A stretch of DNA of 64,000 nucleotides from Massalongia carnosa. Its lineage: Eukaryota. The stretch covers positions 2,356,001 to 2,420,000 of the forward strand of contig OZ287074.1 of NCBI GenBank assembly GCA_965645245.1, read 5' to 3'. The notes below the pieces were generated by a model that made no database searches, was not told the origin of the DNA, and saw only the letters and a program-made list of their open reading frames with translations. How positions within the stretch are numbered: position 1 is the stretch's first letter; each line of letters begins with the position of its first letter. This document shows positions 1-64,000 of the stretch, in pieces. The position numbers were made by a program, and so were the translations under genes.

Positions 1-2512
1 GCTTTCTTTCTTGCTTCGGCTGGCATGTGCCATGCTATCGAGCCGTGCGACATGGCGGGGCGTATCACTGCTGTGTACACGTGGCGGGCTCGTAGGAGGG
101 TCGCCCCCCAGGTTGAGGCTGCGATTTTGGTCAGTGCCATTGTTTGTCTCGTCATTTTCTTCTGAATTTCCTTGTAATGCGCTGCCCAATCGAGTCTAGT
201 GTCAATGTATACTCCCAGGACTCTTATCGAAGTCTTGGTCTTCAGGATCTTGCCTCTTACCGCGAAGGATGCGTCCAGGTTGAATTTCTTTGGATTCTTT
301 GCCAGGTGTATCAGCTCGTATTTGTGTGGCGCGAATACGGAGCCGTGGCGAGCGGCCCATCGTTCGCAGTCGTTGTGTATTTTTTCCAGCGTTTTGCAAT
401 TCTCTTCGGTGAACTTTCCGTACGCCAGTATATTAACGTCGTCTACGAAACCCATGCCCGCTGCGTTGGTACCTGGTCTATTGCAAATATCGAGTAAGTC
501 TGCATTATAAAAGAGATATAGAATGGGAGACAAAGGAGATCCTTGCGGAATTCCTATATTCAGCTGAATGCGTTGGTTGTTCGTTGATTGATAGTGAGAG
601 TGGTTTCTCTTTCCTTGAGGAAGCTTTCTGTCCATTTCGTGATCCATTCCGGAATTTGTCTCTTTCTCAGATTATGAATGAGCCTACGATGTGAAACCGT
701 ATCGAAGGCGCCTGAGACGTCGATACTAAGAAGCGATGCTACTTTGTCTTTCCCTTGATTCCAGACCGTGTGTACCTGCTCCGTGAGTAGTTCGAGCGCT
801 GTGTCCGTTGCGCGGCCTGGTCTTGCTCCCATTTGCGTGTCTGGAATTAATCTGAGTTTTTCCGTTAAATAGCTTATTTTCCTTGCTATAATGGATTCTA
901 GCATTTTTCCAAGCGTGTTTAGGAGCGCAATGGGTCTCCACGCCTTAGGATCCGCGTAATTACTCTTTCCTGGTTTCTTCAGCGTGATGGTGTTGGCGGT
1001 TTTGAACGCTCGAGGATGATAACCCTGCTCTGCGCAGGCCTGGAACAGTGGTGTCAGCAACTTGATCAGATTTTCCGAGCATGCCTTGAGAATTCTATTT
1101 GTGATCCCGTCCGGACCGGGTGCCTTGTCTGGTTTCGACCTACGAAGCGCTGCCGCCACTTCTTCTTTCGTGATCAGGATGGGGCAGTCTGGGGTTTGCG
1201 GGTACGTGTATCCTACGATGTCGCTGAGATCTGCGTCCGGGGGTTAGGGGAAGAAAGATTTCTTTAGCATTTTCGCTTTCTCTTCGAAGGTATTGGCTAT
1301 CGTATCAGGGTCCTGGGTTGTGGCCAGGGGGGGCATTTTTGGGATTTCTCTGGGGGCGTCACTTTTGTTTTTACCCCACTTTGCTAGACGGAAGAGTCCG
1401 GATTGGGAAGTTGTGATTGTGGCTATTTGCTGTTTGAAGCAGAGATTTTTTGCTTTACCGATAATTTTTTGTTTCTTATCGTTTGCTTTAACGTAGTTTT
1501 TCCAATCCGCTAGGTTTCTTTCCGCGGTCCAGATTCTTCGTAGCCTACGAGTCTCTCTTGTTGCGTCGTCGCATTCCTTATTCCAAAAGGGTTTCGCCTC
1601 CGGGCTTGGTCTGGCCCATGGTACTGCTTTATCTACGATTTCCTTGAGGTAATCCTGGATTTCCTTGGTATATTGATCGATTTCCTCGATGCTGTGCGGC
1701 ATGCGTGGTGCGGGGGTTCTTTTCTCGATTTCTTTTACCTTGTCCATGTTTAGAAGTTTCCAGGCCCTTCGTGGGAGCTTTGTCAGGGGTTCGCAGGAGA
1801 GCCGCAGTCTCGTTGAAATCGGTATGTGATCGGAATCTTGATTCATCTCCGGGACCGTGGTGCAGTGTTCCAATCTCTCCGTTAAATCTTCTGTCATGAA
1901 CACCAGATCAATGGTGCTGGTCGAGTTTCTTGCTTCCCATGTAATTGTTCCTCTTGGAAGTGTGAGAGAGAGATTTTTGTTTTCTATAATGTCCAGCAGT
2001 TGTTCGGACGCCTCGTGCTGTCCTCGTACCCCTGCTCCACCCCAGTATGGGTGATGGAGATTGAAGTCTCCTAGAAGAATATGCTCTCCGGGGTCTTGTA
2101 ATTGGTGTAATACGGTCGATAGGGTGGACGGGCTAGTTATCGAGGAAGTGGATAAGGGCGATGGATTGTATACGTTGTGTATGTGAATCATTTTTGTTCC
2201 GTTTCCGATTTTTACTTTTATTTTCAATGTGCTCATATCCTTTGACGGGTATTCCACTTCCCAGCTTTCTGGGTCTATTTTGTTATTGATATAAAAGCAA
2301 ACTCGCGTGTCGCCCCCTGGTTTATAAAGAAGATGGAACCCACTTTGATAGGGGTTAAGAAGTAGGGACGTCGTAGGGGTTTTCCACGGTTCTTGAATAG
2401 CTATGATGTCGAAATCCTGTGTTCTTTTATCTGACAGCAAGGGTATCAGTGTGCCTTTTGCACTTTTCCTGACATTGTACTGCAGTATCGTAAGGGTTTC
2501 TGTGTTCTTCAT
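1..2512 (-). pseudogene. LINE ORF2 (AP endonuclease-reverse transcriptase), disrupted
   Basis: LQYNV, IAIQEP, GDFNLHH and SDH (APE); KAPGPDGI, WRPIALLNTLGK, GIPQGSPLSPILY and GFVDD (RT). Premature stop at 1244 and a frameshift near 560. Confidence 0.92.
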
Positions 2513-2558
2513 AGCATTCTTTCGTTGAGTTGTATCTCGTTGGTGTTTCTTGCTCTAG

Positions 2559-4139
2559 TCATCGGACGTCCTCTTTTCGGTTTGGCGAAGACCGACTCTC
2601 TGTTTCTGGGTTCATTATTTTTGCCCTCGTCGACCCCCATTCTTCCCTCCCTCGTAGAATCCTCCGTTCTTGTGCTTCTTGTGGTGATAACGAGCGCGAC
2701 CGAGTGACTCTCAGTTCTCTAATTGATCTCGCACTTTCTTTTCTCTTACTTATCGTCTTCGTAGTTTCTGTCATTTCCACTTCGTTTTCCGCCTCTTCTC
2801 CTTCCTGCGGCTCTGCCTCGTTGGTGATGTGTGTCGATGGGAACTCGTTTTGTGAGGCGTCGGTGGGTTTGTTTGATTGGTGTTGTTGATTCCCATGACC
2901 TGCTTCGGTTTCGTCCTCGACTACGACTTCCATACGCCCCCCCTGCGCTTGGCTGAGGATTGCTTTATTTCCTTTGGGTGGGGGCGGCACTGCGTACAAG
3001 CGCCGGCGTGATTCTCTTGTGATTTCCGTGCGGTGTTTTTTCTCTTTCCTGACTTGGCATTCCGCTGTCCACGCTGGGTGTCCCTTGTCCCCGCACACTG
3101 CGCATCGTAGGGACCTTCCGGTTCTGCTGCATGGGCAGTTTCTGCTGTCGTGCCTTCCGACGCAGTACCCGCAGACGGTGGGATTTTTGCAAAACTTCGC
3201 GATGTGTCCGTATTGCTGACAATTGAAGCATTGCGTGAGCTTGCAGCCGGCTTCGAAGAGCTCGCATGTTTTTATTTCCCCTTCGTCCGCCAGTCCTACG
3301 AGGATCAAACGATTGGCCATTTCTGCAGTTTCTACCTCGATGTGTAACGAGGCGTAGCGCTTGTTTTGTTTGTGGGCTCTGGCGCTCCAGGCTACTCGAT
3401 TGATTTTCAGTCCTTCATGCAATCCTGCGTTTTCCTTTGTCAAGTATTCCAATGCTTTCGCTTGCTTTGACCCTCTGACTTCGTTCATTTTTACTCCGTG
3501 AGCTAGAATTGCATAGCCTTCTTTGCGTATCGTCGCTGATGCAGCAACTCTCTTTATCCATTCCGAGTGTGCTTGCAAGGTTTCCTTGACTTCCTGTGTT
3601 TTTACGTGAATTTTTAGATCTCCACTTGGTAGTCGTCGGATGCCCGTCACCTCTTCGTTAGAGACTCGTAGGGCGTCTACTATTTCCTTTGTGGTCTTTT
3701 TACCTAGGGCTTCCTGCTCCTTGGGGTCTTCTATTCTCACTATGATTTCCTTCATTTTTCTCTTCTCTCTGAGGGTGTTTTCCTCGTTGAGGCCTTGATT
3801 CTTCACTTCGGTTTCCTGTCCGCTTTTACGCTTTCCTGCTGCGACCGCCGCGTAGCTGAGAGCCTTGCCGTTATTCTCGCCCTGTTTTTCTATCTTCTTC
3901 AATCTTTGCTGAATATCCTGCAATGTATCTTGAAAATTTTCCTGCGTCGACGCGTCGAGCGCGTCGCGTTCTGATGAAGTTTTTTCTATGAACTCAACAA
4001 GATCGAGTATCCAACGCCTCGCCTCCGCGCCGGCTACAATCACATCTGCTCTTTCCAGAAATTCTCTTGCTTTGCTTGTTAGCTCGTGAGTTTCACTTAT
4101 CTCTTGCCCTTGGGCTTCGACACTCGTTGTCGTATTCAT
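2559..4139 (-). CDS. LINE ORF1 (gag-like, zinc knuckles)
   Basis: 526-aa ORF with CFNCQQYGHIAKFC, CGYCVGRHDSRNC and CAVCGDKGHPAWTAEC, directly upstream of ORF2. Confidence 0.88.
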   Translation of the reverse strand: MNTTTSVEAQGQEISETHELTSKAREFLERADVIVAGAEARRWILDLVEFIEKTSSERDALDASTQENFQDTLQDIQQRLKKIEKQGENNGKALSYAAVAAGKRKSGQETEVKNQGLNEENTLREKRKMKEIIVRIEDPKEQEALGKKTTKEIVDALRVSNEEVTGIRRLPSGDLKIHVKTQEVKETLQAHSEWIKRVAASATIRKEGYAILAHGVKMNEVRGSKQAKALEYLTKENAGLHEGLKINRVAWSARAHKQNKRYASLHIEVETAEMANRLILVGLADEGEIKTCELFEAGCKLTQCFNCQQYGHIAKFCKNPTVCGYCVGRHDSRNCPCSRTGRSLRCAVCGDKGHPAWTAECQVRKEKKHRTEITRESRRRLYAVPPPPKGNKAILSQAQGGRMEVVVEDETEAGHGNQQHQSNKPTDASQNEFPSTHITNEAEPQEGEEAENEVEMTETTKTISKRKESARSIRELRVTRSRSLSPQEAQERRILRGREEWGSTRAKIMNPETESRSSPNRKEDVR

Positions 4140-4884
4140 TTTCCGTTAACTGTTCACCTGATTAGCATTTATTAATACGGTATTTATTTTTTTAAATTCG
4201 TGCGGATCAGTCTGCCGGTTCCAACTGTTCCCCTGCTTTCAATTATTAGCCATGAATTAAACATATGGTGAGTACGTGCCTGGTTAGCATAAAGTATTCG
4301 TTTTTTGCGAGCTTCTTCTTCGGCCGCCTCTGGAAAGCGACGTTTGTAATTTCTATGTTGCTGTAGTGTTCCAGCAAACGTCTGATTCATATCAAACCTT
4401 TGAAATTGTTGTAACTGTGCCTCGTCCATATCTAGCCATCCAATAGTCCAACGAGCATAGTTTTTCTGCTCTTCCTTAGTCTCTTCTGATGAGTCTGTTA
4501 CAATTGATGACGATTGAGATCGAGATGAGGAATCCATCTCACTCTCGAGTGTAATACTTTTGTCGCGATGAGATGTAAAACTCTTGTCACTCTCGGTCGC
4601 AATATCTTCATCGTTTTGAGCCGAGAATCTGCGAGACTTAAAAACAAAAGAACGATTACTGAATCCATCCCAGTCACTTATGTCAGTATGAACGCTCATA
4701 TTGTCGCTCTTGCTGTCATGATTGTTGTCGCTATTATTGTCTTTGCTGTCATGATTGTTGTCGCTATTATTGTCATTAGAGTCATTATCATTCTCTTTAT
4801 CAACTTCATCTTCGTTGTGACCAAATTGAGGGAGTCCAACCCGACCCGAAAACCGACCCAAACCCAACCCGTTGCGCGGCGTAC

Positions 4885-6279
4885 CCACTCGATGCTGGGC
4901 ACCGCTCCTAATTGGGGGACAAACAATAAATTCTCCATCATCATGCGTCGACTTTCGGTGACCAGTCCATGAATCATGCTGCGGAATTGCCGCATGCTGA
5001 ATTGAATAATTTTGTACACGATCTGATCCCCTATCCAATCAATATAACCTGCACTGGTGGTGTTGTAATGAATTTTTAACCCGTACGTGCGTAAATCCAA
5101 CATCCATTGCATGGGACTGTGATTGCCCCGAATCATAAATCGATTCATCATGTCTTGAACTCGTCCCAAATATCCCTTGTCTTCGGTCGTGAACCCCTCG
5201 TGTTCCGACTCGTCATCCTCCTCGTCACTGTCAGTGTTTTCGCTTAACCACTCCCTCATCTGTGACGCTGATCCCGGCATTTCTGCTCGTTCGTCCTCGT
5301 CGCTGTTCTCCCATACATGCTGGATTACCATCATGTGTGCCAACTTGATTATCCGTGACAATATGGGTGGGTATCGATTGGGTCCTAACAATCCATTTTC
5401 GCCCACTCCTAACACCGCCAACGCGTTCACCAATGGGCTATCGTATTCGGTGCGTATGATGCGTTGATCCAACAACGCAACGTAAAAACCCAAACACAAT
5501 TCATCAACCCGACTCAATCCGGCCTTTTCATGTATGGGGCGATCTTTCTCTTCAACATCTGGGATTTCTACCGCTGACGACGTTGATTCGACTTCCTCAT
5601 TATCTTCCTCGGCCCTTTCAATGGCGGTGCAAAACCCTCTCCATGCTCGTTTCTGGTCTGTGGTGAATCGATATGGCGAGCTACTCTCGCTGCCATGGGG
5701 CCGCGCACGGGTAAAAAACATCAACACCTGTTTCCATGGTCGACTGTAATCTTGGATGGATTAGTTGTCCATGTATGGTTGCAACGGCCTATATTCCTGA
5801 CTGCTGTGGTCTTTGCGCACTGCTTCCATGCGTACAAAAAGCCCCGCCCGGGAAATGATTGTTTGCTGACAATGTCGGGTCATGCTATCAAATGACGTCT
5901 ACATTTCACTGATGCTCGATTCCTCTGCTGAGTCGGGTGGAGCCACTAATCTTATCAACGCCGTTCTTTCGAATCCTGCCAAATACTTCAACCACCCAGT
6001 TCTCTCCAACCATGGGTTCGCCTCCGTCTGCTCTCCATCCTGGATCATCCTTCGTTCTTTTTCTTTGACTGCCATCATGGCCTGACTCATCGTCTGTCGC
6101 GCTTGACTCTGCACGCTTATTCCAACTCTCGTATTCGTTCTGGACGCCGATCCTGCATTAACTATCTCTATAAAATTTGATCCGTAACCATGAACGAAAA
6201 ACCACTGACAATTGACGATTCGCCATGGCCTGGGAGTCGCGTTTAATGTGAAAATCTTATTGGGTCTTCCCTTACCCAA
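4885..6279 (-). pseudogene. Fragment of a DUF3505/telomere-linked RecQ helicase-like protein (N-terminal part; helicase domain absent)
   Basis: PWRIVNCQWFF, EANPWLERTGW, SPMQWMLDLRTYGLKIHYNTT and QFRSMIHGLV, motifs I recall from fungal TLH-like proteins. In-frame stops; truncated at about 4885. Confidence 0.62.
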
Positions 6280-7946
6280 GATGCTTCATTCATGGGCTTC
6301 GCGGGTTCCGTCAAGAATCGTCGACTCTAGCTCGGAATGGCATCAGTCTCGTGCGGAGTGACACTGGCCGCGTACGCGCAGGTGAGACGAGGCGCCCAGG
6401 GCTTGATTTCGCGGAAGACGGCGATCAACTGAATCCACTATGCGTTGAACTGATATTTCATGACCTAGTCAAGAATGTTCGGATCGAAGAGGTGCAGGCC
6501 CTGATCTTCGTTCAGCACATGGCCGAGCTCATTCCATCGACTACTGACCCGAGTTTTGAACTGATTGTGACATAGACGTTTGATTCGAATCTTTTTGACC
6601 AGATCGATCGAGATCAGGACCTGAGAGGAGATGAGTTCGGAAGAATACACTCGATCGATCATTCGATCATTCATCGCTTCGTCGATCTTGATTCATCAAG
6701 GCATCGCTCTCTCGTTTCATAGAATCTCTCCCCGATCTTCGACCCTGACGATGTTCCAGTGCCGACTGAGGAAGATTAGAGCCCCTCGCCGTCGAGCCGC
6801 TGTGACGGACGAGTGCAGCTCGTACTTTGCAATGTCGTCCAGCTTCTTCTGGATGACGTCCATGAATTTGACTAGTCGATCAAGTCCCGTCAGCGGAGGC
6901 GGAGGTGATGAGTGGGCGACTCGCATCAATGCCTGTTCCGCGTTGGGATCGAAAGTCAACGATAGATTCAACATGTTTTGGGAGGAGCTGGGAGCATCTT
7001 CGCCGACGGGCTCGGGGGGATTGGAGCGATTCAAGACGTTGCACAGGCAGTGCTGAAGCGATAGAATAACGCGAGTGGTGGCGAAGCTGGCGAGGACCTG
7101 AAAAAGTAGATGAGCGGCCTTGAACGAAAGATAGGATTCGGTCGAGGAGAAAGAAGCTTAAACACATTCTGATGAACTCGTCGCGCTACGAGGTGGTACA
7201 AATTTCTAAAGGATAGTCGCGGTCGAACTGGGTCTAGTGCTGCATCTGGGAGGGTTTGCAAAGAGCATGAGACTTCTGGAGTAAAAGCGCCTCGTGGTCG
7301 TCGTCGGTCGAGTTGTTGGAGGGAGAGTGAACAAAGCGACGAGATAAGAAGCGGCGGCGCTTGCGTGACGGGCCGACGGCAGGTTGCTTCGCGGAAGGAG
7401 CGGCGCGTTGGCGGGCACTGCGGCGACACGAAGGAGGTGAAGGCGGACGCGGAGGGGTAGAGGTGTGCGATCTGGCGAGGCTAGGAGAAGGCGCGGGGGC
7501 GGCGCGGGGGGAACACCGTCGCGGCTGGATGCGAAGGAGGGACGACTGCCGTTGAAGAAGTCGTCGTGAATAGTTTCCGCTATCATGTCATTGGATCGGG
7601 GAGAGATTCGAATTTGAATGATTGAAGTGAGGCTGCGAAACCAGTCGAAAATGAGGACAAAACCGGAGGTATGAGTGACACGGCGTTCGTGCAATTCTTC
7701 CAATGCGAGCAGCCCATGTGCCGGCGTGAGACGAAGCTTTTTCAAGAACAAGAAAACGATTATTTGTACCGTCTACATCCAATGATGAAATCGATCGTGT
7801 TCCGTCAAGTCGGCGCCGCATAGAGTTTCTTTGATCGCATCGCGCAGCTGGCTCAGCTTCACTTTCACGAAGAAGCAGGAAGATAGAAGAGGTCGGAACG
7901 AAGTGTCCCGAGGGAAGCCTTAACATTTGAAGTTGAAAATTTAAAG

Positions 7947-8350
7947 GTAATTCGCGGGCTCCGTCGTGTCAGCTGAACATATATATAATTTCTATCTATG
8001 TTTGGGCAACTCTCCCCTCGCTGCTACCCTGCTGGCGCTCAGTTTTGCTGAGGGCCCCTCCTATAATGGCTTTGTTTTGGCAGCAGTGAGGGAAAAACTC
8101 CATCTACCTATGCGGCTGACTCAGGGAGTGGGTGGGTGGGCAAAAGACCTTTTGGTGCTGAACTCCGAATCAATGGTGATGATGAGGAGAAGAGTGCCAA
8201 AAGGCTACCTATTTATGCCCTTTCTCTCCCCTCCTTGTCCAACTATTTGGACATCATCTTCCATCGGCCTTCGGCCTTCGGCCTTCGTTGGCTATCCACG
8301 ACCTGCCTCCACTCGGTCCCGGCATTACCTTTCGCCCTAGCAGAATTACT
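7947..8350 (-). mobile_element. Solo A-linker-B remnant of the Ngaro family at 26469-30714
   Basis: 8141-8350 matches repeat A (26469-26670) and 7947-8100 matches repeat B (30560-30714). Removing it restores the family A sequence AAAG|GTAAAC. Confidence 0.88.
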
Positions 8351-8748
8351 GTAAACTTTATACAAATCGACAATTACTTGGTCGTTTCTTTTTCGATTAT
8401 TAAAATTCTTTCAGATTTGGCTTCAGCGTAAACTTCTGCATATCATGAACATTGTTTGATTGATTGATTGATTCATACACCGATCCAAGGGCCGAAGGCC
8501 CTTATGCTGGAGGACAAACCGCTTGAGACAAATCGATAAATAGAACTCCAACACCACCCTCCTAGGCCCCTATGCTTGGTGTTGATACATGCAAGCCCTA
8601 CCATGGTAGAGACTATTCTGTGAGCGGGATAAAACAAGAGCCGGCCTGCCGTTAACTCGTGGATTGTTCAGTTGCTATACTCACGTCTCCAAATTGGCCG
8701 AGGAGACGTGAGGATAGCATGAAATTGGATGCTGCCTTGGCCAGTCTG

Positions 8749-11700
8749 CTTTGGATTGACAATAGCGACGGTCCACCTAGCCTTATCGGAGGCCGGCCTT
8801 ACAATAGGCCGGCCCCCTGAATCCTAATGCGGTAAGGTGGTTAAGGAGGTGTTTGCTATAGCAAACAATCTGGTCATAAGGTCCTCGGGAGGACCCCCTC
8901 GAACTTCCTTCCTTCTAGATAGCATTAATATAATCACCTTTCAAAGCCTTCAGTCTGCCACTAAGCCTCCTGTAATCAAAGGGTTATGAGCCCGGCTAGA
9001 CGCTAGGGAAGTGCTATATAATCTCTTCTCTTCCTACATATCTAGTCCTCGTCCTTGTAGGCCAATTATCAAGCCTCAAAGAACCTCCTCAGCTGTCGGT
9101 GCTTAGTCTTCAACAATGGGACTAGAAACTTATCAGATAAAGCCGTTGGTAGGTGAAAAGAACTACAATGTATGAAAGGAGGAGGTGAAAGGCCTCCTCA
9201 GTTTAGACGAACTGTGGGATATAGTTAAAGGGGAAGAACTCCGACCCCTTAATGCTCCGCCTCGACCAGTGGACTCCCCTTCTAAGATAGAGGATGGAGT
9301 CACTACCTCGGCCATAGTAGTGACACAAAGCACTATTGAGCGGTGGGAGGACAAACTGGAGGCCTTCGAGGACAAACAGAAGAAATGGGACAAGCGAAGG
9401 GTAAAAGCAGCTACCAAGATATACTTGAACTGTGGAACAGGCCCTCGAGTCCATATAGAGGGCCTGGAAGACCCAAAAGAGATGTGGGATGTACTGGAAA
9501 AGCATTACAAAGCAACAAGTCTGGCCACTAGAGACCTGGCCTTCCTTCAACTTCGTGCTAGCCAATCAGATTACAAATCCATTCAATAGTACGCCGCACA
9601 CCTAAAGAAGGCCCACTCCCAGTTGATACAACTCGGTCACAAGTTACCAGACTGGGTTCTCTCTACCTCGTTCCGACTTGGTCTTAAACCGGACCTGGAA
9701 CCTTATATCTTCAGTCTCGTAGAGGATGCAAGAGCAAACATGAGGGAGTTAGACGTTGACAAGATGATGATGGCCTTAATAGATCATGATAACCGTCAAC
9801 ATAACTTAGAGGAATCCAACAAGGCACTGACGGCTAAGTTCAACAGGAGGGAAGAAAAAGAAAGAAGAAGATAAGAAGAGCAAAAAGGGGAAAAAGGAGA
9901 AAAATACCAATTCGTCAAAATGTGAATACTGTGACGGTCCTGGCCACAACAAGACCAATTGCTATTATCTGAATGTAACCAGCCGGCCCGATAACTGGAA
10001 ACCGGCCCCATCTAAGGAAAACTTGGTGAAGAATAAGAAGGAGGATAGGAAGGAGGATAAGGACAAGAAGGAATCGAATCCCTCGTCCAAATCAGCCTTC
10101 GTTCCAAGATCAATGATAACCAAGAGCCTCTTTACTAACGTCCATAAGTCTCAAAATAAGGATCGTATCTGGTGGATAGACTCGGCTTCCGATGTCCATA
10201 TTTGCTATGACAAAGACCTATTTGATGACTATCAATCAATTAGAGGGAAGGTCATAAAAACGGCCAACTCCACTAATATGATTATTAAAGGAAAAGGATC
10301 TGTTACCCTGTATCTAGACGTGGATGGTGAATCAAAGGCTGTATGCATAAAGGATGTCCATCACGTACCCGAGTCAGCATACAATCTGTTTTCTGTAGGT
10401 GTTATTGAGTCGAAAGGATTCGAATTTCGAGTAGGAAAAGGAAGAACTGAATGTTTTGCCCCTGACGGAGAACTCTGTCTCACTTGTACTCGTCAGTCTT
10501 CTGGATCCACACACTCGATCGACCTGGACCAATCAAAGACCTTACATACCTCTTACAAATCCTCCGACAATGCCTCGTGGACGGTGTGGCACCGACGATT
10601 AGCCCATCTCAACATGAAGGACGTCAAGATTTTAGCTAAACTCTCCACTGGCATTGATGCAATTAAGGCTGATAAATGTGAATCAGCAGAACCTAAAATC
10701 AACGTGTGTCCATCATGTGCAATAGGAAAACAACATCGAAATCCAGTTAGAATTCAACGACTAAAGGCCACCAACATCGGTGAAATTGTACATACCGACA
10801 TTGCTGGCGGGGGGGACATACCTCAGACAATTGGGGGAGCCAAGTATGCTGCCTCCTTCGTTGACGATTTTACTGACTGGACGGTGATTTACCTTCTGAA
10901 GAAAAAATCCGAATTAAAGGAGGTCCTAAAGGACAATTTAGCATGGATGAAGACACAAGGACATCCGGTCAAACTTATGCGCAGTGACAACAGAGGGGAG
11001 TATGCTGGCCATCAGACCTTACAAATTTCGAAGGACAATGGCATCGAGTAGGATGCGACAGCACCACACAATCCGAATCAGAATGGGGTAGCCGAGAGGT
11101 GCTTTCGCACCCTCTTCGAGCGAACCCGTGCGATCCTTAGTGACAGTGGAATGCCTTCTAATCAATGGGGGGAGGCTATTTCCTACGTTACTTACCTGAA
11201 AAACAGGAGTCCAAGGCATGGTGATAAAACACCCTTCGAACTGATGTATGGCAGACAGCCAGACTTGTCGGGTGCTCGTATCTTCGGGTGCGTAGCATAC
11301 TCTTACAATGTTGACCCTCAGAAGAAGAAGCTGGACGACAGAAGCATCAAATGCAGATTTCTTGGCCTTCAAGGCAACAACAAGTATCGCCTTTGGGACC
11401 TCACCTCCAAGAAACTCATCATTTCGGCACACGTGCTATGGGACGAGACCGCATCCCTTTCGGTTGAAGAATCGGGGGATGGTGGCGACGACGACGACTA
11501 TGGCTTCTTACAATTCTTCTACCTTAATGGTGACGACGAGGTGGACACACCAGGAGTGATAATTTATGCCAATGAAGAGGAGGAACTCGTTAATGAGGAA
11601 CCCCCTAAACGGCCTTTAGAACCGGAATTTGCAGATGAAGGAACCGGGAAAGAGGACGATGATAAATCAGAAAGTTCAGAAAATTCCGAGGACTCACAAG

Positions 11701-13811
11701 TAGCCGACCTGACCTCTGGGTCATCAACTGCTCCTTTTACAGGCCAATTTACTAGTAATTCCGAGCAGTCGATCAAATCCGCACCAGGACAGGTACCTCA
11801 GGAACCTAGACCACCACCTCCACCAACATCATCATCCCGACCATCCCGAAACACCTCTCGACCCGATTATGCTAAATTAGCTGATCCATGGTCTAAGAAA
11901 GGAGGTAACAAGGGATTCGCATTGAGAGCTCTTAAGGCCTCCTTAAACGACCTCACCGTCCCCAGCACCTACAAGGAGGCCATTCAGTCTTCAGAGGCTA
12001 CCGAATGGATCCGAGCATCAGAGGAGGTTGAATCTCATTCAATCAACGGGACCTGGGACCTGGAAATTCCCCCACCTGGTAGGAAGATCCTCCCTGGTAG
12101 ATGGGTTTATACCACCAAACTCGGTCCGGATGGGGAAATATCTCGATATAAGGCCCGATGGGTAGGTAAAGTTTTTTGCCAGATAGAAGGCATTGACTAT
12201 AATTAAATCTATGCCAGCGTGGTCAAATCAATGACATGGAAGGCCCTGCTGGCTATAGCGGCTAGATATGACCTGGAGGTCGAACAGATCGACGTGGTCG
12301 CCTCTTTCCTTGAGGCCCCTCTAAAAGAGGAGGTCTGGATGGAACAACCCCATGGGTTTGACAAACCAGGGGGATATGCCAGTCGCTTGAAGAAGGCCTT
12401 GTATGGTCTCAAGCAGGCCCCCCGTGAATGGTATTCCACCCTCACTGACTATCTTATCACCATGGGCTATAGGAGAGTGGACGAGGACTATTCGGTCTAT
12501 ATTCATCAGCAAAATGGCATCATAATAGCGATTTATGTGGATGATCTACTTCTCATCGGACCCTCTCTTTCGGACATCAGTCTTTTGAAGACTAAATTGT
12601 CTCACCGATTCCGGATCAAGGATCTCGGACCAATTAATTTCTATTTAGGGATGCACGTCACTCGGGACCGGCCAAATAGAAGAATATGTGTTCATCAATC
12701 GGCGTACATTAGGCGGATCATCGATGCAGTCGACATGTCCGATTGCAAATCCGTCAAAACACCCATGGAGACCAATCTTCTTCTGGTCAAGAATTACTAT
12801 AAAGGCAAGATATACGAGGCCACAAATAGAGAGATCAAGGCATATCAAATGCTTATTGGATCTCTATTGTGGTTAGCATGTATGACTCGGCCGGATATTG
12901 CTTACTCGGTGAATCGCTGCAGTAGATATTCAATCAATCCTACCCCCTATCAAGGCGCAATCTTAAAAAGAATAATTCGATATTTGGCTGGAACAAGGGA
13001 CCTAGGCCTATGTTTTGGATCCTCCTATGAGGCTATTCACACTGATTTAATCGGTTATACTGATGCCTCTTATGGAGACTGTCTGGACACCAGGAGATCC
13101 ACTTCCGCCTATGTCTTCCTCCTGAACAGCGGACCAATCAGCTGGTCAACGAAACGCCAGGCCTCGCTGGCCACCTCCACAGCTGAGGCTGAGTATATGG
13201 GGGAGTGCCATGCTGGCAAGGAGGCTGTCTTCTTGGCGAATGCCTTGAAATCCTTGATATGGTGTCAATGGCCCCGTTCCCCTGAAAGCTGACAATAAGG
13301 CGGCTATAAAGCTAGCCGACAACCCCATCAATCATCCTCGGGCCAAACACATCGATATCCAGTATCATAAGACGAGGGAGCTGATCGCTGAGGGAGCTAT
13401 TCAAATTAGCTATGTGCCCACTAAGGATATGATAGCTGATGGACTAACCAAGCCTCTACCGTGGATCTCCTTTCGAAGGTTCATCGATCAGATGAATATG
13501 ACCACTGCCCCTGAGGCATCAAATCAATGAGGTTGATTCAAACTTCTGGAGGTTGGAACCTTCCTATTGTGAGGGAGCTTTGGCTTGACAATAGCGACGG
13601 TCCACCTAGCCTTATCGGAGGCTGGCCTTACAATAGGCCGGCCCCCTGAATCCTAATGCGGTAAGGTGGTTAAGGAGGTGTTTGCTATAGCAAACAATCT
13701 GGTCAATAAGGTCCTCGGGAGGACCCCCTCGAACTTCCTTCCTTCTAGATAGCATTAATATAATCACCTTTCAAAGCCTTCAGTCTGCCACTAAGCCTCC
13801 TGTAATCAAAG
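8749..13811 (+). mobile_element. Ty1/copia LTR retrotransposon, full length, decayed
   Basis: LTRs 8749-8981 and 13578-13811; PBS GGTTATGAGCCC 8982-8993; PPT GAGGGAG 13571-13577; TSD GTCTG (8744-8748 and 13812-13816). Confidence 0.96.
9116..13530 (+). pseudogene. copia gag-pol polyprotein (PR-IN-RT-RH order)
   Basis: WWIDSAS (protease); WHRRLAH..CPSC, HTDI, RSDN and NGVAER (integrase); YVDD (RT); YTDAS (RNase H). Several stops and frameshifts. Confidence 0.93.
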
Positions 13812-16800
13812 GTCTGGGGGTGCTAAAAATTTCTTGGAGATCGAGCACCTTCCGGCCTATCCAGATAGTCTCCATGCGCAATCGATGGTGCCTGACGCAC
13901 TCCAGAAGCATATGGTAAACTGTTTGATAACCGAAGCCGCATGGATATTCGCCCGTTTCGGTGCGGCCTATATCTGAGAGATACTTGCGGAGACCAATCT
14001 TACCTGTTCTCATCTGCACCAGGGTGGAACTCATTGACTTGTAAAGTCCCTGATAGAGTTGCAAGACCTTGTTAGTGGGCTGGGGGAGGAGCTTTTTCGT
14101 CATCTGTCCGCGTTTTTCTGCCTCCCAATCCCCAGCCCATTCTTTGCTGATCATTGTCCTCATGTTGCGTTTTATCGCTGACTTCACTGTGTGTCCAAGG
14201 AAGTCGAGGTGGGTGATGGAGGGACTCTGGCCAGGTTCTAACCAGCCTGATGCTTCTTTTGCTGCTTGGTCTGCTATCTCGTTGCCTTCTACTCCCATAT
14301 GCCCAGGTATCTAGCAGAGTCTGACTCTGGCCTGCATCTCCCGGCATGCGTGGAGTTTTCCAATGATCTCGCGTAGTATGAACTGACCTGATTGAGTTCC
14401 GGGTCGGCTACTGATTTGATGGCTGATTGATTATCTGCAAAAACCGTTATTATCTCCCCTTGCCATCGTCCAATAGCCGCCGCCAGTCCCAAGTCGATGC
14501 CCACTAGTTCCGCGAGGAAAACTGTGGCTTCTTTGTTCGTTCCGAGGCGGGTTCCTACCGGTGTGTTGTCGCTCGAGATGACCGCTGCCGCACCAACTCC
14601 GAAGGGGTTATCACTCCCATCCGTGTATATGACTATTTGGTTCGGCTCTGATGTCATCTTGTCATGCTCTTTGATTGCTTTCTCTTTACTGGAAGCAATG
14701 TGCGTTTCGAGGGGAGACCACCATGGTTCCACTATGAATGGAAGAATGACCTCTAACCGCCAGGATTGAGGGCATTTCCCCGAAGTCATTAAGCGGGACT
14801 CTAGCTTAGCTAGAGGGCTCCAGTATCGATAGTGGGAGTCCGCTTGGCTTGTCCAGGCGCGGATCTCACGTATTATGGCGTAAAGGGGGCTTGAACGTAT
14901 GCGCAGTAGTGACTCGTTCACTGCCTGCTCCATGCGTTGCCGGCCAGGCAGGAGGTGAAGCTCCATATCCAAGGCCGGGCCCGCGGTTGTTCTAAATGCC
15001 CCTGAAATGATCAGTGTCGCCCGTCGCTGAATAGATCTGACGGCTTTGAGCACGGCGGTTGCTTGCGTGATAGTCCCGTATCCGCCCTCGGGAACATACC
15101 ATGCAGAGCATCCAAAGGTGAGTTGCGGTAGTATGGTGGCTTGATAGATCCTTCGAAGGCTCGCAAGACTGGTGCCCCATGTGGAGCCCGCAAGGCTGCC
15201 TAGGGCCCCCAGTCTCTTTGAGGTTTTGGCTTCCAGTTTCCTTAAATGGGCGTGCCATTTGAGCTTGTCGTCGAATGTGGCGCCCAGGTAGGTGGCGGTA
15301 TGCTGTGGCTTGATTGTTTTGCCCGCTAGGGAGATAGCTCTCTCCGGGGGGTTCAAATCCGTCTCTGAGGGTCCTTTGATAAAGTGCAAGAGCTGGAATT
15401 TGGCGGGGGCAAATTTGGAGGCGTGTGTGTCCATTTCTGCTCCCTCGTCATGAAGGAGGCTTCGAGATTTCTACAGTTCTGTTCTGCTGAAGTTCCAATA
15501 CTTAGTTTGGATATGTCATCGACATAGCCCAAGTTCATCTTTTTGGGCCCTTCCTCTTCCATAATGTCGGCGTTGTAGAAGAGATAAAGAATAGGAGATA
15601 TAGGGGATCCCTGAAGGACTCCAAAGTTCGTGGTGAATGGTTGCGAGGTGTAGTCGGGCATGGCGATGGTCGTTTTCCTTTCCTGAAGGAAGCTTTCGAT
15701 CCATTTAGCTATGTTGCCGCCTATTCTTCTCTTCCACTTCGTTGTTAAGCCAGGCTGCGTGGATGGCCTCTAGGAGCAGATGGAGGGCGTTTTCGGGTGA
15801 TCTAGCTCGCCTGCCGCCTATATGGAGTCTGGGGAGTAAGCTCTCGGTCTCCACCGCGTGATTGATTCTGGTTGCAATGATCTTCTCCATAGTCTTATCT
15901 AAAGTGTTGAGCAAGGCTATGGGTCTGTATGAATTCGGCAAACTGTAGTCGGCCTTAGCTGGTTTTCTGAGAACCACCGTGGTGGATTCTCCGAAAGTAT
16001 TGGGGTGATGACCTAGTTCCTAGCTGGCATTATACAGAGCTACAAGTGTGGGCATGATGAGCGGTAACACATCTCTGAGGATTCTATTAAGCAGTCCGTC
16101 GGGGCCTGGGGCCGAGAGTGGTGCTGCCTTTGTGATGGCTTTAGTTATTTCCCGAGCTGAGATGGGAGCAAATTGGATTGGCTCTGGATAGTGATAATCG
16201 GCGATGTCTTCAAGATTGGTGGCGTCCGGGATAGGAAAAAACTGTCTGCGAAGCAGTTCAGCCTTGCCCGAGGCCTCCGTCACTTTGGAGCCATCGATTT
16301 TCATTAGGGTTGGGGTGAAGGCTTGGAACGGGGTCGACCTGTTCTTAGCCCATTTCGCAAGCTTCCAGAGACCATCTGGAGTGCTGGTGGCCTCCTCTAC
16401 CCTGTCCCTATGTGTTGTCTTGAGAGCTTTTTGTACGATTTTGTTTTTGCTGTTTCTCGCCTCTCGGTAGGCTTCCCAGTCTTCCAGAGAGCGCGTTTCC
16501 TTATGCTTGCGCCTGAGACGTCTGCATAGGGTGACTGCCTCTTTGCATTCCGGGGTAAAGCCAGGTTTTGAATGATTGCACCCTCTAGAAAGTGGGACTG
16601 CTGTCTCCACTGCGTGCTGGATAGCTTCAACTAACTCATGGGCCAAGTTGTCGAGTTCTTGAACTGTGCTCACGCTCCTAGGTGCCGGGAGCTTGTCTGT
16701 CATCGTGTCTAGTAGCTTTTCCCTATCAGTCTTAGACCACATGCGAGAGGACCTTATGGCCCTCTTAACTGTAGTGATATCGAATGCTGTGCCAATGGAG

Positions 16801-17490
16801 TAGTGATCTGAGTCACAGTCCAACTCTCTTCTCACATCACACATGAGTACGGCTGAAGCCACTGCGGGGGTTGCGAACGTTAAGTCTATCGTGCTCTGTC
16901 CTGATCTATGATCGTATGTTATGGTGCCAGGGGGGAGCAGAAGTTCTAGCTCGCTTTGATCGAGAATCTCCAGTAGTTGGTCTGCCTCCGGATGTTGATG
17001 TGGTAGTCTTCGCCAGTCCATAGGAGATGGTGAAGATTGAAGTCCCCTACCACTATGTGTTCTCCCTCCACCTCTAGCGCCTTGCTTAGGTCTGGCAAGG
17101 TGCTGTAGTTTCCATGAGAGGGGGAGGGATTGTAGATGTTATGGATATTGATGACTCGCTGGGTTTCGCCAGGAAATTCCAAGTGCAAAGTCATCAGATC
17201 GGGAGAGTGGAAGGTTACCTTCCAAGAGGCGCTTGCTATGTCTTTGTTGATGAACATGCATACTCTCGGAGGGAGCTCTTGTTCTCCTGTTTCGGGGGGA
17301 TAGAGAAGGTGAAAACCATTTTTGACCGGATTGTGCGTGGTGTGTTGATAGGGGTTCCCCGCCCAGGGTTCTTGGATAGCCAGGATGCCGTATTTCATGG
17401 TTTCCTCCCTGCGAAGGAAGTCCGCCATGACAGTGTTCTTGGATTTGTTGCAGTTGTACTGAAGTATGGACAGATAGTGGGTGTATTCAC

Positions 17491-18721
17491 TCATAGTTCC
17501 TTTTCTGTCTGAGTACTGGGCTGCAAGCGACAGGTTGCCGATCTGGTGGTCATTGAAGAACTATCGTCGTTCTCCTTATCACTCAAGACCTCCACAGCCT
17601 TCGAGGAGGGTTTCTTCTTTCCCTTCTTAGAAGCTGCTTGTGCCATGCTCCTGTTGGTAGAGCTGGGGTTGTCTGCCAGGGGCTCTACCTCCCCATACGC
17701 CCGCTTCTTCCCCTTGCGGAGAGTTGGCACGGTTTGCCAATCTTTCTCTCGTACAGAGCCCGTTCAAGGGCCCCGTTCCACCTGGGTTGAGGCTGGGTCA
17801 CCTCACTGCTTGTCGTGACCGTCGGCGTGGTCGATGCCGGCGGACTGCTCCGTTCTTGTTCCTGACCATTTAAGGTTTCCCTTTGTTGAGGATAGCCGAG
17901 ATGTCTGCTTATAGAAAATGGCACTAACCCCAATGCGCACTAGCTATTGGAAGTATTTGGATTGGCCACCTTGGGATTTATCATCAACATCCCGCGTCTG
18001 ATATTCTAGGAGACATTCGAACATTCTACAGTGGATTGATAATGAGGCAAATATGTCAGCTTTGGAACTCCGACAAAGACGAGCTTACATATCAGCATTT
18101 GACTGACCGATCACATAGAAAGTGGGAGAATCGTGCTCAAGGCAGGCAGCGGTATATAATGGGCTATATGCCCCCATAGATAGCCTCAGTCATTTTCAAT
18201 CAATCATTAGTAGCCTGCCATTGGATCAGCTTGATCATCGCACGTACTTTTTGCTGTTGTTTCCTACTTCCACCCCTATGATCCGTAGCCTCCGCAACAC
18301 CCTTGAGGAGGCCCTGAGAGCCATAAGGGGAGAGCTTCTTCTTTGGCCCGCTTCATTCGGGCCTTTTCCTTCTTTCGCTCCGGGCAAGACTCTGCGCTTG
18401 CTCGTGGCCCTCCTTGCCACACGCATTGCATTTGAGAGTGACCGATTTACAATCGGTCATGTGGTGACTTTCGGAACATTTGAAGCATGTTTGATGCTTC
18501 TGTCGGCAAGTATGGCTCGTGTGACCATACTTACCGCACCGGAAACATTGCCTAAGCCTGGCCTCCGGAACATGTCTTTCCACCGCGAAAGATCTCCCAT
18601 CCAAATATAGCTGCGAGGCCAAAATGGCGTTGCAGTCTAATTCGTTCTCAAAGTATACCACCATGGATCTAGCTGTGGCTCCTGTCTTACTCGTGCGGGA
18701 CAACCATTCTACTCCTGTTAG
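17491..18721 (-). pseudogene. LINE copy 2 ORF1, 3' part
   Basis: CFRCGKYGHTSHTC, CFKCSESHHMTDC and CNACGKEGH; interrupted by solo LTR 17884-18299 and cut at 18721. Confidence 0.82.
17884..18299. mobile_element. Solo LTR (416 bp), family also at 62770-63185
   Basis: TGTTG...CAACA termini with TSD CCCTT; near-identical second copy. Confidence 0.92.
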
Positions 18722-18913
18722 TGTCAAATTATAGGATAACTAATCCTAAACATCAGTGGTAACTCAGGATGATATATCCGAAGGGTTATTCCGGCCCGAC
18801 TAGACACGTGGCCTCCCCCCTTAGATAGATTCCCACTTTTCCACATCCTCCACAATACAATCAACATCTACCCAATTCCCTGATTATGCCTTTTGACCCT
18901 TATATATTTGACA
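18722..18913. mobile_element. Solo LTR (192 bp) without matching TSD
   Basis: TGTCAAA...TTTGACA termini; same family as the split copy 34642-48331. Flanks GTTAG and GCTAT differ. Confidence 0.88.
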
Positions 18914-19304
18914 GCTATTTTAGTGCCTTAGTGGGAGTGTAAGAATGTACAAATCAGGCTACTTCATTTCAGCCGCACTCACCTTCTACCGCACGAGTAT
19001 GGCGCACGCTAATGGCTAGACGTATCGCTAGTCTAATACTAGGATACCGTACATTGTCTATAAATCTAGAACAAAAGCAAGCGTTCTATCCTCTATTGAC
19101 TATATATTACTATACTGCCTTTTGATAACATCAGGTTCTGAACATCAGACGGCCCATTTCCGAAAAGCTACTTATGCTACTTTCGGGTTGATAGATGCAG
19201 ATATGTCAAGGGACCGTGAACTAAGCCGAGGAGAAGATAATTAACCTCGACTATGATTTCCCTTACTGTGGCGGGCTTTATCACGATATGAAGATCAGCC
19301 GGTC

Positions 19305-19500
19305 ATGAATGACAACAGGCTTGTAGCGTTCAATGAACACGAAGTCATCCTGAGAATGATCGAGGATGCTAAATTGGTAGATCTGGAGGCACAAGATCAG
19401 CACAAGCGGACAGCGTTAATTTGGGCAGCAGAAGTAGGCCACGAGAAGGTTGTGGAGATGTTGCTGGACAAGGGCGCGGAGGTGAATGCTCAAGGGAGAG
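19305..19500 (+). pseudogene. Ankyrin-repeat gene fragment
   Basis: DLEAQDQHKRTALIWAAEVGHEKVVEMLLDKGAEVNAQG is an ankyrin repeat; no complete gene is visible. Confidence 0.7.
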
Positions 19501-19780
19501 GGTTTGACGACTTCCTGCTATTTGAAACAGTTAGAGCGCACCGCTTAGGCCTCTCTGCTAACGCGGGCGAGTGTAAAACCTAGGGGTAGTCGCGTGCGTC
19601 AGCGAGCTTGATCATTCTGTCACTCATGTTCTGAGCTTTCAGCTTTGGACAAAACAAAAAGTAGTATTCTTACACTGCTTTGTTCATCAACCGCTCAGAA
19701 GATCAAGTTTCAAGGGTAGTGGGATTTAGTTCTGAATTATATGAATCGCTTTAAGACTCCAGTGATAAACTCTCCATCTG

Positions 19781-22226
19781 CTACTCATTGAGATACTTAA
19801 GCGAAGATTCTGTATGAGAATGTTGAGGACCTAGCTTGTGTTTTTGGAGCTGAAAACATTCCTTTAGCAGTGAGAGAGCCTCATCATTGCGGCCTTGAGA
19901 CTTCCACGTGAATGCAAGGTTGCTCATGCTAGTCAGCGTGGAAGGATGCTCCGCCCCTAGCACCCTCTTTATCGTCTCTATCACTTGCACCTGCAGCTCT
20001 TCGGCCTCCGTCCATCGTCCTTGATTCCAATACGTCGACGCAAGATTGGCCATGCTAGCCAGCGTGGAAGGATGCTCCGCCCCTAGCACCGTCTTTCTCG
20101 TCTCCATCACTTGCACGTCCAGCTCTTCGGCCTCCGTCCATCGTTCTTGATTCCAATACGTCGACGCAAGATTGGCCATGCTAGCCAGCGTGGAAGGATG
20201 CTCCGCCCCTAGCACCCTCTTTCTCGTCTCCATCACTTGCACGTCCAGCTCTTCGGTCTCCGTCCATCGTCCTTGATTCCTGTACGTCGACGCAAGATTG
20301 GCCATGCTAGTCAGCGTGGAAGGATGCTCCGCCCCTAGCACCCTCGCACTCGTCGTCATCACTTGCACCTCCAGCTCTTCGGCCTTCGTCCATCGTCCTT
20401 GTCCCTTGTATACCGATGCTAGCATAGCCATACTATTCAATGTTTCTTCATCCTCTGGAGCAAGCACTTTTTGCCTGGTTCTTGTTGCTTTTAGGGCCAT
20501 TGTCGCTGCTTCAGCGTAACTCCCTTTCGCCCACGCATACCATGCAGCGTGATATAGTATCAAGGCCCAATCTTGTAATGAGCTTTCGACAGCTGGCTCC
20601 TGCGCTACTGCCGACTTTGCGTGAGGAAAAAAGGCTTGACACTTTGTCCAATTCTCGTAATCTCCCGTCGGAAATATTGTACTGAGATTCTTGATGTACT
20701 GCTGCTTCCATCTTTCGAGCTGATTGGATGCTTCTAGCCACTTTCTGATGGCTAGCTGCACTAGCCCGTGCATCTCAAAGGTGGTTTCATCCATGCTGAT
20801 GGTGATGAACGAGAAGTTTCTCAAGACAAGTATGTCGTCTTCAAACTCGTCGACACTGGAATCGGATACGGTATCCTTATCGCTATCGTCTTCGTGGTCA
20901 TCATCTTCGTCATTTCCAGCATTTTCTCCCGTATTTTCATTTCCTGCCTCGTTTTGTGTCTTGAGTAATGCCTCAGGAATTCCCTGTCGATCGAAAAAGC
21001 TCATAAGCGACAGCAGATTAGCTGCCGAAGGCTTGATCTGATGAATATGATCAAACGATATTTGCCAGGTTATAATGATTGAATTTTTAGCCTCCAGGTC
21101 CCTGCGAAGATGTCCCGCTTCGTGATTCAACAGACTGGTCTTTCTTTATCATTTTTATAGAACTCTTTTATGTACTGTCGAACAGAATATCTTGGTACTC
21201 TTTGTCGAATGTATGCGGCCGCTTGAACGATGGCAAGCGGCATGAATTCGAGTGCTGCTGCTAGCTCAGCAGTATCATCTCTTTCCATCTGTTCTCCCAG
21301 CTTCTTTTCAAGGAGCGCTAGCGCATGTGTATCGTCCATCGGCTCAACCGGTATTATGTCTCTTTCTTCTGCTAGCCGCAATGCCACGCTTTTAGTCCGG
21401 GAGGTGATGAGAATCGAGCCGTTTCAACTCTGAGGTAGATATGCCAACAGTGATTGCGTGAGCCCGCTTCTAATGCCGCCATCCTGCGCCTTCTGGCCTG
21501 TAGCATGAGTTTCGAAAAGCACAGTAGCTTCGTCGGCATTGTCGAGGACCAGAGCCCACTTTCCGTTCTTCTCGTCGCGTAACCACTTGTCAACTAGCCA
21601 GAATATGTCCGCCTTTGGGTCCTCCCTGCCACGAATCTTGACTTGCTCTGCAACATCCCGATAACCTTGCTCGATACGGGCTGCATTACTAGCGTGTATC
21701 CAGAATACCCACGTCGTCGGCAACAGCTCTCTGATTCGATAGCAGTACTCGATGGCAAGCTGCGACTTTCTTTGCGAAAGTAAGCTATTAAAACTAGTCT
21801 GAGGCCCTTTGGCTTACCCAAGGCCGCCTAGGCCGACAAGCGCTACCCTTGTTGCTGGCGCGGAGCACTTTTCGCGGATCTGATGAAGTAGCGTTCCGCG
21901 ATCGACGAAATCAGGGTCGCGGCGGAAAGGAACAGCAGATGATGGGATTGGTGGGGTATCGGGTCTTTCTACAGACGCAGAATGCTATCAGCCTCGGCTC
22001 ACAGGACGCTATATCATTGCGAATGGCGACTTGCCTGGATATTGAACAATATAGTTTGTCTGAGAGCCTAACCAGGATTTAGCATAAGATCAATATCGAT
22101 GTGAACAGAACGCAAACCAATCACTTTCGCATAGCCTGAGACGTCACCAATCACAGCGCCTTGGTTGCCAGAAATCGTGCCAAAATCCTTCGTGCCTGTA
22201 GAGACTACTGGTGTGTTACCGGCCAT
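19781..22226 (-). pseudogene. Fungal NLR: short N-terminal motif, NB-ARC-type STAND domain and TPR repeats; disrupted
   Basis: Predicted introns 22117-22068, 22034-21969 (GC-AG) and 21817-21770. VPFRRDPDFVDR, P-loop GLGGLGKS, Walker B LVLDNAD, SILITSR, MPLAIVQAAAYI and MHGLVQ, then TPRs. In-frame TGA at 21424 and a frameshift near 21140. Confidence 0.88.
19920..20405 (-). repeat. Near-identical 126-bp (42-aa) TPR repeats of the NLR
   Basis: GAAGGATGCTCCGCCCCTAGCACC recurs at 19941, 20067, 20193 and 20319. Confidence 0.95.
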
Positions 22227-22586
22227 TGCTGCGTCGGAAGATTGTAGACATTAGAACTCAGGGCTTATTGAATAAGACTGAAAACCCCTATCTTTACCGT
22301 CCTCAGGACCGCACCTAGGCTCGGTCAGAAACTCGACGCCCAAGACTTTCCAAAAGCACGATTCATCTATATAAATAAATATAGGCACGGACTCGCCGAT
22401 GGAAGGCCCATCATGCGGGCACGGCGGGATAGATGACTGGCTGATAGAGCCAAGGCTATGCACGTGCTCAAGCGCCTAGTCTCTCCATGCAGCAGTACTA
22501 CGGAGTACAATTATCTCGCATCAGTTATAGCGCTAAGTTTGAAGTACAAGGGTACGACTCCTCTGTGTTGCGATGACAACGCCAGC
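22227..22586. promoter_or_regulatory. Probable bidirectional promoter of the NLR/hydrolase pair
   Basis: 360 bp between divergent ATGs, with a central TATATAAATAAATA at about 22368-22381. Confidence 0.5.
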
Positions 22587-23827
22587 ATGGCCGAACCGTA
22601 CGGATTAGGCGACCCCCTCTTTGGTTCTCCAGACGCGAATATAGAGTACGCACCTGATGTCTCGTCCGGGTTGCTTGGTACTGACCATACAGCATTGGCT
22701 TCGTCCACGGGCTCGGCGGTGACAGAGTGAAAACCTGGACATGGGAGGGTCGCGATAGATCGCTGTTTTGGCCGCAAGATCTCTTACCTCAAGCCTGCCC
22801 AACAACTCGCATCCTTTCTTTTGGGTACAACGCGGACTTGCTCACTTCTATCCGTTTGTTGGGCCGAAATTCATCCCGGAGCATTTAGCTATTGATGATC
22901 ACGCAACTGCAATGTTCCAGAGCCTAATCGGTCTTCGCGAGAAAACGAAAACTGTAGGAATTGGCGCACCCCTTGTCTTTCCACCGGAAATACGCTAATA
23001 GGATGTCTATGTCCAGGCTGAACGTCCGATTATTTTCGTCTCGCACAGTCTAGGGGGTCTCGTTTGCGCCAATGCGTTGTCAAGGCACAATGGTACCGAC
23101 ATGGCTAGCACTAACCTCGTGGAGAGAACGATTGGAGTCGTCTTCCTTGGAACGCCCTTTGAAGGATCGTCAAAAGCAAAATGGGGAAGCAGAGCTCTAC
23201 AGATATTGGGCTGGATAAGCACCACGCATAAGCAGGATATAAAGGATCTTGAAGAGCGTTCGGCAAAGCTCATCAGCGTTAACGAAGCCTTTCAGAAATT
23301 CCTGAAAGCACGGGATCGTTCAGAATCAAGATAGTTTGTGGAAGTAGCTTGTTTCTTTGAACAGTATGCTATGTATAAGGGAGGGACGAAGATGGGATTT
23401 ATCGTGCCCAAGGAATCGGCTTGCCTGCCTGGTATCGATCCACAGTCGATCCAGGCGAACCATGTTGATATGTGCAAGTTTGAGGATGAATACCGAGAGA
23501 GATACAAGAAAATTTCACAAAAGTTGGTTCAATGGATATCGGATCTTGATAGTCGATCCAAGGGGTCTGGAGAGGATCGCCAGGTCTGACATCTCTTTCG
23601 CGCGCTTGAAGTTAGCTGAAAATCAACAGAAACATTTGGTTCGTATGGGCGATGTTAACTTTAGGGACAAAATCGATAGGTCATGCAAATAGTACGGCCA
23701 CAGAAGGGGTTAAGATAACTGGGAGTAGTATCACTGTAAGGATCACCTATCCTTTCGATAGCGATGTACAAGCTGACAGAACATAAAGAATACTTATCAT
23801 AGCATTAACTCAAAAGACTCTGTGTAG
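22587..23827 (+). pseudogene. SesB-like alpha/beta hydrolase with C-terminal low-complexity motif; disrupted
   Basis: Predicted introns 22646-22692, 22954-23016 and 23584-23629. DIGFVHGLGG, FWPQDLLP, RILSFGYNAD, nucleophile IIFVSHSLGG, FLGTPFEGS and ANHVDMCKF. Frameshift near 22838, TAG at 23332, frameshift near 23675. The 3' end is uncertain. Confidence 0.85.
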
Positions 23828-24499
23828 ACCGAGGGATAGGCAATGGCGGAACTACTAGTCAACATTGCGGAGTCATTCTAGGAAACTATTCAGGAACATG
23901 AAATAATCAATTGACTTTTTGACGTCTTTCAAAACAATGTTTTTTTGCGTGGTCATCAGCTTCGGGTGAAAGTTGACTCCTTGTGAGACGTGAAGAGCTC
24001 GCATGACAAGAGTTCCAGGCTTCAAATATGCCGCAGCTAGAGGGGCCTCTTAGCAGAGAATGCTTATCCAATTTATGTCCGATCTCTGAATCCTGCCCTT
24101 GCTTCCGTAAGCACTTCAGAACAAAAGTCTGCCAAGATCTTAAATCATTATTGAATGAATAAGCATCTTACTTCACTGAGCTACGTAGATGCAATGGTGG
24201 AGATTTTCAAAGATGTACCATCAGTGCTTACGCCTGTCGAGCCTTTGATAAAGTACGCTAAAATTGTAAAGCGATTGAGCATCACAATCGACGACATAGC
24301 TGAAGATGAGACGAGCAATTACAATACATCAAGTCCTGACATCTATTCCTATCATTTTCATTATGTCAGGTCAGTACGTTGACAGTACGTTGACATTATT
24401 GAGATTTTGTTTCGACATTTCAAAGCCTTTAAGCAAGGACTGAGGTTGACAGAAAAACCTTCACTGATCTAAGTGATAATTGACTTGTGATTCACAGAG

Positions 24500-24776
24500 A
24501 ACGAAGTGCAAGCGACATCAAAAGAAGATCATGATCAAGCATTGCAGCTGCTGCTGAAGAAAAGAGCCGATGAGAACGCTCGAGGTGGAGCCATTGACGA
24601 TGCAACTGCAGACGGCGTCATTTAATGATCATGATCGAGTGATGCAGATACCGCTCGATAAAGAGGCTAATCTCAACGCACAAAGTGAAGGCTGTGACTA
24701 CACATTGTAGACGGCATCAGCGAAAGGTCATGATTAAGAGATGCAAATGTTACTTGCCGCTGGTGCAATAGGGTAG
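24500..24776 (+). pseudogene. Degenerate ankyrin repeats
   Basis: HDQALQLLLKKRADENARG, HDRVMQIPLDKEANLNAQ and TASAKGHD..MLLAAGA, with stops and frameshifts. Confidence 0.62.
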
Positions 24777-24879
24777 AAACATAGCACCGATGTGACGAGC
24801 TAACTACTGATCTAGTGATATAGTGACACGCGGTGAACAAAAAAATCCACACACCCGCTGATAAGCAAAAGATTTAAAC

Positions 24880-26468
24880 TTGATAATTATCGTCTAACCC
24901 GTTAAAACCCTCGCATTCTTGTCTATCTAGAGTTTGGCTGCTCCCTCCTATTCGCACCACGCTGACGCCCTAGGCGAGTGACAGAGAAACTCCCAAATCC
25001 CAAAACTGAATGGCCTGCTGGCAGTGCCGTTCCGACCGATGCTAGCCTGACTGATGCTGCTTCGACTAAGGCTTAACCGGGCGAGGATAAAGGGCGCTGA
25101 AAACGTATAGATGTGTTGAGAACTTAATCTAAACTAGACTGAATGTAAAGCTGGTATGAATTCGATTTCTATCGTCCAAGTTGCTATATTTCTTCTTTAG
25201 AAAGTGCGTTTATTCAGCTGTGGTTGTTGCTGCTCTTCTTCTGAACGTCTGGAAAATTTTCATTTTATGCCTAGCTAATTAATATCTGATTGGAGCCGGA
25301 TGATGAGATACTATTTTATAAGAGAGCCGCCTTTTGAATAAAATAAGAGGCTAGAAGAAGGTCGTGGAAATTGGATGAACAAGTTTCGGAGAGAGGAAAT
25401 TGCGCAAGTTCCACCGTAAGCATTATGCCTTTTCTGACTCGATCAGTTTCGAAGCAAGAGCTTATTAAACTGAATTCCTGCTAATTGTCTTATTAATTGT
25501 CATGACGCAAATTCAGGATTCTGAAAATCTTTATTTAAGCAGGTGAACTTTCCTGCTCGGAGAAAAGTTGCAAAAGTTAAACAGTAAGCGGCGCGTATCA
25601 CTGCTTGTGATTCGACTGTTAAATCAAGCTGTGACACTAGTTGTAAAAGAAAATTCTTTGTGATAGGAAGACGCTCGCGATTGTCTTCTTCCCCTCGTCT
25701 TCTTCTGATGGCCGTGATCAGTCTCTGAAGTGAAGAATGATAAAAGATTGCCAGATCTTCCACACCAAAATCAATTAACATAGATCTAAGCCCGGCAAGG
25801 TAACCCTTGAGGGTTTTAAAGGCAATTTTCCGTTTGACTAGCTCGGTGATTTCTGAACCTATTCTTTGCAAGATAGCAGGAAAATAGGAAACGATCTTGC
25901 TGACTTGACAACGAATCTCGTAGCTTCTTCTAGCTGAGGAATTAAAATCTCAAGTCTTGGTTGCTAAATCCAATCATATCAGATTGATTGACTCTTTGTC
26001 AAAAGAAGTTTGAGTGCAAAAGATTGGAGGAGGATCATGAACAAAGGTGTTGCTATTGCCTGGAAATTAGAATACCTGTCAGCGATCTTTGGTATTTTTC
26101 CTCGAGATAACGTGTCAATAGCAGCATTTTCTCTGGTGCTGATACGTCAAGGTTTAATCTTAATGTCATTCAAAGCGGCCAACATGGCAATTGCCCAAAA
26201 GGCATGTATAGCACTACCTCGAATAGATGTTGTTTTTACTCCTATTGCAACAGCAAAATTGTCACAATGAAGAACCAAATAGCTTCCTTTAACAAAGAAG
26301 AGCCATTTTTAACCGTCATACTCGCATTAAAGAGCTCTCTACTTTGGAAGAAGCAGTTGTCAAAACTCAATTTCTCGATAATGCGACCGTTGTAGTCAGC
26401 AATTGAATATATATTGAGAAGTTCAACAGCAAGCTCGACAAGTTAAAATGACGCGCTTGCAATGTATG
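24880..26468 (-). mobile_element. Old, degenerate Ngaro-type element (RNase H end, tyrosine recombinase, B repeat)
   Basis: LVLHCDNFAV..TSIRG (RNase H), then TLKGYLAGLRS, ERLPIT and FATFLRAGKF (YR). B-like repeat at about 24880-24995. Many stops. Confidence 0.8.
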
Positions 26469-26777
26469 AGTAACTCGCTAGGGCGAAAGGTAATGACGGG
26501 ACCGAGTGGAGGCAGGCCGTGGATAGCCAACGAAGGCCGAAGGCCGAAGGAGGATGATGTCCAAATAGTTGGACAAGGAGGGGAAAGAAAGGGCATAAAT
26601 AGGTGGCCTTTTGGCACTCTTCTCCTCATCATCACCATTGATTCGGAGTTCAGCACCAAAAGGTCTTTTGAAAGTCTTTCCCGAATTAAACACATCTGTC
26701 AATCACCCACCCTCAACCCCATCATTCTAAATCACCTCCATTTCTCATCCTATATTACCTCCCACATTGAGCCCATC

Positions 26778-27902
26778 ATGCCTTCCCATCGCCCTCAAAG
26801 AATCACCAAGCCTTCCGCCCGCTCCGGAAATACCTCCGGGCCTAGTCAACGTCCCACTCGTTCCACCCGACCCCCTAGGGGAGGGGCCATAGTTCCAGAA
26901 ACACAGCATCCTCCGAACACTCAAGGCTCGGAAGGAACACTTCCGGGCGATGTGATAGACGTCCACCGAAGACCGGAACCAACCCCGGACCTGCTGTTGG
27001 ACCTCAGGGCTCAGCAGGAGGCCACGGCGACAGCCCTCAGGCAGGAGGAGACCCGTCACCTTCAAAAGCAAATCGCCGACAACTTGGCGGCCATTCAGCG
27101 CATAAGGGAAGGAAACACAGTCCCCGAGGGCAGGCAGGAGGCACACACTCCCCACCCGAACCAGCTACTGCCCGCTGAAACCGAAGGTACGGATCCATGT
27201 CTCCTTCCTCTAATTATCGAGTATCCCGCCATAAACAGCATTTATTTCCGACAAATTCTGAACAACAAATTCGAGCCCATAAATATTTCCAAGCTCTGCA
27301 CCGATGTAGTCTTAATCAAAGCAACTGTCAAACGAGTGAACCTGGCCAAAGGATACGAGTTAATACAAGAAGAAGACGACGCGTCACCAGGAGACATCAA
27401 CGGACTACCTCACCTGATTCGCTGCCTCGGGGTGTATTGGCAGGTCTTGCTTCATTTGGCACCATCCGGAATAAAAGACAGTCTTTGTAGGGCCTTTCAA
27501 ATCTATCAGGACCGTTTGTTGTTACATTACACCATCTACACTTGGGAGTCAGTACGAGTTTTTCATATAATCTTCCACAGGGGTCGGGTGTACCAGGGAG
27601 TGAACGACCCGGCCGGATGGAGGAGAATCGACACCACCGTCGAAAACATGTACCTTACTCGACGGACACCGAACTTGTCCATGACGGGAGGTACCACCAA
27701 GCAGCACCCGGGATCAATTCCGGTAGGCGGCTCCACTGAACCAAAGCCTATGTCCTGCAATCGATACAACGCAGGGCGGGAATGCAAGGACTGCAGGTAC
27801 CCTCACATCTGCAGTCTCTGTTTCGGCCATCACACGAAAAACAACTGCCCCAAGGCACATATCAGCAACCCAAATTTCATGTCAACAGGTAGACGAGATT
27901 GA
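26778..27902 (+). CDS. Ngaro 1 ORF1 (gag-like, C-terminal CCCH and CCHC fingers)
   Basis: Open frame from ATG 26778; homologous to Ngaro 2 ORF1 (EYP.I, PINI.KLCTD, HLIRCLGVYW, YTW.SVR.FH). Confidence 0.8.
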   Translation: MPSHRPQRITKPSARSGNTSGPSQRPTRSTRPPRGGAIVPETQHPPNTQGSEGTLPGDVIDVHRRPEPTPDLLLDLRAQQEATATALRQEETRHLQKQIADNLAAIQRIREGNTVPEGRQEAHTPHPNQLLPAETEGTDPCLLPLIIEYPAINSIYFRQILNNKFEPINISKLCTDVVLIKATVKRVNLAKGYELIQEEDDASPGDINGLPHLIRCLGVYWQVLLHLAPSGIKDSLCRAFQIYQDRLLLHYTIYTWESVRVFHIIFHRGRVYQGVNDPAGWRRIDTTVENMYLTRRTPNLSMTGGTTKQHPGSIPVGGSTEPKPMSCNRYNAGRECKDCRYPHICSLCFGHHTKNNCPKAHISNPNFMSTGRRD

Positions 27903-29510
27903 CTAACCGGCCCATTTGATCATATCGCCGAAGGGTTCCCCTATCCGCTGATAGATAAAGCAGCAATCGTACCCTCAGGGCCTCTAAGAAAAGAAGGCTG
28001 GGAACTTCACCTCATGGGTCATCGGGACAAAATTTACAAACAGACCATTCAAGATATAATCGTGTACGGGGCCAAAATTGGTTACACCGGCCCAGATCAG
28101 TTCATTCTAAGCAGCAACCTGGCCTCGGCCAACGAGGCCCCAGAAATTCTGACCATGGACGTAGAGGACCAAAGGGCCAAAAACCGATTGATCGAGGTGC
28201 CCACCCTACCAGCCAAATATATATGCTCCCCCTTAGGCTTAGTCCCCAAAGCAAACGGAGGATGGCGCCGTATTCATCACCTCTCCCACCCCGAGGGTAA
28301 TTCGGTGAACGACTTCATTCCCGGGGAGGGCGCTCTGGAATATATCACTTTCGACGAAGCCCTCGCCGGCGTCAGAAGAATGGGCAAGGACTGCGTACTG
28401 ATCAAACGAGATCTAGCCGATGCCTTTCGCCACGTTCCAGTGGCGCAAAGCGATTGGTGGTTGCTGGGATTTTGTTGGAACGGGGTTTACTGGATAGAAC
28501 GCTTTCTTCCATTCGGCCTCAGGACGTCTCCCTTCTTGTTTGACTTATTCGCGAAAGGTCTGAACTGGATGATGATTAATAAAACAAATGGCGAAGTTAT
28601 TCACTACTTGGACGATTTTCTCGGAATCGTTCGCGCTATTCCCGATGCGGCATCCTTCGATCGGAACTTTGCCGAAATTTGTTCAGTCGGCCTAAAAATC
28701 AACGAAAAGAAAAATAAACAAGGCACGGTAGTCGAATTCCTGGGCATAGAGCTGGACACACACCTGATGCAGGCACGACTACTGGCCGAAAAGCTTCAGA
28801 AAGCTAAGGATCTCGTCCAATCAACATTGAATAAATCCACGATAACCAGAAACGAGCTAGACACTCTGCTAGGATTTCTGTGCTTTGCAGCCAAAGTGGT
28901 GGTACCGGGAAGAACCTTTCTCCGACGCCTTTTGAACAGCAAAATCGGGCCCGCGCGCCCATTTATTCATATCAATTCTCACATAAAAGCTGATCTTTTA
29001 TGGTGGCATCATTTCATTCCATTATGGAACGGCATACACATTATTAGCCCTTCGAGACCCCTGCTCCGTCTCTGGACGGATGCTAGTGGGGACTTCGGAA
29101 TCGGGGCATACATACTTCAAGGTAGTCAGACCACACACACATTGCCCGCTGAGCAAGTGGTTTCTGAACGTTATACCACCAGGCTCAGAGCCAAACATAT
29201 CAATGAGAAGGAGATGACAGCGATTCTGCACGCCATACGGCGGTGGCTCCCCATGTGCAAGGGAGCTCATCTTCTTCTTTATTGCGACAGCTTTGCTGTA
29301 ATGTCCGGGGTCAAAAAGACCTCCATTCGTTGCGGGGCCATGCATCCCCTCCGGAATATCGCCATGATGGCGGCAATATATGACATTGAGATTGAACCAC
29401 ACTGGCTGTCTACCAAAGAAAATTTCTTAGCAGATTGGTTGTCCCGAGGACTATTTGGAAAAATCGCTGACAATTACCCCAACCTGCAAGGCATTTCATT
29501 GAACAAATAA
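27903..29510 (+). CDS. Ngaro 1 reverse transcriptase-RNase H
   Basis: SPLGLVPK, WRRIHHLSHP, LPFGLRTSP, HYLDDFL, WTDAS and YCDS; in frame with ORF1 after TGA. Confidence 0.92.
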   Translation, partial: LTGPFDHIAEGFPYPLIDKAAIVPSGPLRKEGWELHLMGHRDKIYKQTIQDIIVYGAKIGYTGPDQFILSSNLASANEAPEILTMDVEDQRAKNRLIEVPTLPAKYICSPLGLVPKANGGWRRIHHLSHPEGNSVNDFIPGEGALEYITFDEALAGVRRMGKDCVLIKRDLADAFRHVPVAQSDWWLLGFCWNGVYWIERFLPFGLRTSPFLFDLFAKGLNWMMINKTNGEVIHYLDDFLGIVRAIPDAASFDRNFAEICSVGLKINEKKNKQGTVVEFLGIELDTHLMQARLLAEKLQKAKDLVQSTLNKSTITRNELDTLLGFLCFAAKVVVPGRTFLRRLLNSKIGPARPFIHINSHIKADLLWWHHFIPLWNGIHIISPSRPLLRLWTDASGDFGIGAYILQGSQTTHTLPAEQVVSERYTTRLRAKHINEKEMTAILHAIRRWLPMCKGAHLLLYCDSFAVMSGVKKTSIRCGAMHPLRNIAMMAAIYDIEIEPHWLSTKENFLADWLSRGLFGKIADNYPNLQGISLNK

Positions 29511-30533
29511 CGGCGTCACTCGCCCGCGACCCTCCAGAGACTTGGTATAACGAGGTTCCGCTGGATCGCCGAGCAGCCAGATATTTATGGTGGGGCATAA
29601 CAATTAGGACTCGAGGGCTATACGATGCAGCCCGGAAAAGCTACACGACCCACTGTCAATTGGCAACGAATTTCCTCCCTTTCCAGCGACAATTCGAAGC
29701 CTTTCGGCATGGATAGCCGCCCTGGGTCAGCGAGGGCTCCGCCCCAAAACCATCAAAAACTATTTAGCTGGAGTACGATCGAGCCAATTGGACATGGGCC
29801 TAGGGGACCTGGAGGTCTTTCACCATCCAGTCCTAGACAGAATAATTGCGGGAATAAAACGAATGCACGGTGAACCAGAAAGACGAGAATGGCTACCAAT
29901 CACACGCAACATTTTGATAAAATTGCTACGGAAATTAGACACTACTAACGAGGTCCAGGCAACACTTCATGCGGCATACAGCATCGCATTCGCCGCCTTC
30001 TTAAAAGCGGGAGAATTTACCTACAAACAGGGAGAAATGCAAGACTCCAGCTTCGATTCATGGCATTTAACTAGGAAATCGGTGGATCTACAGGCGGATC
30101 GAATAATTCTTTCCCTACCGTCATCCAAGACGGATCCTTTTCGAAGGGGTAGAAAAATTTATATCGCAGCAACAAACGACGAAGCATGCTCGATCACCTC
30201 CATTCGGAACTTGTTTACCCGATTCCCGAAACCAGCATCGTCCCATTGTTCCAGGTTCAGGACAAGGCCTTCACTCGTGAATATTTAGTGCAGGCCCTAC
30301 GGAGTGGCCTCCGGGCAGTTGACGTCCGAGGGAATTACTCGGGTCATTCGTTTCGACGGGGTGCAGCAACAACGGCCAAGAACTCGGGCTTGCTAGAGGA
30401 AGATATTCAGACCTTGGGCCGATGGAAATCAGACTCGTATCAATTGTACATTCAGACACACCCGGACCAATTAATAGCGACCTCCCTTCGTTTTCAACGA
30501 CCCCCCGCCACGTTCCGAACAGCACCACCGTAG
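29490..30533 (+). pseudogene. Ngaro 1 tyrosine recombinase, frameshifted
   Basis: FLKAGEF, SKTDPFRRG, GHSFRRGAAT and LGRWKSDSYQLY across pieces 29788-30288 and 30186-30533. Confidence 0.88.
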
Positions 30534-30727
30534 GTGGGCCATTCCCTGCTTGGGGTTGGGAGTTTTTCCCCTCACTGCTGCCAAAACAAAGCCATTATAG
30601 GAGGGGCCCTCAGCAAAACTGAGCGCCAGCAGGGAAGCAGCGAGGGGAGAGTTGCCCAAACATAGATAGAAATTATATATATGTTCAGCTGACACGATGG
30701 AGCCCGCGAATTACCTATAATTTGACA

Positions 30728-30815
30728 AGAGGTCTCTTTTAAGCGAATTTCACATTCGCTTTATTTTTTTGGTGGCAGGAGACCTTCAAATCAAGAACAC
30801 TAAGTATACAAGTAT
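30728..30815 (-). repeat. Family A terminal module (stub)
   Basis: Reverse complement of 61092-61174 and 50690-50772. Confidence 0.75.
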
Positions 30816-30879
30816 CACTAGTACTCATCTCACTCCTGCACACCACGTCATCGTCGGCGGACCGCACGTCTTCCCTTAA

Positions 30880-33087
30880 CTACGTCAGTTTTGGGATACG
30901 CTCCGCCAAGACTTGACCTCTGAAGGTCCTTACAAAGTCAGCATTGGTGGCATGAGGTTGAGGTTGCAGGAGTTGCAGGATAAAGATACCCAAGCTCAGA
31001 TGATCAGAGCAGAGAAGCTTGGAAAAGATGGCTGGGAAGACACCGAGGGGATTTTGCATTATCAAAGGCCTTATGTCCCTAAGATCCTCAGAACTGAGCT
31101 AATCAGTAGGCATCATGATGATCCATTAGCAGGACACTTCCGTATCGAAAAGACGCGAGAACTCATTGCGAGAAAGTACTTCTGGGAGACTATCCGCCGC
31201 GATGTCGAGAGCTATGTCAAGGGTTGCGACGTCTGCTTATTCTAAAGCGGTCAGACACAAGCCTTACGGAAACCTAAAGTCACTGCCAGTGCCAACTCAT
31301 CGCTTGAAAGACTTGTCTATGGATTTCGTGACGGAGTTGCCTGAATCTGCTGATTGGAAGCGCGATAGCTACGATTCGATCCTGGTCATCGTCGACCGAC
31401 TTACAAAGACGGTGCACTATGAGCCAGTGCTGACAACGGTCACTGCACCATGGCTAGCAGAAGTAATCATAGACGTGGTAGTTCGTCACCACGGCTTGCC
31501 AGACTCTATCGTCAGCGACCGCGGCTCAGTTTTCACTTCCAAGTTCTGGTCTTCCTTGTGCTACTTTTTAGGCATCAAGCGACGCCTCTCTACCGCGTTC
31601 CATCCACTGACCGATGGGCACACCGAACGCCAGAACAGCACCATGGAAGCCTACTTTAGGGGGTTCGTCAACTACGAACAAGACGACTGGGCGCGCTTGC
31701 TTCCGATGGCTGAGTTTGCGTACAACAATACGAGAAATGCGAGCACTGGGCATACGCCGTTCGAGCTCAACTCTGGTTACCACCCCCGTGTTTCATATGA
31801 GGAAGACATCGACCCCCGCTCCAGGTCCAAGTCAGCAAACGAACTAGCTGCAGAACTAAAGGACTTGATGGCTATCTGCAAGGAAAACCTTCAGCACGCA
31901 CAAGAATGGCAGACAAAGGCCCACAACAAAGGAACCAAGCCACGGAGCTATGCACCTGGCGATAAAGTTTGGTTGAACAGCAAGTATATTAAGACCATAC
32001 GTAATCGCAAGCTAGTGGCTAAGTTCTTCGGGCCATTCCGTGTCTTGCAACCAGTGGGCAAGCAAGCCTATAAGCTGAAGCTTCCAAAACGGTGGCGCAT
32101 CCATGATATCTTTCATGTATCACTACTAGAGCAGGACACCATAAGGAAGAGGCGGGTGGACGAGAAGATCGCGGAGCAGCTAGAATTCGGAGCTGGTAAC
32201 GATGAGGAGTACGAGGTTGAAGGCATTTTGGATAGCGCGGTCTACGCCAAGGAATCAGAAGCTGGCCACCTACCAGGCCTTTACTATCAGGTCTCCTGGA
32301 AGGGCTATCCAGAGGATGAAAGTACGTGGGAACCGGCGGCAGCGATCAAACACCTTCGGAAGATCGTCAAAGCCTACCATGAGGGTAACCCCACCAAGCC
32401 GACAGCAACCTCTCCTCCTATCAACACCGCACCGCCAATGGCTAAGCCGACCGTTAAGCCTAAATGCAAGCGGAGACGCGGCCGACCAGCTACCAGCACT
32501 CGGAACAAGAAGGCGCAGAAGTAGAAGCCTCGGGGTTTTTCTCCTGCCACCTGCTATGGAGTCTAGGAAAGGTTTTCCCTTCGTTTTCCCGTTATTATCA
32601 GGGTTTAAGGGTTTTTCATCGATCTTGAGAAGTCGGTTTTCCCTATGTTCTCCCGTTGTCTTATCAGGGTTTTAGGGTATTTCATCGATCTCGACAAGTC
32701 GGTTTTCCTCATCAGTTCCCACTGGGTTAGGAGGTATTTCATTGACTTCGGAGGCCGGTTTTCCTCCTTGCTATCATACTAGGAAGGAGGTTTTTCACCG
32801 ACTGCCATAAACATCATACCACCCACCTAACGTGTCGTTACTATCCACTACACGCTCGGCGGAGCTCGCGTCCTAGAGGGGAGGCAATTATAATACGGAT
32901 GGCGCTAGAGGGATACGTGATCGCCTAGGGCGATTGCGAGATTAACTAGCATGAGCCAAGCCGTAGTATGAAGTCGCAGAGCCGTCAAGGTTGCCACATC
33001 GCCGCCTTGACATAAAACTATCTTGCCACAACGCCACCTTGCCACACAACTTCGGATTAGTTGTTATCACGTTCTAGACTGCTTACA
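30880..33087 (+). mobile_element. Chromodomain Ty3/gypsy element, 3' fragment (integrase-chromodomain, PPT, 3' LTR)
   Basis: HHDDPLAGH..CDVC, LSMDFV, VSDRGSVF, TDGHTER, GPF and EYEVEGIL..VSWKGY..TWEP. PPT at about 32875-32885; probable LTR 32889-33087 (T(G/A)TAA...TTACA). Confidence 0.88.
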
Positions 33088-33969
33088 GATCAATCACCTG
33101 TCGAGGCCGCGGTAGTAGATTGCTATGGAGAGTAAGGCGAACTCCTGTGGACACTAGCCGTGAACTCTATATGGAATCTACTGGCCTAGTCGGAGCTACT
33201 CGATCTCTTGATGGACCAAGAGTTGTAGCAGGAGGCACGGCTAGCTGGACGCTGCTTGAGCTCGGCCTCCCCGGTGTAAACTTCAGCTTCAACCTTTATT
33301 GCTACGCTGGTAGTGAATGTCGGCTGAATGAACCTACATGACCTTGTAGTCTAGAACTTGGGTCTAGAGGCAGGTCCGCAGTGTAGAGAGAGATTTAGTC
33401 GGAGGTAACCTTCCACCGCTACATTGGTAGTGGTGACGGCGAAATGAAGCTATATAGCCTCGGCGTCTAGACTTTATGTTCAGAGGCGGGGCAAGCAATG
33501 TGGCGAGGGATCTAGCCAGAGGTAGAACTGTTCTACCTTGCAAGGGAAGATCTAGAAGGCTGCTCGAGGCTGACTAGATGATCCAGCGAACGTCGAGTTT
33601 GTGGATAGATCCTGAGGGATGGTTAGATGTAAGACGATAAGGTCAGATGTGGGTTGCAAGGCTCCCAAGGCTATAGGCTTCGGGTGAGTAGGATAAATAC
33701 CAGATCAAATCCTGTAGTATTCGTTAGCAATTAGTCTTTATTCTATAAACAACCTACGTTTGGGTCTCGGACGAGATCTCTTGGTCTAAGCACTTCCACA
33801 TCCGTTAGTTCTTTGGATCACGTATACTATCGGAGACCAGCACATAGTAGCTATCTTCTACCTCTCACGCTAAGCATTTCCTTTCGAGATCAGTGTCGCT
33901 CGTGATTAGTTTACTAGTCTCGTAGCCCTCTACAGGACGGTCGGGGGGGGGACTGTCCCTAAGCATCTC

Positions 33970-34641
33970 GCTTGCGTGACGGGCCGACGGCAGGTTGCTT
34001 CGCAGAATGAGCGACGCACTGGCGGGAACTGCGGCGAGACGAAGGAGGTGAAGGCGGACGCGGAGGGGTAGAGGCGTGCGAGCTGACGGGTATAGGGGAA
34101 GGCGCGGGGACGGCGCGGGGGGAACACCGTCGCGGCTGGATGCGGAGGAGGGACGGCTGCTGTTGAAGAAGTCGTCGCGAATAGTTTCCGCTATCATGCC
34201 ATTGGGTCGGGGAGGGATTCGAATCTCAATAATTGAAGTGAGGCTGCGAAACCAGTCGGTCATGATGTCAAGATTGGAGGGATGAGTAGCACGGCGTTCG
34301 TGCAATTCTTCCAATGCGAGCAGTCCCTGTGCCGGCGTGAGACGAAGCTTTTTCAAGAACAAGAAAACGATTATAGATAGTAACCGTCTGCATCCAATGA
34401 TGAATACGATCGTGTTCCGTCAAGTCGGCGGCGTATAGATTTACTTTGATCGCATGGCGCAGCTGGCTCAGCTTCACTTTCACGAAGTAGGAAGATAGAA
34501 GAGGTCGGAACGAAGTGTTTCGCTCTCAAAGAACTTCAATGTCACGTGATGCTTCCCTCGGCTCCCGAGGGAAGCATAAACATTTGAAGTTGAAAATTTA
34601 AAGGTAAACTTTATTGGAATCAGCAATTACTTAGTCGTTTC
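33970..34641 (-). repeat. Family A copy II (partial)
   Basis: Aligns with 7358-7950 and, inverted, with 48494-49137. Confidence 0.85.
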
Positions 34642-35651
34642 TGTCAAATTATAGGATAACTAATCCTAAACATCAGTTGTCACGAAATCAGGTCGAGGGC
34701 AAGGGCAAAGGCAAGGTGGGTTGATGGTCAAGCTTATTGATTGAGTCTATAGCTATGAATCTAGGCTAGGCTAGGTTGGCTATTCAAGACGTTCGACAAA
34801 GAATCAGAACTTCCATGATTCGGCTTCTTTCTTATATCTTTGTCCTCCCATATTCATCTTTCTAGGGTGGCGGCGAATGATGTCTAGTCAGTGCGATGAT
34901 GAATGAGGGGCATTATAGCGGCAACTAGTTCGTGTCAATCTCGTTATATTGCTACTAAGTATGTTTGGGCTATTGCTCACAGCCCCCGGCCTCGAGAGGG
35001 GGACTCGATAAGGGCCTTGCTGTCTACTAATGTAAGACCCTCTCGCAGGCCTTGGGCTGTGAACAGACTCCCTCTATCTAAGCGACAGAAGAACTGGAGT
35101 GGGTGGGTGGGAAAGAAAACGTTGCAAACAGTGCTATCAAAATGCTATGCTTTTTGATTGTCTTGAGATGTGAGATGATGAGGGATACCGTCTGGGACCT
35201 CCTCTTTATATATCTTCTTCCTATTCTCCTTGTCCTACTCTACCATCCCAGTATGCCCCATCAACGCGGCCCATAGCAAGGCATACACAAATCCGAAACC
35301 TAACTGTCGTCCGAAGGATCGATGCGGTGCTAAGATCTCTATGCCGTGCTGAGACATCCTTATGGTGCTGAGACATCTATGCCGTCCGAGAGATCCATGC
35401 GGTGCCGAAATCAAAGCGGGAGCTGTCTCGATTAACGACGCACTAGCTCTCAGCATAGCCGAACTAGCTAGTTCGTGTCAATCTCGTTATATTGCTACTA
35501 AGTATGTTTGGGCTATTGCTCACAGCCCCCGGCCTCGAGAGGGGGACTCGATAAGGGCCTTGCTGTCTACTAATGTAAGACCCTCTCGCAGGCCTTGGGC
35601 TGTGAACAGACTCCCAATCCCCAACATGGAACGACCCGCTTGCGGTGTTGT

Positions 35652-36688
35652 TCAGGACCTAGTGACTGGATTGTGAGGTTCCGTGGGTAATGTTTGAAGG
35701 CGTTTTGAGGCGTTAAGAAGGTAAGTGGGGTGGGTTTGTATGTAAAGCTTGTATGCGTCTGACTTCCATCTTCCTAGCATCTGAATCTCGTCTTCGGTGA
35801 GTCCTGCCCGTCGCGCTGTTGTTGCCGCACCTCTTCTGAACGAGTGGCCAGAGAAATTTCCTATATAGCCCAAGTTCCTTAAGGTGGATTTCATCGCTGT
35901 TGTAATGTAGTCTCGAGTGAAGGACTGACCGTTTTTAAAGAGTGGTGCGGCCGGAGAACTTGGGAATCGCCTATATAAATTTGTAAGAGAAGCTAGTGCA
36001 CAAGCAACATCGTTGGTAGCCGCAATTGTCAGTGTTATGCCTCGGCGAAAGGGATCGGTTTTGGAGACTGGTAGAGAGAGCTGTAGGTGATCTGCTTCGA
36101 ACCTAATAGATTTTCTGGTGAGGTGCCATTGATCAAAGCTTGGGTCTAGTACATCTTGCGTTGTGTAAGTAAATTCTCCGGCTCGTAAGAAGCCTGCAAA
36201 CGCTAAGCAGTACGCCGCATGTAAATTTGCGCCTTTCTCTTTCGTTTGATCAAGACGACTTAGCAATTTGATTAAGATCTCTCTAGTAATTGGTAACCTT
36301 TCACGTTTCTCGGCTTCACCGTTCTTTCGCTTTATGCCAGTAAGGATGCGATCTAACACCGGGTGATGAAATACGTCGAGATTACCGAGGCCCATATCTA
36401 TCTGGCATGATCTTATGCCCGTCAAGTAGCTCTTAATAGTTTTTGGTTGCAGGCGTCGTTCACCCAACGCTGCGATCCACGAAGACAGCGTCCGGATGTT
36501 GGCTGGAAATGGTGGCGCGTTGAGGTTTACCCTACAGTAAAGAACGTATCCCTTTCTTGCCGTTGTGTATAAAGATCTTGTCTTAGTGGCCAGGCCCCAC
36601 CAGAGGTATCGTGCTGCGATTTCGTCTAGAGGTACCTCACTGTACCAAGATGGGGTTGGATCGCGTCCTATATTGCTGAGGGTAGAGC
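35652..36688 (-). CDS. Ngaro 2 tyrosine recombinase
   Basis: Catalytic motifs FLRAGEF, SKTD, HSFRR, LGRW and AYKLY are intact. The frame is open back to about 36705 with no N-terminal ATG. Confidence 0.9.
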
Positions 36689-38284
36689 CTGAAACTGAGG
36701 GATTTTGTCAGCCAGTTTCTTCAAAAGTCCTCTAGACAAGAGATCAGCAATATAATTTTCTTTGGATGATATCCATCGCGCTTCTATCTGGATATCATGT
36801 AATGCAGCTAGCATTGTAATTGCCCGCAGGGCATGCATTGCTTGGCCTCGTATAGAGGTTTTATTCACTCCTTTCGTGACAGCGTAGCTATCACAATAGA
36901 GGATTAAATGACTACCCTTGCATATAGGTAGCCACTTTTTCATAGCTTGAAGAATTGCTGTCATTTCTTTGACGTTGATATGCTTTGCCCTAAGGCGCGT
37001 AGTAAAGCGTGTGCTAAAAGCCTGCCGGGCTGCTTGTATATTATGCAAATTTTGATCCTCGCTGAGGATAAAGCCGCCCATACCATATGAGCCGGACGCA
37101 TCTGTCCATATTCTCATAGTATGTCTAGTACGGTTGAGCAGATGTATGCCATTCCATTTAGGTAGGAAATGATGCCACCATAGAAGATCAGCCCTCATGT
37201 CCTTGTTAAGATGGATTAGTTTAGAGGTTACGCTTGCCGTAGCATTGAAAAGACGGCGTAGAAAGGCTCTTCCTGGTTTTACCACTCTGGCTGCAAAGCA
37301 TAAGAATCCTAGAAGAGAGTCGAGTTCCTTCCTGGGTATGGCTTTTTTATTCAAAGCTGCCGATACTAGGGTCTTTGCTTTTAGTAACTTTTCGGAAGGC
37401 AAGCGTGCTTCCATGAGCGCGGTATCGATTTCAATGCCGAGGAAATCGCAAGTCGTTCCAGTTCTGTTCTTTTCGAGCTTGATTTTCATGCCAAGATCTT
37501 TACAAATGTTGTGGAAAACTTGATCAAACTTTTCAGCATCTGGTCCGGTGCTGACTATTATTAAAAAATCATCCAAGTAATGAATAGCGTCTTTCCAACC
37601 ACAGTTGTACAATATCCAGTTGATACCCTTCGCGAACAGATCAAAAAGGAACGGCGACGTTCTCAGCCCAAAGGGTAAGTATTTATCCATCCAAAAGGAA
37701 TCCTGCCACTTGAAACCTAGTAACCACCAATCGCTTTTTGCTACTGGTATGTGGCGAAAAGCGTCCGCAAAGTCTCTTTTAATAAGAATACACCCTGGCC
37801 CGCGTTGCTCAATCAACCTAATGGCTTCGTCGAAGCTGGTATATTCCAGGGAGCCCCAGTCTTCCGGTATGTGGTCGTTGACTGAGCTACTCTCCGGATA
37901 CGATAGATGATGGATTCGCCGCCAACCACCGTTAGCCTTTGGTACAAGGCCTAATGGGGAACATATAAAGCAAGAAGGAATGTTGTTGACTTTCTCCAAC
38001 CGATTACTAGCTATTTGTTCTTCGAGGTCATTGGTAAGAACTTCCGGTGCCTCATTTGCAGAGGCAAGATTATCGCTAATAATGAGTTGATGTGGTCCTG
38101 TATAACCAACTTTGGCACCGTAGGTGATGATATCGATAATTGTTTGTGTGTAAGTGCGATCCGGGTGATTGGCCAAATGTTTCTCCCAGCCTTCTTTCTT
38201 CAATGGGCCCGGTGGGATCTTTGTTAGATTGTCCGTCAAGGTGTATGGAAAGGACTCCGCGATGGATAAGAATGGGGCGGTTAG
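36668..38284 (-). CDS. Ngaro 2 reverse transcriptase-RNase H
   Basis: HYLDDFL, LPFGLRTSP and WTDAS; in frame with ORF1 after TGA. Confidence 0.93.
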   Translation of the reverse strand, partial: LTAPFLSIAESFPYTLTDNLTKIPPGPLKKEGWEKHLANHPDRTYTQTIIDIITYGAKVGYTGPHQLIISDNLASANEAPEVLTNDLEEQIASNRLEKVNNIPSCFICSPLGLVPKANGGWRRIHHLSYPESSSVNDHIPEDWGSLEYTSFDEAIRLIEQRGPGCILIKRDFADAFRHIPVAKSDWWLLGFKWQDSFWMDKYLPFGLRTSPFLFDLFAKGINWILYNCGWKDAIHYLDDFLIIVSTGPDAEKFDQVFHNICKDLGMKIKLEKNRTGTTCDFLGIEIDTALMEARLPSEKLLKAKTLVSAALNKKAIPRKELDSLLGFLCFAARVVKPGRAFLRRLFNATASVTSKLIHLNKDMRADLLWWHHFLPKWNGIHLLNRTRHTMRIWTDASGSYGMGGFILSEDQNLHNIQAARQAFSTRFTTRLRAKHINVKEMTAILQAMKKWLPICKGSHLILYCDSYAVTKGVNKTSIRGQAMHALRAITMLAALHDIQIEARWISSKENYIADLLSRGLLKKLADKIPQFQALPSAI

Positions 38285-39439
38285 TCATTGCCTTGATGGG
38301 AGAGGCATCGAATTTGGGTTAGAGGGTTGATTTTTTCCATTTGTACAGTCCATCGCCCGATGTTGCTTTCCACATTTCTCACACACATGTTGGAATCTAC
38401 AATATACGGGACAGTCTTTGCCATAGTTGTGTTTCTTACAGATAATCTTTTCGCCTGAGGTTTTGAAAGCCGTAGAATTATCGTCCGGTTTTGCAAAGTA
38501 AGCGGACGGTTTCCGCACAAGATGCCTTTCCAAGGAATGGTCCATTTCTTTCCATCCATCCGGGTTGTCAATCCCGCGAAAGGCTCGAGATTTGTGGAAA
38601 TTCAAATGAAAGATGCGAACCGAGTCCCAGGTGTAGAAGGCGTATAATGATAGAAGATGGTCCTGATAAGCCATGAAGGCTCTCATCAGGTTTATCTGGA
38701 GACCGGGGTGTGCAAAGTGTAGTAGTATCATCCAATATACCCCGAGACATCGTATCAAATGAACTATCCCTTTGATATCTTTTAAGGAGCCATCTTCTTC
38801 TCTCGTGGCGATTTCCAGACCTTCTCCGAGTTTGACGTATCTAGAGTTGGTTTGAACTCCGTCGATGTCGGTACATAGCTTGGTAATGTTGATTGGGTCA
38901 AACGTATTCTCGGAGATTTGCTTTATCCATATGGGCTTGATAGTGGGATATTCGTTCATAAGAGAAACAAAACGAGGATCCATACCTTCTGTATACAATG
39001 AGTTTGGTCGATGCGGTGGAAATGATGTCGGAAATAATAGGGAAGGCTGTTGAGCTGAGGCTACTGGCCCAGGGACCACGTCTCGGGCACGTGCTTGTTG
39101 GGTTTCGATATCCCGCCTAAGACTTACTCTTTCTCTTTCCTCGGCTTCCCTGCGGGACATTTCGCGTTGTGCTCTAAGTTCAATAATGTCATCAGGGGTG
39201 CGAGAACGGGTTTCCGGTATAACAGGCCCTTGTGAGGAGGAATTAAACGCTGAAGATGGAAGAGGAGAAGGTTGAGGATGGCTTTGAAGGGTTGCCGTGC
39301 TGTCTTGTGAGTCGGGTACTTCGACGTCTGGGTTGGAGTTGGCTAGATTTGCCCTAGCTCTAGTTCTAGTACGGGCTAGAGTGCTGCCTTGTGTGCGGGA
39401 GGTAGGCTTGGTGATTCTGTTGGAGATGCGGGTGGCCAT
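38285..39439 (-). CDS. Ngaro 2 ORF1 (gag-like)
   Basis: Open from MATRIS; C-terminal CKKHNYGKDC..C..H.C..C...H....C; homologous to Ngaro 1 ORF1. Confidence 0.82.
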   Translation of the reverse strand: MATRISNRITKPTSRTQGSTLARTRTRARANLANSNPDVEVPDSQDSTATLQSHPQPSPLPSSAFNSSSQGPVIPETRSRTPDDIIELRAQREMSRREAEERERVSLRRDIETQQARARDVVPGPVASAQQPSLLFPTSFPPHRPNSLYTEGMDPRFVSLMNEYPTIKPIWIKQISENTFDPINITKLCTDIDGVQTNSRYVKLGEGLEIATREEDGSLKDIKGIVHLIRCLGVYWMILLHFAHPGLQINLMRAFMAYQDHLLSLYAFYTWDSVRIFHLNFHKSRAFRGIDNPDGWKEMDHSLERHLVRKPSAYFAKPDDNSTAFKTSGEKIICKKHNYGKDCPVYCRFQHVCEKCGKQHRAMDCTNGKNQPSNPNSMPLPSRQ

Positions 39440-40146
39440 TTTTGGAGGAGAGGGATTTGAATAGAGTAAATTTAAGTGTAGTGGTTGTATAAATTTGAAT
39501 TGGGTGAAAAGAAAACGTTGCAAACAGTGCTATCAAAATGCTATGCTTTTTGATTGTCTTGAGATGTGAGATGATGAGGGATACCGTCTGGGACCTCCTC
39601 TTTATATATCTTCTTCCTATTCTCCTTGTCCTACTCTACCATCCCAGTATGCCCCATCAACGCGGCCCATAGCAAGGCATACACAAATCCGAAACCTAAC
39701 TGTCGTCCGAAGGATCGATGCGGTGCTAAGATCTCTATGCCGTGCTGAGACATCCTTATGGTGCTGAGACATCTATGCCGTCCGAGAGATCCATGCGGTG
39801 CCGAAATCAAAGCGGGAGCTGTCTCGATTAACGACGCACTAGCTCTCAGCATAGCCGAACTAGTAAGCACGATGGGGTCAGCGAGGAGACGGGAGATGTC
39901 AAACATCAATGCGAAGCTATTAGACATGATAATAGTCGAAAGACGGGAATAAATCATCAATGCGAGGCTGATTAATGATCAGTAATCGGCGAATTCGAAG
40001 AATGATATGAGGGTCCCGAAGGCATGGCACGACGTCCGTGAGTAGTCATCAGATCAAGGCACGTGATAGAGGCACGTGGTGAGGTCGGAGGCATTTCATG
40101 ACAGTAGCTCCCCCTTCAAGGCAGAGCTCCTGCGATGCCATCTTAT

Positions 40147-43100
40147 CTATGCCTCGTGGCATTGGCAACGGGGAATTTGACAGGGGTTTAGATGAGGGCC
40201 GGCCGCATTGGGATAGGCTTGGTGGTATTCGTCTATGACTTGCTGACAATTGATGAGATAGTTGAAAGGCTCCCAGGTGGAAGGATGCCCTTCCCAATCC
40301 ACTAGGTATTTCAGAAGCGGGGGTTGAAAACGTCGGTCGAGCTTGGAATTCAATACCCTATTGACATACCATTCTCGTTGGCCATCTTCGGCGATGACGG
40401 GGTCTCTAGGCTCCGGTCTCTGCCCGGGGAGGGGGTCATTGGCATCATGCTGCAACAGATTGACGTGAAAGACGGGATGGATTTTGACGGTATCGGGAAG
40501 CTCCAGCTGTACGATCAAGGGGTTGGAAAACACCTTGCTGACGCGGTAGGGGCCGATATTTCGGTCATCCAGCTTGACTGTGGGGCGAGCGGTTTGGATA
40601 TTTCTGGTGCTTAGCCACACCATATCGCCAACGAAATAGCGGGGGCAGGGACGTCGGTTAGCATTTGCAGTTGCTTCGTACGAAGCTTGGGCCATCAGCA
40701 TTTCGTCTCGAAGATGAGTGTCGATATCCTGCATCTTATTCACGAACTGATTGGCTGCAACTAGGTTTGCTCTGCCCTGAGCGGTTAGGTCTTGCGGCAG
40801 GGGTTCCTCCGGTTCAAATCCCATGCGGGGATGTTGCCCGAAGTTGGCTAGGAAGGGGGAGGCCAGGATACTAGATGAATCGGTGTTATTGCTGGCGAAT
40901 TCGGCGCCAGGAAGCCATTGTGCCCAGTCATCCTGCATGTAGTTGACATAAGCCCTTAGGTAGTGCTCCATGGTGGCGTTGGCTCGCTCGGTCTGCCCGT
41001 CGGTCTCCGGGTGGTATCCGGTGGATAGCTTGGCGTCGATTTTCAGCCTCTTGCACATGAGCTGCCAGAAATCGGAGACGAATTGGGGGCCACGATCAGA
41101 AACCATGGCTTCGGGAAGCCCATGTAGTTTCCAGACATTCTGATAGAACGCATCGGCGGCGTCTTCAACTTCCATGGACGTGATAGGAATGAAATGTCGC
41201 ATCTTGGACAGGCGATCTATAACCACCAAGATGTAGCGATAAGTGATTCCAATGAAGGTGCTGGGGGTCAGGGGGCCTACATAATCCATGGAAATATCCC
41301 GCCATCTGGGCTCGGGGGGGGGGAGTGGGCGTAGCCAGCCCTGATAGCGCTGGCGGGATGGTTTTGATCTTCTGCAAGTGTGGCAGTTTCGGATAAATCG
41401 CTTGATGGACTGATGCATGCTGGGCCACCAGTAGGATCGATTTACCAACTCATGGCATTTGGAACGGCCCGGATGTCCGCCGGCGACGCTATCGTGAGCG
41501 AGTTGAATGATACGAAGCCTCAGACGATCGGATCGAGGTACGTATTTCTTGTTTCGAAAATACAAGATACCGTCCCTATCTTCGCATTCGGCTAATTGGA
41601 TTCGATTGTGATGCCTCTCGTTATTACGAAGGGCTTCCAGGACTTCGGGGGCGAATTGGTCTCGTGTCAGGGCTTGTTCCCAGAGGAGCTCCGTGGAGAT
41701 ATCCTCATCGGGATCGATGAGGTCCTCATCTAGCTGAGGTTCTGCTTCTTCGATATCTGCATCATCTAGGAAAGCTGGTGCCAGAAGAATGGATCGCAAA
41801 TAACTTTTTGCGACTTCCTCATCCAGGTTTTCGGTTTTCAAAATGGTTTGGTGTTGAAATTTCCTTCGCTCGTCCGTATCATCCCCTTCTTTAGGAAGAT
41901 CTCCCGATCGACGAGTTAGAGCGTCCGGTTTTCCTCCGGCTTTTCCTGGTCGATAGACTATCTTGAAGTCAAATCGAGAGAGAAATTCGCTCCATCTAGC
42001 TTGGCGACGGCTGAGCTGCTTGGTGGAGGCAAAATACTCCAGGTTTTTGTGGTCGGATATGACGCTGATGGGGAAGGCAGATCCTTCTAGTTCGGGTCGC
42101 CATTCTTCAAAACATCGAACGATTGCCATCAGTTCTTTGTCATAGATCTCGTAGTTGCACTCGGCGGGATTGTGCTTCTTTGAGAAGTAGGCGACGGGGT
42201 GAAGTATCCCATCATCGTCGTATTGAGAAAGAATGCCCCCCGAAACATAGTCGGAGGCATCGGTTTCGACGATGATGGGACGATCGGGGTCGAAATGCCT
42301 GAGAATGACATCGGAGGTGAAAGCTTTTTTCAGCATTTCGAATGCCAATTGGCATTTGTCAGTCCACAGGAATTCCGTCTCCTTCTTGGTCAGGTTGGTT
42401 AGGGGGCCAGCTATGTCGCTAAACCCATACACGAATCGTCTATAAAAGTTAGCAAAACCCAGAAAGCTTTGCACATCTTTCACATTGACGAGGTTTGGCC
42501 AATTGACGACGGTTTCCACCTTGGCCGGGTCCATTTTTATCCCTTCGGTGGTCACGATCATCCCTAGGTATGCAATTTCGGTGACATGGAACTTGCACTT
42601 GGTGATGTCGGCTTGCAGGCCTGCATCTCGGAGTCGAGACAGGATTTTTTTGACGTGGACCTCGTGCTCCAGCTCATTGTCACTGTAGATGAGGATATCA
42701 TCTAGGTACGCAGTGCAAAAGTCAGCAAGATACTCGTGAAGCGTATCGTTGATGAAGTGCTGAAATGAGGCGGGCCCGTTGCATAGGCCGAAGGGTAGGA
42801 CCAAGGACTCGAAAAGGCCGAAACGAGTGCGAAAAGCGGTGAGTTCTTCGTCTCCTTCTCGTATGCGGAGCATATTGAAGGCGGCGATGATGTCTATCTT
42901 GGTGAATATCTTGGCTTTGATTAATTGGTGCAGGGTCTCGGCGATCAAGGGCAGCGGATAGCGATCCTTAATGGTGATGGCATTCAGAGCACGATAATCC
43001 ACGCAAAATCGAAGTCCCCCACCTGGCTTTTTCACGAACATCACCGGGGAGGCGGCGTGGGAGCGACTAGCCCGAATAAATCCCTTGGCTAGATTTTCGT

Positions 43101-44604
43101 CGAGGTAGCGGCGGAGCTCCTCGATTTCGGTACGACTCATACCATACAGGGCCTGACTAGGGGCCTGCGTACCTTCTTTCAGGTTTATGGCATGATCGTA
43201 GGGACGGCGGGGGGGCAAGTCTTCGGATTTCTTCTTCGAGAAGACATCTAGGAATTCGTGGTATTGCTTGGGCAGAAGGGGGGCTGGGTCGACGTTCTTA
43301 CTTTCTCGGTAAGCGTCTAACTCTTCACGAGTCACGGCGGTGGCTAGGGTTAGGGCCTTATTCATCTTAAATAAGGCTAGGTGGATTTCTTTCTCGTGCG
43401 GGCTTGCTCGAGATGGCAATGGTTGGTAGGCTGGGCTTGGTTTTTTGGCTTTTTCGATCAAATCGGGGGCTGAACTAGGTGAGGCTTTCATTACTAGAGG
43501 TTCGGGGTTGGTTTTTCCTAGAAAGAGGTCAATTTCTTTCATGGACAGGGCGAAACTATCGTGGTTTTTCTTCCGAGTCAGTCGATTGAAGGAGATAGCT
43601 CCGATTTCGCAGACATTCATCTGCGGGGTGGTTTTGCGTGCTGCTTGATGAGCACGTCTTTGGGTGGATGTCCGCAATTTGGACGGGCTTCGGTATCGGA
43701 TTTTCGGGGGGGGAAGCCCTTGCTGGATTGCATTTTCAATGCGACTGGGTTCATCGGTGGGGTTTTGAGGCTGGGGTTCGGGTTCATTAATTTCGGGTTT
43801 GATTAAGGTGAAATCGTGCTGCGCGGTTTTGAACAAAGGGATGGATTCCTCGATTTTGACGGGATTGTCAGGAATAGAATTTTTGATTGTGGGAATTTCT
43901 TCCCCCTCTTCTAGAGAAGTTATCGACGTTCTGATAGACGTGTCTTGATTGATAACTTTTCCTAGGGCGTCTTCGAGGATCTCTTCATCCCAGATTTTTC
44001 GACTCTCGGCTGGGGTGAGGAATTCTTCCTCAACGGCTTGAAGCTTGACGGGGTGGGGGCAACAGTGAGTGAGGCAGTAGGGGGAGGCAAAGGTGAGCGT
44101 ATTATGCCCAAAATCGGCTATGGCGTTATGCCGGCGGAGCCATGGATGGCCCAAGATAATGGGATAATTTTTTAACCCGGTGACATATAGAAAGAGTTTT
44201 TCTACATGACCTTCTAGATCCATGGTGATTTCGGCCACATGAGTGATATTGCCGGATAGAGCCCTTTGGCCGTCGAATCCTTCGAGCCGGCGGGGATATT
44301 TGAGAAGATGAAGGGGAATTTGGTTAGTATGCGCAAATTTCTCATCGATGAATGAAAAGCCAGATGCACCACAATCAATTAGATTATACGTTCTAATCCT
44401 AGATCTAGATAATCGCAAGATACCTGTCATCACCATGTGACTGTCTCTGAACGTCTTATCTGATTCAAACAGCTCCAAAGCGGAGGCTGCGGAAAATCGC
44501 GTATTGGATCTCAAAGAGGGGGAAAAACTGGCCATCAAACATGAGGAAATGAGAAGGGGGGGGAGTCCCTGCACGCGACGATGTGCAGAGACTAGGCTTT
44601 TCCC
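40147..44604 (-). CDS. pol: gypsy Pol (PR-RT-RH-IN-chromodomain), -1 frame relative to gag
   Basis: Uninterrupted ORF of about 1480 aa: LIDCGAS, LRFCVDYR, YLDD, ETDAS, YDKEL, SMDYV/VSDRG/GQTER and a chromodomain. Confidence 0.96.
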   Translation of the reverse strand, partial: GKSLVSAHRRVQGLPPLLISSCLMASFSPSLRSNTRFSAASALELFESDKTFRDSHMVMTGILRLSRSRIRTYNLIDCGASGFSFIDEKFAHTNQIPLHLLKYPRRLEGFDGQRALSGNITHVAEITMDLEGHVEKLFLYVTGLKNYPIILGHPWLRRHNAIADFGHNTLTFASPYCLTHCCPHPVKLQAVEEEFLTPAESRKIWDEEILEDALGKVINQDTSIRTSITSLEEGEEIPTIKNSIPDNPVKIEESIPLFKTAQHDFTLIKPEINEPEPQPQNPTDEPSRIENAIQQGLPPPKIRYRSPSKLRTSTQRRAHQAARKTTPQMNVCEIGAISFNRLTRKKNHDSFALSMKEIDLFLGKTNPEPLVMKASPSSAPDLIEKAKKPSPAYQPLPSRASPHEKEIHLALFKMNKALTLATAVTREELDAYRESKNVDPAPLLPKQYHEFLDVFSKKKSEDLPPRRPYDHAINLKEGTQAPSQALYGMSRTEIEELRRYLDENLAKGFIRASRSHAASPVMFVKKPGGGLRFCVDYRALNAITIKDRYPLPLIAETLHQLIKAKIFTKIDIIAAFNMLRIREGDEELTAFRTRFGLFESLVLPFGLCNGPASFQHFINDTLHEYLADFCTAYLDDILIYSDNELEHEVHVKKILSRLRDAGLQADITKCKFHVTEIAYLGMIVTTEGIKMDPAKVETVVNWPNLVNVKDVQSFLGFANFYRRFVYGFSDIAGPLTNLTKKETEFLWTDKCQLAFEMLKKAFTSDVILRHFDPDRPIIVETDASDYVSGGILSQYDDDGILHPVAYFSKKHNPAECNYEIYDKELMAIVRCFEEWRPELEGSAFPISVISDHKNLEYFASTKQLSRRQARWSEFLSRFDFKIVYRPGKAGGKPDALTRRSGDLPKEGDDTDERRKFQHQTILKTENLDEEVAKSYLRSILLAPAFLDDADIEEAEPQLDEDLIDPDEDISTELLWEQALTRDQFAPEVLEALRNNERHHNRIQLAECEDRDGILYFRNKKYVPRSDRLRLRIIQLAHDSVAGGHPGRSKCHELVNRSYWWPSMHQSIKRFIRNCHTCRRSKPSRQRYQGWLRPLPPPEPRWRDISMDYVGPLTPSTFIGITYRYILVVIDRLSKMRHFIPITSMEVEDAADAFYQNVWKLHGLPEAMVSDRGPQFVSDFWQLMCKRLKIDAKLSTGYHPETDGQTERANATMEHYLRAYVNYMQDDWAQWLPGAEFASNNTDSSSILASPFLANFGQHPRMGFEPEEPLPQDLTAQGRANLVAANQFVNKMQDIDTHLRDEMLMAQASYEATANANRRPCPRYFVGDMVWLSTRNIQTARPTVKLDDRNIGPYRVSKVFSNPLIVQLELPDTVKIHPVFHVNLLQHDANDPLPGQRPEPRDPVIAEDGQREWYVNRVLNSKLDRRFQPPLLKYLVDWEGHPSTWEPFNYLINCQQVIDEYHQAYPNAAGPHLNPCQIPRCQCHEA

Positions 44605-45734
44605 TGCTCAATATCAGGGGCTTCGAGCTCCATGCTCCGAAGGTTGGTTCGCTTGTTGGGACAGTCAGTTGCTGACTTCCCTGGATGCTGCAATTTGCAG
44701 TAGAAACACAACTTCCAGTCTTCGCAGATTTTGCGGACCCCCTCGGTTTTGAGCGATTGGCCTTTCACCGCTGCCATGGCAGAGCTTAGGTCCATGGGGT
44801 CGCCAATGAGCAGCGCAGGGGAGGCGGGAGAAGCGACAGGTGCTTTGGCAGCGGGAGCGACTGTCGGGGGAAGTGCTGATAACGGGTTTGGCTTTTTCGG
44901 TGTCGGGGTGATAGTGGTGGTGTTCGCCTTTGGGGCAATGTGGCGGATCTGCCGAAGGCCACGATCTGTCTCCAACCACATGGTGACGTGCTCGTCGAAG
45001 GTGGTTGGTTGCCTTTGGGTTCCGGGGACCCTATACATTAGGGCTGCGGTCTGGGTTGAATAATTCACATTTGCCTTCATGGCATCGATCAGGCTGGCAT
45101 CTTCCATCTTGGACCGGTCTTTTTTCTGCGCAAAAAGGTTGTAGTACTCCTCGAAGCTACTACTTCCCTGTTTGAGGATATCGCGAAGGTATTTGCGAGC
45201 ATCCTCCTGCTCGTAGGGATTTCCGCATGCGCGGCGGAGGGCTGATCGCCATTCAGCAAATGAGGTGAGTACGCAAAGGCCATCGACCCTGTACGCATTC
45301 ATTAGGTTATGAGCCTTTTTGCCTATGGTGAGTCGGCTTTCGGCATAGGCAATTTTGGCTTGATCGAACGGGTATCGATCATTGTTGACATGCATTCTTT
45401 GAATCAGGGACTGCTCCCACGCATCCAGCTTGACTTCTTCGCCCTCATACTCCGTGATGTCCGGGAGCTTTTCGGAGCGGATGAGGGAGTTTTTTGACGC
45501 CAGGAGCAGCTGCATCATGGCCATGATTTGCGGATCCAAGGTAGGGGGGGGTGGATTTGAGATAGGTATGGGCTCGGAAATAGAAGGGGTATTGGCATTG
45601 TTGCGAAGTTGGTTTACTTCGGCTTCTAGGTTGTCCATTTGACTCAGGAATTGCTGAGGGTCTGCCTGAAGACGTTCCTGAATGAATCGAATACGCTTAT
45701 CCAGCTCGGAGAGGTTCTCTTCTGCTGAAGACAT
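44592..45734 (-). CDS. gag: gypsy Gag
   Basis: 380 aa with SEKLPD, LKQG, GDPMDL and CFYCKLQH..C. Confidence 0.9.
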   Translation of the reverse strand: MSSAEENLSELDKRIRFIQERLQADPQQFLSQMDNLEAEVNQLRNNANTPSISEPIPISNPPPPTLDPQIMAMMQLLLASKNSLIRSEKLPDITEYEGEEVKLDAWEQSLIQRMHVNNDRYPFDQAKIAYAESRLTIGKKAHNLMNAYRVDGLCVLTSFAEWRSALRRACGNPYEQEDARKYLRDILKQGSSSFEEYYNLFAQKKDRSKMEDASLIDAMKANVNYSTQTAALMYRVPGTQRQPTTFDEHVTMWLETDRGLRQIRHIAPKANTTTITPTPKKPNPLSALPPTVAPAAKAPVASPASPALLIGDPMDLSSAMAAVKGQSLKTEGVRKICEDWKLCFYCKLQHPGKSATDCPNKRTNLRSMELEAPDIEQGKA

Positions 45735-46321
45735 GATTGAGGGGGAATGAGATAAAGGGAGATGAGGGAAAATGCTATGGAAGGCACTTTTGAATGTTGG
45801 TCGAACGTAATGTCACGAAATCAGGTCGAGGGCAAGGGCAAAGGCAAGGTGGGTTGATGGTCAAGCTTATTGATTGAGTCTATAGCTATGAATCTAGGCT
45901 AGGCTAGGTTGGCTATTCAAGACGTTCGACAAAGAATCAGAACTTCCATGATTCGGCTTCTTTCTTATATCTTTGTCCTCCCATATTCATCTTTCTAGGG
46001 TGGCGGCGAATGATGTCTAGTCAGTGCGATGATGAATGAGGGGCATTATAGCGGCAATAAGCACGATGGGGTCAGCGAGGAGACGGGAGATGTCAAACAT
46101 CAATGCGAAGATATTAGACATGATAATAGTCGAAAGACGGAAATAAATCATCAATGCGAGGCTGATTAATGATCAGTAATCGGCGAATTCGAAGAATGAT
46201 ATGAGGGTCCCGAAGGCATGGCACGACGTCCGTGAGTAGTCATCAGATCAAGGCACGTGATAGAGGCACGTGGTGAGGTCGGAGGCATTTCATGACATCA
46301 GTGGTAACTCAGGATGATATA

Positions 46322-48192
46322 CGGAGGCGAATCTCAAAAGTAATGATAATACGCTAAAAGCTAGTGCCGTAATTTAAATTTTCCGTACCGAGCAAGTTTT
46401 CCCCTTTTCTTTTCCCTTTTCTCATCCCAAATAATTTACGAACCAACATTTGATCAAATCATCATCATGGTCAATAAATCAGCTGATATTTCTTTGCGGG
46501 CTCAGGTCTTGACGTTGTCTCATTGCACCCCGGCCTCAATTGAATTTATTGCAGCTACTACAGGTTATTCTGTCCCCAACATTTATCGTATTCGTCGCAT
46601 TGCCAGGGATCGAGGATTTGATCCCGCCATTTCTTTGCAGGTGCTTGATAAATACGCCCGTCATAAAGAAAAATATGGTCGACCGAGAAAGGATACTACT
46701 GAGAAAGAAGATGAAGTCATTGATCTAGTCATAAAAGAAAGATACGCCCGTGAAAAAACCAGTGCCCAGTTGGCAAGAGAAGATGGACTGTCCAGATGCA
46801 CCGTGTGGAGAATCCTGAAACAAAGAGGCTATAAAAAAGTCAAACCGTCGTATAGACCAGGGCTTACTCCTGAAATGAAAGCGGCTAGACTGGCTTTTTG
46901 TCTCCTGTATAAAGACTAGACCGTGGAGGATTGGAAGCGGGTTATTTGGTCAGATGAAACAGCAATAGTGCTTGGTCACCCTCGCGGAGCTGTCAAAATT
47001 TGGCGTACAACCAAGGAAGGATGAAGACCAGTCAAATCCACCGTACGTGCCAGGTGGCATGGGGCTCATGAATTCATGTTTTGGGGATGCTTTTCCTACG
47101 TTTGGAAGGGGCCATGTTATTGCTGGAAACCGGAGACAAAAGCGGAAAAAGCGGAAGCCAAAACCAAGCTTGACGAGATGAATGCTGCATTGGAAGCCAG
47201 TGAGAGATTAAATTGGGAGTTGACCAATAGAATGAGACGTCTTTCAACTCGCAATTTACCAGGAAAAAAGCCCTAATGGAAATGGGATGAGGAACATGGA
47301 AAGATGATCAGAAAAGAAGGTAAAGGAGGCATTGATTGGTGGCGGTATCAACACGTCATACTTCTGCCAAAACTGATTCATTTTGCTCAGCAATGCAATG
47401 CAAAAAGAAGAGAAGCCGGATTGTCTGAAATGATCGTATAGGAAGATAAGGCTCCGTCTCATGCTTCCAAGCATCAGATTCCTATCTTCTCTCGTCATGG
47501 CATCGAGCGTCTTTTATGGCCCGGAAATTCTCCTGATCTCAACATGATTAAACCCTGCTGGCCCTGGATGAAGCGACGTACAACTGCCAAAGGTTCTCCT
47601 AGTTCTCGGTTAATTGCTGAATCTAAATGGCATCGCACTTGGGACGATCTACCTCAGGAGAATATTCAGGCATGGATTGAAAGAATTCCACGTCACATTG
47701 CAAAAATCGTTGAATTGGAAGGTGGAAATGAGTATTGCGAAGGACGTTTGGACGTTGATGGACGGACCAAAGAAGGAAAAATGCGACTTCAACAGCTGAT
47801 TGAAGAATTGCTCAGTAATACAGCAAAACCAGCTTCTTCTTCTTCTTCTTCTTCTTCTTCTGTGGCGTCAACGAGACAATTATCCAGACAATCAAATGAT
47901 GATGCACCCAGCCCGTTAAATGTCAGGGCAGTTATCCCTGAGCCCCCTACACAGAAGCCATTGACACCCCCCTTATTGAGAAAAAGAGCCGTTTTATCTC
48001 CGAAAAATCACCTTCCCCCACGCATTCAGAAGGTTATTCGTACTACAGCCAGTTTCAGACCAAAAAGACGTTGATTAGATGGTTGGTAATGGCATTTGTA
48101 GATAGTTGGTAGAATTTCAGGCTCGGTATGGAAAATCTAAATTACGGCGCTAGTCTTTAGCGTATTATCATTACTTTTGAGATTCGCCTCTG
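46322..48192 (+). mobile_element. Tc1/mariner-superfamily DNA transposon
   Basis: 72-bp TIRs at 46322-46393 and 48121-48192; TA TSD. Confidence 0.95.
46467..48074 (+). pseudogene. Tc1-like transposase, disrupted
   Basis: HTH region with GRPRK, VIWSDET, MFWGCF, EDKAPSH and WPGNSPDLNMI. Several stops and a frameshift. Confidence 0.9.
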
Positions 48193-51100
48193 TATCCGAA
48201 GGGTTATTCCGGCCCGACTAGACCGGTGGCCTCCCCTCTTAGATAGATTCCCACTTTTCCACATCCTCTACAATACAATCAACATCTACCCAATTCCCTA
48301 ACTATGCCTTTTGACCCTTATATATTTGACACCTCTCCTGCACGCTAGATTAATCGAAGAACTTCTAAATAAGCGAACCTAATATAAAATTATCCGAATT
48401 CTGAGATGATGTGTAATAGAATTAGTAATCATGTTCACGATATGCATAATTTTACGCTGAATCCAAATCTGAAAGAATTTTAATAATCGAACAAGAAACG
48501 ACTAAGTAATTGCTGATTCCAATAAAGTTTACCGATAAATTTTCAACTTCAAATGTTAATGCTTCCCTCGGGACCTGAGGGAAGTATCACGTGACATTGA
48601 AGTTCTTTGAGAGCGACACACTACGTTCCGACCTCTTCTATCTTCCTACTTCGTGAAAGTGAAGCTGAGCCAGCTGCGCGATACCATCAAAGAAACTCTA
48701 TGTGTCGCCGACTTGACGGAACACGATCGATTTCATCATTGGATGCAGACGGTACATATAATCGTTTTTTTGTTCTTGGAAAAGTTTCGTCTCAGGCCGG
48801 CACAGGACCTCCTCGCATCGGAAGAATTGCACGAACGCTGTGCCACTCTAACCTCCAGTTTTGTTATCATGACCGACTGGTTTTGCAGCCTCACTTCAAT
48901 CATTGAAATTCGAATCACTCCCCGACCCAATGACATGATAGCGAAACTATTCGCGACGATTTCTTCAACAGCAGCCGGCCTCCTCCGAATCCAGCCGCGA
49001 AGATGTCCCCCCCGCTCCACAAGCTCGCACGCCTCCTCCCCTCCGCGTCCGCCTTGACCTCCTTCGCCTCGCCGTATAACCCGCCAGTGCGCTGCTCCTT
49101 CCGCGAAGCACTTTCCAGTGGGCCCGTCACGCAAGCGCCGCCGCGTTTTATATCGTCACTTTGTTTACTCTCCCTCCAACAACTCGACCGACGACGACCA
49201 CGAGGCGCCCTTACTCTAGAAGTCTCATGCTCTTTGCTACCCCTCCCACATGCAGCACTAAACTGTGTTCGACCGCGACTATTCTCTAGAAATTTGTACC
49301 ACCTCGTAGCGCGATGAATTCACCAAAATTTGTCTAAGAATCTTCTCCTCGACCGAATCCTGTCTTTCGTTCTAGGCCGATCATCTGCTTTTTCAGGTGC
49401 TCGCAAACTTCGCCACCACTCGCGCCATTCTATCGGTTCAGCAGTGACTTTGTAATGTCTTGAATCGCTCCGATCCCCACGAGCCCGTCGGTGAAGATGT
49501 TCCAAGCTCTTTCCAAAACATGTTGACTCTACCGTTGAATTTCGATCTCAACGCGGAACAGGCATTGATGCGGGTCGCTCACGTGCCACCTCCGCCTCCG
49601 CTGACGAGCCCAGATTGACTAGTCAAATTCATGACGGTCATTCACAAGAAGCCGGACGACATTGCAAAGTACGAGCTGCATTCGTCCCTCACGACGGCTC
49701 GACGACGAGGGACTCTGATATTTCTCAGTCGACACTTGAACATCGTCAAGAACGAAGATCGGGGAATTATTCCATGAAACGAGAGAGCGATGCATTAATG
49801 AATCAAGGGATCAAGGTCGACGAAGCGATGAACAATCGAATGCTAGAGCGAAGTTATTCTTTCAAACTCATCTCCTTCCAGATCCCGATCTCGAGCGATC
49901 TGATCTAAACGATTAGATTCAAACGTCTATGTCATATTCGGTTGAAAGCAGGGATCAATAGTAGCTGAAATAAGCTCGTTCATGTGCTAGACGAAGATCA
50001 GGGCCTGCATCTCTTCGACCAGAACCTTTCTGACTCGGTCATGGAATATTAGCAACGCATAGTGATCTCAGTTGATCGCCGTCTTCCGCGACACCAAGCC
50101 CTAGGCGCCTCGCCTTACCTGCGCGTACGCAGCCAGTGTCACTCCGCACGAGACTGATATCATTCCGAACTAGAGTCGACGATTCTTGATGGAACCTGTG
50201 ACGAAGCGAGATAGTGAAAAGATTTCTACCATTGCGCCACCTGTCCTTCCCAACCAAAAGGCACAATACTTAGTCCGCAGACAAAGCTCTATTCTACTAT
50301 AACTGGGACTCATGCTATGTTCGCTGTAGGTCCTACCGTCCGCACCACGCATGGTCGAACCGTTACAGAACCCGAGAAGCCCGTGAATAAAGTATCTTGG
50401 GTTCAAGCTCGCATTGATTTCTTTTCTTCTTCGGCGATAGGCTTGACTGACATTTCCGTGGATTAGGGTTTCTTCCCTTTCTCGAGCATTATCGTATATT
50501 ATCATCGTTTTCGTCGCCGCAGTTCCATTGACTCCTCCCGCATCCTGATGAGATTATTGAGCCCCCGCATTCCCATCATGAAATAAACCGACCTTGATGC
50601 CTTGCACATGTAACCATGAAATCTGCCGTTTGAGAATTAAAATCAAATAAAGCTTCCCTCGGGGCCCGAGGGAAGCGTCACGTGATACATCTCTGTATAC
50701 TTGGTTCTTGCTTTGAAGGTCTCCTGTCCCCAAAAGAAATTAAGCGAATATGAAATTTGCTTAAAAGAGACCTTTAAATAAGCGAACCTCATATAAAATT
50801 AACCGAATTTTAACCTATATGCTTAAATGCACCGTAGGTACGGTGGAATCTAACTCTTAGGGACCAGATTTACTGAAGCGGCGTACATGTCATCTGGGGG
50901 GGTACGGTGGAATATCTTTCAAGGGTTGGGTGCTATTCCATTCTCTGGGCCGATTTCCTTGATTCAAGGGGTCAGAGATAGCCCTTCTTCGAAATTATAA
51001 CATGTGTTTCAAGGGAAAAATTCCGAACGTTCCTTGATTTTATAAAAATCGCGGCGTAAAGGGTGTTTGAGGAGGTTTTGAGGGGCGAAAGTACAGGAAT

Positions 51101-53628
51101 ATCAAAACTCGACGCCGCTCAACACCAGCGGATGATGAGTACCGTGAAACTTAGTGTATATATGAATTGTACATTTTTACTCGGCGATTCCGAATATGCA
51201 AGAATTAACGTTGTCGCGTTAAAATAAAGTTGTCAATTCTATAAAAGAATTCTACTCCATTCAACATGAGATCCCGGTTGCGCCCATTTGCGAATAAGCG
51301 AGAGTCCATATCCCGAACCACACATAATGAAAAATCCCACCCTCGAATTGACCATCATCATCATCATGAGCGCATTACCCATTGTGCATTTGAGCGAGTA
51401 GCGAATCGTCGTGTTTCGCAAACGTCAACATGCCATTTGGCCCGCTCAAGTGCAGTCTCATTTTCAAGGCCCGCAGCATCGCATGAAAGGCAAGGAAGCC
51501 GCACCCATTGCGGAAACGGCGCAATTATGGTCTAATTTGATCCAGTACCCCATAGAGTTAAACATTATCAATCAAGTAGATACGAGGATTCACGGACTGG
51601 CAATGTATTTAGATGGATTGTTATGTTACCTTCAACCCTGTTCAACCCTGTCATAGAATTACCTCGCACCCTCCCACGTTTCCTGATCGGGTTAGTATTT
51701 AACAGGCTCTCTTGCCGTGAAACCTGCCCTGCATATTGAATGGAACCGTGGCCCGTTATTCCGAACTATCCTGAAACCTCATCCCATGTGTTCAGACGTT
51801 CTTCCGCTGCCTTCAGTGCACTCCCAAACTCCTATATCCCGAATCCAATCTCAACGTCTCCACTATCCAAGCCTACGACTGGGATTGCCCAGGAGAGAGA
51901 TTGCTTCGGCATAGAGAAAGGCGGAACAGGTCAAAGCGATCATGGTTAGGAAATTAGAACAGGAACAGAGATGAGGGCAAGTCAAGAATAGGGGAGTGGG
52001 AAGCCATGGCTATAAAACCTATGTAGTTTCTCAGGTGTTTGGAGCTCTTCCTCGGACGTCTTGTATACTATCCCTAGACCTAGCTTTCTAATAGTAACTC
52101 TTGCATATCTCCCTATCTGGATCTTGTACGTGATAAACCCGAACGATGTCATTATATTTGTTGCAGTGAAAAGGAAATGAAGACGCATTGCAAACAGAAG
52201 CATGATTGGTCCATGCCCTCACGAAAAGGCAAACCCAGCAAGATGAGATCGAGCTCGACAGACCAACCGTGGAAATCAGTTGCATGTCAAAGATTTTTTA
52301 ATCATCAACACGGCTCGCACTATTTTCGAGTTAACAATCCCGAAGAAGTCATGAATAAGACAGTTGAAATGAATTTGAAAGGCTAAGCCCGACAAGTCAT
52401 GAATCAAGCCATGACGGCAGTGAAGGAGAAAGAGCGCAAGATAATACAGGAAGGAGAAATAACGGAAGTAAATCCATGGTTGGACCGAACTGGATTGTTA
52501 CCGTATTTGACAGGGTTCGAACGACCCGCATTAATGACATTAGTGGCTCAGCCCAACCCAGCAGAGGAACCCAGCATCAGCGAATTGTGGACGTCATTTG
52601 ATCCCATGATCCGACATTGTCAACAAACCATCATTTCCCGGGCGGAGATTTTCGTGCGCATAGAAGCAGTGCGCAAAGACAATAGTAGTCAGGAATACAC
52701 GCCTTTGCAATCATACATGAACACCCAATCCATTCAGGATCACAGTCGACCATGGAAGCAGGTGATGATGTTTTTTTCCCGTGCTTGGCCACCAGGTAGC
52801 GAGAGCAGCCCGCAATATCGATTTACCCCAGCCCAGAAACGAGCTTGGAGACGATTTTGCACCGCTACTGAAAGGGCCATAGAAGACAATGAATCCGGGG
52901 AGGAATTCGAATCCACATCGTCAGCGGTGGAAATCCGAGATATTGAAGAAACAGACAGTCCCGTTCATGAAAAGGCCGAATTGAAACAGGTTGATAAATT
53001 ATGTTTGGATTATTGAATTGCGTTGTTGGATCAACGCATCACACGCACCGAATATGACAGTCTATTGGTGAACGCGATGGCGGTGTTGGGAGTGGATGAG
53101 GATCGATATTTAGGACGATTCAATTGGCACGCATGATTGTGGTGCAGCATGCATGGGGAAACAGCGACGAGGACGAACGAGCGAACACATCGGGCTCAGA
53201 GTCACAGATGAGGGAGTTGTTGAGCGACGACAGCGACCATGGCGAGTAGAAAGAGTCGGAACACGAGGGGTTCGCGACCGAAGGCACGGGATGTTTGGCA
53301 CGAGTTCGAGACATGATGAATCGATTTATGATTCGGGGTAGTCATAATCCTATGCAATAGATGTTGGATTTGCGCACGTACGGGTTAAAGATTCATTACA
53401 ACACCACTAGTGTCAGGGTCTTGAGGTCACCTGACATCAGACTAGCATCGATTATGTAATGTGCCGAGGAACCGAATTTTCAGGGGTTATATAGAACTCC
53501 GCCCGAGTAAAGCTTTTAGACTTCGTCTGAAGATTTTGGTGTAGAACTAGGCTATTGAAATTGAACTCGTTTTATCCCTCACACAATCTTCAGACCTACA
53601 ATCAGAATCATTAGGCTAATCAGAAAAC

Positions 53629-55221
53629 ATGAACTCATTAGAATCATCCAGCAGAGATGTCGCTCCCTCGGGGCCGGCCTTCAACACTAGAGCTCGCTCC
53701 ATGTCGCGACAATCGACATAGAGCATACCAGGCGAATATGAACCCGCCGACGAAGAGGTGGGAAATGACACTGTTTTGCCGACAAACAAAGACAAAGGCA
53801 GGGAACCGAAGATCGAGGCCCCGACCTCAGAACAGAAAATCGACATAAGCAATTATGCCATTTATCGAAGTCTGACGGAAAGCAATCCGTCGAAATCAGC
53901 TATGATCATCAAGGTGGCCAATCGAGAAGAGTTGAGAAGGGCCCTCGTCCTAAAGGGAGACGGCGACATATGGTACACTGTTCTAGCCGGCACGCTCCTA
54001 CAACATGAGGTCTTGATCGAGAAATATCAGGACTTGAAAAAAAGAAACAAAGATCTAAAAGGTCTACAGGCAGAATGGACCCGAATGATAAAGAGCTGGG
54101 ATCACGAGAGACTAGTATTTGAGGAGGATATCGCGGCTGAAAAATTGGAGACTCAGAAGGTCAAAGCGGAAAACTCGGACCTCATTCGTGAAATATCAGA
54201 GATGAAACGTCTAGCTCGCGAAGCTACTCAGACGTCGACCTCATCGACTGGTCAAACTGAAGATCAATCCGCCGTCGCTGCCCCCTTAAGCAATTATCGA
54301 CCCAAAGGCACCAACCCGAAGGAGGCCCTCGACGGTTCCAACTCAGACGCCTATAGTGCATGGGCGTTTACGGTGGAAAGAAAAAGCAGAACCGACTCCC
54401 CAATGTACACTAGTGAGGAGTTGAAAATCGACTACGCCTTATCGCAGATGAAGGATCCCATTTTCGACGCCATACACACCTGGGTAGTGGATGCCGGTCC
54501 CACTCTCTCTTTGAATACGTTCTTCAAGGAAATTGAGAGCTATCTCGGGATAGCATATTTGACAAAGGACGCGAAGAAGGAATTGAAAGAAATAAGCATG
54601 AACAAAGATGAAACGGTGACTGAATACTATCATCGAATGTTCAAACTCTGGCAACGTGCAAAAACCCCCGCGGATGAGAGAATTGAGACGTTCAAGGACA
54701 CCCTGCGGCCGAACATCGCGCTGTCTCTATTGGGACGGGACTTCATCAGTCTAGAAACCCTCTTGCATGAAGCCAGGAAAATCGAACAGGGAAGAAAGGA
54801 GATGAATCAGAAGTACGCGAAGTCGGAATCTCAGAAGCCCGCGAAAACGACGACTTCTCCTTCTTCTTCCGTCGGTCGTGGTTTAAACAAAACCACGACC
54901 GCCACCTCCAGTACCTCGATCACAGTCAAACCAAAAGCGACTACGACCAACTCCGCCATCTCCGCCAACCCGAACTCGAAATTCGGACAGGTCTCGACCA
55001 AACCGGAAGGATGGGTAGGAGCTTGGTACGAGGGGACGCTTCACCCGCCCAAGTTGGAGGACGGGGAACGAGAGACTCTGTCACGACAGGGCCGATGTTG
55101 GTCGTGCAGAGGATCAGGGCATAGGGGCCGAGACCCCTGTTGCATTAGGCAAGCAGTGAAACTCAGTAGAGTCGCCATTCGAGAAGACTCATCCGAGTCC
55201 GAGGACTCGGAAAGAGAATGA
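53629..55221 (+). pseudogene. gag: gypsy Gag with an early in-frame stop at 53719
   Basis: ATG 53629 is in frame with ORF 53758-55221; ETVTEYY and the knuckle CWSCRGSGH....C. Confidence 0.8.
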
Positions 55222-58200
55222 TTCCTGATGATAGTCGCCATCAGGAATGTCGAGAAGTTTCATTAAGGGTTGTTAGAGCATCTGTTCTTTCTGTCGATCA
55301 TCTCGTTCCGGGCAAGCATCTTTTATTTAGATGTAGTATAGCCTCTAATGAAAATCAGTTGATGATCGATAACGGAAGTTGTGGGACAGAATATTGATGA
55401 TGGAAGACCTTGATTTGCTACAACAGAATTTTCGGCTGACTATATACAATGGGTAGGGCTGAGCACGTGAGATCAAGCTCGCTTAGTAGATGTACCAAGT
55501 CTGACACACCCCTTCGAGCGTAGAAGCTCACTGTCGCCCGAGTCTCTAGTCGTAGCACCTCTTAACTGTGTAGATTCTTCTTTTGTTGATAGCATCCTGC
55601 TTTGTAGCCTCATTAAACCCACAACCACCCCTTTAGCTCGTATGCCTTGCCGATGAATAGGTGGATGGGAAGAGTACTATAGACGCATGCCTACAATATG
55701 TAGGGCTTTTTCTGATGGCCTGTACGAAGGACTTATTGAGATGACTTCTTTGATGAGAAGTTGATTCTTTCTTCGACCGTCGTCACACTATTGCTGATAA
55801 TCTAGATTAAGAGTCTTTCTTCGACCGTCATCGCGCATTGCTGTTAGTCTAGATTAAGATCTTTCTTTGATCGTCGTCACAATTTTGCTGGTAGTCTAGA
55901 TTAAGAATTATGTCTGTCTCCTTCGCAGACTTAAAATAATGCCCCTCAGCGAGCTCGATGTGTAGCTGCTTTGCGGATGCTAAGCCGTGTCTGCCGGCCA
56001 CGTAGAGGCCGCATGCCTACTCTTCATGTAGGGCTTTTCGTAGCTGCTAAATGGATGCTAAGCCATATAATGTTGCTAGCCTGAGCAGTGCTTACGAGCT
56101 CTTTGCTGAGTATGTGCACCTTTGGACACTATCTTCCCCGACCGCAATTGTGTTCTCTTTCCTGTTATCGCTTTGTCTCGTTTCTACCCGACCTCAAGCT
56201 CGTTTCCATCCCGTTTCCGCTCATCATGACTTCGTGTCTGACTTCGTGTCTGCTTGATGTCCCCGTTTCGTTGACAATCGACTTCCGCTTGTGTTTCTGC
56301 ATAGGCGCTTGTGGCACTCGCTCGTGTCCGCTTATTCGATTCGTATCCACTTCGTGAGTGTATCTGACTGATGCGATATAATGTGTGTGATTCAAGAAAG
56401 GAATGACGTGATGATACGACACGACAGCAATCGACTGCTCGTGAAGGAAGGCTTCCTCTGTCTATTGAATAAAGGGTAGCGGAATGTGTATGTAATTGAC
56501 TAAAACACATGCGATTCCGGGCTCATAACTGTGGGACAGAATATTGATGATGGAAGACCTTCATTTGCTACAACAGAATTTTCGGCTGACTATATACAAT
56601 GGGTAGGGCTGAGCACGTGAGATCAAGCTCGCTTAGTAGATGTACCAAGTCTGACAGAAGTGAAGCTCAATTTCTTCATGAATCCTTTGCGCGCAAAAGA
56701 AAACTAGAGACCATTAGACTAAAAAAAAGAGACAGGGACAGACTGGAACTTGGGGATGGAAAAGTCCATCAAATCATTGATAAGGCCGTTATCGTTCCCG
56801 TCAGAATCGGAGATCATGAGGAAAAGTTATTCTGCTATCTGGCCGACATAGGTAATCATACCTTAATCATCGGTGATGGATGGCTGCAGGAGCATAACCC
56901 TCACATTGATTGGGTTGAACGCACCATGACGTTCTCCAATCGGTGCGTCAGTAAGGGATGCGCACCTCGATCTCATTCAGTCTCAAAATTTGAATCCACA
57001 ATCTTGGAGAAGGAAACGACTGCCTCAGCAAAGAACGAGGCCTTTGAAAATTTCGATATTCAGTCCCTCACCCCGAAGCGATTTATGAAACTTCTTCGAA
57101 GATCGGGTCATCAGACTTACTGTTTCTATCCGAGGGAAAAACTCAACAAGAAGTTAGATAGGTACGAGAAGAAGCTTCTGACTGCTTCAAGTATCAACGC
57201 AGTCACCAGCGACGATCATGAGAAGTTCATGAAAGACAAAGTCGAATATACTCTGGAAGAATTGAAAAAACGAGTACCCGAGGCCTATCATGGCGAGATT
57301 GAAGTCTTCATGAGGGCTAAGGCAGACGAGTTGGCACCCATCGAAAAGAGGATCACGAAATCAACTTGATGCCCGGGATCGAGCCTCCGTTCATCAAGAA
57401 TTATCGGCCCATGTCCGAACAGGAATTGACCGCGGTAAGAAAATATCTAGATGAGCACTTAGCAAAAGGGTTTATTCGTCCGAGCTCGTCAAAGGCGGCC
57501 GCGCCGGTACTATTGGTCAGGAAACCAGGCGAGGGTCTTCGCTTTTGCGTAGATTATCGAGATCTGAATAATATCACGGAGAAAAGTCGATACCCCATTC
57601 CATTGATCAGCGAGACATTGGCGAAACTCGCCAAAGCAAAGTGGTTTACTAAATTGGACGTCATTCATGCATTCAATAGGATGAGGATTAAAGAGGGACA
57701 AGAGTGGCTCACGGCGTTCAATACTCGATACGGTCAATTTGAATATCTTGTGATGCCCTTCGGACTATGCAACGCTCCATCAACATTTCAGAGCTATATC
57801 AATAACTCCCTGCGAGAATACTTAGATTATTTCGTCACCGCCTATCTGGACGACGTACTGGTGTTCAGTGAAACAGAAACGGAGCACATCGAGCAGGTAC
57901 TGAAGGTACTTCGTCGTCTGAAAGAAAGAGGACTTCAACTGGACATAGACAAGTATGAATTCTCTGTCTCCGAAGTCAAGTACCTCGGAATGTTCGTGGG
58001 GGTGAATGGCGTTAGAATGGACCCAGAAAAGGTGACGGCCATACTAGAATGGAAGACGCCCGCGTCAGTAAAAGAGGTGCAGTCCTTTCTTGGATTCGCT
58101 AACTTCTATCGTCGCTTCATTGAGCGATTCTCCGAAAAGGTGAAGTGTCTGACCGAGCTAACCCGCGGAGAGCAATATGTCACGAAAGGCGGAAAGAGAC

Positions 58201-60566
58201 GAACCAAGTATCAAGACTTCGTGTGGACCTCTGAATGTCAGCAAGCTTTCGAAGACATGAAGATTTCTTTTACCTCTGCGCCGATTCTTGCTCATTACGA
58301 CCCAAGGCTAGAGACCTGGGTGGAGACAGACGCATCTGACTTCGTAGTATCGGGGATACTCTCTCAGATGCATGAAGGCGTTCTGAAACCCGTGGCTTAT
58401 TTCTCGAAGAAGATGAGCCCCGCCGAATGCAATTATGAGATCTACGATAAAGAACTCCTAGCCATCGTAGAAAGTTTCGTCATCTGGAGACCGGAGCTAG
58501 CGGGAGTGGAGCAATCAACAAAGGTCTACTCAGATCATAAGAATCTGGAGACCTTCATGACTTTGAAACAACTAAATCGCCGTCAAGTGCGTTGGGCTGA
58601 GATGCTGGCGGAATATAATTTTCGCATTATGTATAGACCAGGCAAGCAAGGGGGCAAACTGGACGCCCTCACCCGAAGAGAGCAAGATCTGCCGATGGAC
58701 GCGGAGGATGATCGCACCAGATATCAATATCAGGTGCTGCTAAAAGAAAATCAGCTGGACGATGAAGTGAAACAGGACCTGAAGCTGTACGTGATAACCA
58801 GATCCATGGCCAATCGAGAACGGGTTGAAGACAACATTACTACTGACTCATCCGATCAAATCAGGGATGAGGAAGTAGAGGACTTGACGGTAGAGGAGTT
58901 CACAATCAATTCGAATGTTGATTCGGATGCAGAAAAGCCTGATGAATTATTAGAAAATCTTTTAGCGGAGGCGTATCAAGAAGACGCAATGATTCAGGAA
59001 GTCATGAAGGCTAAGTTGGAAAATCTGAAGAAATTGCCCGATAAAATTCTAAGCAACGGGCTGAGACTGGCGATGGGTGACTTGGAAGTCCGTCTCGAAA
59101 GACTATACTACAAAACACGCCTCTTCATTCCGAATTTCGACAAGCTGAAGCTGCGTCTTTTATCGGATCATCATAATCCCCCGATTCAAGGACACCCCGG
59201 GTATCGAGGCATGTATGCCAAAATGCTGGAGAACTATTTCTAGATGTCCATGAAGGATGATTGTCGAAGATACGCTACTAACTGCTCTACATGCCGAAGG
59301 TCCAAGGCGTACAACGATCAGAAACAAGGACTATTAGCCCCACTACCCATACCTCAAAGAAAATGGACAGACTTATCTCTGGACTTTGTAGTCAAACTGC
59401 CCAAATGTCACAGACGGGGCCGGACGTACGAAAATATCTTGGTTATCGTGGACAGATTGACCAAACGTAGGTTGTACGAACCTATGGTGGATATAGGCAC
59501 GAAGGACGTACTAGAAGTCCTCAAACGTCGGGTCTTTTCAACATACGGCTTGCCAAACTCCATCGTCCACGATCGCGGGACGCAATTGACAGCCCATCTG
59601 TGGAAGCGAATTTGTCAGCGATTAGGAGTCAAATCGAAACCGTCCTCCGCGCATCATCCAGAAACAGATGGTCAAACCGAAAATGCGAATAAGGTTATGA
59701 AGAACTAACTGAGAGCATACGTCAGACATGCTCAAGACGACTGGGTGGACTACTTACCAGATGCCGAATTTGCAGTCAATAATCATACGAACGCTTCAAC
59801 CGGAATGTCCCCCTTCTTCGCTGATCACGGTTATCACCCTCGTAGTGGCTCGGAGCTGCCTCAGCCTTTTGACTCAAATGTCACCGGACGCGCGGAACTG
59901 ATGTCAGACAAAATAACCGCCCGACAAGAAGCCATGACCAAATGGCTTATCGAGCACCTAACCTGGGCACAGGCAGATCAGATGAGATATGCCAATGAGT
60001 CGCGGGCCCCACATCCAGACTACAAGATAGGAGACATGGTATATGTCAACACCAAAGATTTCTCCGTCGACAAGCAGAGTCACTCCCTGAGTTCCAAAAA
60101 CGCGGGGCCATGGAAAATCATCCGAAACATAGATAACAAGGCCTATGAATTGGAAATTTACGAACACTTGAAAAGAGTGGGGCTCACACCCATATTTCAT
60201 CCATGGAAACTTCATCTGGCTCCTACGAACCCATTCCCCGGTCAACTTATTGAACCGGGTCCCCCGATACTGATTCAAGAAGACGCCGAATCCAGTCCTC
60301 ATGAAGAATATGAAGTCCTCGAAATCGTCGACTGCCGTGAAACTAAGAAATACGGCACTCAGTATAAAGCAACCTATATCGGCTCATGGGATGTCTGGAA
60401 CGCAAACCCACCTTGGCAGCCATGGACTGATTTCATTCGCGCCAAAGAAGAAATCAGAAAATTTCATACAGACAATAAAGGAAAACCCAACGCCCCAAAG
60501 AATGTCCTATTCATGAATAACAGTCAACCATCGACGTCCGGAGCCGCCGTCTCAGAGGAGGGGTAG
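55210..60566 (+). pseudogene. pol: gypsy Pol, interrupted by the mini-LTR element, frameshifted, with stops
   Basis: LMIDNGS|EAQF protease split by the insertion; YLDD, ETDAS, LSLDFV/VHDRG/GQTEN and a chromodomain. Frameshift near 57350; stops at 59241 and 59706. Confidence 0.92.
55380..56656 (-). mobile_element. Non-autonomous mini-LTR element (TRIM-like)
   Basis: 127-bp LTRs at 55380-55506 and 56530-56656 (TG..CA); TSD GAAGT; minus-strand PBS GTTATGAGCCCGG and PPT AAGGGGTG; about 1 kb non-coding interior. Confidence 0.92.
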
Positions 60567-61091
60567 TGTCAGGGTCCTGAGGTCACCTGACATCAGACTA
60601 GCATCGATTAGGTAATGTGCCGAGGAACCGACTTTTCAGGGGTTATATAGAACTCCGCCCGAGTAAAGCTTTTAGACTTCGTCTGAAGATTTTGGTGTAG
60701 AACTAGGCTATTGAAATTGAACTCGTTTTATCCCTCACAACTAGTGCCGGTCATATTGATTGGATTGGAGATCAGATTGTGTATAAAAACATTCAATTCA
60801 GCATGCGACAATTCCGTAGCATGATTCATGGACTGGTCACGGAAACTTGGCGCTTGATGATAGAGGATTTGTTGTTTGTTCCCCAATTAAGAGCGGTGCC
60901 CGGCATCGAGTGGACTGCATTACGCGACAACCCCAGCGAAAATACGCCAGGATGGAATTTTATGCACTACGAGCGGCACGAGTTCGCGGTAGATAGGAAA
61001 TAGTGGTTTTTCAATCGAACATGGAATCATAAGGAGGTGAAACGACGATTCGTTCAGCCCTAAGCCGAAATGCAATGGAATCGCAAGGGAA

Positions 61092-61582
61092 TCTGTGTAC
61101 GTGGTTCTTGATTTGAAGGTCTCCTGCCACCAAAAAAATTAAGCGAATGTGTAATTCGCTTAAAAGAGACCTCTCCTGCACGTGAGATTAATCGAAGAAC
61201 TTTTAAGTAAGCGAACCTCATATAAAATTAACCGAATTCTGAGATGATATGTAACGCAATTAGTAATCATATTTATGATATACAGAATTTTACGCCGAAT
61301 CCAAATCTGAAAGAATTTTAATAATCGAACAAGAAACGACTAAGTAATTTCTGATTCCAATAAAGTTTACCTTTAAATTTTCAACTTAAATGTTGATACT
61401 TCCCCCGGGACCCGAGGGAAGCATCAAGTGACATTGATGTTCTTTGAGAGCGAAATACTTCGTTCCGAACTCCTGCTTCCTCGTGAAAGTGAAGCTGAGC
61501 CAGCTGCGCGATGCGATCATAGTAACTCTATGCACCGCCGACTTGATGGAACACGATCGTATTTATCATTGGATGCAGACAG
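61092..61582 (+). repeat. Family A copy IV (terminal module plus 5' part)
   Basis: Aligns with 48332-48750 and with 30728-30815 (inverted); gives the empty site GAGACCTCTCCTG. Confidence 0.85.
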
Positions 61583-62157
61583 TAAGTGCTTAGACCAAGA
61601 GATCTCGTCCGAGACCCAAACGTAGGTTGTTCATAGAATAAAGACTAATTGCTAACGAATACTACAAGATTCGTTCTGGTATTTATCCTACTCACCCTAA
61701 GCCTATAGCCTTGGGAGCCTTAGAACCTTAGGAACCATGCAACCCACTTCTGACCTTATCGCCTTACATCCAACCATCCCTCAGAATCCATCCACGAACT
61801 CGACGTTCGCTGGATCATCCAGTCAGCCTCGAGCAGCCTTCTAGATCTTCCCTTGCAAGGTAGAACTGTTCTTCCTCCGGCTAGATCCCTCGCCACATTG
61901 CTAGCCCGCCTCTAAACATAAAGTCTTGACGCCGAGGCTATGTAGCTTCATTTCGCCGTCACCACTACCAACGTAGCGGTGGAAGGTTACCTCCGACTGA
62001 ATCTCTCTCTACACTGCGGACCTGCCTCTAGACACAAGGTCTAGACTACATGGCCATGTAGGTTCATTCCGCCGACATCATTACCAGCGTAGCAATAAAA
62101 GTGAAAGCTGAAGTTTACACCGGGGAGGCCGAGCTCAAGCAGCGTCTAGCTAGCCGT

Positions 62158-62420
62158 TGTCAGATGGTAGGGGCTACCATCATGGGCATTCATCTAGTGC
62201 TTATCTTCGGCGACTCTACCACGGGGACCGAGATGACCTCCGGGGACCGAGATGACCTCAGGGGACCGAGATTCAGTGGACCGGCTGACTCCTTATGAAA
62301 AGGGTCGCCGAAAGGTCTCCAATGTGACTGCTATATAATGAAGTAGATAGCTCACAAATAATCTATACCTTCAATGACAATCATGCTATTATACCTACAC
62401 GTGAATTTTACTATTCATCA
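62158..62420. mobile_element. Solo LTR (263 bp)
   Basis: TG...CA termini and TSD GCCGT; absent from the paralogous site near 33236; internal GGGGACCGAGAT repeated three times. Confidence 0.88.
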
Positions 62421-62769
62421 GCCGTGCCTCCTGCTACAACTCTTGATCCATCAAGAGATCGAGTAGCTCCGAGTAGGCCAGTAGATTCCATATAGAGTTC
62501 ACGGCTAGTGTCCAGAGGAGTTCGCCTTACACTTCATGGCAATCTACCACCGCGGCCTCGACAGGTGATTGTTCTGTAAGCAGTCTAGAACGTAGTAACA
62601 ACTAATCCAAAGTTGTGTGGCAAGGTGGCGTTGTGGTAAGATAGCGTTGTGTCAAGGTGGCGATGTGGCAACATCGACGGCTATGCGACTTCATACTACG
62701 GCTTAGCTCATGCTAGTAAATCCCGCAACTGCCCTAGGCGATCACGTATCCCTCTAGCGCCATCCGTAT

Positions 62770-63185
62770 TGTTGAGGATAGCCGAGATGTCTGCTTATAG
62801 AAAATGGCACTAACCCCAATGCGCACTAGCTATTGGAAGTATTTGGATTGGCCACCTTGGGATTTATCATCAACATCCCGCGTCTGATATTCTAGGAGAC
62901 ATTCGAACATTCTACAGTGGATTGATAATGAGGCAAATATGTCAGCTTTGGAACTCCGACAAAGACGAGCTTACATATCAGCATTTGACTGACCGATCAC
63001 ATAGAAAGTGGGAGAATCGTGCTCAAGGCAGGCAGCGGTATATAATGGGCTATATGCCCCCATAGATAGCCTCAGTCATTTTCAATCAATCATTAGTAGC
63101 CTGCCATTGGATCAGCTTGATCATCGCACGTACTTTTTGCTGTTGTTTCCTACTTCCACCCCTATAATCCGTAGCCTCCGCAACA
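62770..63185. mobile_element. Solo LTR (416 bp)
   Basis: TSD CGTAT; empty site near 32895; same family as 17884-18299. Confidence 0.92.
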
Positions 63186-64000
63186 CGTATTACAATTGCC
63201 TCCCCTCTAGGACGCAAGCTCCGCCGAGCGTGTAGTGGATAGTAACGACACGTTAGGTGGGTGGTATGATGTGTATGGCAGGCGGTGAAAAACCTCCTTC
63301 CTTGTATGATAGTAAGGAGGAAAACCGGCCTCCGAAGTCAATGGAAAACCTCCTAACCCAGTGGGAACTGAGGAGTTAAACCGACTTGTCGAGATCGATG
63401 AAATACTCTAAAACCCTGATAAGACAACAGGAGAACATAGGGAAAACTGACTTCTCAAGATCGATGAAAAACCCTTAAACCCTGATAATATAACGGGAAA
63501 ACGAAGGGAAAACCTTTCCTAGACTCCATAGTAGGTGGCAGGTGAGAAACCCCGAGGCTTCTACTTCTTCGCCTTCTTGCTCCGAGTGCTGGTAGCTGGT
63601 CGGCCTCGTTTCCGCTTGCATTTAGGCTTAACGATCAGCTTAGCCATTGGTGGTGCGGTGTCGATAGGAGGAGAGGTTGCTGTCGGCTTGGTGGGGTTAC
63701 CCTCATGGTAGGCTTCGGCGATCTTCCGAAGGTATTTGATCGCTGCCGCCGGGTTCCACGTACTTTCATCCTCTGGATAGCCCTTCCAGGAGACCAGATA
63801 GTAGAGGCCTGGTAGGTAGCCAGCTTCTGACTCCTTGGCGTAGACCGCGCAATCCAAAGTGCCTTCAACCTCGTACTCCTCATCGTTTCCAGCTCCGAAT
63901 TCTAGCTGCTCCGCGATCATCTCGTCCACCAGCCCATTCCTTGTGGTGTCCTGCTCCATCAGTGATACATGAAAGACATCATGGATGCGCCACCGTTTTG

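What the first reader, a model, noticed from the sequence alone, without database searches (positions are those of the whole stretch)
19781..23827. Head-to-head NLR and SesB-like hydrolase sharing a candidate new amyloid signalling motif
Seen: after predicted splicing, the NLR has no N-terminal effector domain, only MAGNTPVVSTGTKDFGTISGNQGAVIGDVSGYAKVIGSQTNYIVQY before the NB-ARC. The divergent hydrolase, 360 bp away, ends in VRMGDVNFRDKID/(frameshift)/IGHANSTATEGVKITGSSIT(N). The two align as V-x-x-G-x-x-[DN]-F...I...IG...K-[VI]-x-G-S...TN. Established: fungal NLR/effector gene pairs (NWD2/HET-S, the PP-motif HELLP cluster, sigma-motif SesA/SesB) signal through matching amyloid motifs at exactly these positions. 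Inference: NQGAVIGDVSG has the N/G spacing of the PP/RHIM-like core NxGxQxGxNxG but V in place of Q and N, and it carries an extra KxxGS-TN extension. It may be a divergent or uncatalogued motif family. The exons are split by introns, so the ORF track does not show it.
Basis: partly seen in the sequence, partly recalled or inferred. Interest (0 to 1): 0.85.

Follow-up and report, generated by a model that had tools for sequence, protein, structure and literature searches.

The report
NLR–hydrolase pair sharing uncatalogued motif
A lichen-fungus immune-receptor gene and the lipase-like gene next to it carry matching 40-residue tails of a type not in the catalogues I could read, probably used to pass a signal by amyloid templating, but this copy of the pair is broken.

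Summary
An NB-ARC/TPR NLR on the minus strand (19781-22226) and a SesB-like alpha/beta hydrolase on the plus strand (22587-27) start 360 bp apart, head to head. The NLR N-terminus and the hydrolase C-terminus share a motif of about 40 residues.

A profile built from 20 hydrolase tails alone, run over 2,705 six-frame ORFs, ranked the first exons of the two adjacent NLRs (window and metagenome contig L001) as the best non-hydrolase hits. The same adjacency is annotated in Lobaria immixta (MMC22_008330/008331). It is inferred from consecutive accessions in Cenococcum and Pseudogymnoascus. The tail is present in 24 of 56 hydrolase homologues, from several Pezizomycotina classes.

The motif fits none of the published signatures I could test (PP, sigma, HRAM, PUASM, GDQN) and no Pfam amyloid model. 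A 2022 catalogue lists the Cenococcum neighbour NLR as 'noasm'. Its core, N-x-G-phi-V-phi-G, has PP/RHIM spacing but never the central Q (0 of 73).

Relatives are intact at four of these five sites. Amyloid behaviour is inferred, not shown.

The parts
19781..22226 (-). NB-ARC/TPR NLR gene with a short N-terminal motif and no N-terminal effector domain; a pseudogene in this genome
   Evidence: Pfam finds TPR_10 (3e-72), DUF7779 and NB-ARC. The gene is colinear with P0003, an 800-aa NLR of Lobaria immixta.
22118..22226 (-). NLR exon 1, the N-terminal motif exon (36 codons plus 1 nt)
   Evidence: It is 86% identical to the P0003 N-terminus, against about 64% for the rest of the protein. The hydrolase-only profile hits it at E 0.0013 among 2,705 ORFs.
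22068..22117 (-). NLR intron 1 (50 nt, GT..AG, phase 1)
   Evidence: L001 has an intron in the same position and phase (49 nt).
22035..22067 (-). NLR exon 2 (33 nt), the end of the motif (..SQTNY..)
   Evidence: In L001 this exon is 30 nt, one codon shorter.
21969..22034 (-). NLR intron 2 (66 nt) with a GC donor (GCAAGT)
   Evidence: L001 has GTAAGT at the same place.
21818..21968 (-). NLR exon 3: proline-rich linker and start of the P-loop, followed by intron 3 (21770-21817)
21424..21426 (-). In-frame TGA inside the NB-ARC domain (LPQS*NGSILITSR)
   Evidence: All contigs that cover this site in the 4 runs read G at 21426, which makes the codon CGA (Arg). P0003 has Leu here.
21141..21147 (-). 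1-nt deletion in a T run, causing a frameshift in the NLR (KNDKERPVC* / RKTSLLNHEAG)
   Evidence: An extra T behind 21144 is seen in all the depth of X2, X3 and X5, and in 23,390 of 53,557 of the depth in X1.
19914..20401 (-). Array of near-identical TPR units (126 nt x 3.9 copies, 93% matches)
   Evidence: Pfam TPR_10.
22227..22586 (.). 360-bp divergent intergenic region between the two start codons
   Evidence: In L001 the equivalent region is about 290 bp.
22587..23827 (+). SesB-like alpha/beta hydrolase gene of 5 exons (22587-22645, 22693-22953, 23017-23583, 23630-23735, 23789-23827); a pseudogene in this genome
   Evidence: tblastn of P0004 is colinear over all five exons. There are 56 homologues. 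The AF2 model of P0004 has a confident alpha/beta hydrolase core over residues 1-289.
22837..22838 (+). 1-nt deletion causing a frameshift in the hydrolase (YNAD / FAHFYP)
   Evidence: An extra T behind 22837 is seen in all the depth of X2, X3 and X5, and in 22,882 of 30,899 in X1.
23332..23334 (+). In-frame TAG in the hydrolase (RDRSESR*FVEVACFF)
   Evidence: P0004 and P0110-P0112 have Glu at this position.
23633..23735 (+). Hydrolase C-terminal motif (exon 4), interrupted by a deletion
23678..23679 (+). Junction of a 20-nt deletion that removes the motif core (NNRGVIM in relatives) and shifts the frame
   Evidence: Loose ends behind 23678 in X3 (4 records) and X5 (1 record). Six 86-146-aa ORFs (plus a 53-aa fragment) from seven large ENA contigs carry the intact exon (P0068, P0126-P0131).
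23789..23827 (+). Hydrolase exon 5: end of the motif (NTYH..) and the stop codon
   Evidence: It matches the ..NTYHGINP.. tails of P0007, P0010 and P0051.

Best explanation
This is a two-gene NLR/effector module of the kind known from NWD2/HET-S, PNT1/HELLP/SBP and het-eN/SesA/SesB. An NB-ARC/TPR receptor without an effector domain carries at its N-terminus a motif of about 40 residues rich in G, N, V and T. The divergently transcribed SesB-like alpha/beta hydrolase carries the same motif as a flexible C-terminal tail.

Inferred mechanism: ligand-induced oligomerisation of the NLR brings its N-termini together into a cross-beta template. That template converts the hydrolase tail and so activates or relocates the enzyme.

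The motif does not belong to any published family that I could test. Its consensus is h-S-V-x-M-G-D-V-N-[YF]-x-x-K-I-[ED]-N-N-x-G-V-V-M-G-H-A-Y-S-T-A-x-D-G-V-R-I-T-G-S-x-x-x-N-x-Y. The core, N-x-G-phi-V-phi-G, has PP/RHIM spacing with a hydrophobic residue where those families have Q.

In the window's genome the module is dead. The NLR has a nonsense codon and a frameshift. The hydrolase has a frameshift, a nonsense codon and a 20-nt deletion of the motif core.

Shown: gene models, shared motif, adjacency in three loci, the lesions, and failure of the published signatures I could test. Inferred: amyloid templating and its downstream effect.
For: Shared motif. MAFFT aligns the NLR N-termini over the whole hydrolase tail. 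The hydrolase-only profile scores the window NLR at 16.8 bits (1 of 5000 shuffles reach it) and P0003 at 13.4 bits (1 of 5000). Among 2,705 six-frame ORFs it picks the two NLR first exons as its best non-hydrolase hits.

Adjacency.
- Window: head to head, 360 bp apart.
- L001: head to head, about 290 bp apart, with an intact tail.
- Lobaria immixta: NLR MMC22_008330 (P0003) and hydrolase MMC22_008331 (P0110, motif present) lie on one 53,149-nt contig.
- P0002 (NLR exon 1) and P0112 (hydrolase) are both on record with a longest contig of 28,538 nt; that it is the same contig is inferred from the equal length.
- By consecutive accessions only: Cenococcum OCK93014 (NLR, 92-aa unannotated N-terminus) next to OCK93015 (P0119), and Pseudogymnoascus OBT51771 (NACHT-ANK) next to OBT51772 (P0041).

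Conservation. 24 of 56 hydrolase homologues carry the tail. The exhaustive search gave 50 hits at E<=1e-3, of which I set 4 aside as spurious.

Tail outside the fold. Residues 290-344 of P0004 have pLDDT below 50, while the core is confident.

Composition, relative to the hydrolase cores. G 2.0x, N 2.7x, V 1.9x; L 0.14x, P 0.21x, K 0.5x. This is the bias described for amyloid signalling motifs in the passages of 10.1101/2020.01.06.895854 that I read.

Transcription in a relative. P0004, P0111 and P0115 are uninterrupted 344-394-aa ORFs on 1.8-2.5-kb contigs that span all four intron sites.

Same domain fused to NLRs. P0058 and P0059 are NLRs in which part of the protein matches this hydrolase exon (38% and 33% identity); P0058 also carries the hydrolase families PF05057 and PF12697, P0059 lists none. 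Where in the protein the match lies was not checked.

Lesions..
Against: No experiment or structure shows that this motif forms amyloid.

No RNA run was available for the window's organism, so the NLR introns rest on homology and on a gene model.

Only five NLR-side sequences were found (window, P0001/P0002, P0003, P0109, L001). No full-length NLR with the motif came from the classes where the hydrolases are common. This could be because first exons are missed in annotation, but that is an assumption.

NLR-to-hydrolase identity is only 33-43% over 34-39 aligned columns for the three full-length NLR N-termini, and 25-43% over 28 columns for the exon-1-only P0109; it is no higher within a locus than between loci.

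The motif has a single strongly conserved N and no Q ladder. It shows no internal periodicity (best z 1.3).

Adjacency in Cenococcum and Pseudogymnoascus is inferred from accession order, and I could not see the N-termini of those NLRs.
Confidence: 0.65

Rival explanations
1. The motif is a divergent member of the PP/RHIM/BASS3 superfamily, not a new family. It would have the same beta-arch geometry around G-phi-X-phi-G, with the central Q replaced by V or I.
For: The N-x-G-phi-X-phi-G spacing is identical in the NLR (N-Q-G-A-V-I-G) and in the hydrolases (N-x-G-V-V-M-G). PP is the motif already known on SesB-like lipases (SBP) (passages of PMC5485727 and PMC3321046). PP, RHIM and BASS3 share G-phi-Q-phi-G (passage of 10.1101/2020.01.06.895854).
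Against: The central Q that defines the signature is absent in 73 of 73 sequences. The flanking N of the pseudo-palindrome is replaced. N.G.Q.G.N and G.Q.G match 0 of 73. Pfam PF17046, which names as the PP model, and RHIM give no hit at E up to 10. The motif is about 40 residues long against 17-18 for PP.
Confidence: 0.15
2. The shared tail is a non-amyloid interaction or regulatory peptide, for example a beta-strand docking site for the NLR, a localisation signal or a degron. Signalling would then not involve prion-like templating.
For: No amyloid evidence exists. There is no Q/N ladder and no detectable repeat. The tail is simply unstructured in the AF2 model.
Against: The position (NLR N-terminus and effector C-terminus), length, composition, effector type and gene arrangement all match the described amyloid-signalling modules (passages read). 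The motif is depleted in P and in charged residues.
Confidence: 0.15
3. The resemblance is chance similarity of two low-complexity G/N/S/T-rich stretches, or a recent local sequence copy without function.
For: The two regions are short and compositionally biased, and pairwise identity is only about a third.
Against: Only 1 of 5000 shuffles reaches the real score. The profile singles out both NLR first exons among 2,705 ORFs. The same pairing is found in three loci whose NLR exon 1 differs at 23 of 36 codons (10 synonymous, 13 not) while keeping its length and the motif. The hydrolase tail is conserved across several fungal classes.
Confidence: 0.03

Closest known systems
PP-motif module of Chaetomium globosum (PNT1 NLR / HELLP / SBP lipase) and the related RHIM and BASS3 motifs
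   Same: An NLR without an effector domain sits next to a SesB-like lipase, and both carry one shared terminal motif. The core spacing N-x-G-phi-X-phi-G is the same.
   Different: The central residue is V, I or L and never Q (0 of 73). The motif is about 40 residues long, not 17-18. There is no pseudo-palindrome. No HeLo-like partner is seen in the window, which is otherwise filled with transposable elements. Pfam PF17046 and RHIM are silent.
Sigma motif module of Nectria haematococca (het-eN / SesA / SesB)
   Same: The effector is a SesB-type alpha/beta hydrolase. The motif is about 40 residues long and is present in full on both the NLR and the effector. An intron in the 5' end of the NLR hides the motif from annotation (passage of PMC3321046).
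   Different: Sigma submotif A (GxGxQF) matches 0 of 73 sequences and submotif B (GGTQN) 1 of 73. There is no threefold repeat. Pfam NACHT_sigma gives no hit.
HET-s-related amyloid motifs (HRAM1-5), NWD2/HET-S paradigm
   Same: Hydrophobic-x-hydrophobic-G-[NDH] elements are present (VxMGD, VVMGH). The gene pair logic is the same.
   Different: The eight HRAM positional features are met no better than in shuffled sequences: 4-6 of 8, with shuffles reaching 7. There is no r1/r2 duplication in the effector. The effector is a hydrolase, not HeLo. Pfam PF11558 and PF17108 give no hit.
PUASM and the provisional GDQN motif (PMC9815663, PMC12261475)
   Same: Both are recently added fungal NLR-associated motif families, found through the same N-terminus/C-terminus/neighbour logic.
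   Different: FxGxGxQxxGxGxF matches 0 of 73 and GxGDQN 0 of 73. Those motifs are tied to PNP_UDP and SesA effectors, not to SesB-like hydrolases.

Membership tests
NLR/effector amyloid-signalling gene pair (generic architecture, Daskalov 2012) | NLR with a NOD and repeats but no N-terminal effector domain, only a short extension | tested here: met
   NB-ARC and TPR are present, and nothing is found ahead of about residue 88 (Pfam). Gene model.
NLR/effector amyloid-signalling gene pair (generic architecture, Daskalov 2012) | Sequence homology between the NLR N-terminus and the effector C-terminal extension | tested here: met
   alignment; 16.8 bits; 1 of 5000 shuffles; top non-hydrolase hits among 2,705 ORFs.
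NLR/effector amyloid-signalling gene pair (generic architecture, Daskalov 2012) | The two genes are adjacent, and the adjacency is conserved | tested here: met
   Window, L001 and Lobaria immixta 008330/008331. Two further cases rest on accession order only.
NLR/effector amyloid-signalling gene pair (generic architecture, Daskalov 2012) | The motif forms amyloid or prion aggregates and the two sides cross-seed | not testable with these tools
   Needs fibril assays or Podospora GFP fusions.
PP / RHIM / BASS3 | G-phi-Q-phi-G core with a conserved central Q (pseudo-palindrome N-x-G-phi-Q-phi-G-x-N) | tested here: not met
   The central residue is V48 I19 L4 A1 M1 and Q in 0 of 73. The patterns match 0 of 73. 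No PF17046 or RHIM hit.
Sigma motif | Threefold arrangement of submotifs A (GxGxQF) and B (GGTQN) | tested here: not met
   A matches 0 of 73 and B 1 of 73. No periodicity. No PF17106 hit.
HRAM (HET-s-related) | A 21-residue unit with N/Q/H at position 3, hydrophobic residues at 5, 8, 10, 16 and 18, R/K at 15 and G at 19, duplicated (r1, r2) in the effector | tested here: not met
   The best-offset score is 4-6 of 8, no better than shuffles. No internal repeat. No PF11558 or PF17108 hit.
PUASM / GDQN | FxGxGxQxxGxGxF; NxxxGxQYxxxGxGDQN | tested here: not met
   0 of 73 for each pattern.
Bacterial BASS1-10 and the in-house profiles of Wojciechowski 2022 (including NLR34) | Match to the family profile or logo | not tested
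   The logos are figures, and the .hmm and .fa supplements could not be read. Indirect evidence only: the Cenococcum neighbour NLR is listed as 'noasm', and 6 motif core words gave 0 relevant hits in the readable supplements.
SesB-like alpha/beta hydrolase effector | Alpha/beta hydrolase fold with a nucleophile elbow; falls in the Pfam families used for SesB-like proteins (PF05057, PF07819, PF12697) | tested here: met
   AF2 core with pTM 0.75 and Foldseek matches to esterases and thioesterases. The sequence contains HSLGG. PF05057 is above its cut-off in P0019 and P0042 and PF12697 in P0010; the window fragments score below the cut-offs. Sources name relatives 'SesB-related' and 'SERAC1'.

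The most novel reading that the evidence does not exclude
The motif founds a further family of fungal NLR-associated amyloid signalling motifs. It would be a Q-less relative of the RHIM/PP fold, in which the buried glutamine ladder is replaced by a hydrophobic V/I ladder. It is used by SesB-like hydrolases across Pezizomycotina and has been overlooked because the NLR-side copy sits on a small first exon that gene models often miss. The window would then also show a natural null allele of such a module, segregating against intact alleles in close relatives.
Probability: 0.35. Interest if true: 0.75.

Novelty: new variant of a known kind. Interest (0 to 1): 0.6.

Why it matters
The passages I read count four or five fungal amyloid signalling motif families (HRAM, sigma, PP, PUASM) and one provisional pair (GDQN). 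A further family tied to the commonest enzymatic NLR effector (SesB-like) and spread over several classes would enlarge that catalogue.

It would also give a natural test of whether the central Q of the RHIM/PP core is needed for templating.

It suggests that some NLRs listed with unannotated short N-termini ('noasm') have partners that were missed. Peptides from intact alleles are short enough to be tested directly for fibril formation and cross-seeding.

For this genome in particular the locus is a decayed relic in a sea of transposable elements, so it has no present function here.

Tried and rejected
- Whole genome: not held.
- Word-indexed search with the 22-sequence motif alignment found no new NLR. 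It was crowded: only 7,998 candidates were scored.
- The ESM Atlas gave no usable hit for the P0003 N-terminus.
The narrower A2 gave one locus, L001.
- The look-up of sequencing runs listed no RNA holder. The contig joints in read laying did not coincide with the predicted introns and were shallow. I therefore have no RNA evidence for or against the NLR splicing in this organism.
- Complex prediction (3 copies of the NLR N-terminus plus 1 hydrolase tail) met a full queue 16 times. When it ran it gave 'no answer', score 0.00, and the alignments were not used. That is no evidence either way.
- Internal-repeat hypothesis (three G-h-h-h-G segments): not supported, best z 1.3.
- Within-locus co-variation between NLR and hydrolase motifs: not seen with two loci.
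- RIP as the cause of the stop codons: CGA>TGA would fit, but GAG>TAG is a transversion, so I do not claim it.
- Searches of the Wojciechowski 2022 supplements found none of 9 motif-bearing hydrolase accessions (OCK93015 and OBT51772 among them) nor the motif core words. However, files 2 and 8 are cut, files 9 and 10 were not searched, and the .hmm and .fa files are unreadable.
- Paper searches for a description of this motif found none.


Full report
WHAT IS THERE

The window comes from a lichen-forming ascomycete close to Lobaria. The best protein match of the NLR's first exon is a Lobaria immixta protein. The stretch is held, at 35-55% of sampled words, by runs labelled lichen metagenome or by two coded organisms.

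On the minus strand lies an NLR. Pfam finds TPR_10 (3e-72), DUF7779 and NB-ARC in its large ORFs and nothing ahead of the NB-ARC. Its 5' end is split into small exons:
- exon 1, 22226-22118
- intron, 50 nt
- exon 2, 22067-22035
- intron, 66 nt, with a GC donor
- exon 3, 21968-21818
- intron, 48 nt
- the NB-ARC body

P0003, an 800-aa annotated protein of L. immixta, is colinear with this model.

On the plus strand, with its ATG 360 bp from the NLR's ATG, lies a five-exon alpha/beta hydrolase gene. P0004, a 344-aa protein 93% identical over the query exon, aligns colinearly to it across all exons.

THE SHARED MOTIF

The hydrolase exon found 56 homologues among 299 candidates. Twenty-four of these carry a conserved C-terminal tail. 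Many of the other 32 are gene calls that stop at the intron before the tail. Two are NLRs whose sequence matches this hydrolase exon (P0058, which also carries the hydrolase Pfam families, and P0059).

In intact relatives the tail reads h-S-V-x-M-G-D-V-N-[YF]-x-x-K-I-[ED]-N-N-x-G-V-V-M-G-H-A-Y-S-T-A-x-D-G-V-R-I-T-G-S-x-x-x-N-x-Y. The NLR N-terminus aligns to it along its whole length, with one four-residue gap.

I ran three tests against chance.
- A profile of 20 hydrolase tails with no NLR sequence scores the window's NLR N-terminus at 16.8 bits and P0003 at 13.4 bits. In each case 1 of 5000 shuffles reaches the real score.
- The same profile, run over all 2,705 six-frame ORFs of at least 15 residues in the window and L001, gives the two NLR first exons as its best non-hydrolase hits (E 0.0013 and 0.0091). 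L001's NLR exon 2 follows at E 0.26, and everything else is at E 3 or worse.
- The NLR's first exon is 86% identical to P0003, while the rest of the protein is about 64% identical.

THE PAIRING ELSEWHERE

- A metagenome contig, L001 (2,984 nt), holds the same head-to-head arrangement: NLR exons 1 and 2 on one strand, a hydrolase with an intact tail on the other, and about 290 bp between the start codons. Exon 1 is 109 nt in both loci. Intron 1 is 50 against 49 nt in the same phase. Exon 2 is 33 against 30 nt. Twenty-three of 36 exon-1 codons differ, 10 of them synonymously.
- In L. immixta the NLR is MMC22_008330. The protein with the next locus tag on the same 53,149-nt contig, MMC22_008331 (P0110), is the hydrolase with the tail.
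- P0002 (an NLR exon-1 ORF) and P0112 (hydrolase) are both recorded with a longest contig of 28,538 nt, so probably the same contig.
- By accession order only: Cenococcum geophilum OCK93015 (P0119, tail present) follows OCK93014. The S1 Table of PMC9815663 lists OCK93014 as a 1,130-aa NLR with a 92-residue unannotated N-terminus and 'noasm'. Pseudogymnoascus OBT51772 (P0041) lies between OBT51771 (NACHT-ANK, with the model starting inside the NOD) and OBT51773 (a HeLo-like NLR). I could not see those NLR sequences.
- P0103 of Clathrospora elynae is a decayed hydrolase plus tail read in frame into this NLR family's linker.

HOW COMMON IS IT

The exhaustive profile search of 1.84 billion representatives gave 50 proteins at E<=1e-3 and 15 at E<=1e-10.
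- Most are hydrolases of about 350 aa with the motif 2-50 residues from the C-terminus, or short ORFs that cover the tail exon.
- One, P0109, is another NLR-type first exon that ends at the same intron position.
- Four long repeat proteins (P0090, P0100, P0102, P0106) I judged spurious and dropped before the counts below.

Sources name motif-bearing hydrolases from Polyplosphaeria, Dendryphion, Lindgomyces, Neocucurbitaria, Kalmusia, Cenococcum, Aspergillus nanangensis, Penicillium canariense, Bombardia, Diplogelasinospora, Xylariales, Xylaria, Pseudogymnoascus and Lobaria. Apart from Cenococcum, Pseudogymnoascus and Lobaria, the class assignment of these genera is recalled, not computed.

The NLR side is thin. 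I found five sequences, and none from the classes where the hydrolases abound.

IS IT A KNOWN MOTIF?

Published definitions, taken from passages I read:
- PP: FxGx(x)NxGLQLxGxNxGxL (PMC3321046)
- sigma: submotifs GxGxQFNxx and GGTQNINT, repeated three times (PMC3321046)
- HRAM: the positional rules of PMC4518210
- PUASM: FxGxGxQxxGxGxF (PMC9815663)
- GDQN (PMC12261475)

Results on 73 motif sequences, that is 77 profile hits among the 109 stored proteins minus the 4 spurious ones:
- PP core 0, G.Q.G 0, sigma A 0, sigma B 1, PUASM 0, GDQN 0.
- The eight HRAM features are met at 4-6 of 8, no better than in shuffles.
- Pfam at E up to 10 gave none of PF11558, PF17108, PF17046, PF17106 or RHIM on 8 full proteins and 22 motif peptides. 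One search names PF17046 as the PP model. HMMER's filters weaken this negative result.
Its central residue is V48 I19 L4 A1 M1 and never Q.
- No internal periodicity was detected.

Check against the 2022 catalogue. None of 9 accessions of motif-bearing hydrolases (OCK93015, deposited with a 2016-series accession, among them) and none of 12 motif core words occurs in the readable supplements of PMC9815663, apart from chance matches. Two files are cut, two were not searched, and the HMM and FASTA files are unreadable. I could not compare with the BASS logos or with motif NLR34.

Paper searches turned up no description of this motif.

THE EFFECTOR

The AF2 model of P0004, built with 22 aligned relatives, has pTM 0.75. 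The alpha/beta hydrolase core (residues 1-289) is confident, and residues 290-344, the motif, are below pLDDT 50. Foldseek returns generic esterases, thioesterases and monoglyceride lipases. So the tail lies outside the fold.

The tail's composition relative to the hydrolase cores is G 2.0x, N 2.7x, V 1.9x, T 1.8x, Y 2.2x, L 0.14x, P 0.21x and K 0.5x. This is the bias reported for such motifs.

STATE OF THE LOCUS IN THIS GENOME

- NLR: an in-frame TGA at 21426-21424, and a 1-nt deletion near 21144.
- Hydrolase: a 1-nt deletion at 22837, an in-frame TAG at 23332-23334, and a 20-nt deletion after 23678. The last removes the residues that relatives read as NNRGVIM and shifts the frame.

Contigs of four runs from three or more studies read CGA at the first site in all their depth. 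They carry the missing T at both frameshifts: all depth in X2, X3 and X5, and part of the depth in X1. In X3 and X5 they carry the missing 20 nt. Seven ENA ORFs on large contigs carry the intact tail exon; one is a 53-aa fragment of it. The TAG site was not among the differences shown; P0004 and P0110-P0112 have Glu there.

The window around the pair is filled with LINE, Copia, Gypsy and Tc1 remnants. I cannot exclude that the two homopolymer indels are assembly errors. The two substitutions and the 20-nt deletion are unlikely to be.

EXPRESSION

No RNA run was listed. Indirectly, P0004, P0111 (seen on 15 contigs) and P0115 are uninterrupted ORFs on contigs of 1.8-2.5 kb that cross all four intron sites. 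P0115 also reads through the 5' leader. They therefore look like spliced transcripts of a 93%-identical relative. This is an inference.

MECHANISM AND VERDICT

The anatomy matches the established NLR/effector amyloid-signalling architecture point for point. I therefore take templated conversion of the hydrolase tail by the oligomerised NLR N-termini as the most likely mechanism (confidence 0.65). Amyloid formation itself is unshown.

The motif fails the defining features of PP, sigma, HRAM, PUASM and GDQN. I therefore file it as a new variant of a known kind, possibly a Q-less offshoot of PP/RHIM. The local copy is a pseudogene pair.

Noticed in passing
window 1-18700 and 25500-64000: The pair is an island among transposable elements. 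There are LINE-like RT/endonuclease ORFs (3-4145 minus, 16023-17560 minus), a Copia element (9831-13289 plus), several Gypsy elements (26418-32521 plus, 35655-39529 minus, 56590-60563 plus) and a Tc1/mariner remnant (46365-48071).
   Followed up: partly
window 40150-44607 (-): An uninterrupted 1,486-aa Gypsy pol ORF with RT, RNase H, integrase and an SH3-like integrase-associated domain. It is possibly a young or active element.
   Followed up: no
window 19257-19583 (+): An ankyrin-repeat remnant (Ank_2, 2.5e-08) sits just beyond the 3' end of the NLR on the opposite strand. It may be a relic of another gene, perhaps another NLR. Ankyrin-looking ORFs at 24491-24710 gave no Pfam hit.
   Followed up: partly
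window 19914-20401 (-): The TPR domain contains 3.9 tandem units of 126 nt at 93% identity. The window's NLR has one 42-residue unit fewer than P0003. From recall, highly similar repeats are typical of fast-evolving fungal NLR sensor domains.
   Followed up: no
window 22033-22034 (-): NLR intron 2 starts with GCAAGT where L001 has GTAAGT. This is either a rare GC-AG intron or one more lesion.
   Followed up: no
window 22815 and 22837 (+): Relative to the window, runs X3 and X5 lack one base at 22815 and have one extra behind 22837. Those relatives therefore read about 7 codons in another frame than X1 and X2 would.
   Followed up: no
P0103 (Clathrospora elynae KAF1941162.1): This annotated 192-aa protein joins a decayed hydrolase fragment with a degenerate copy of the motif, in frame, to the proline-rich linker typical of this NLR family. 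It may be a fused or collapsed version of the pair.
   Followed up: partly
P0056, P0057 (JGI hydrolase homologues): Two more distant homologues end in different G/N/Q-rich tails. This suggests that the same hydrolase family is combined with other terminal motifs. Pfam named none.
   Followed up: no
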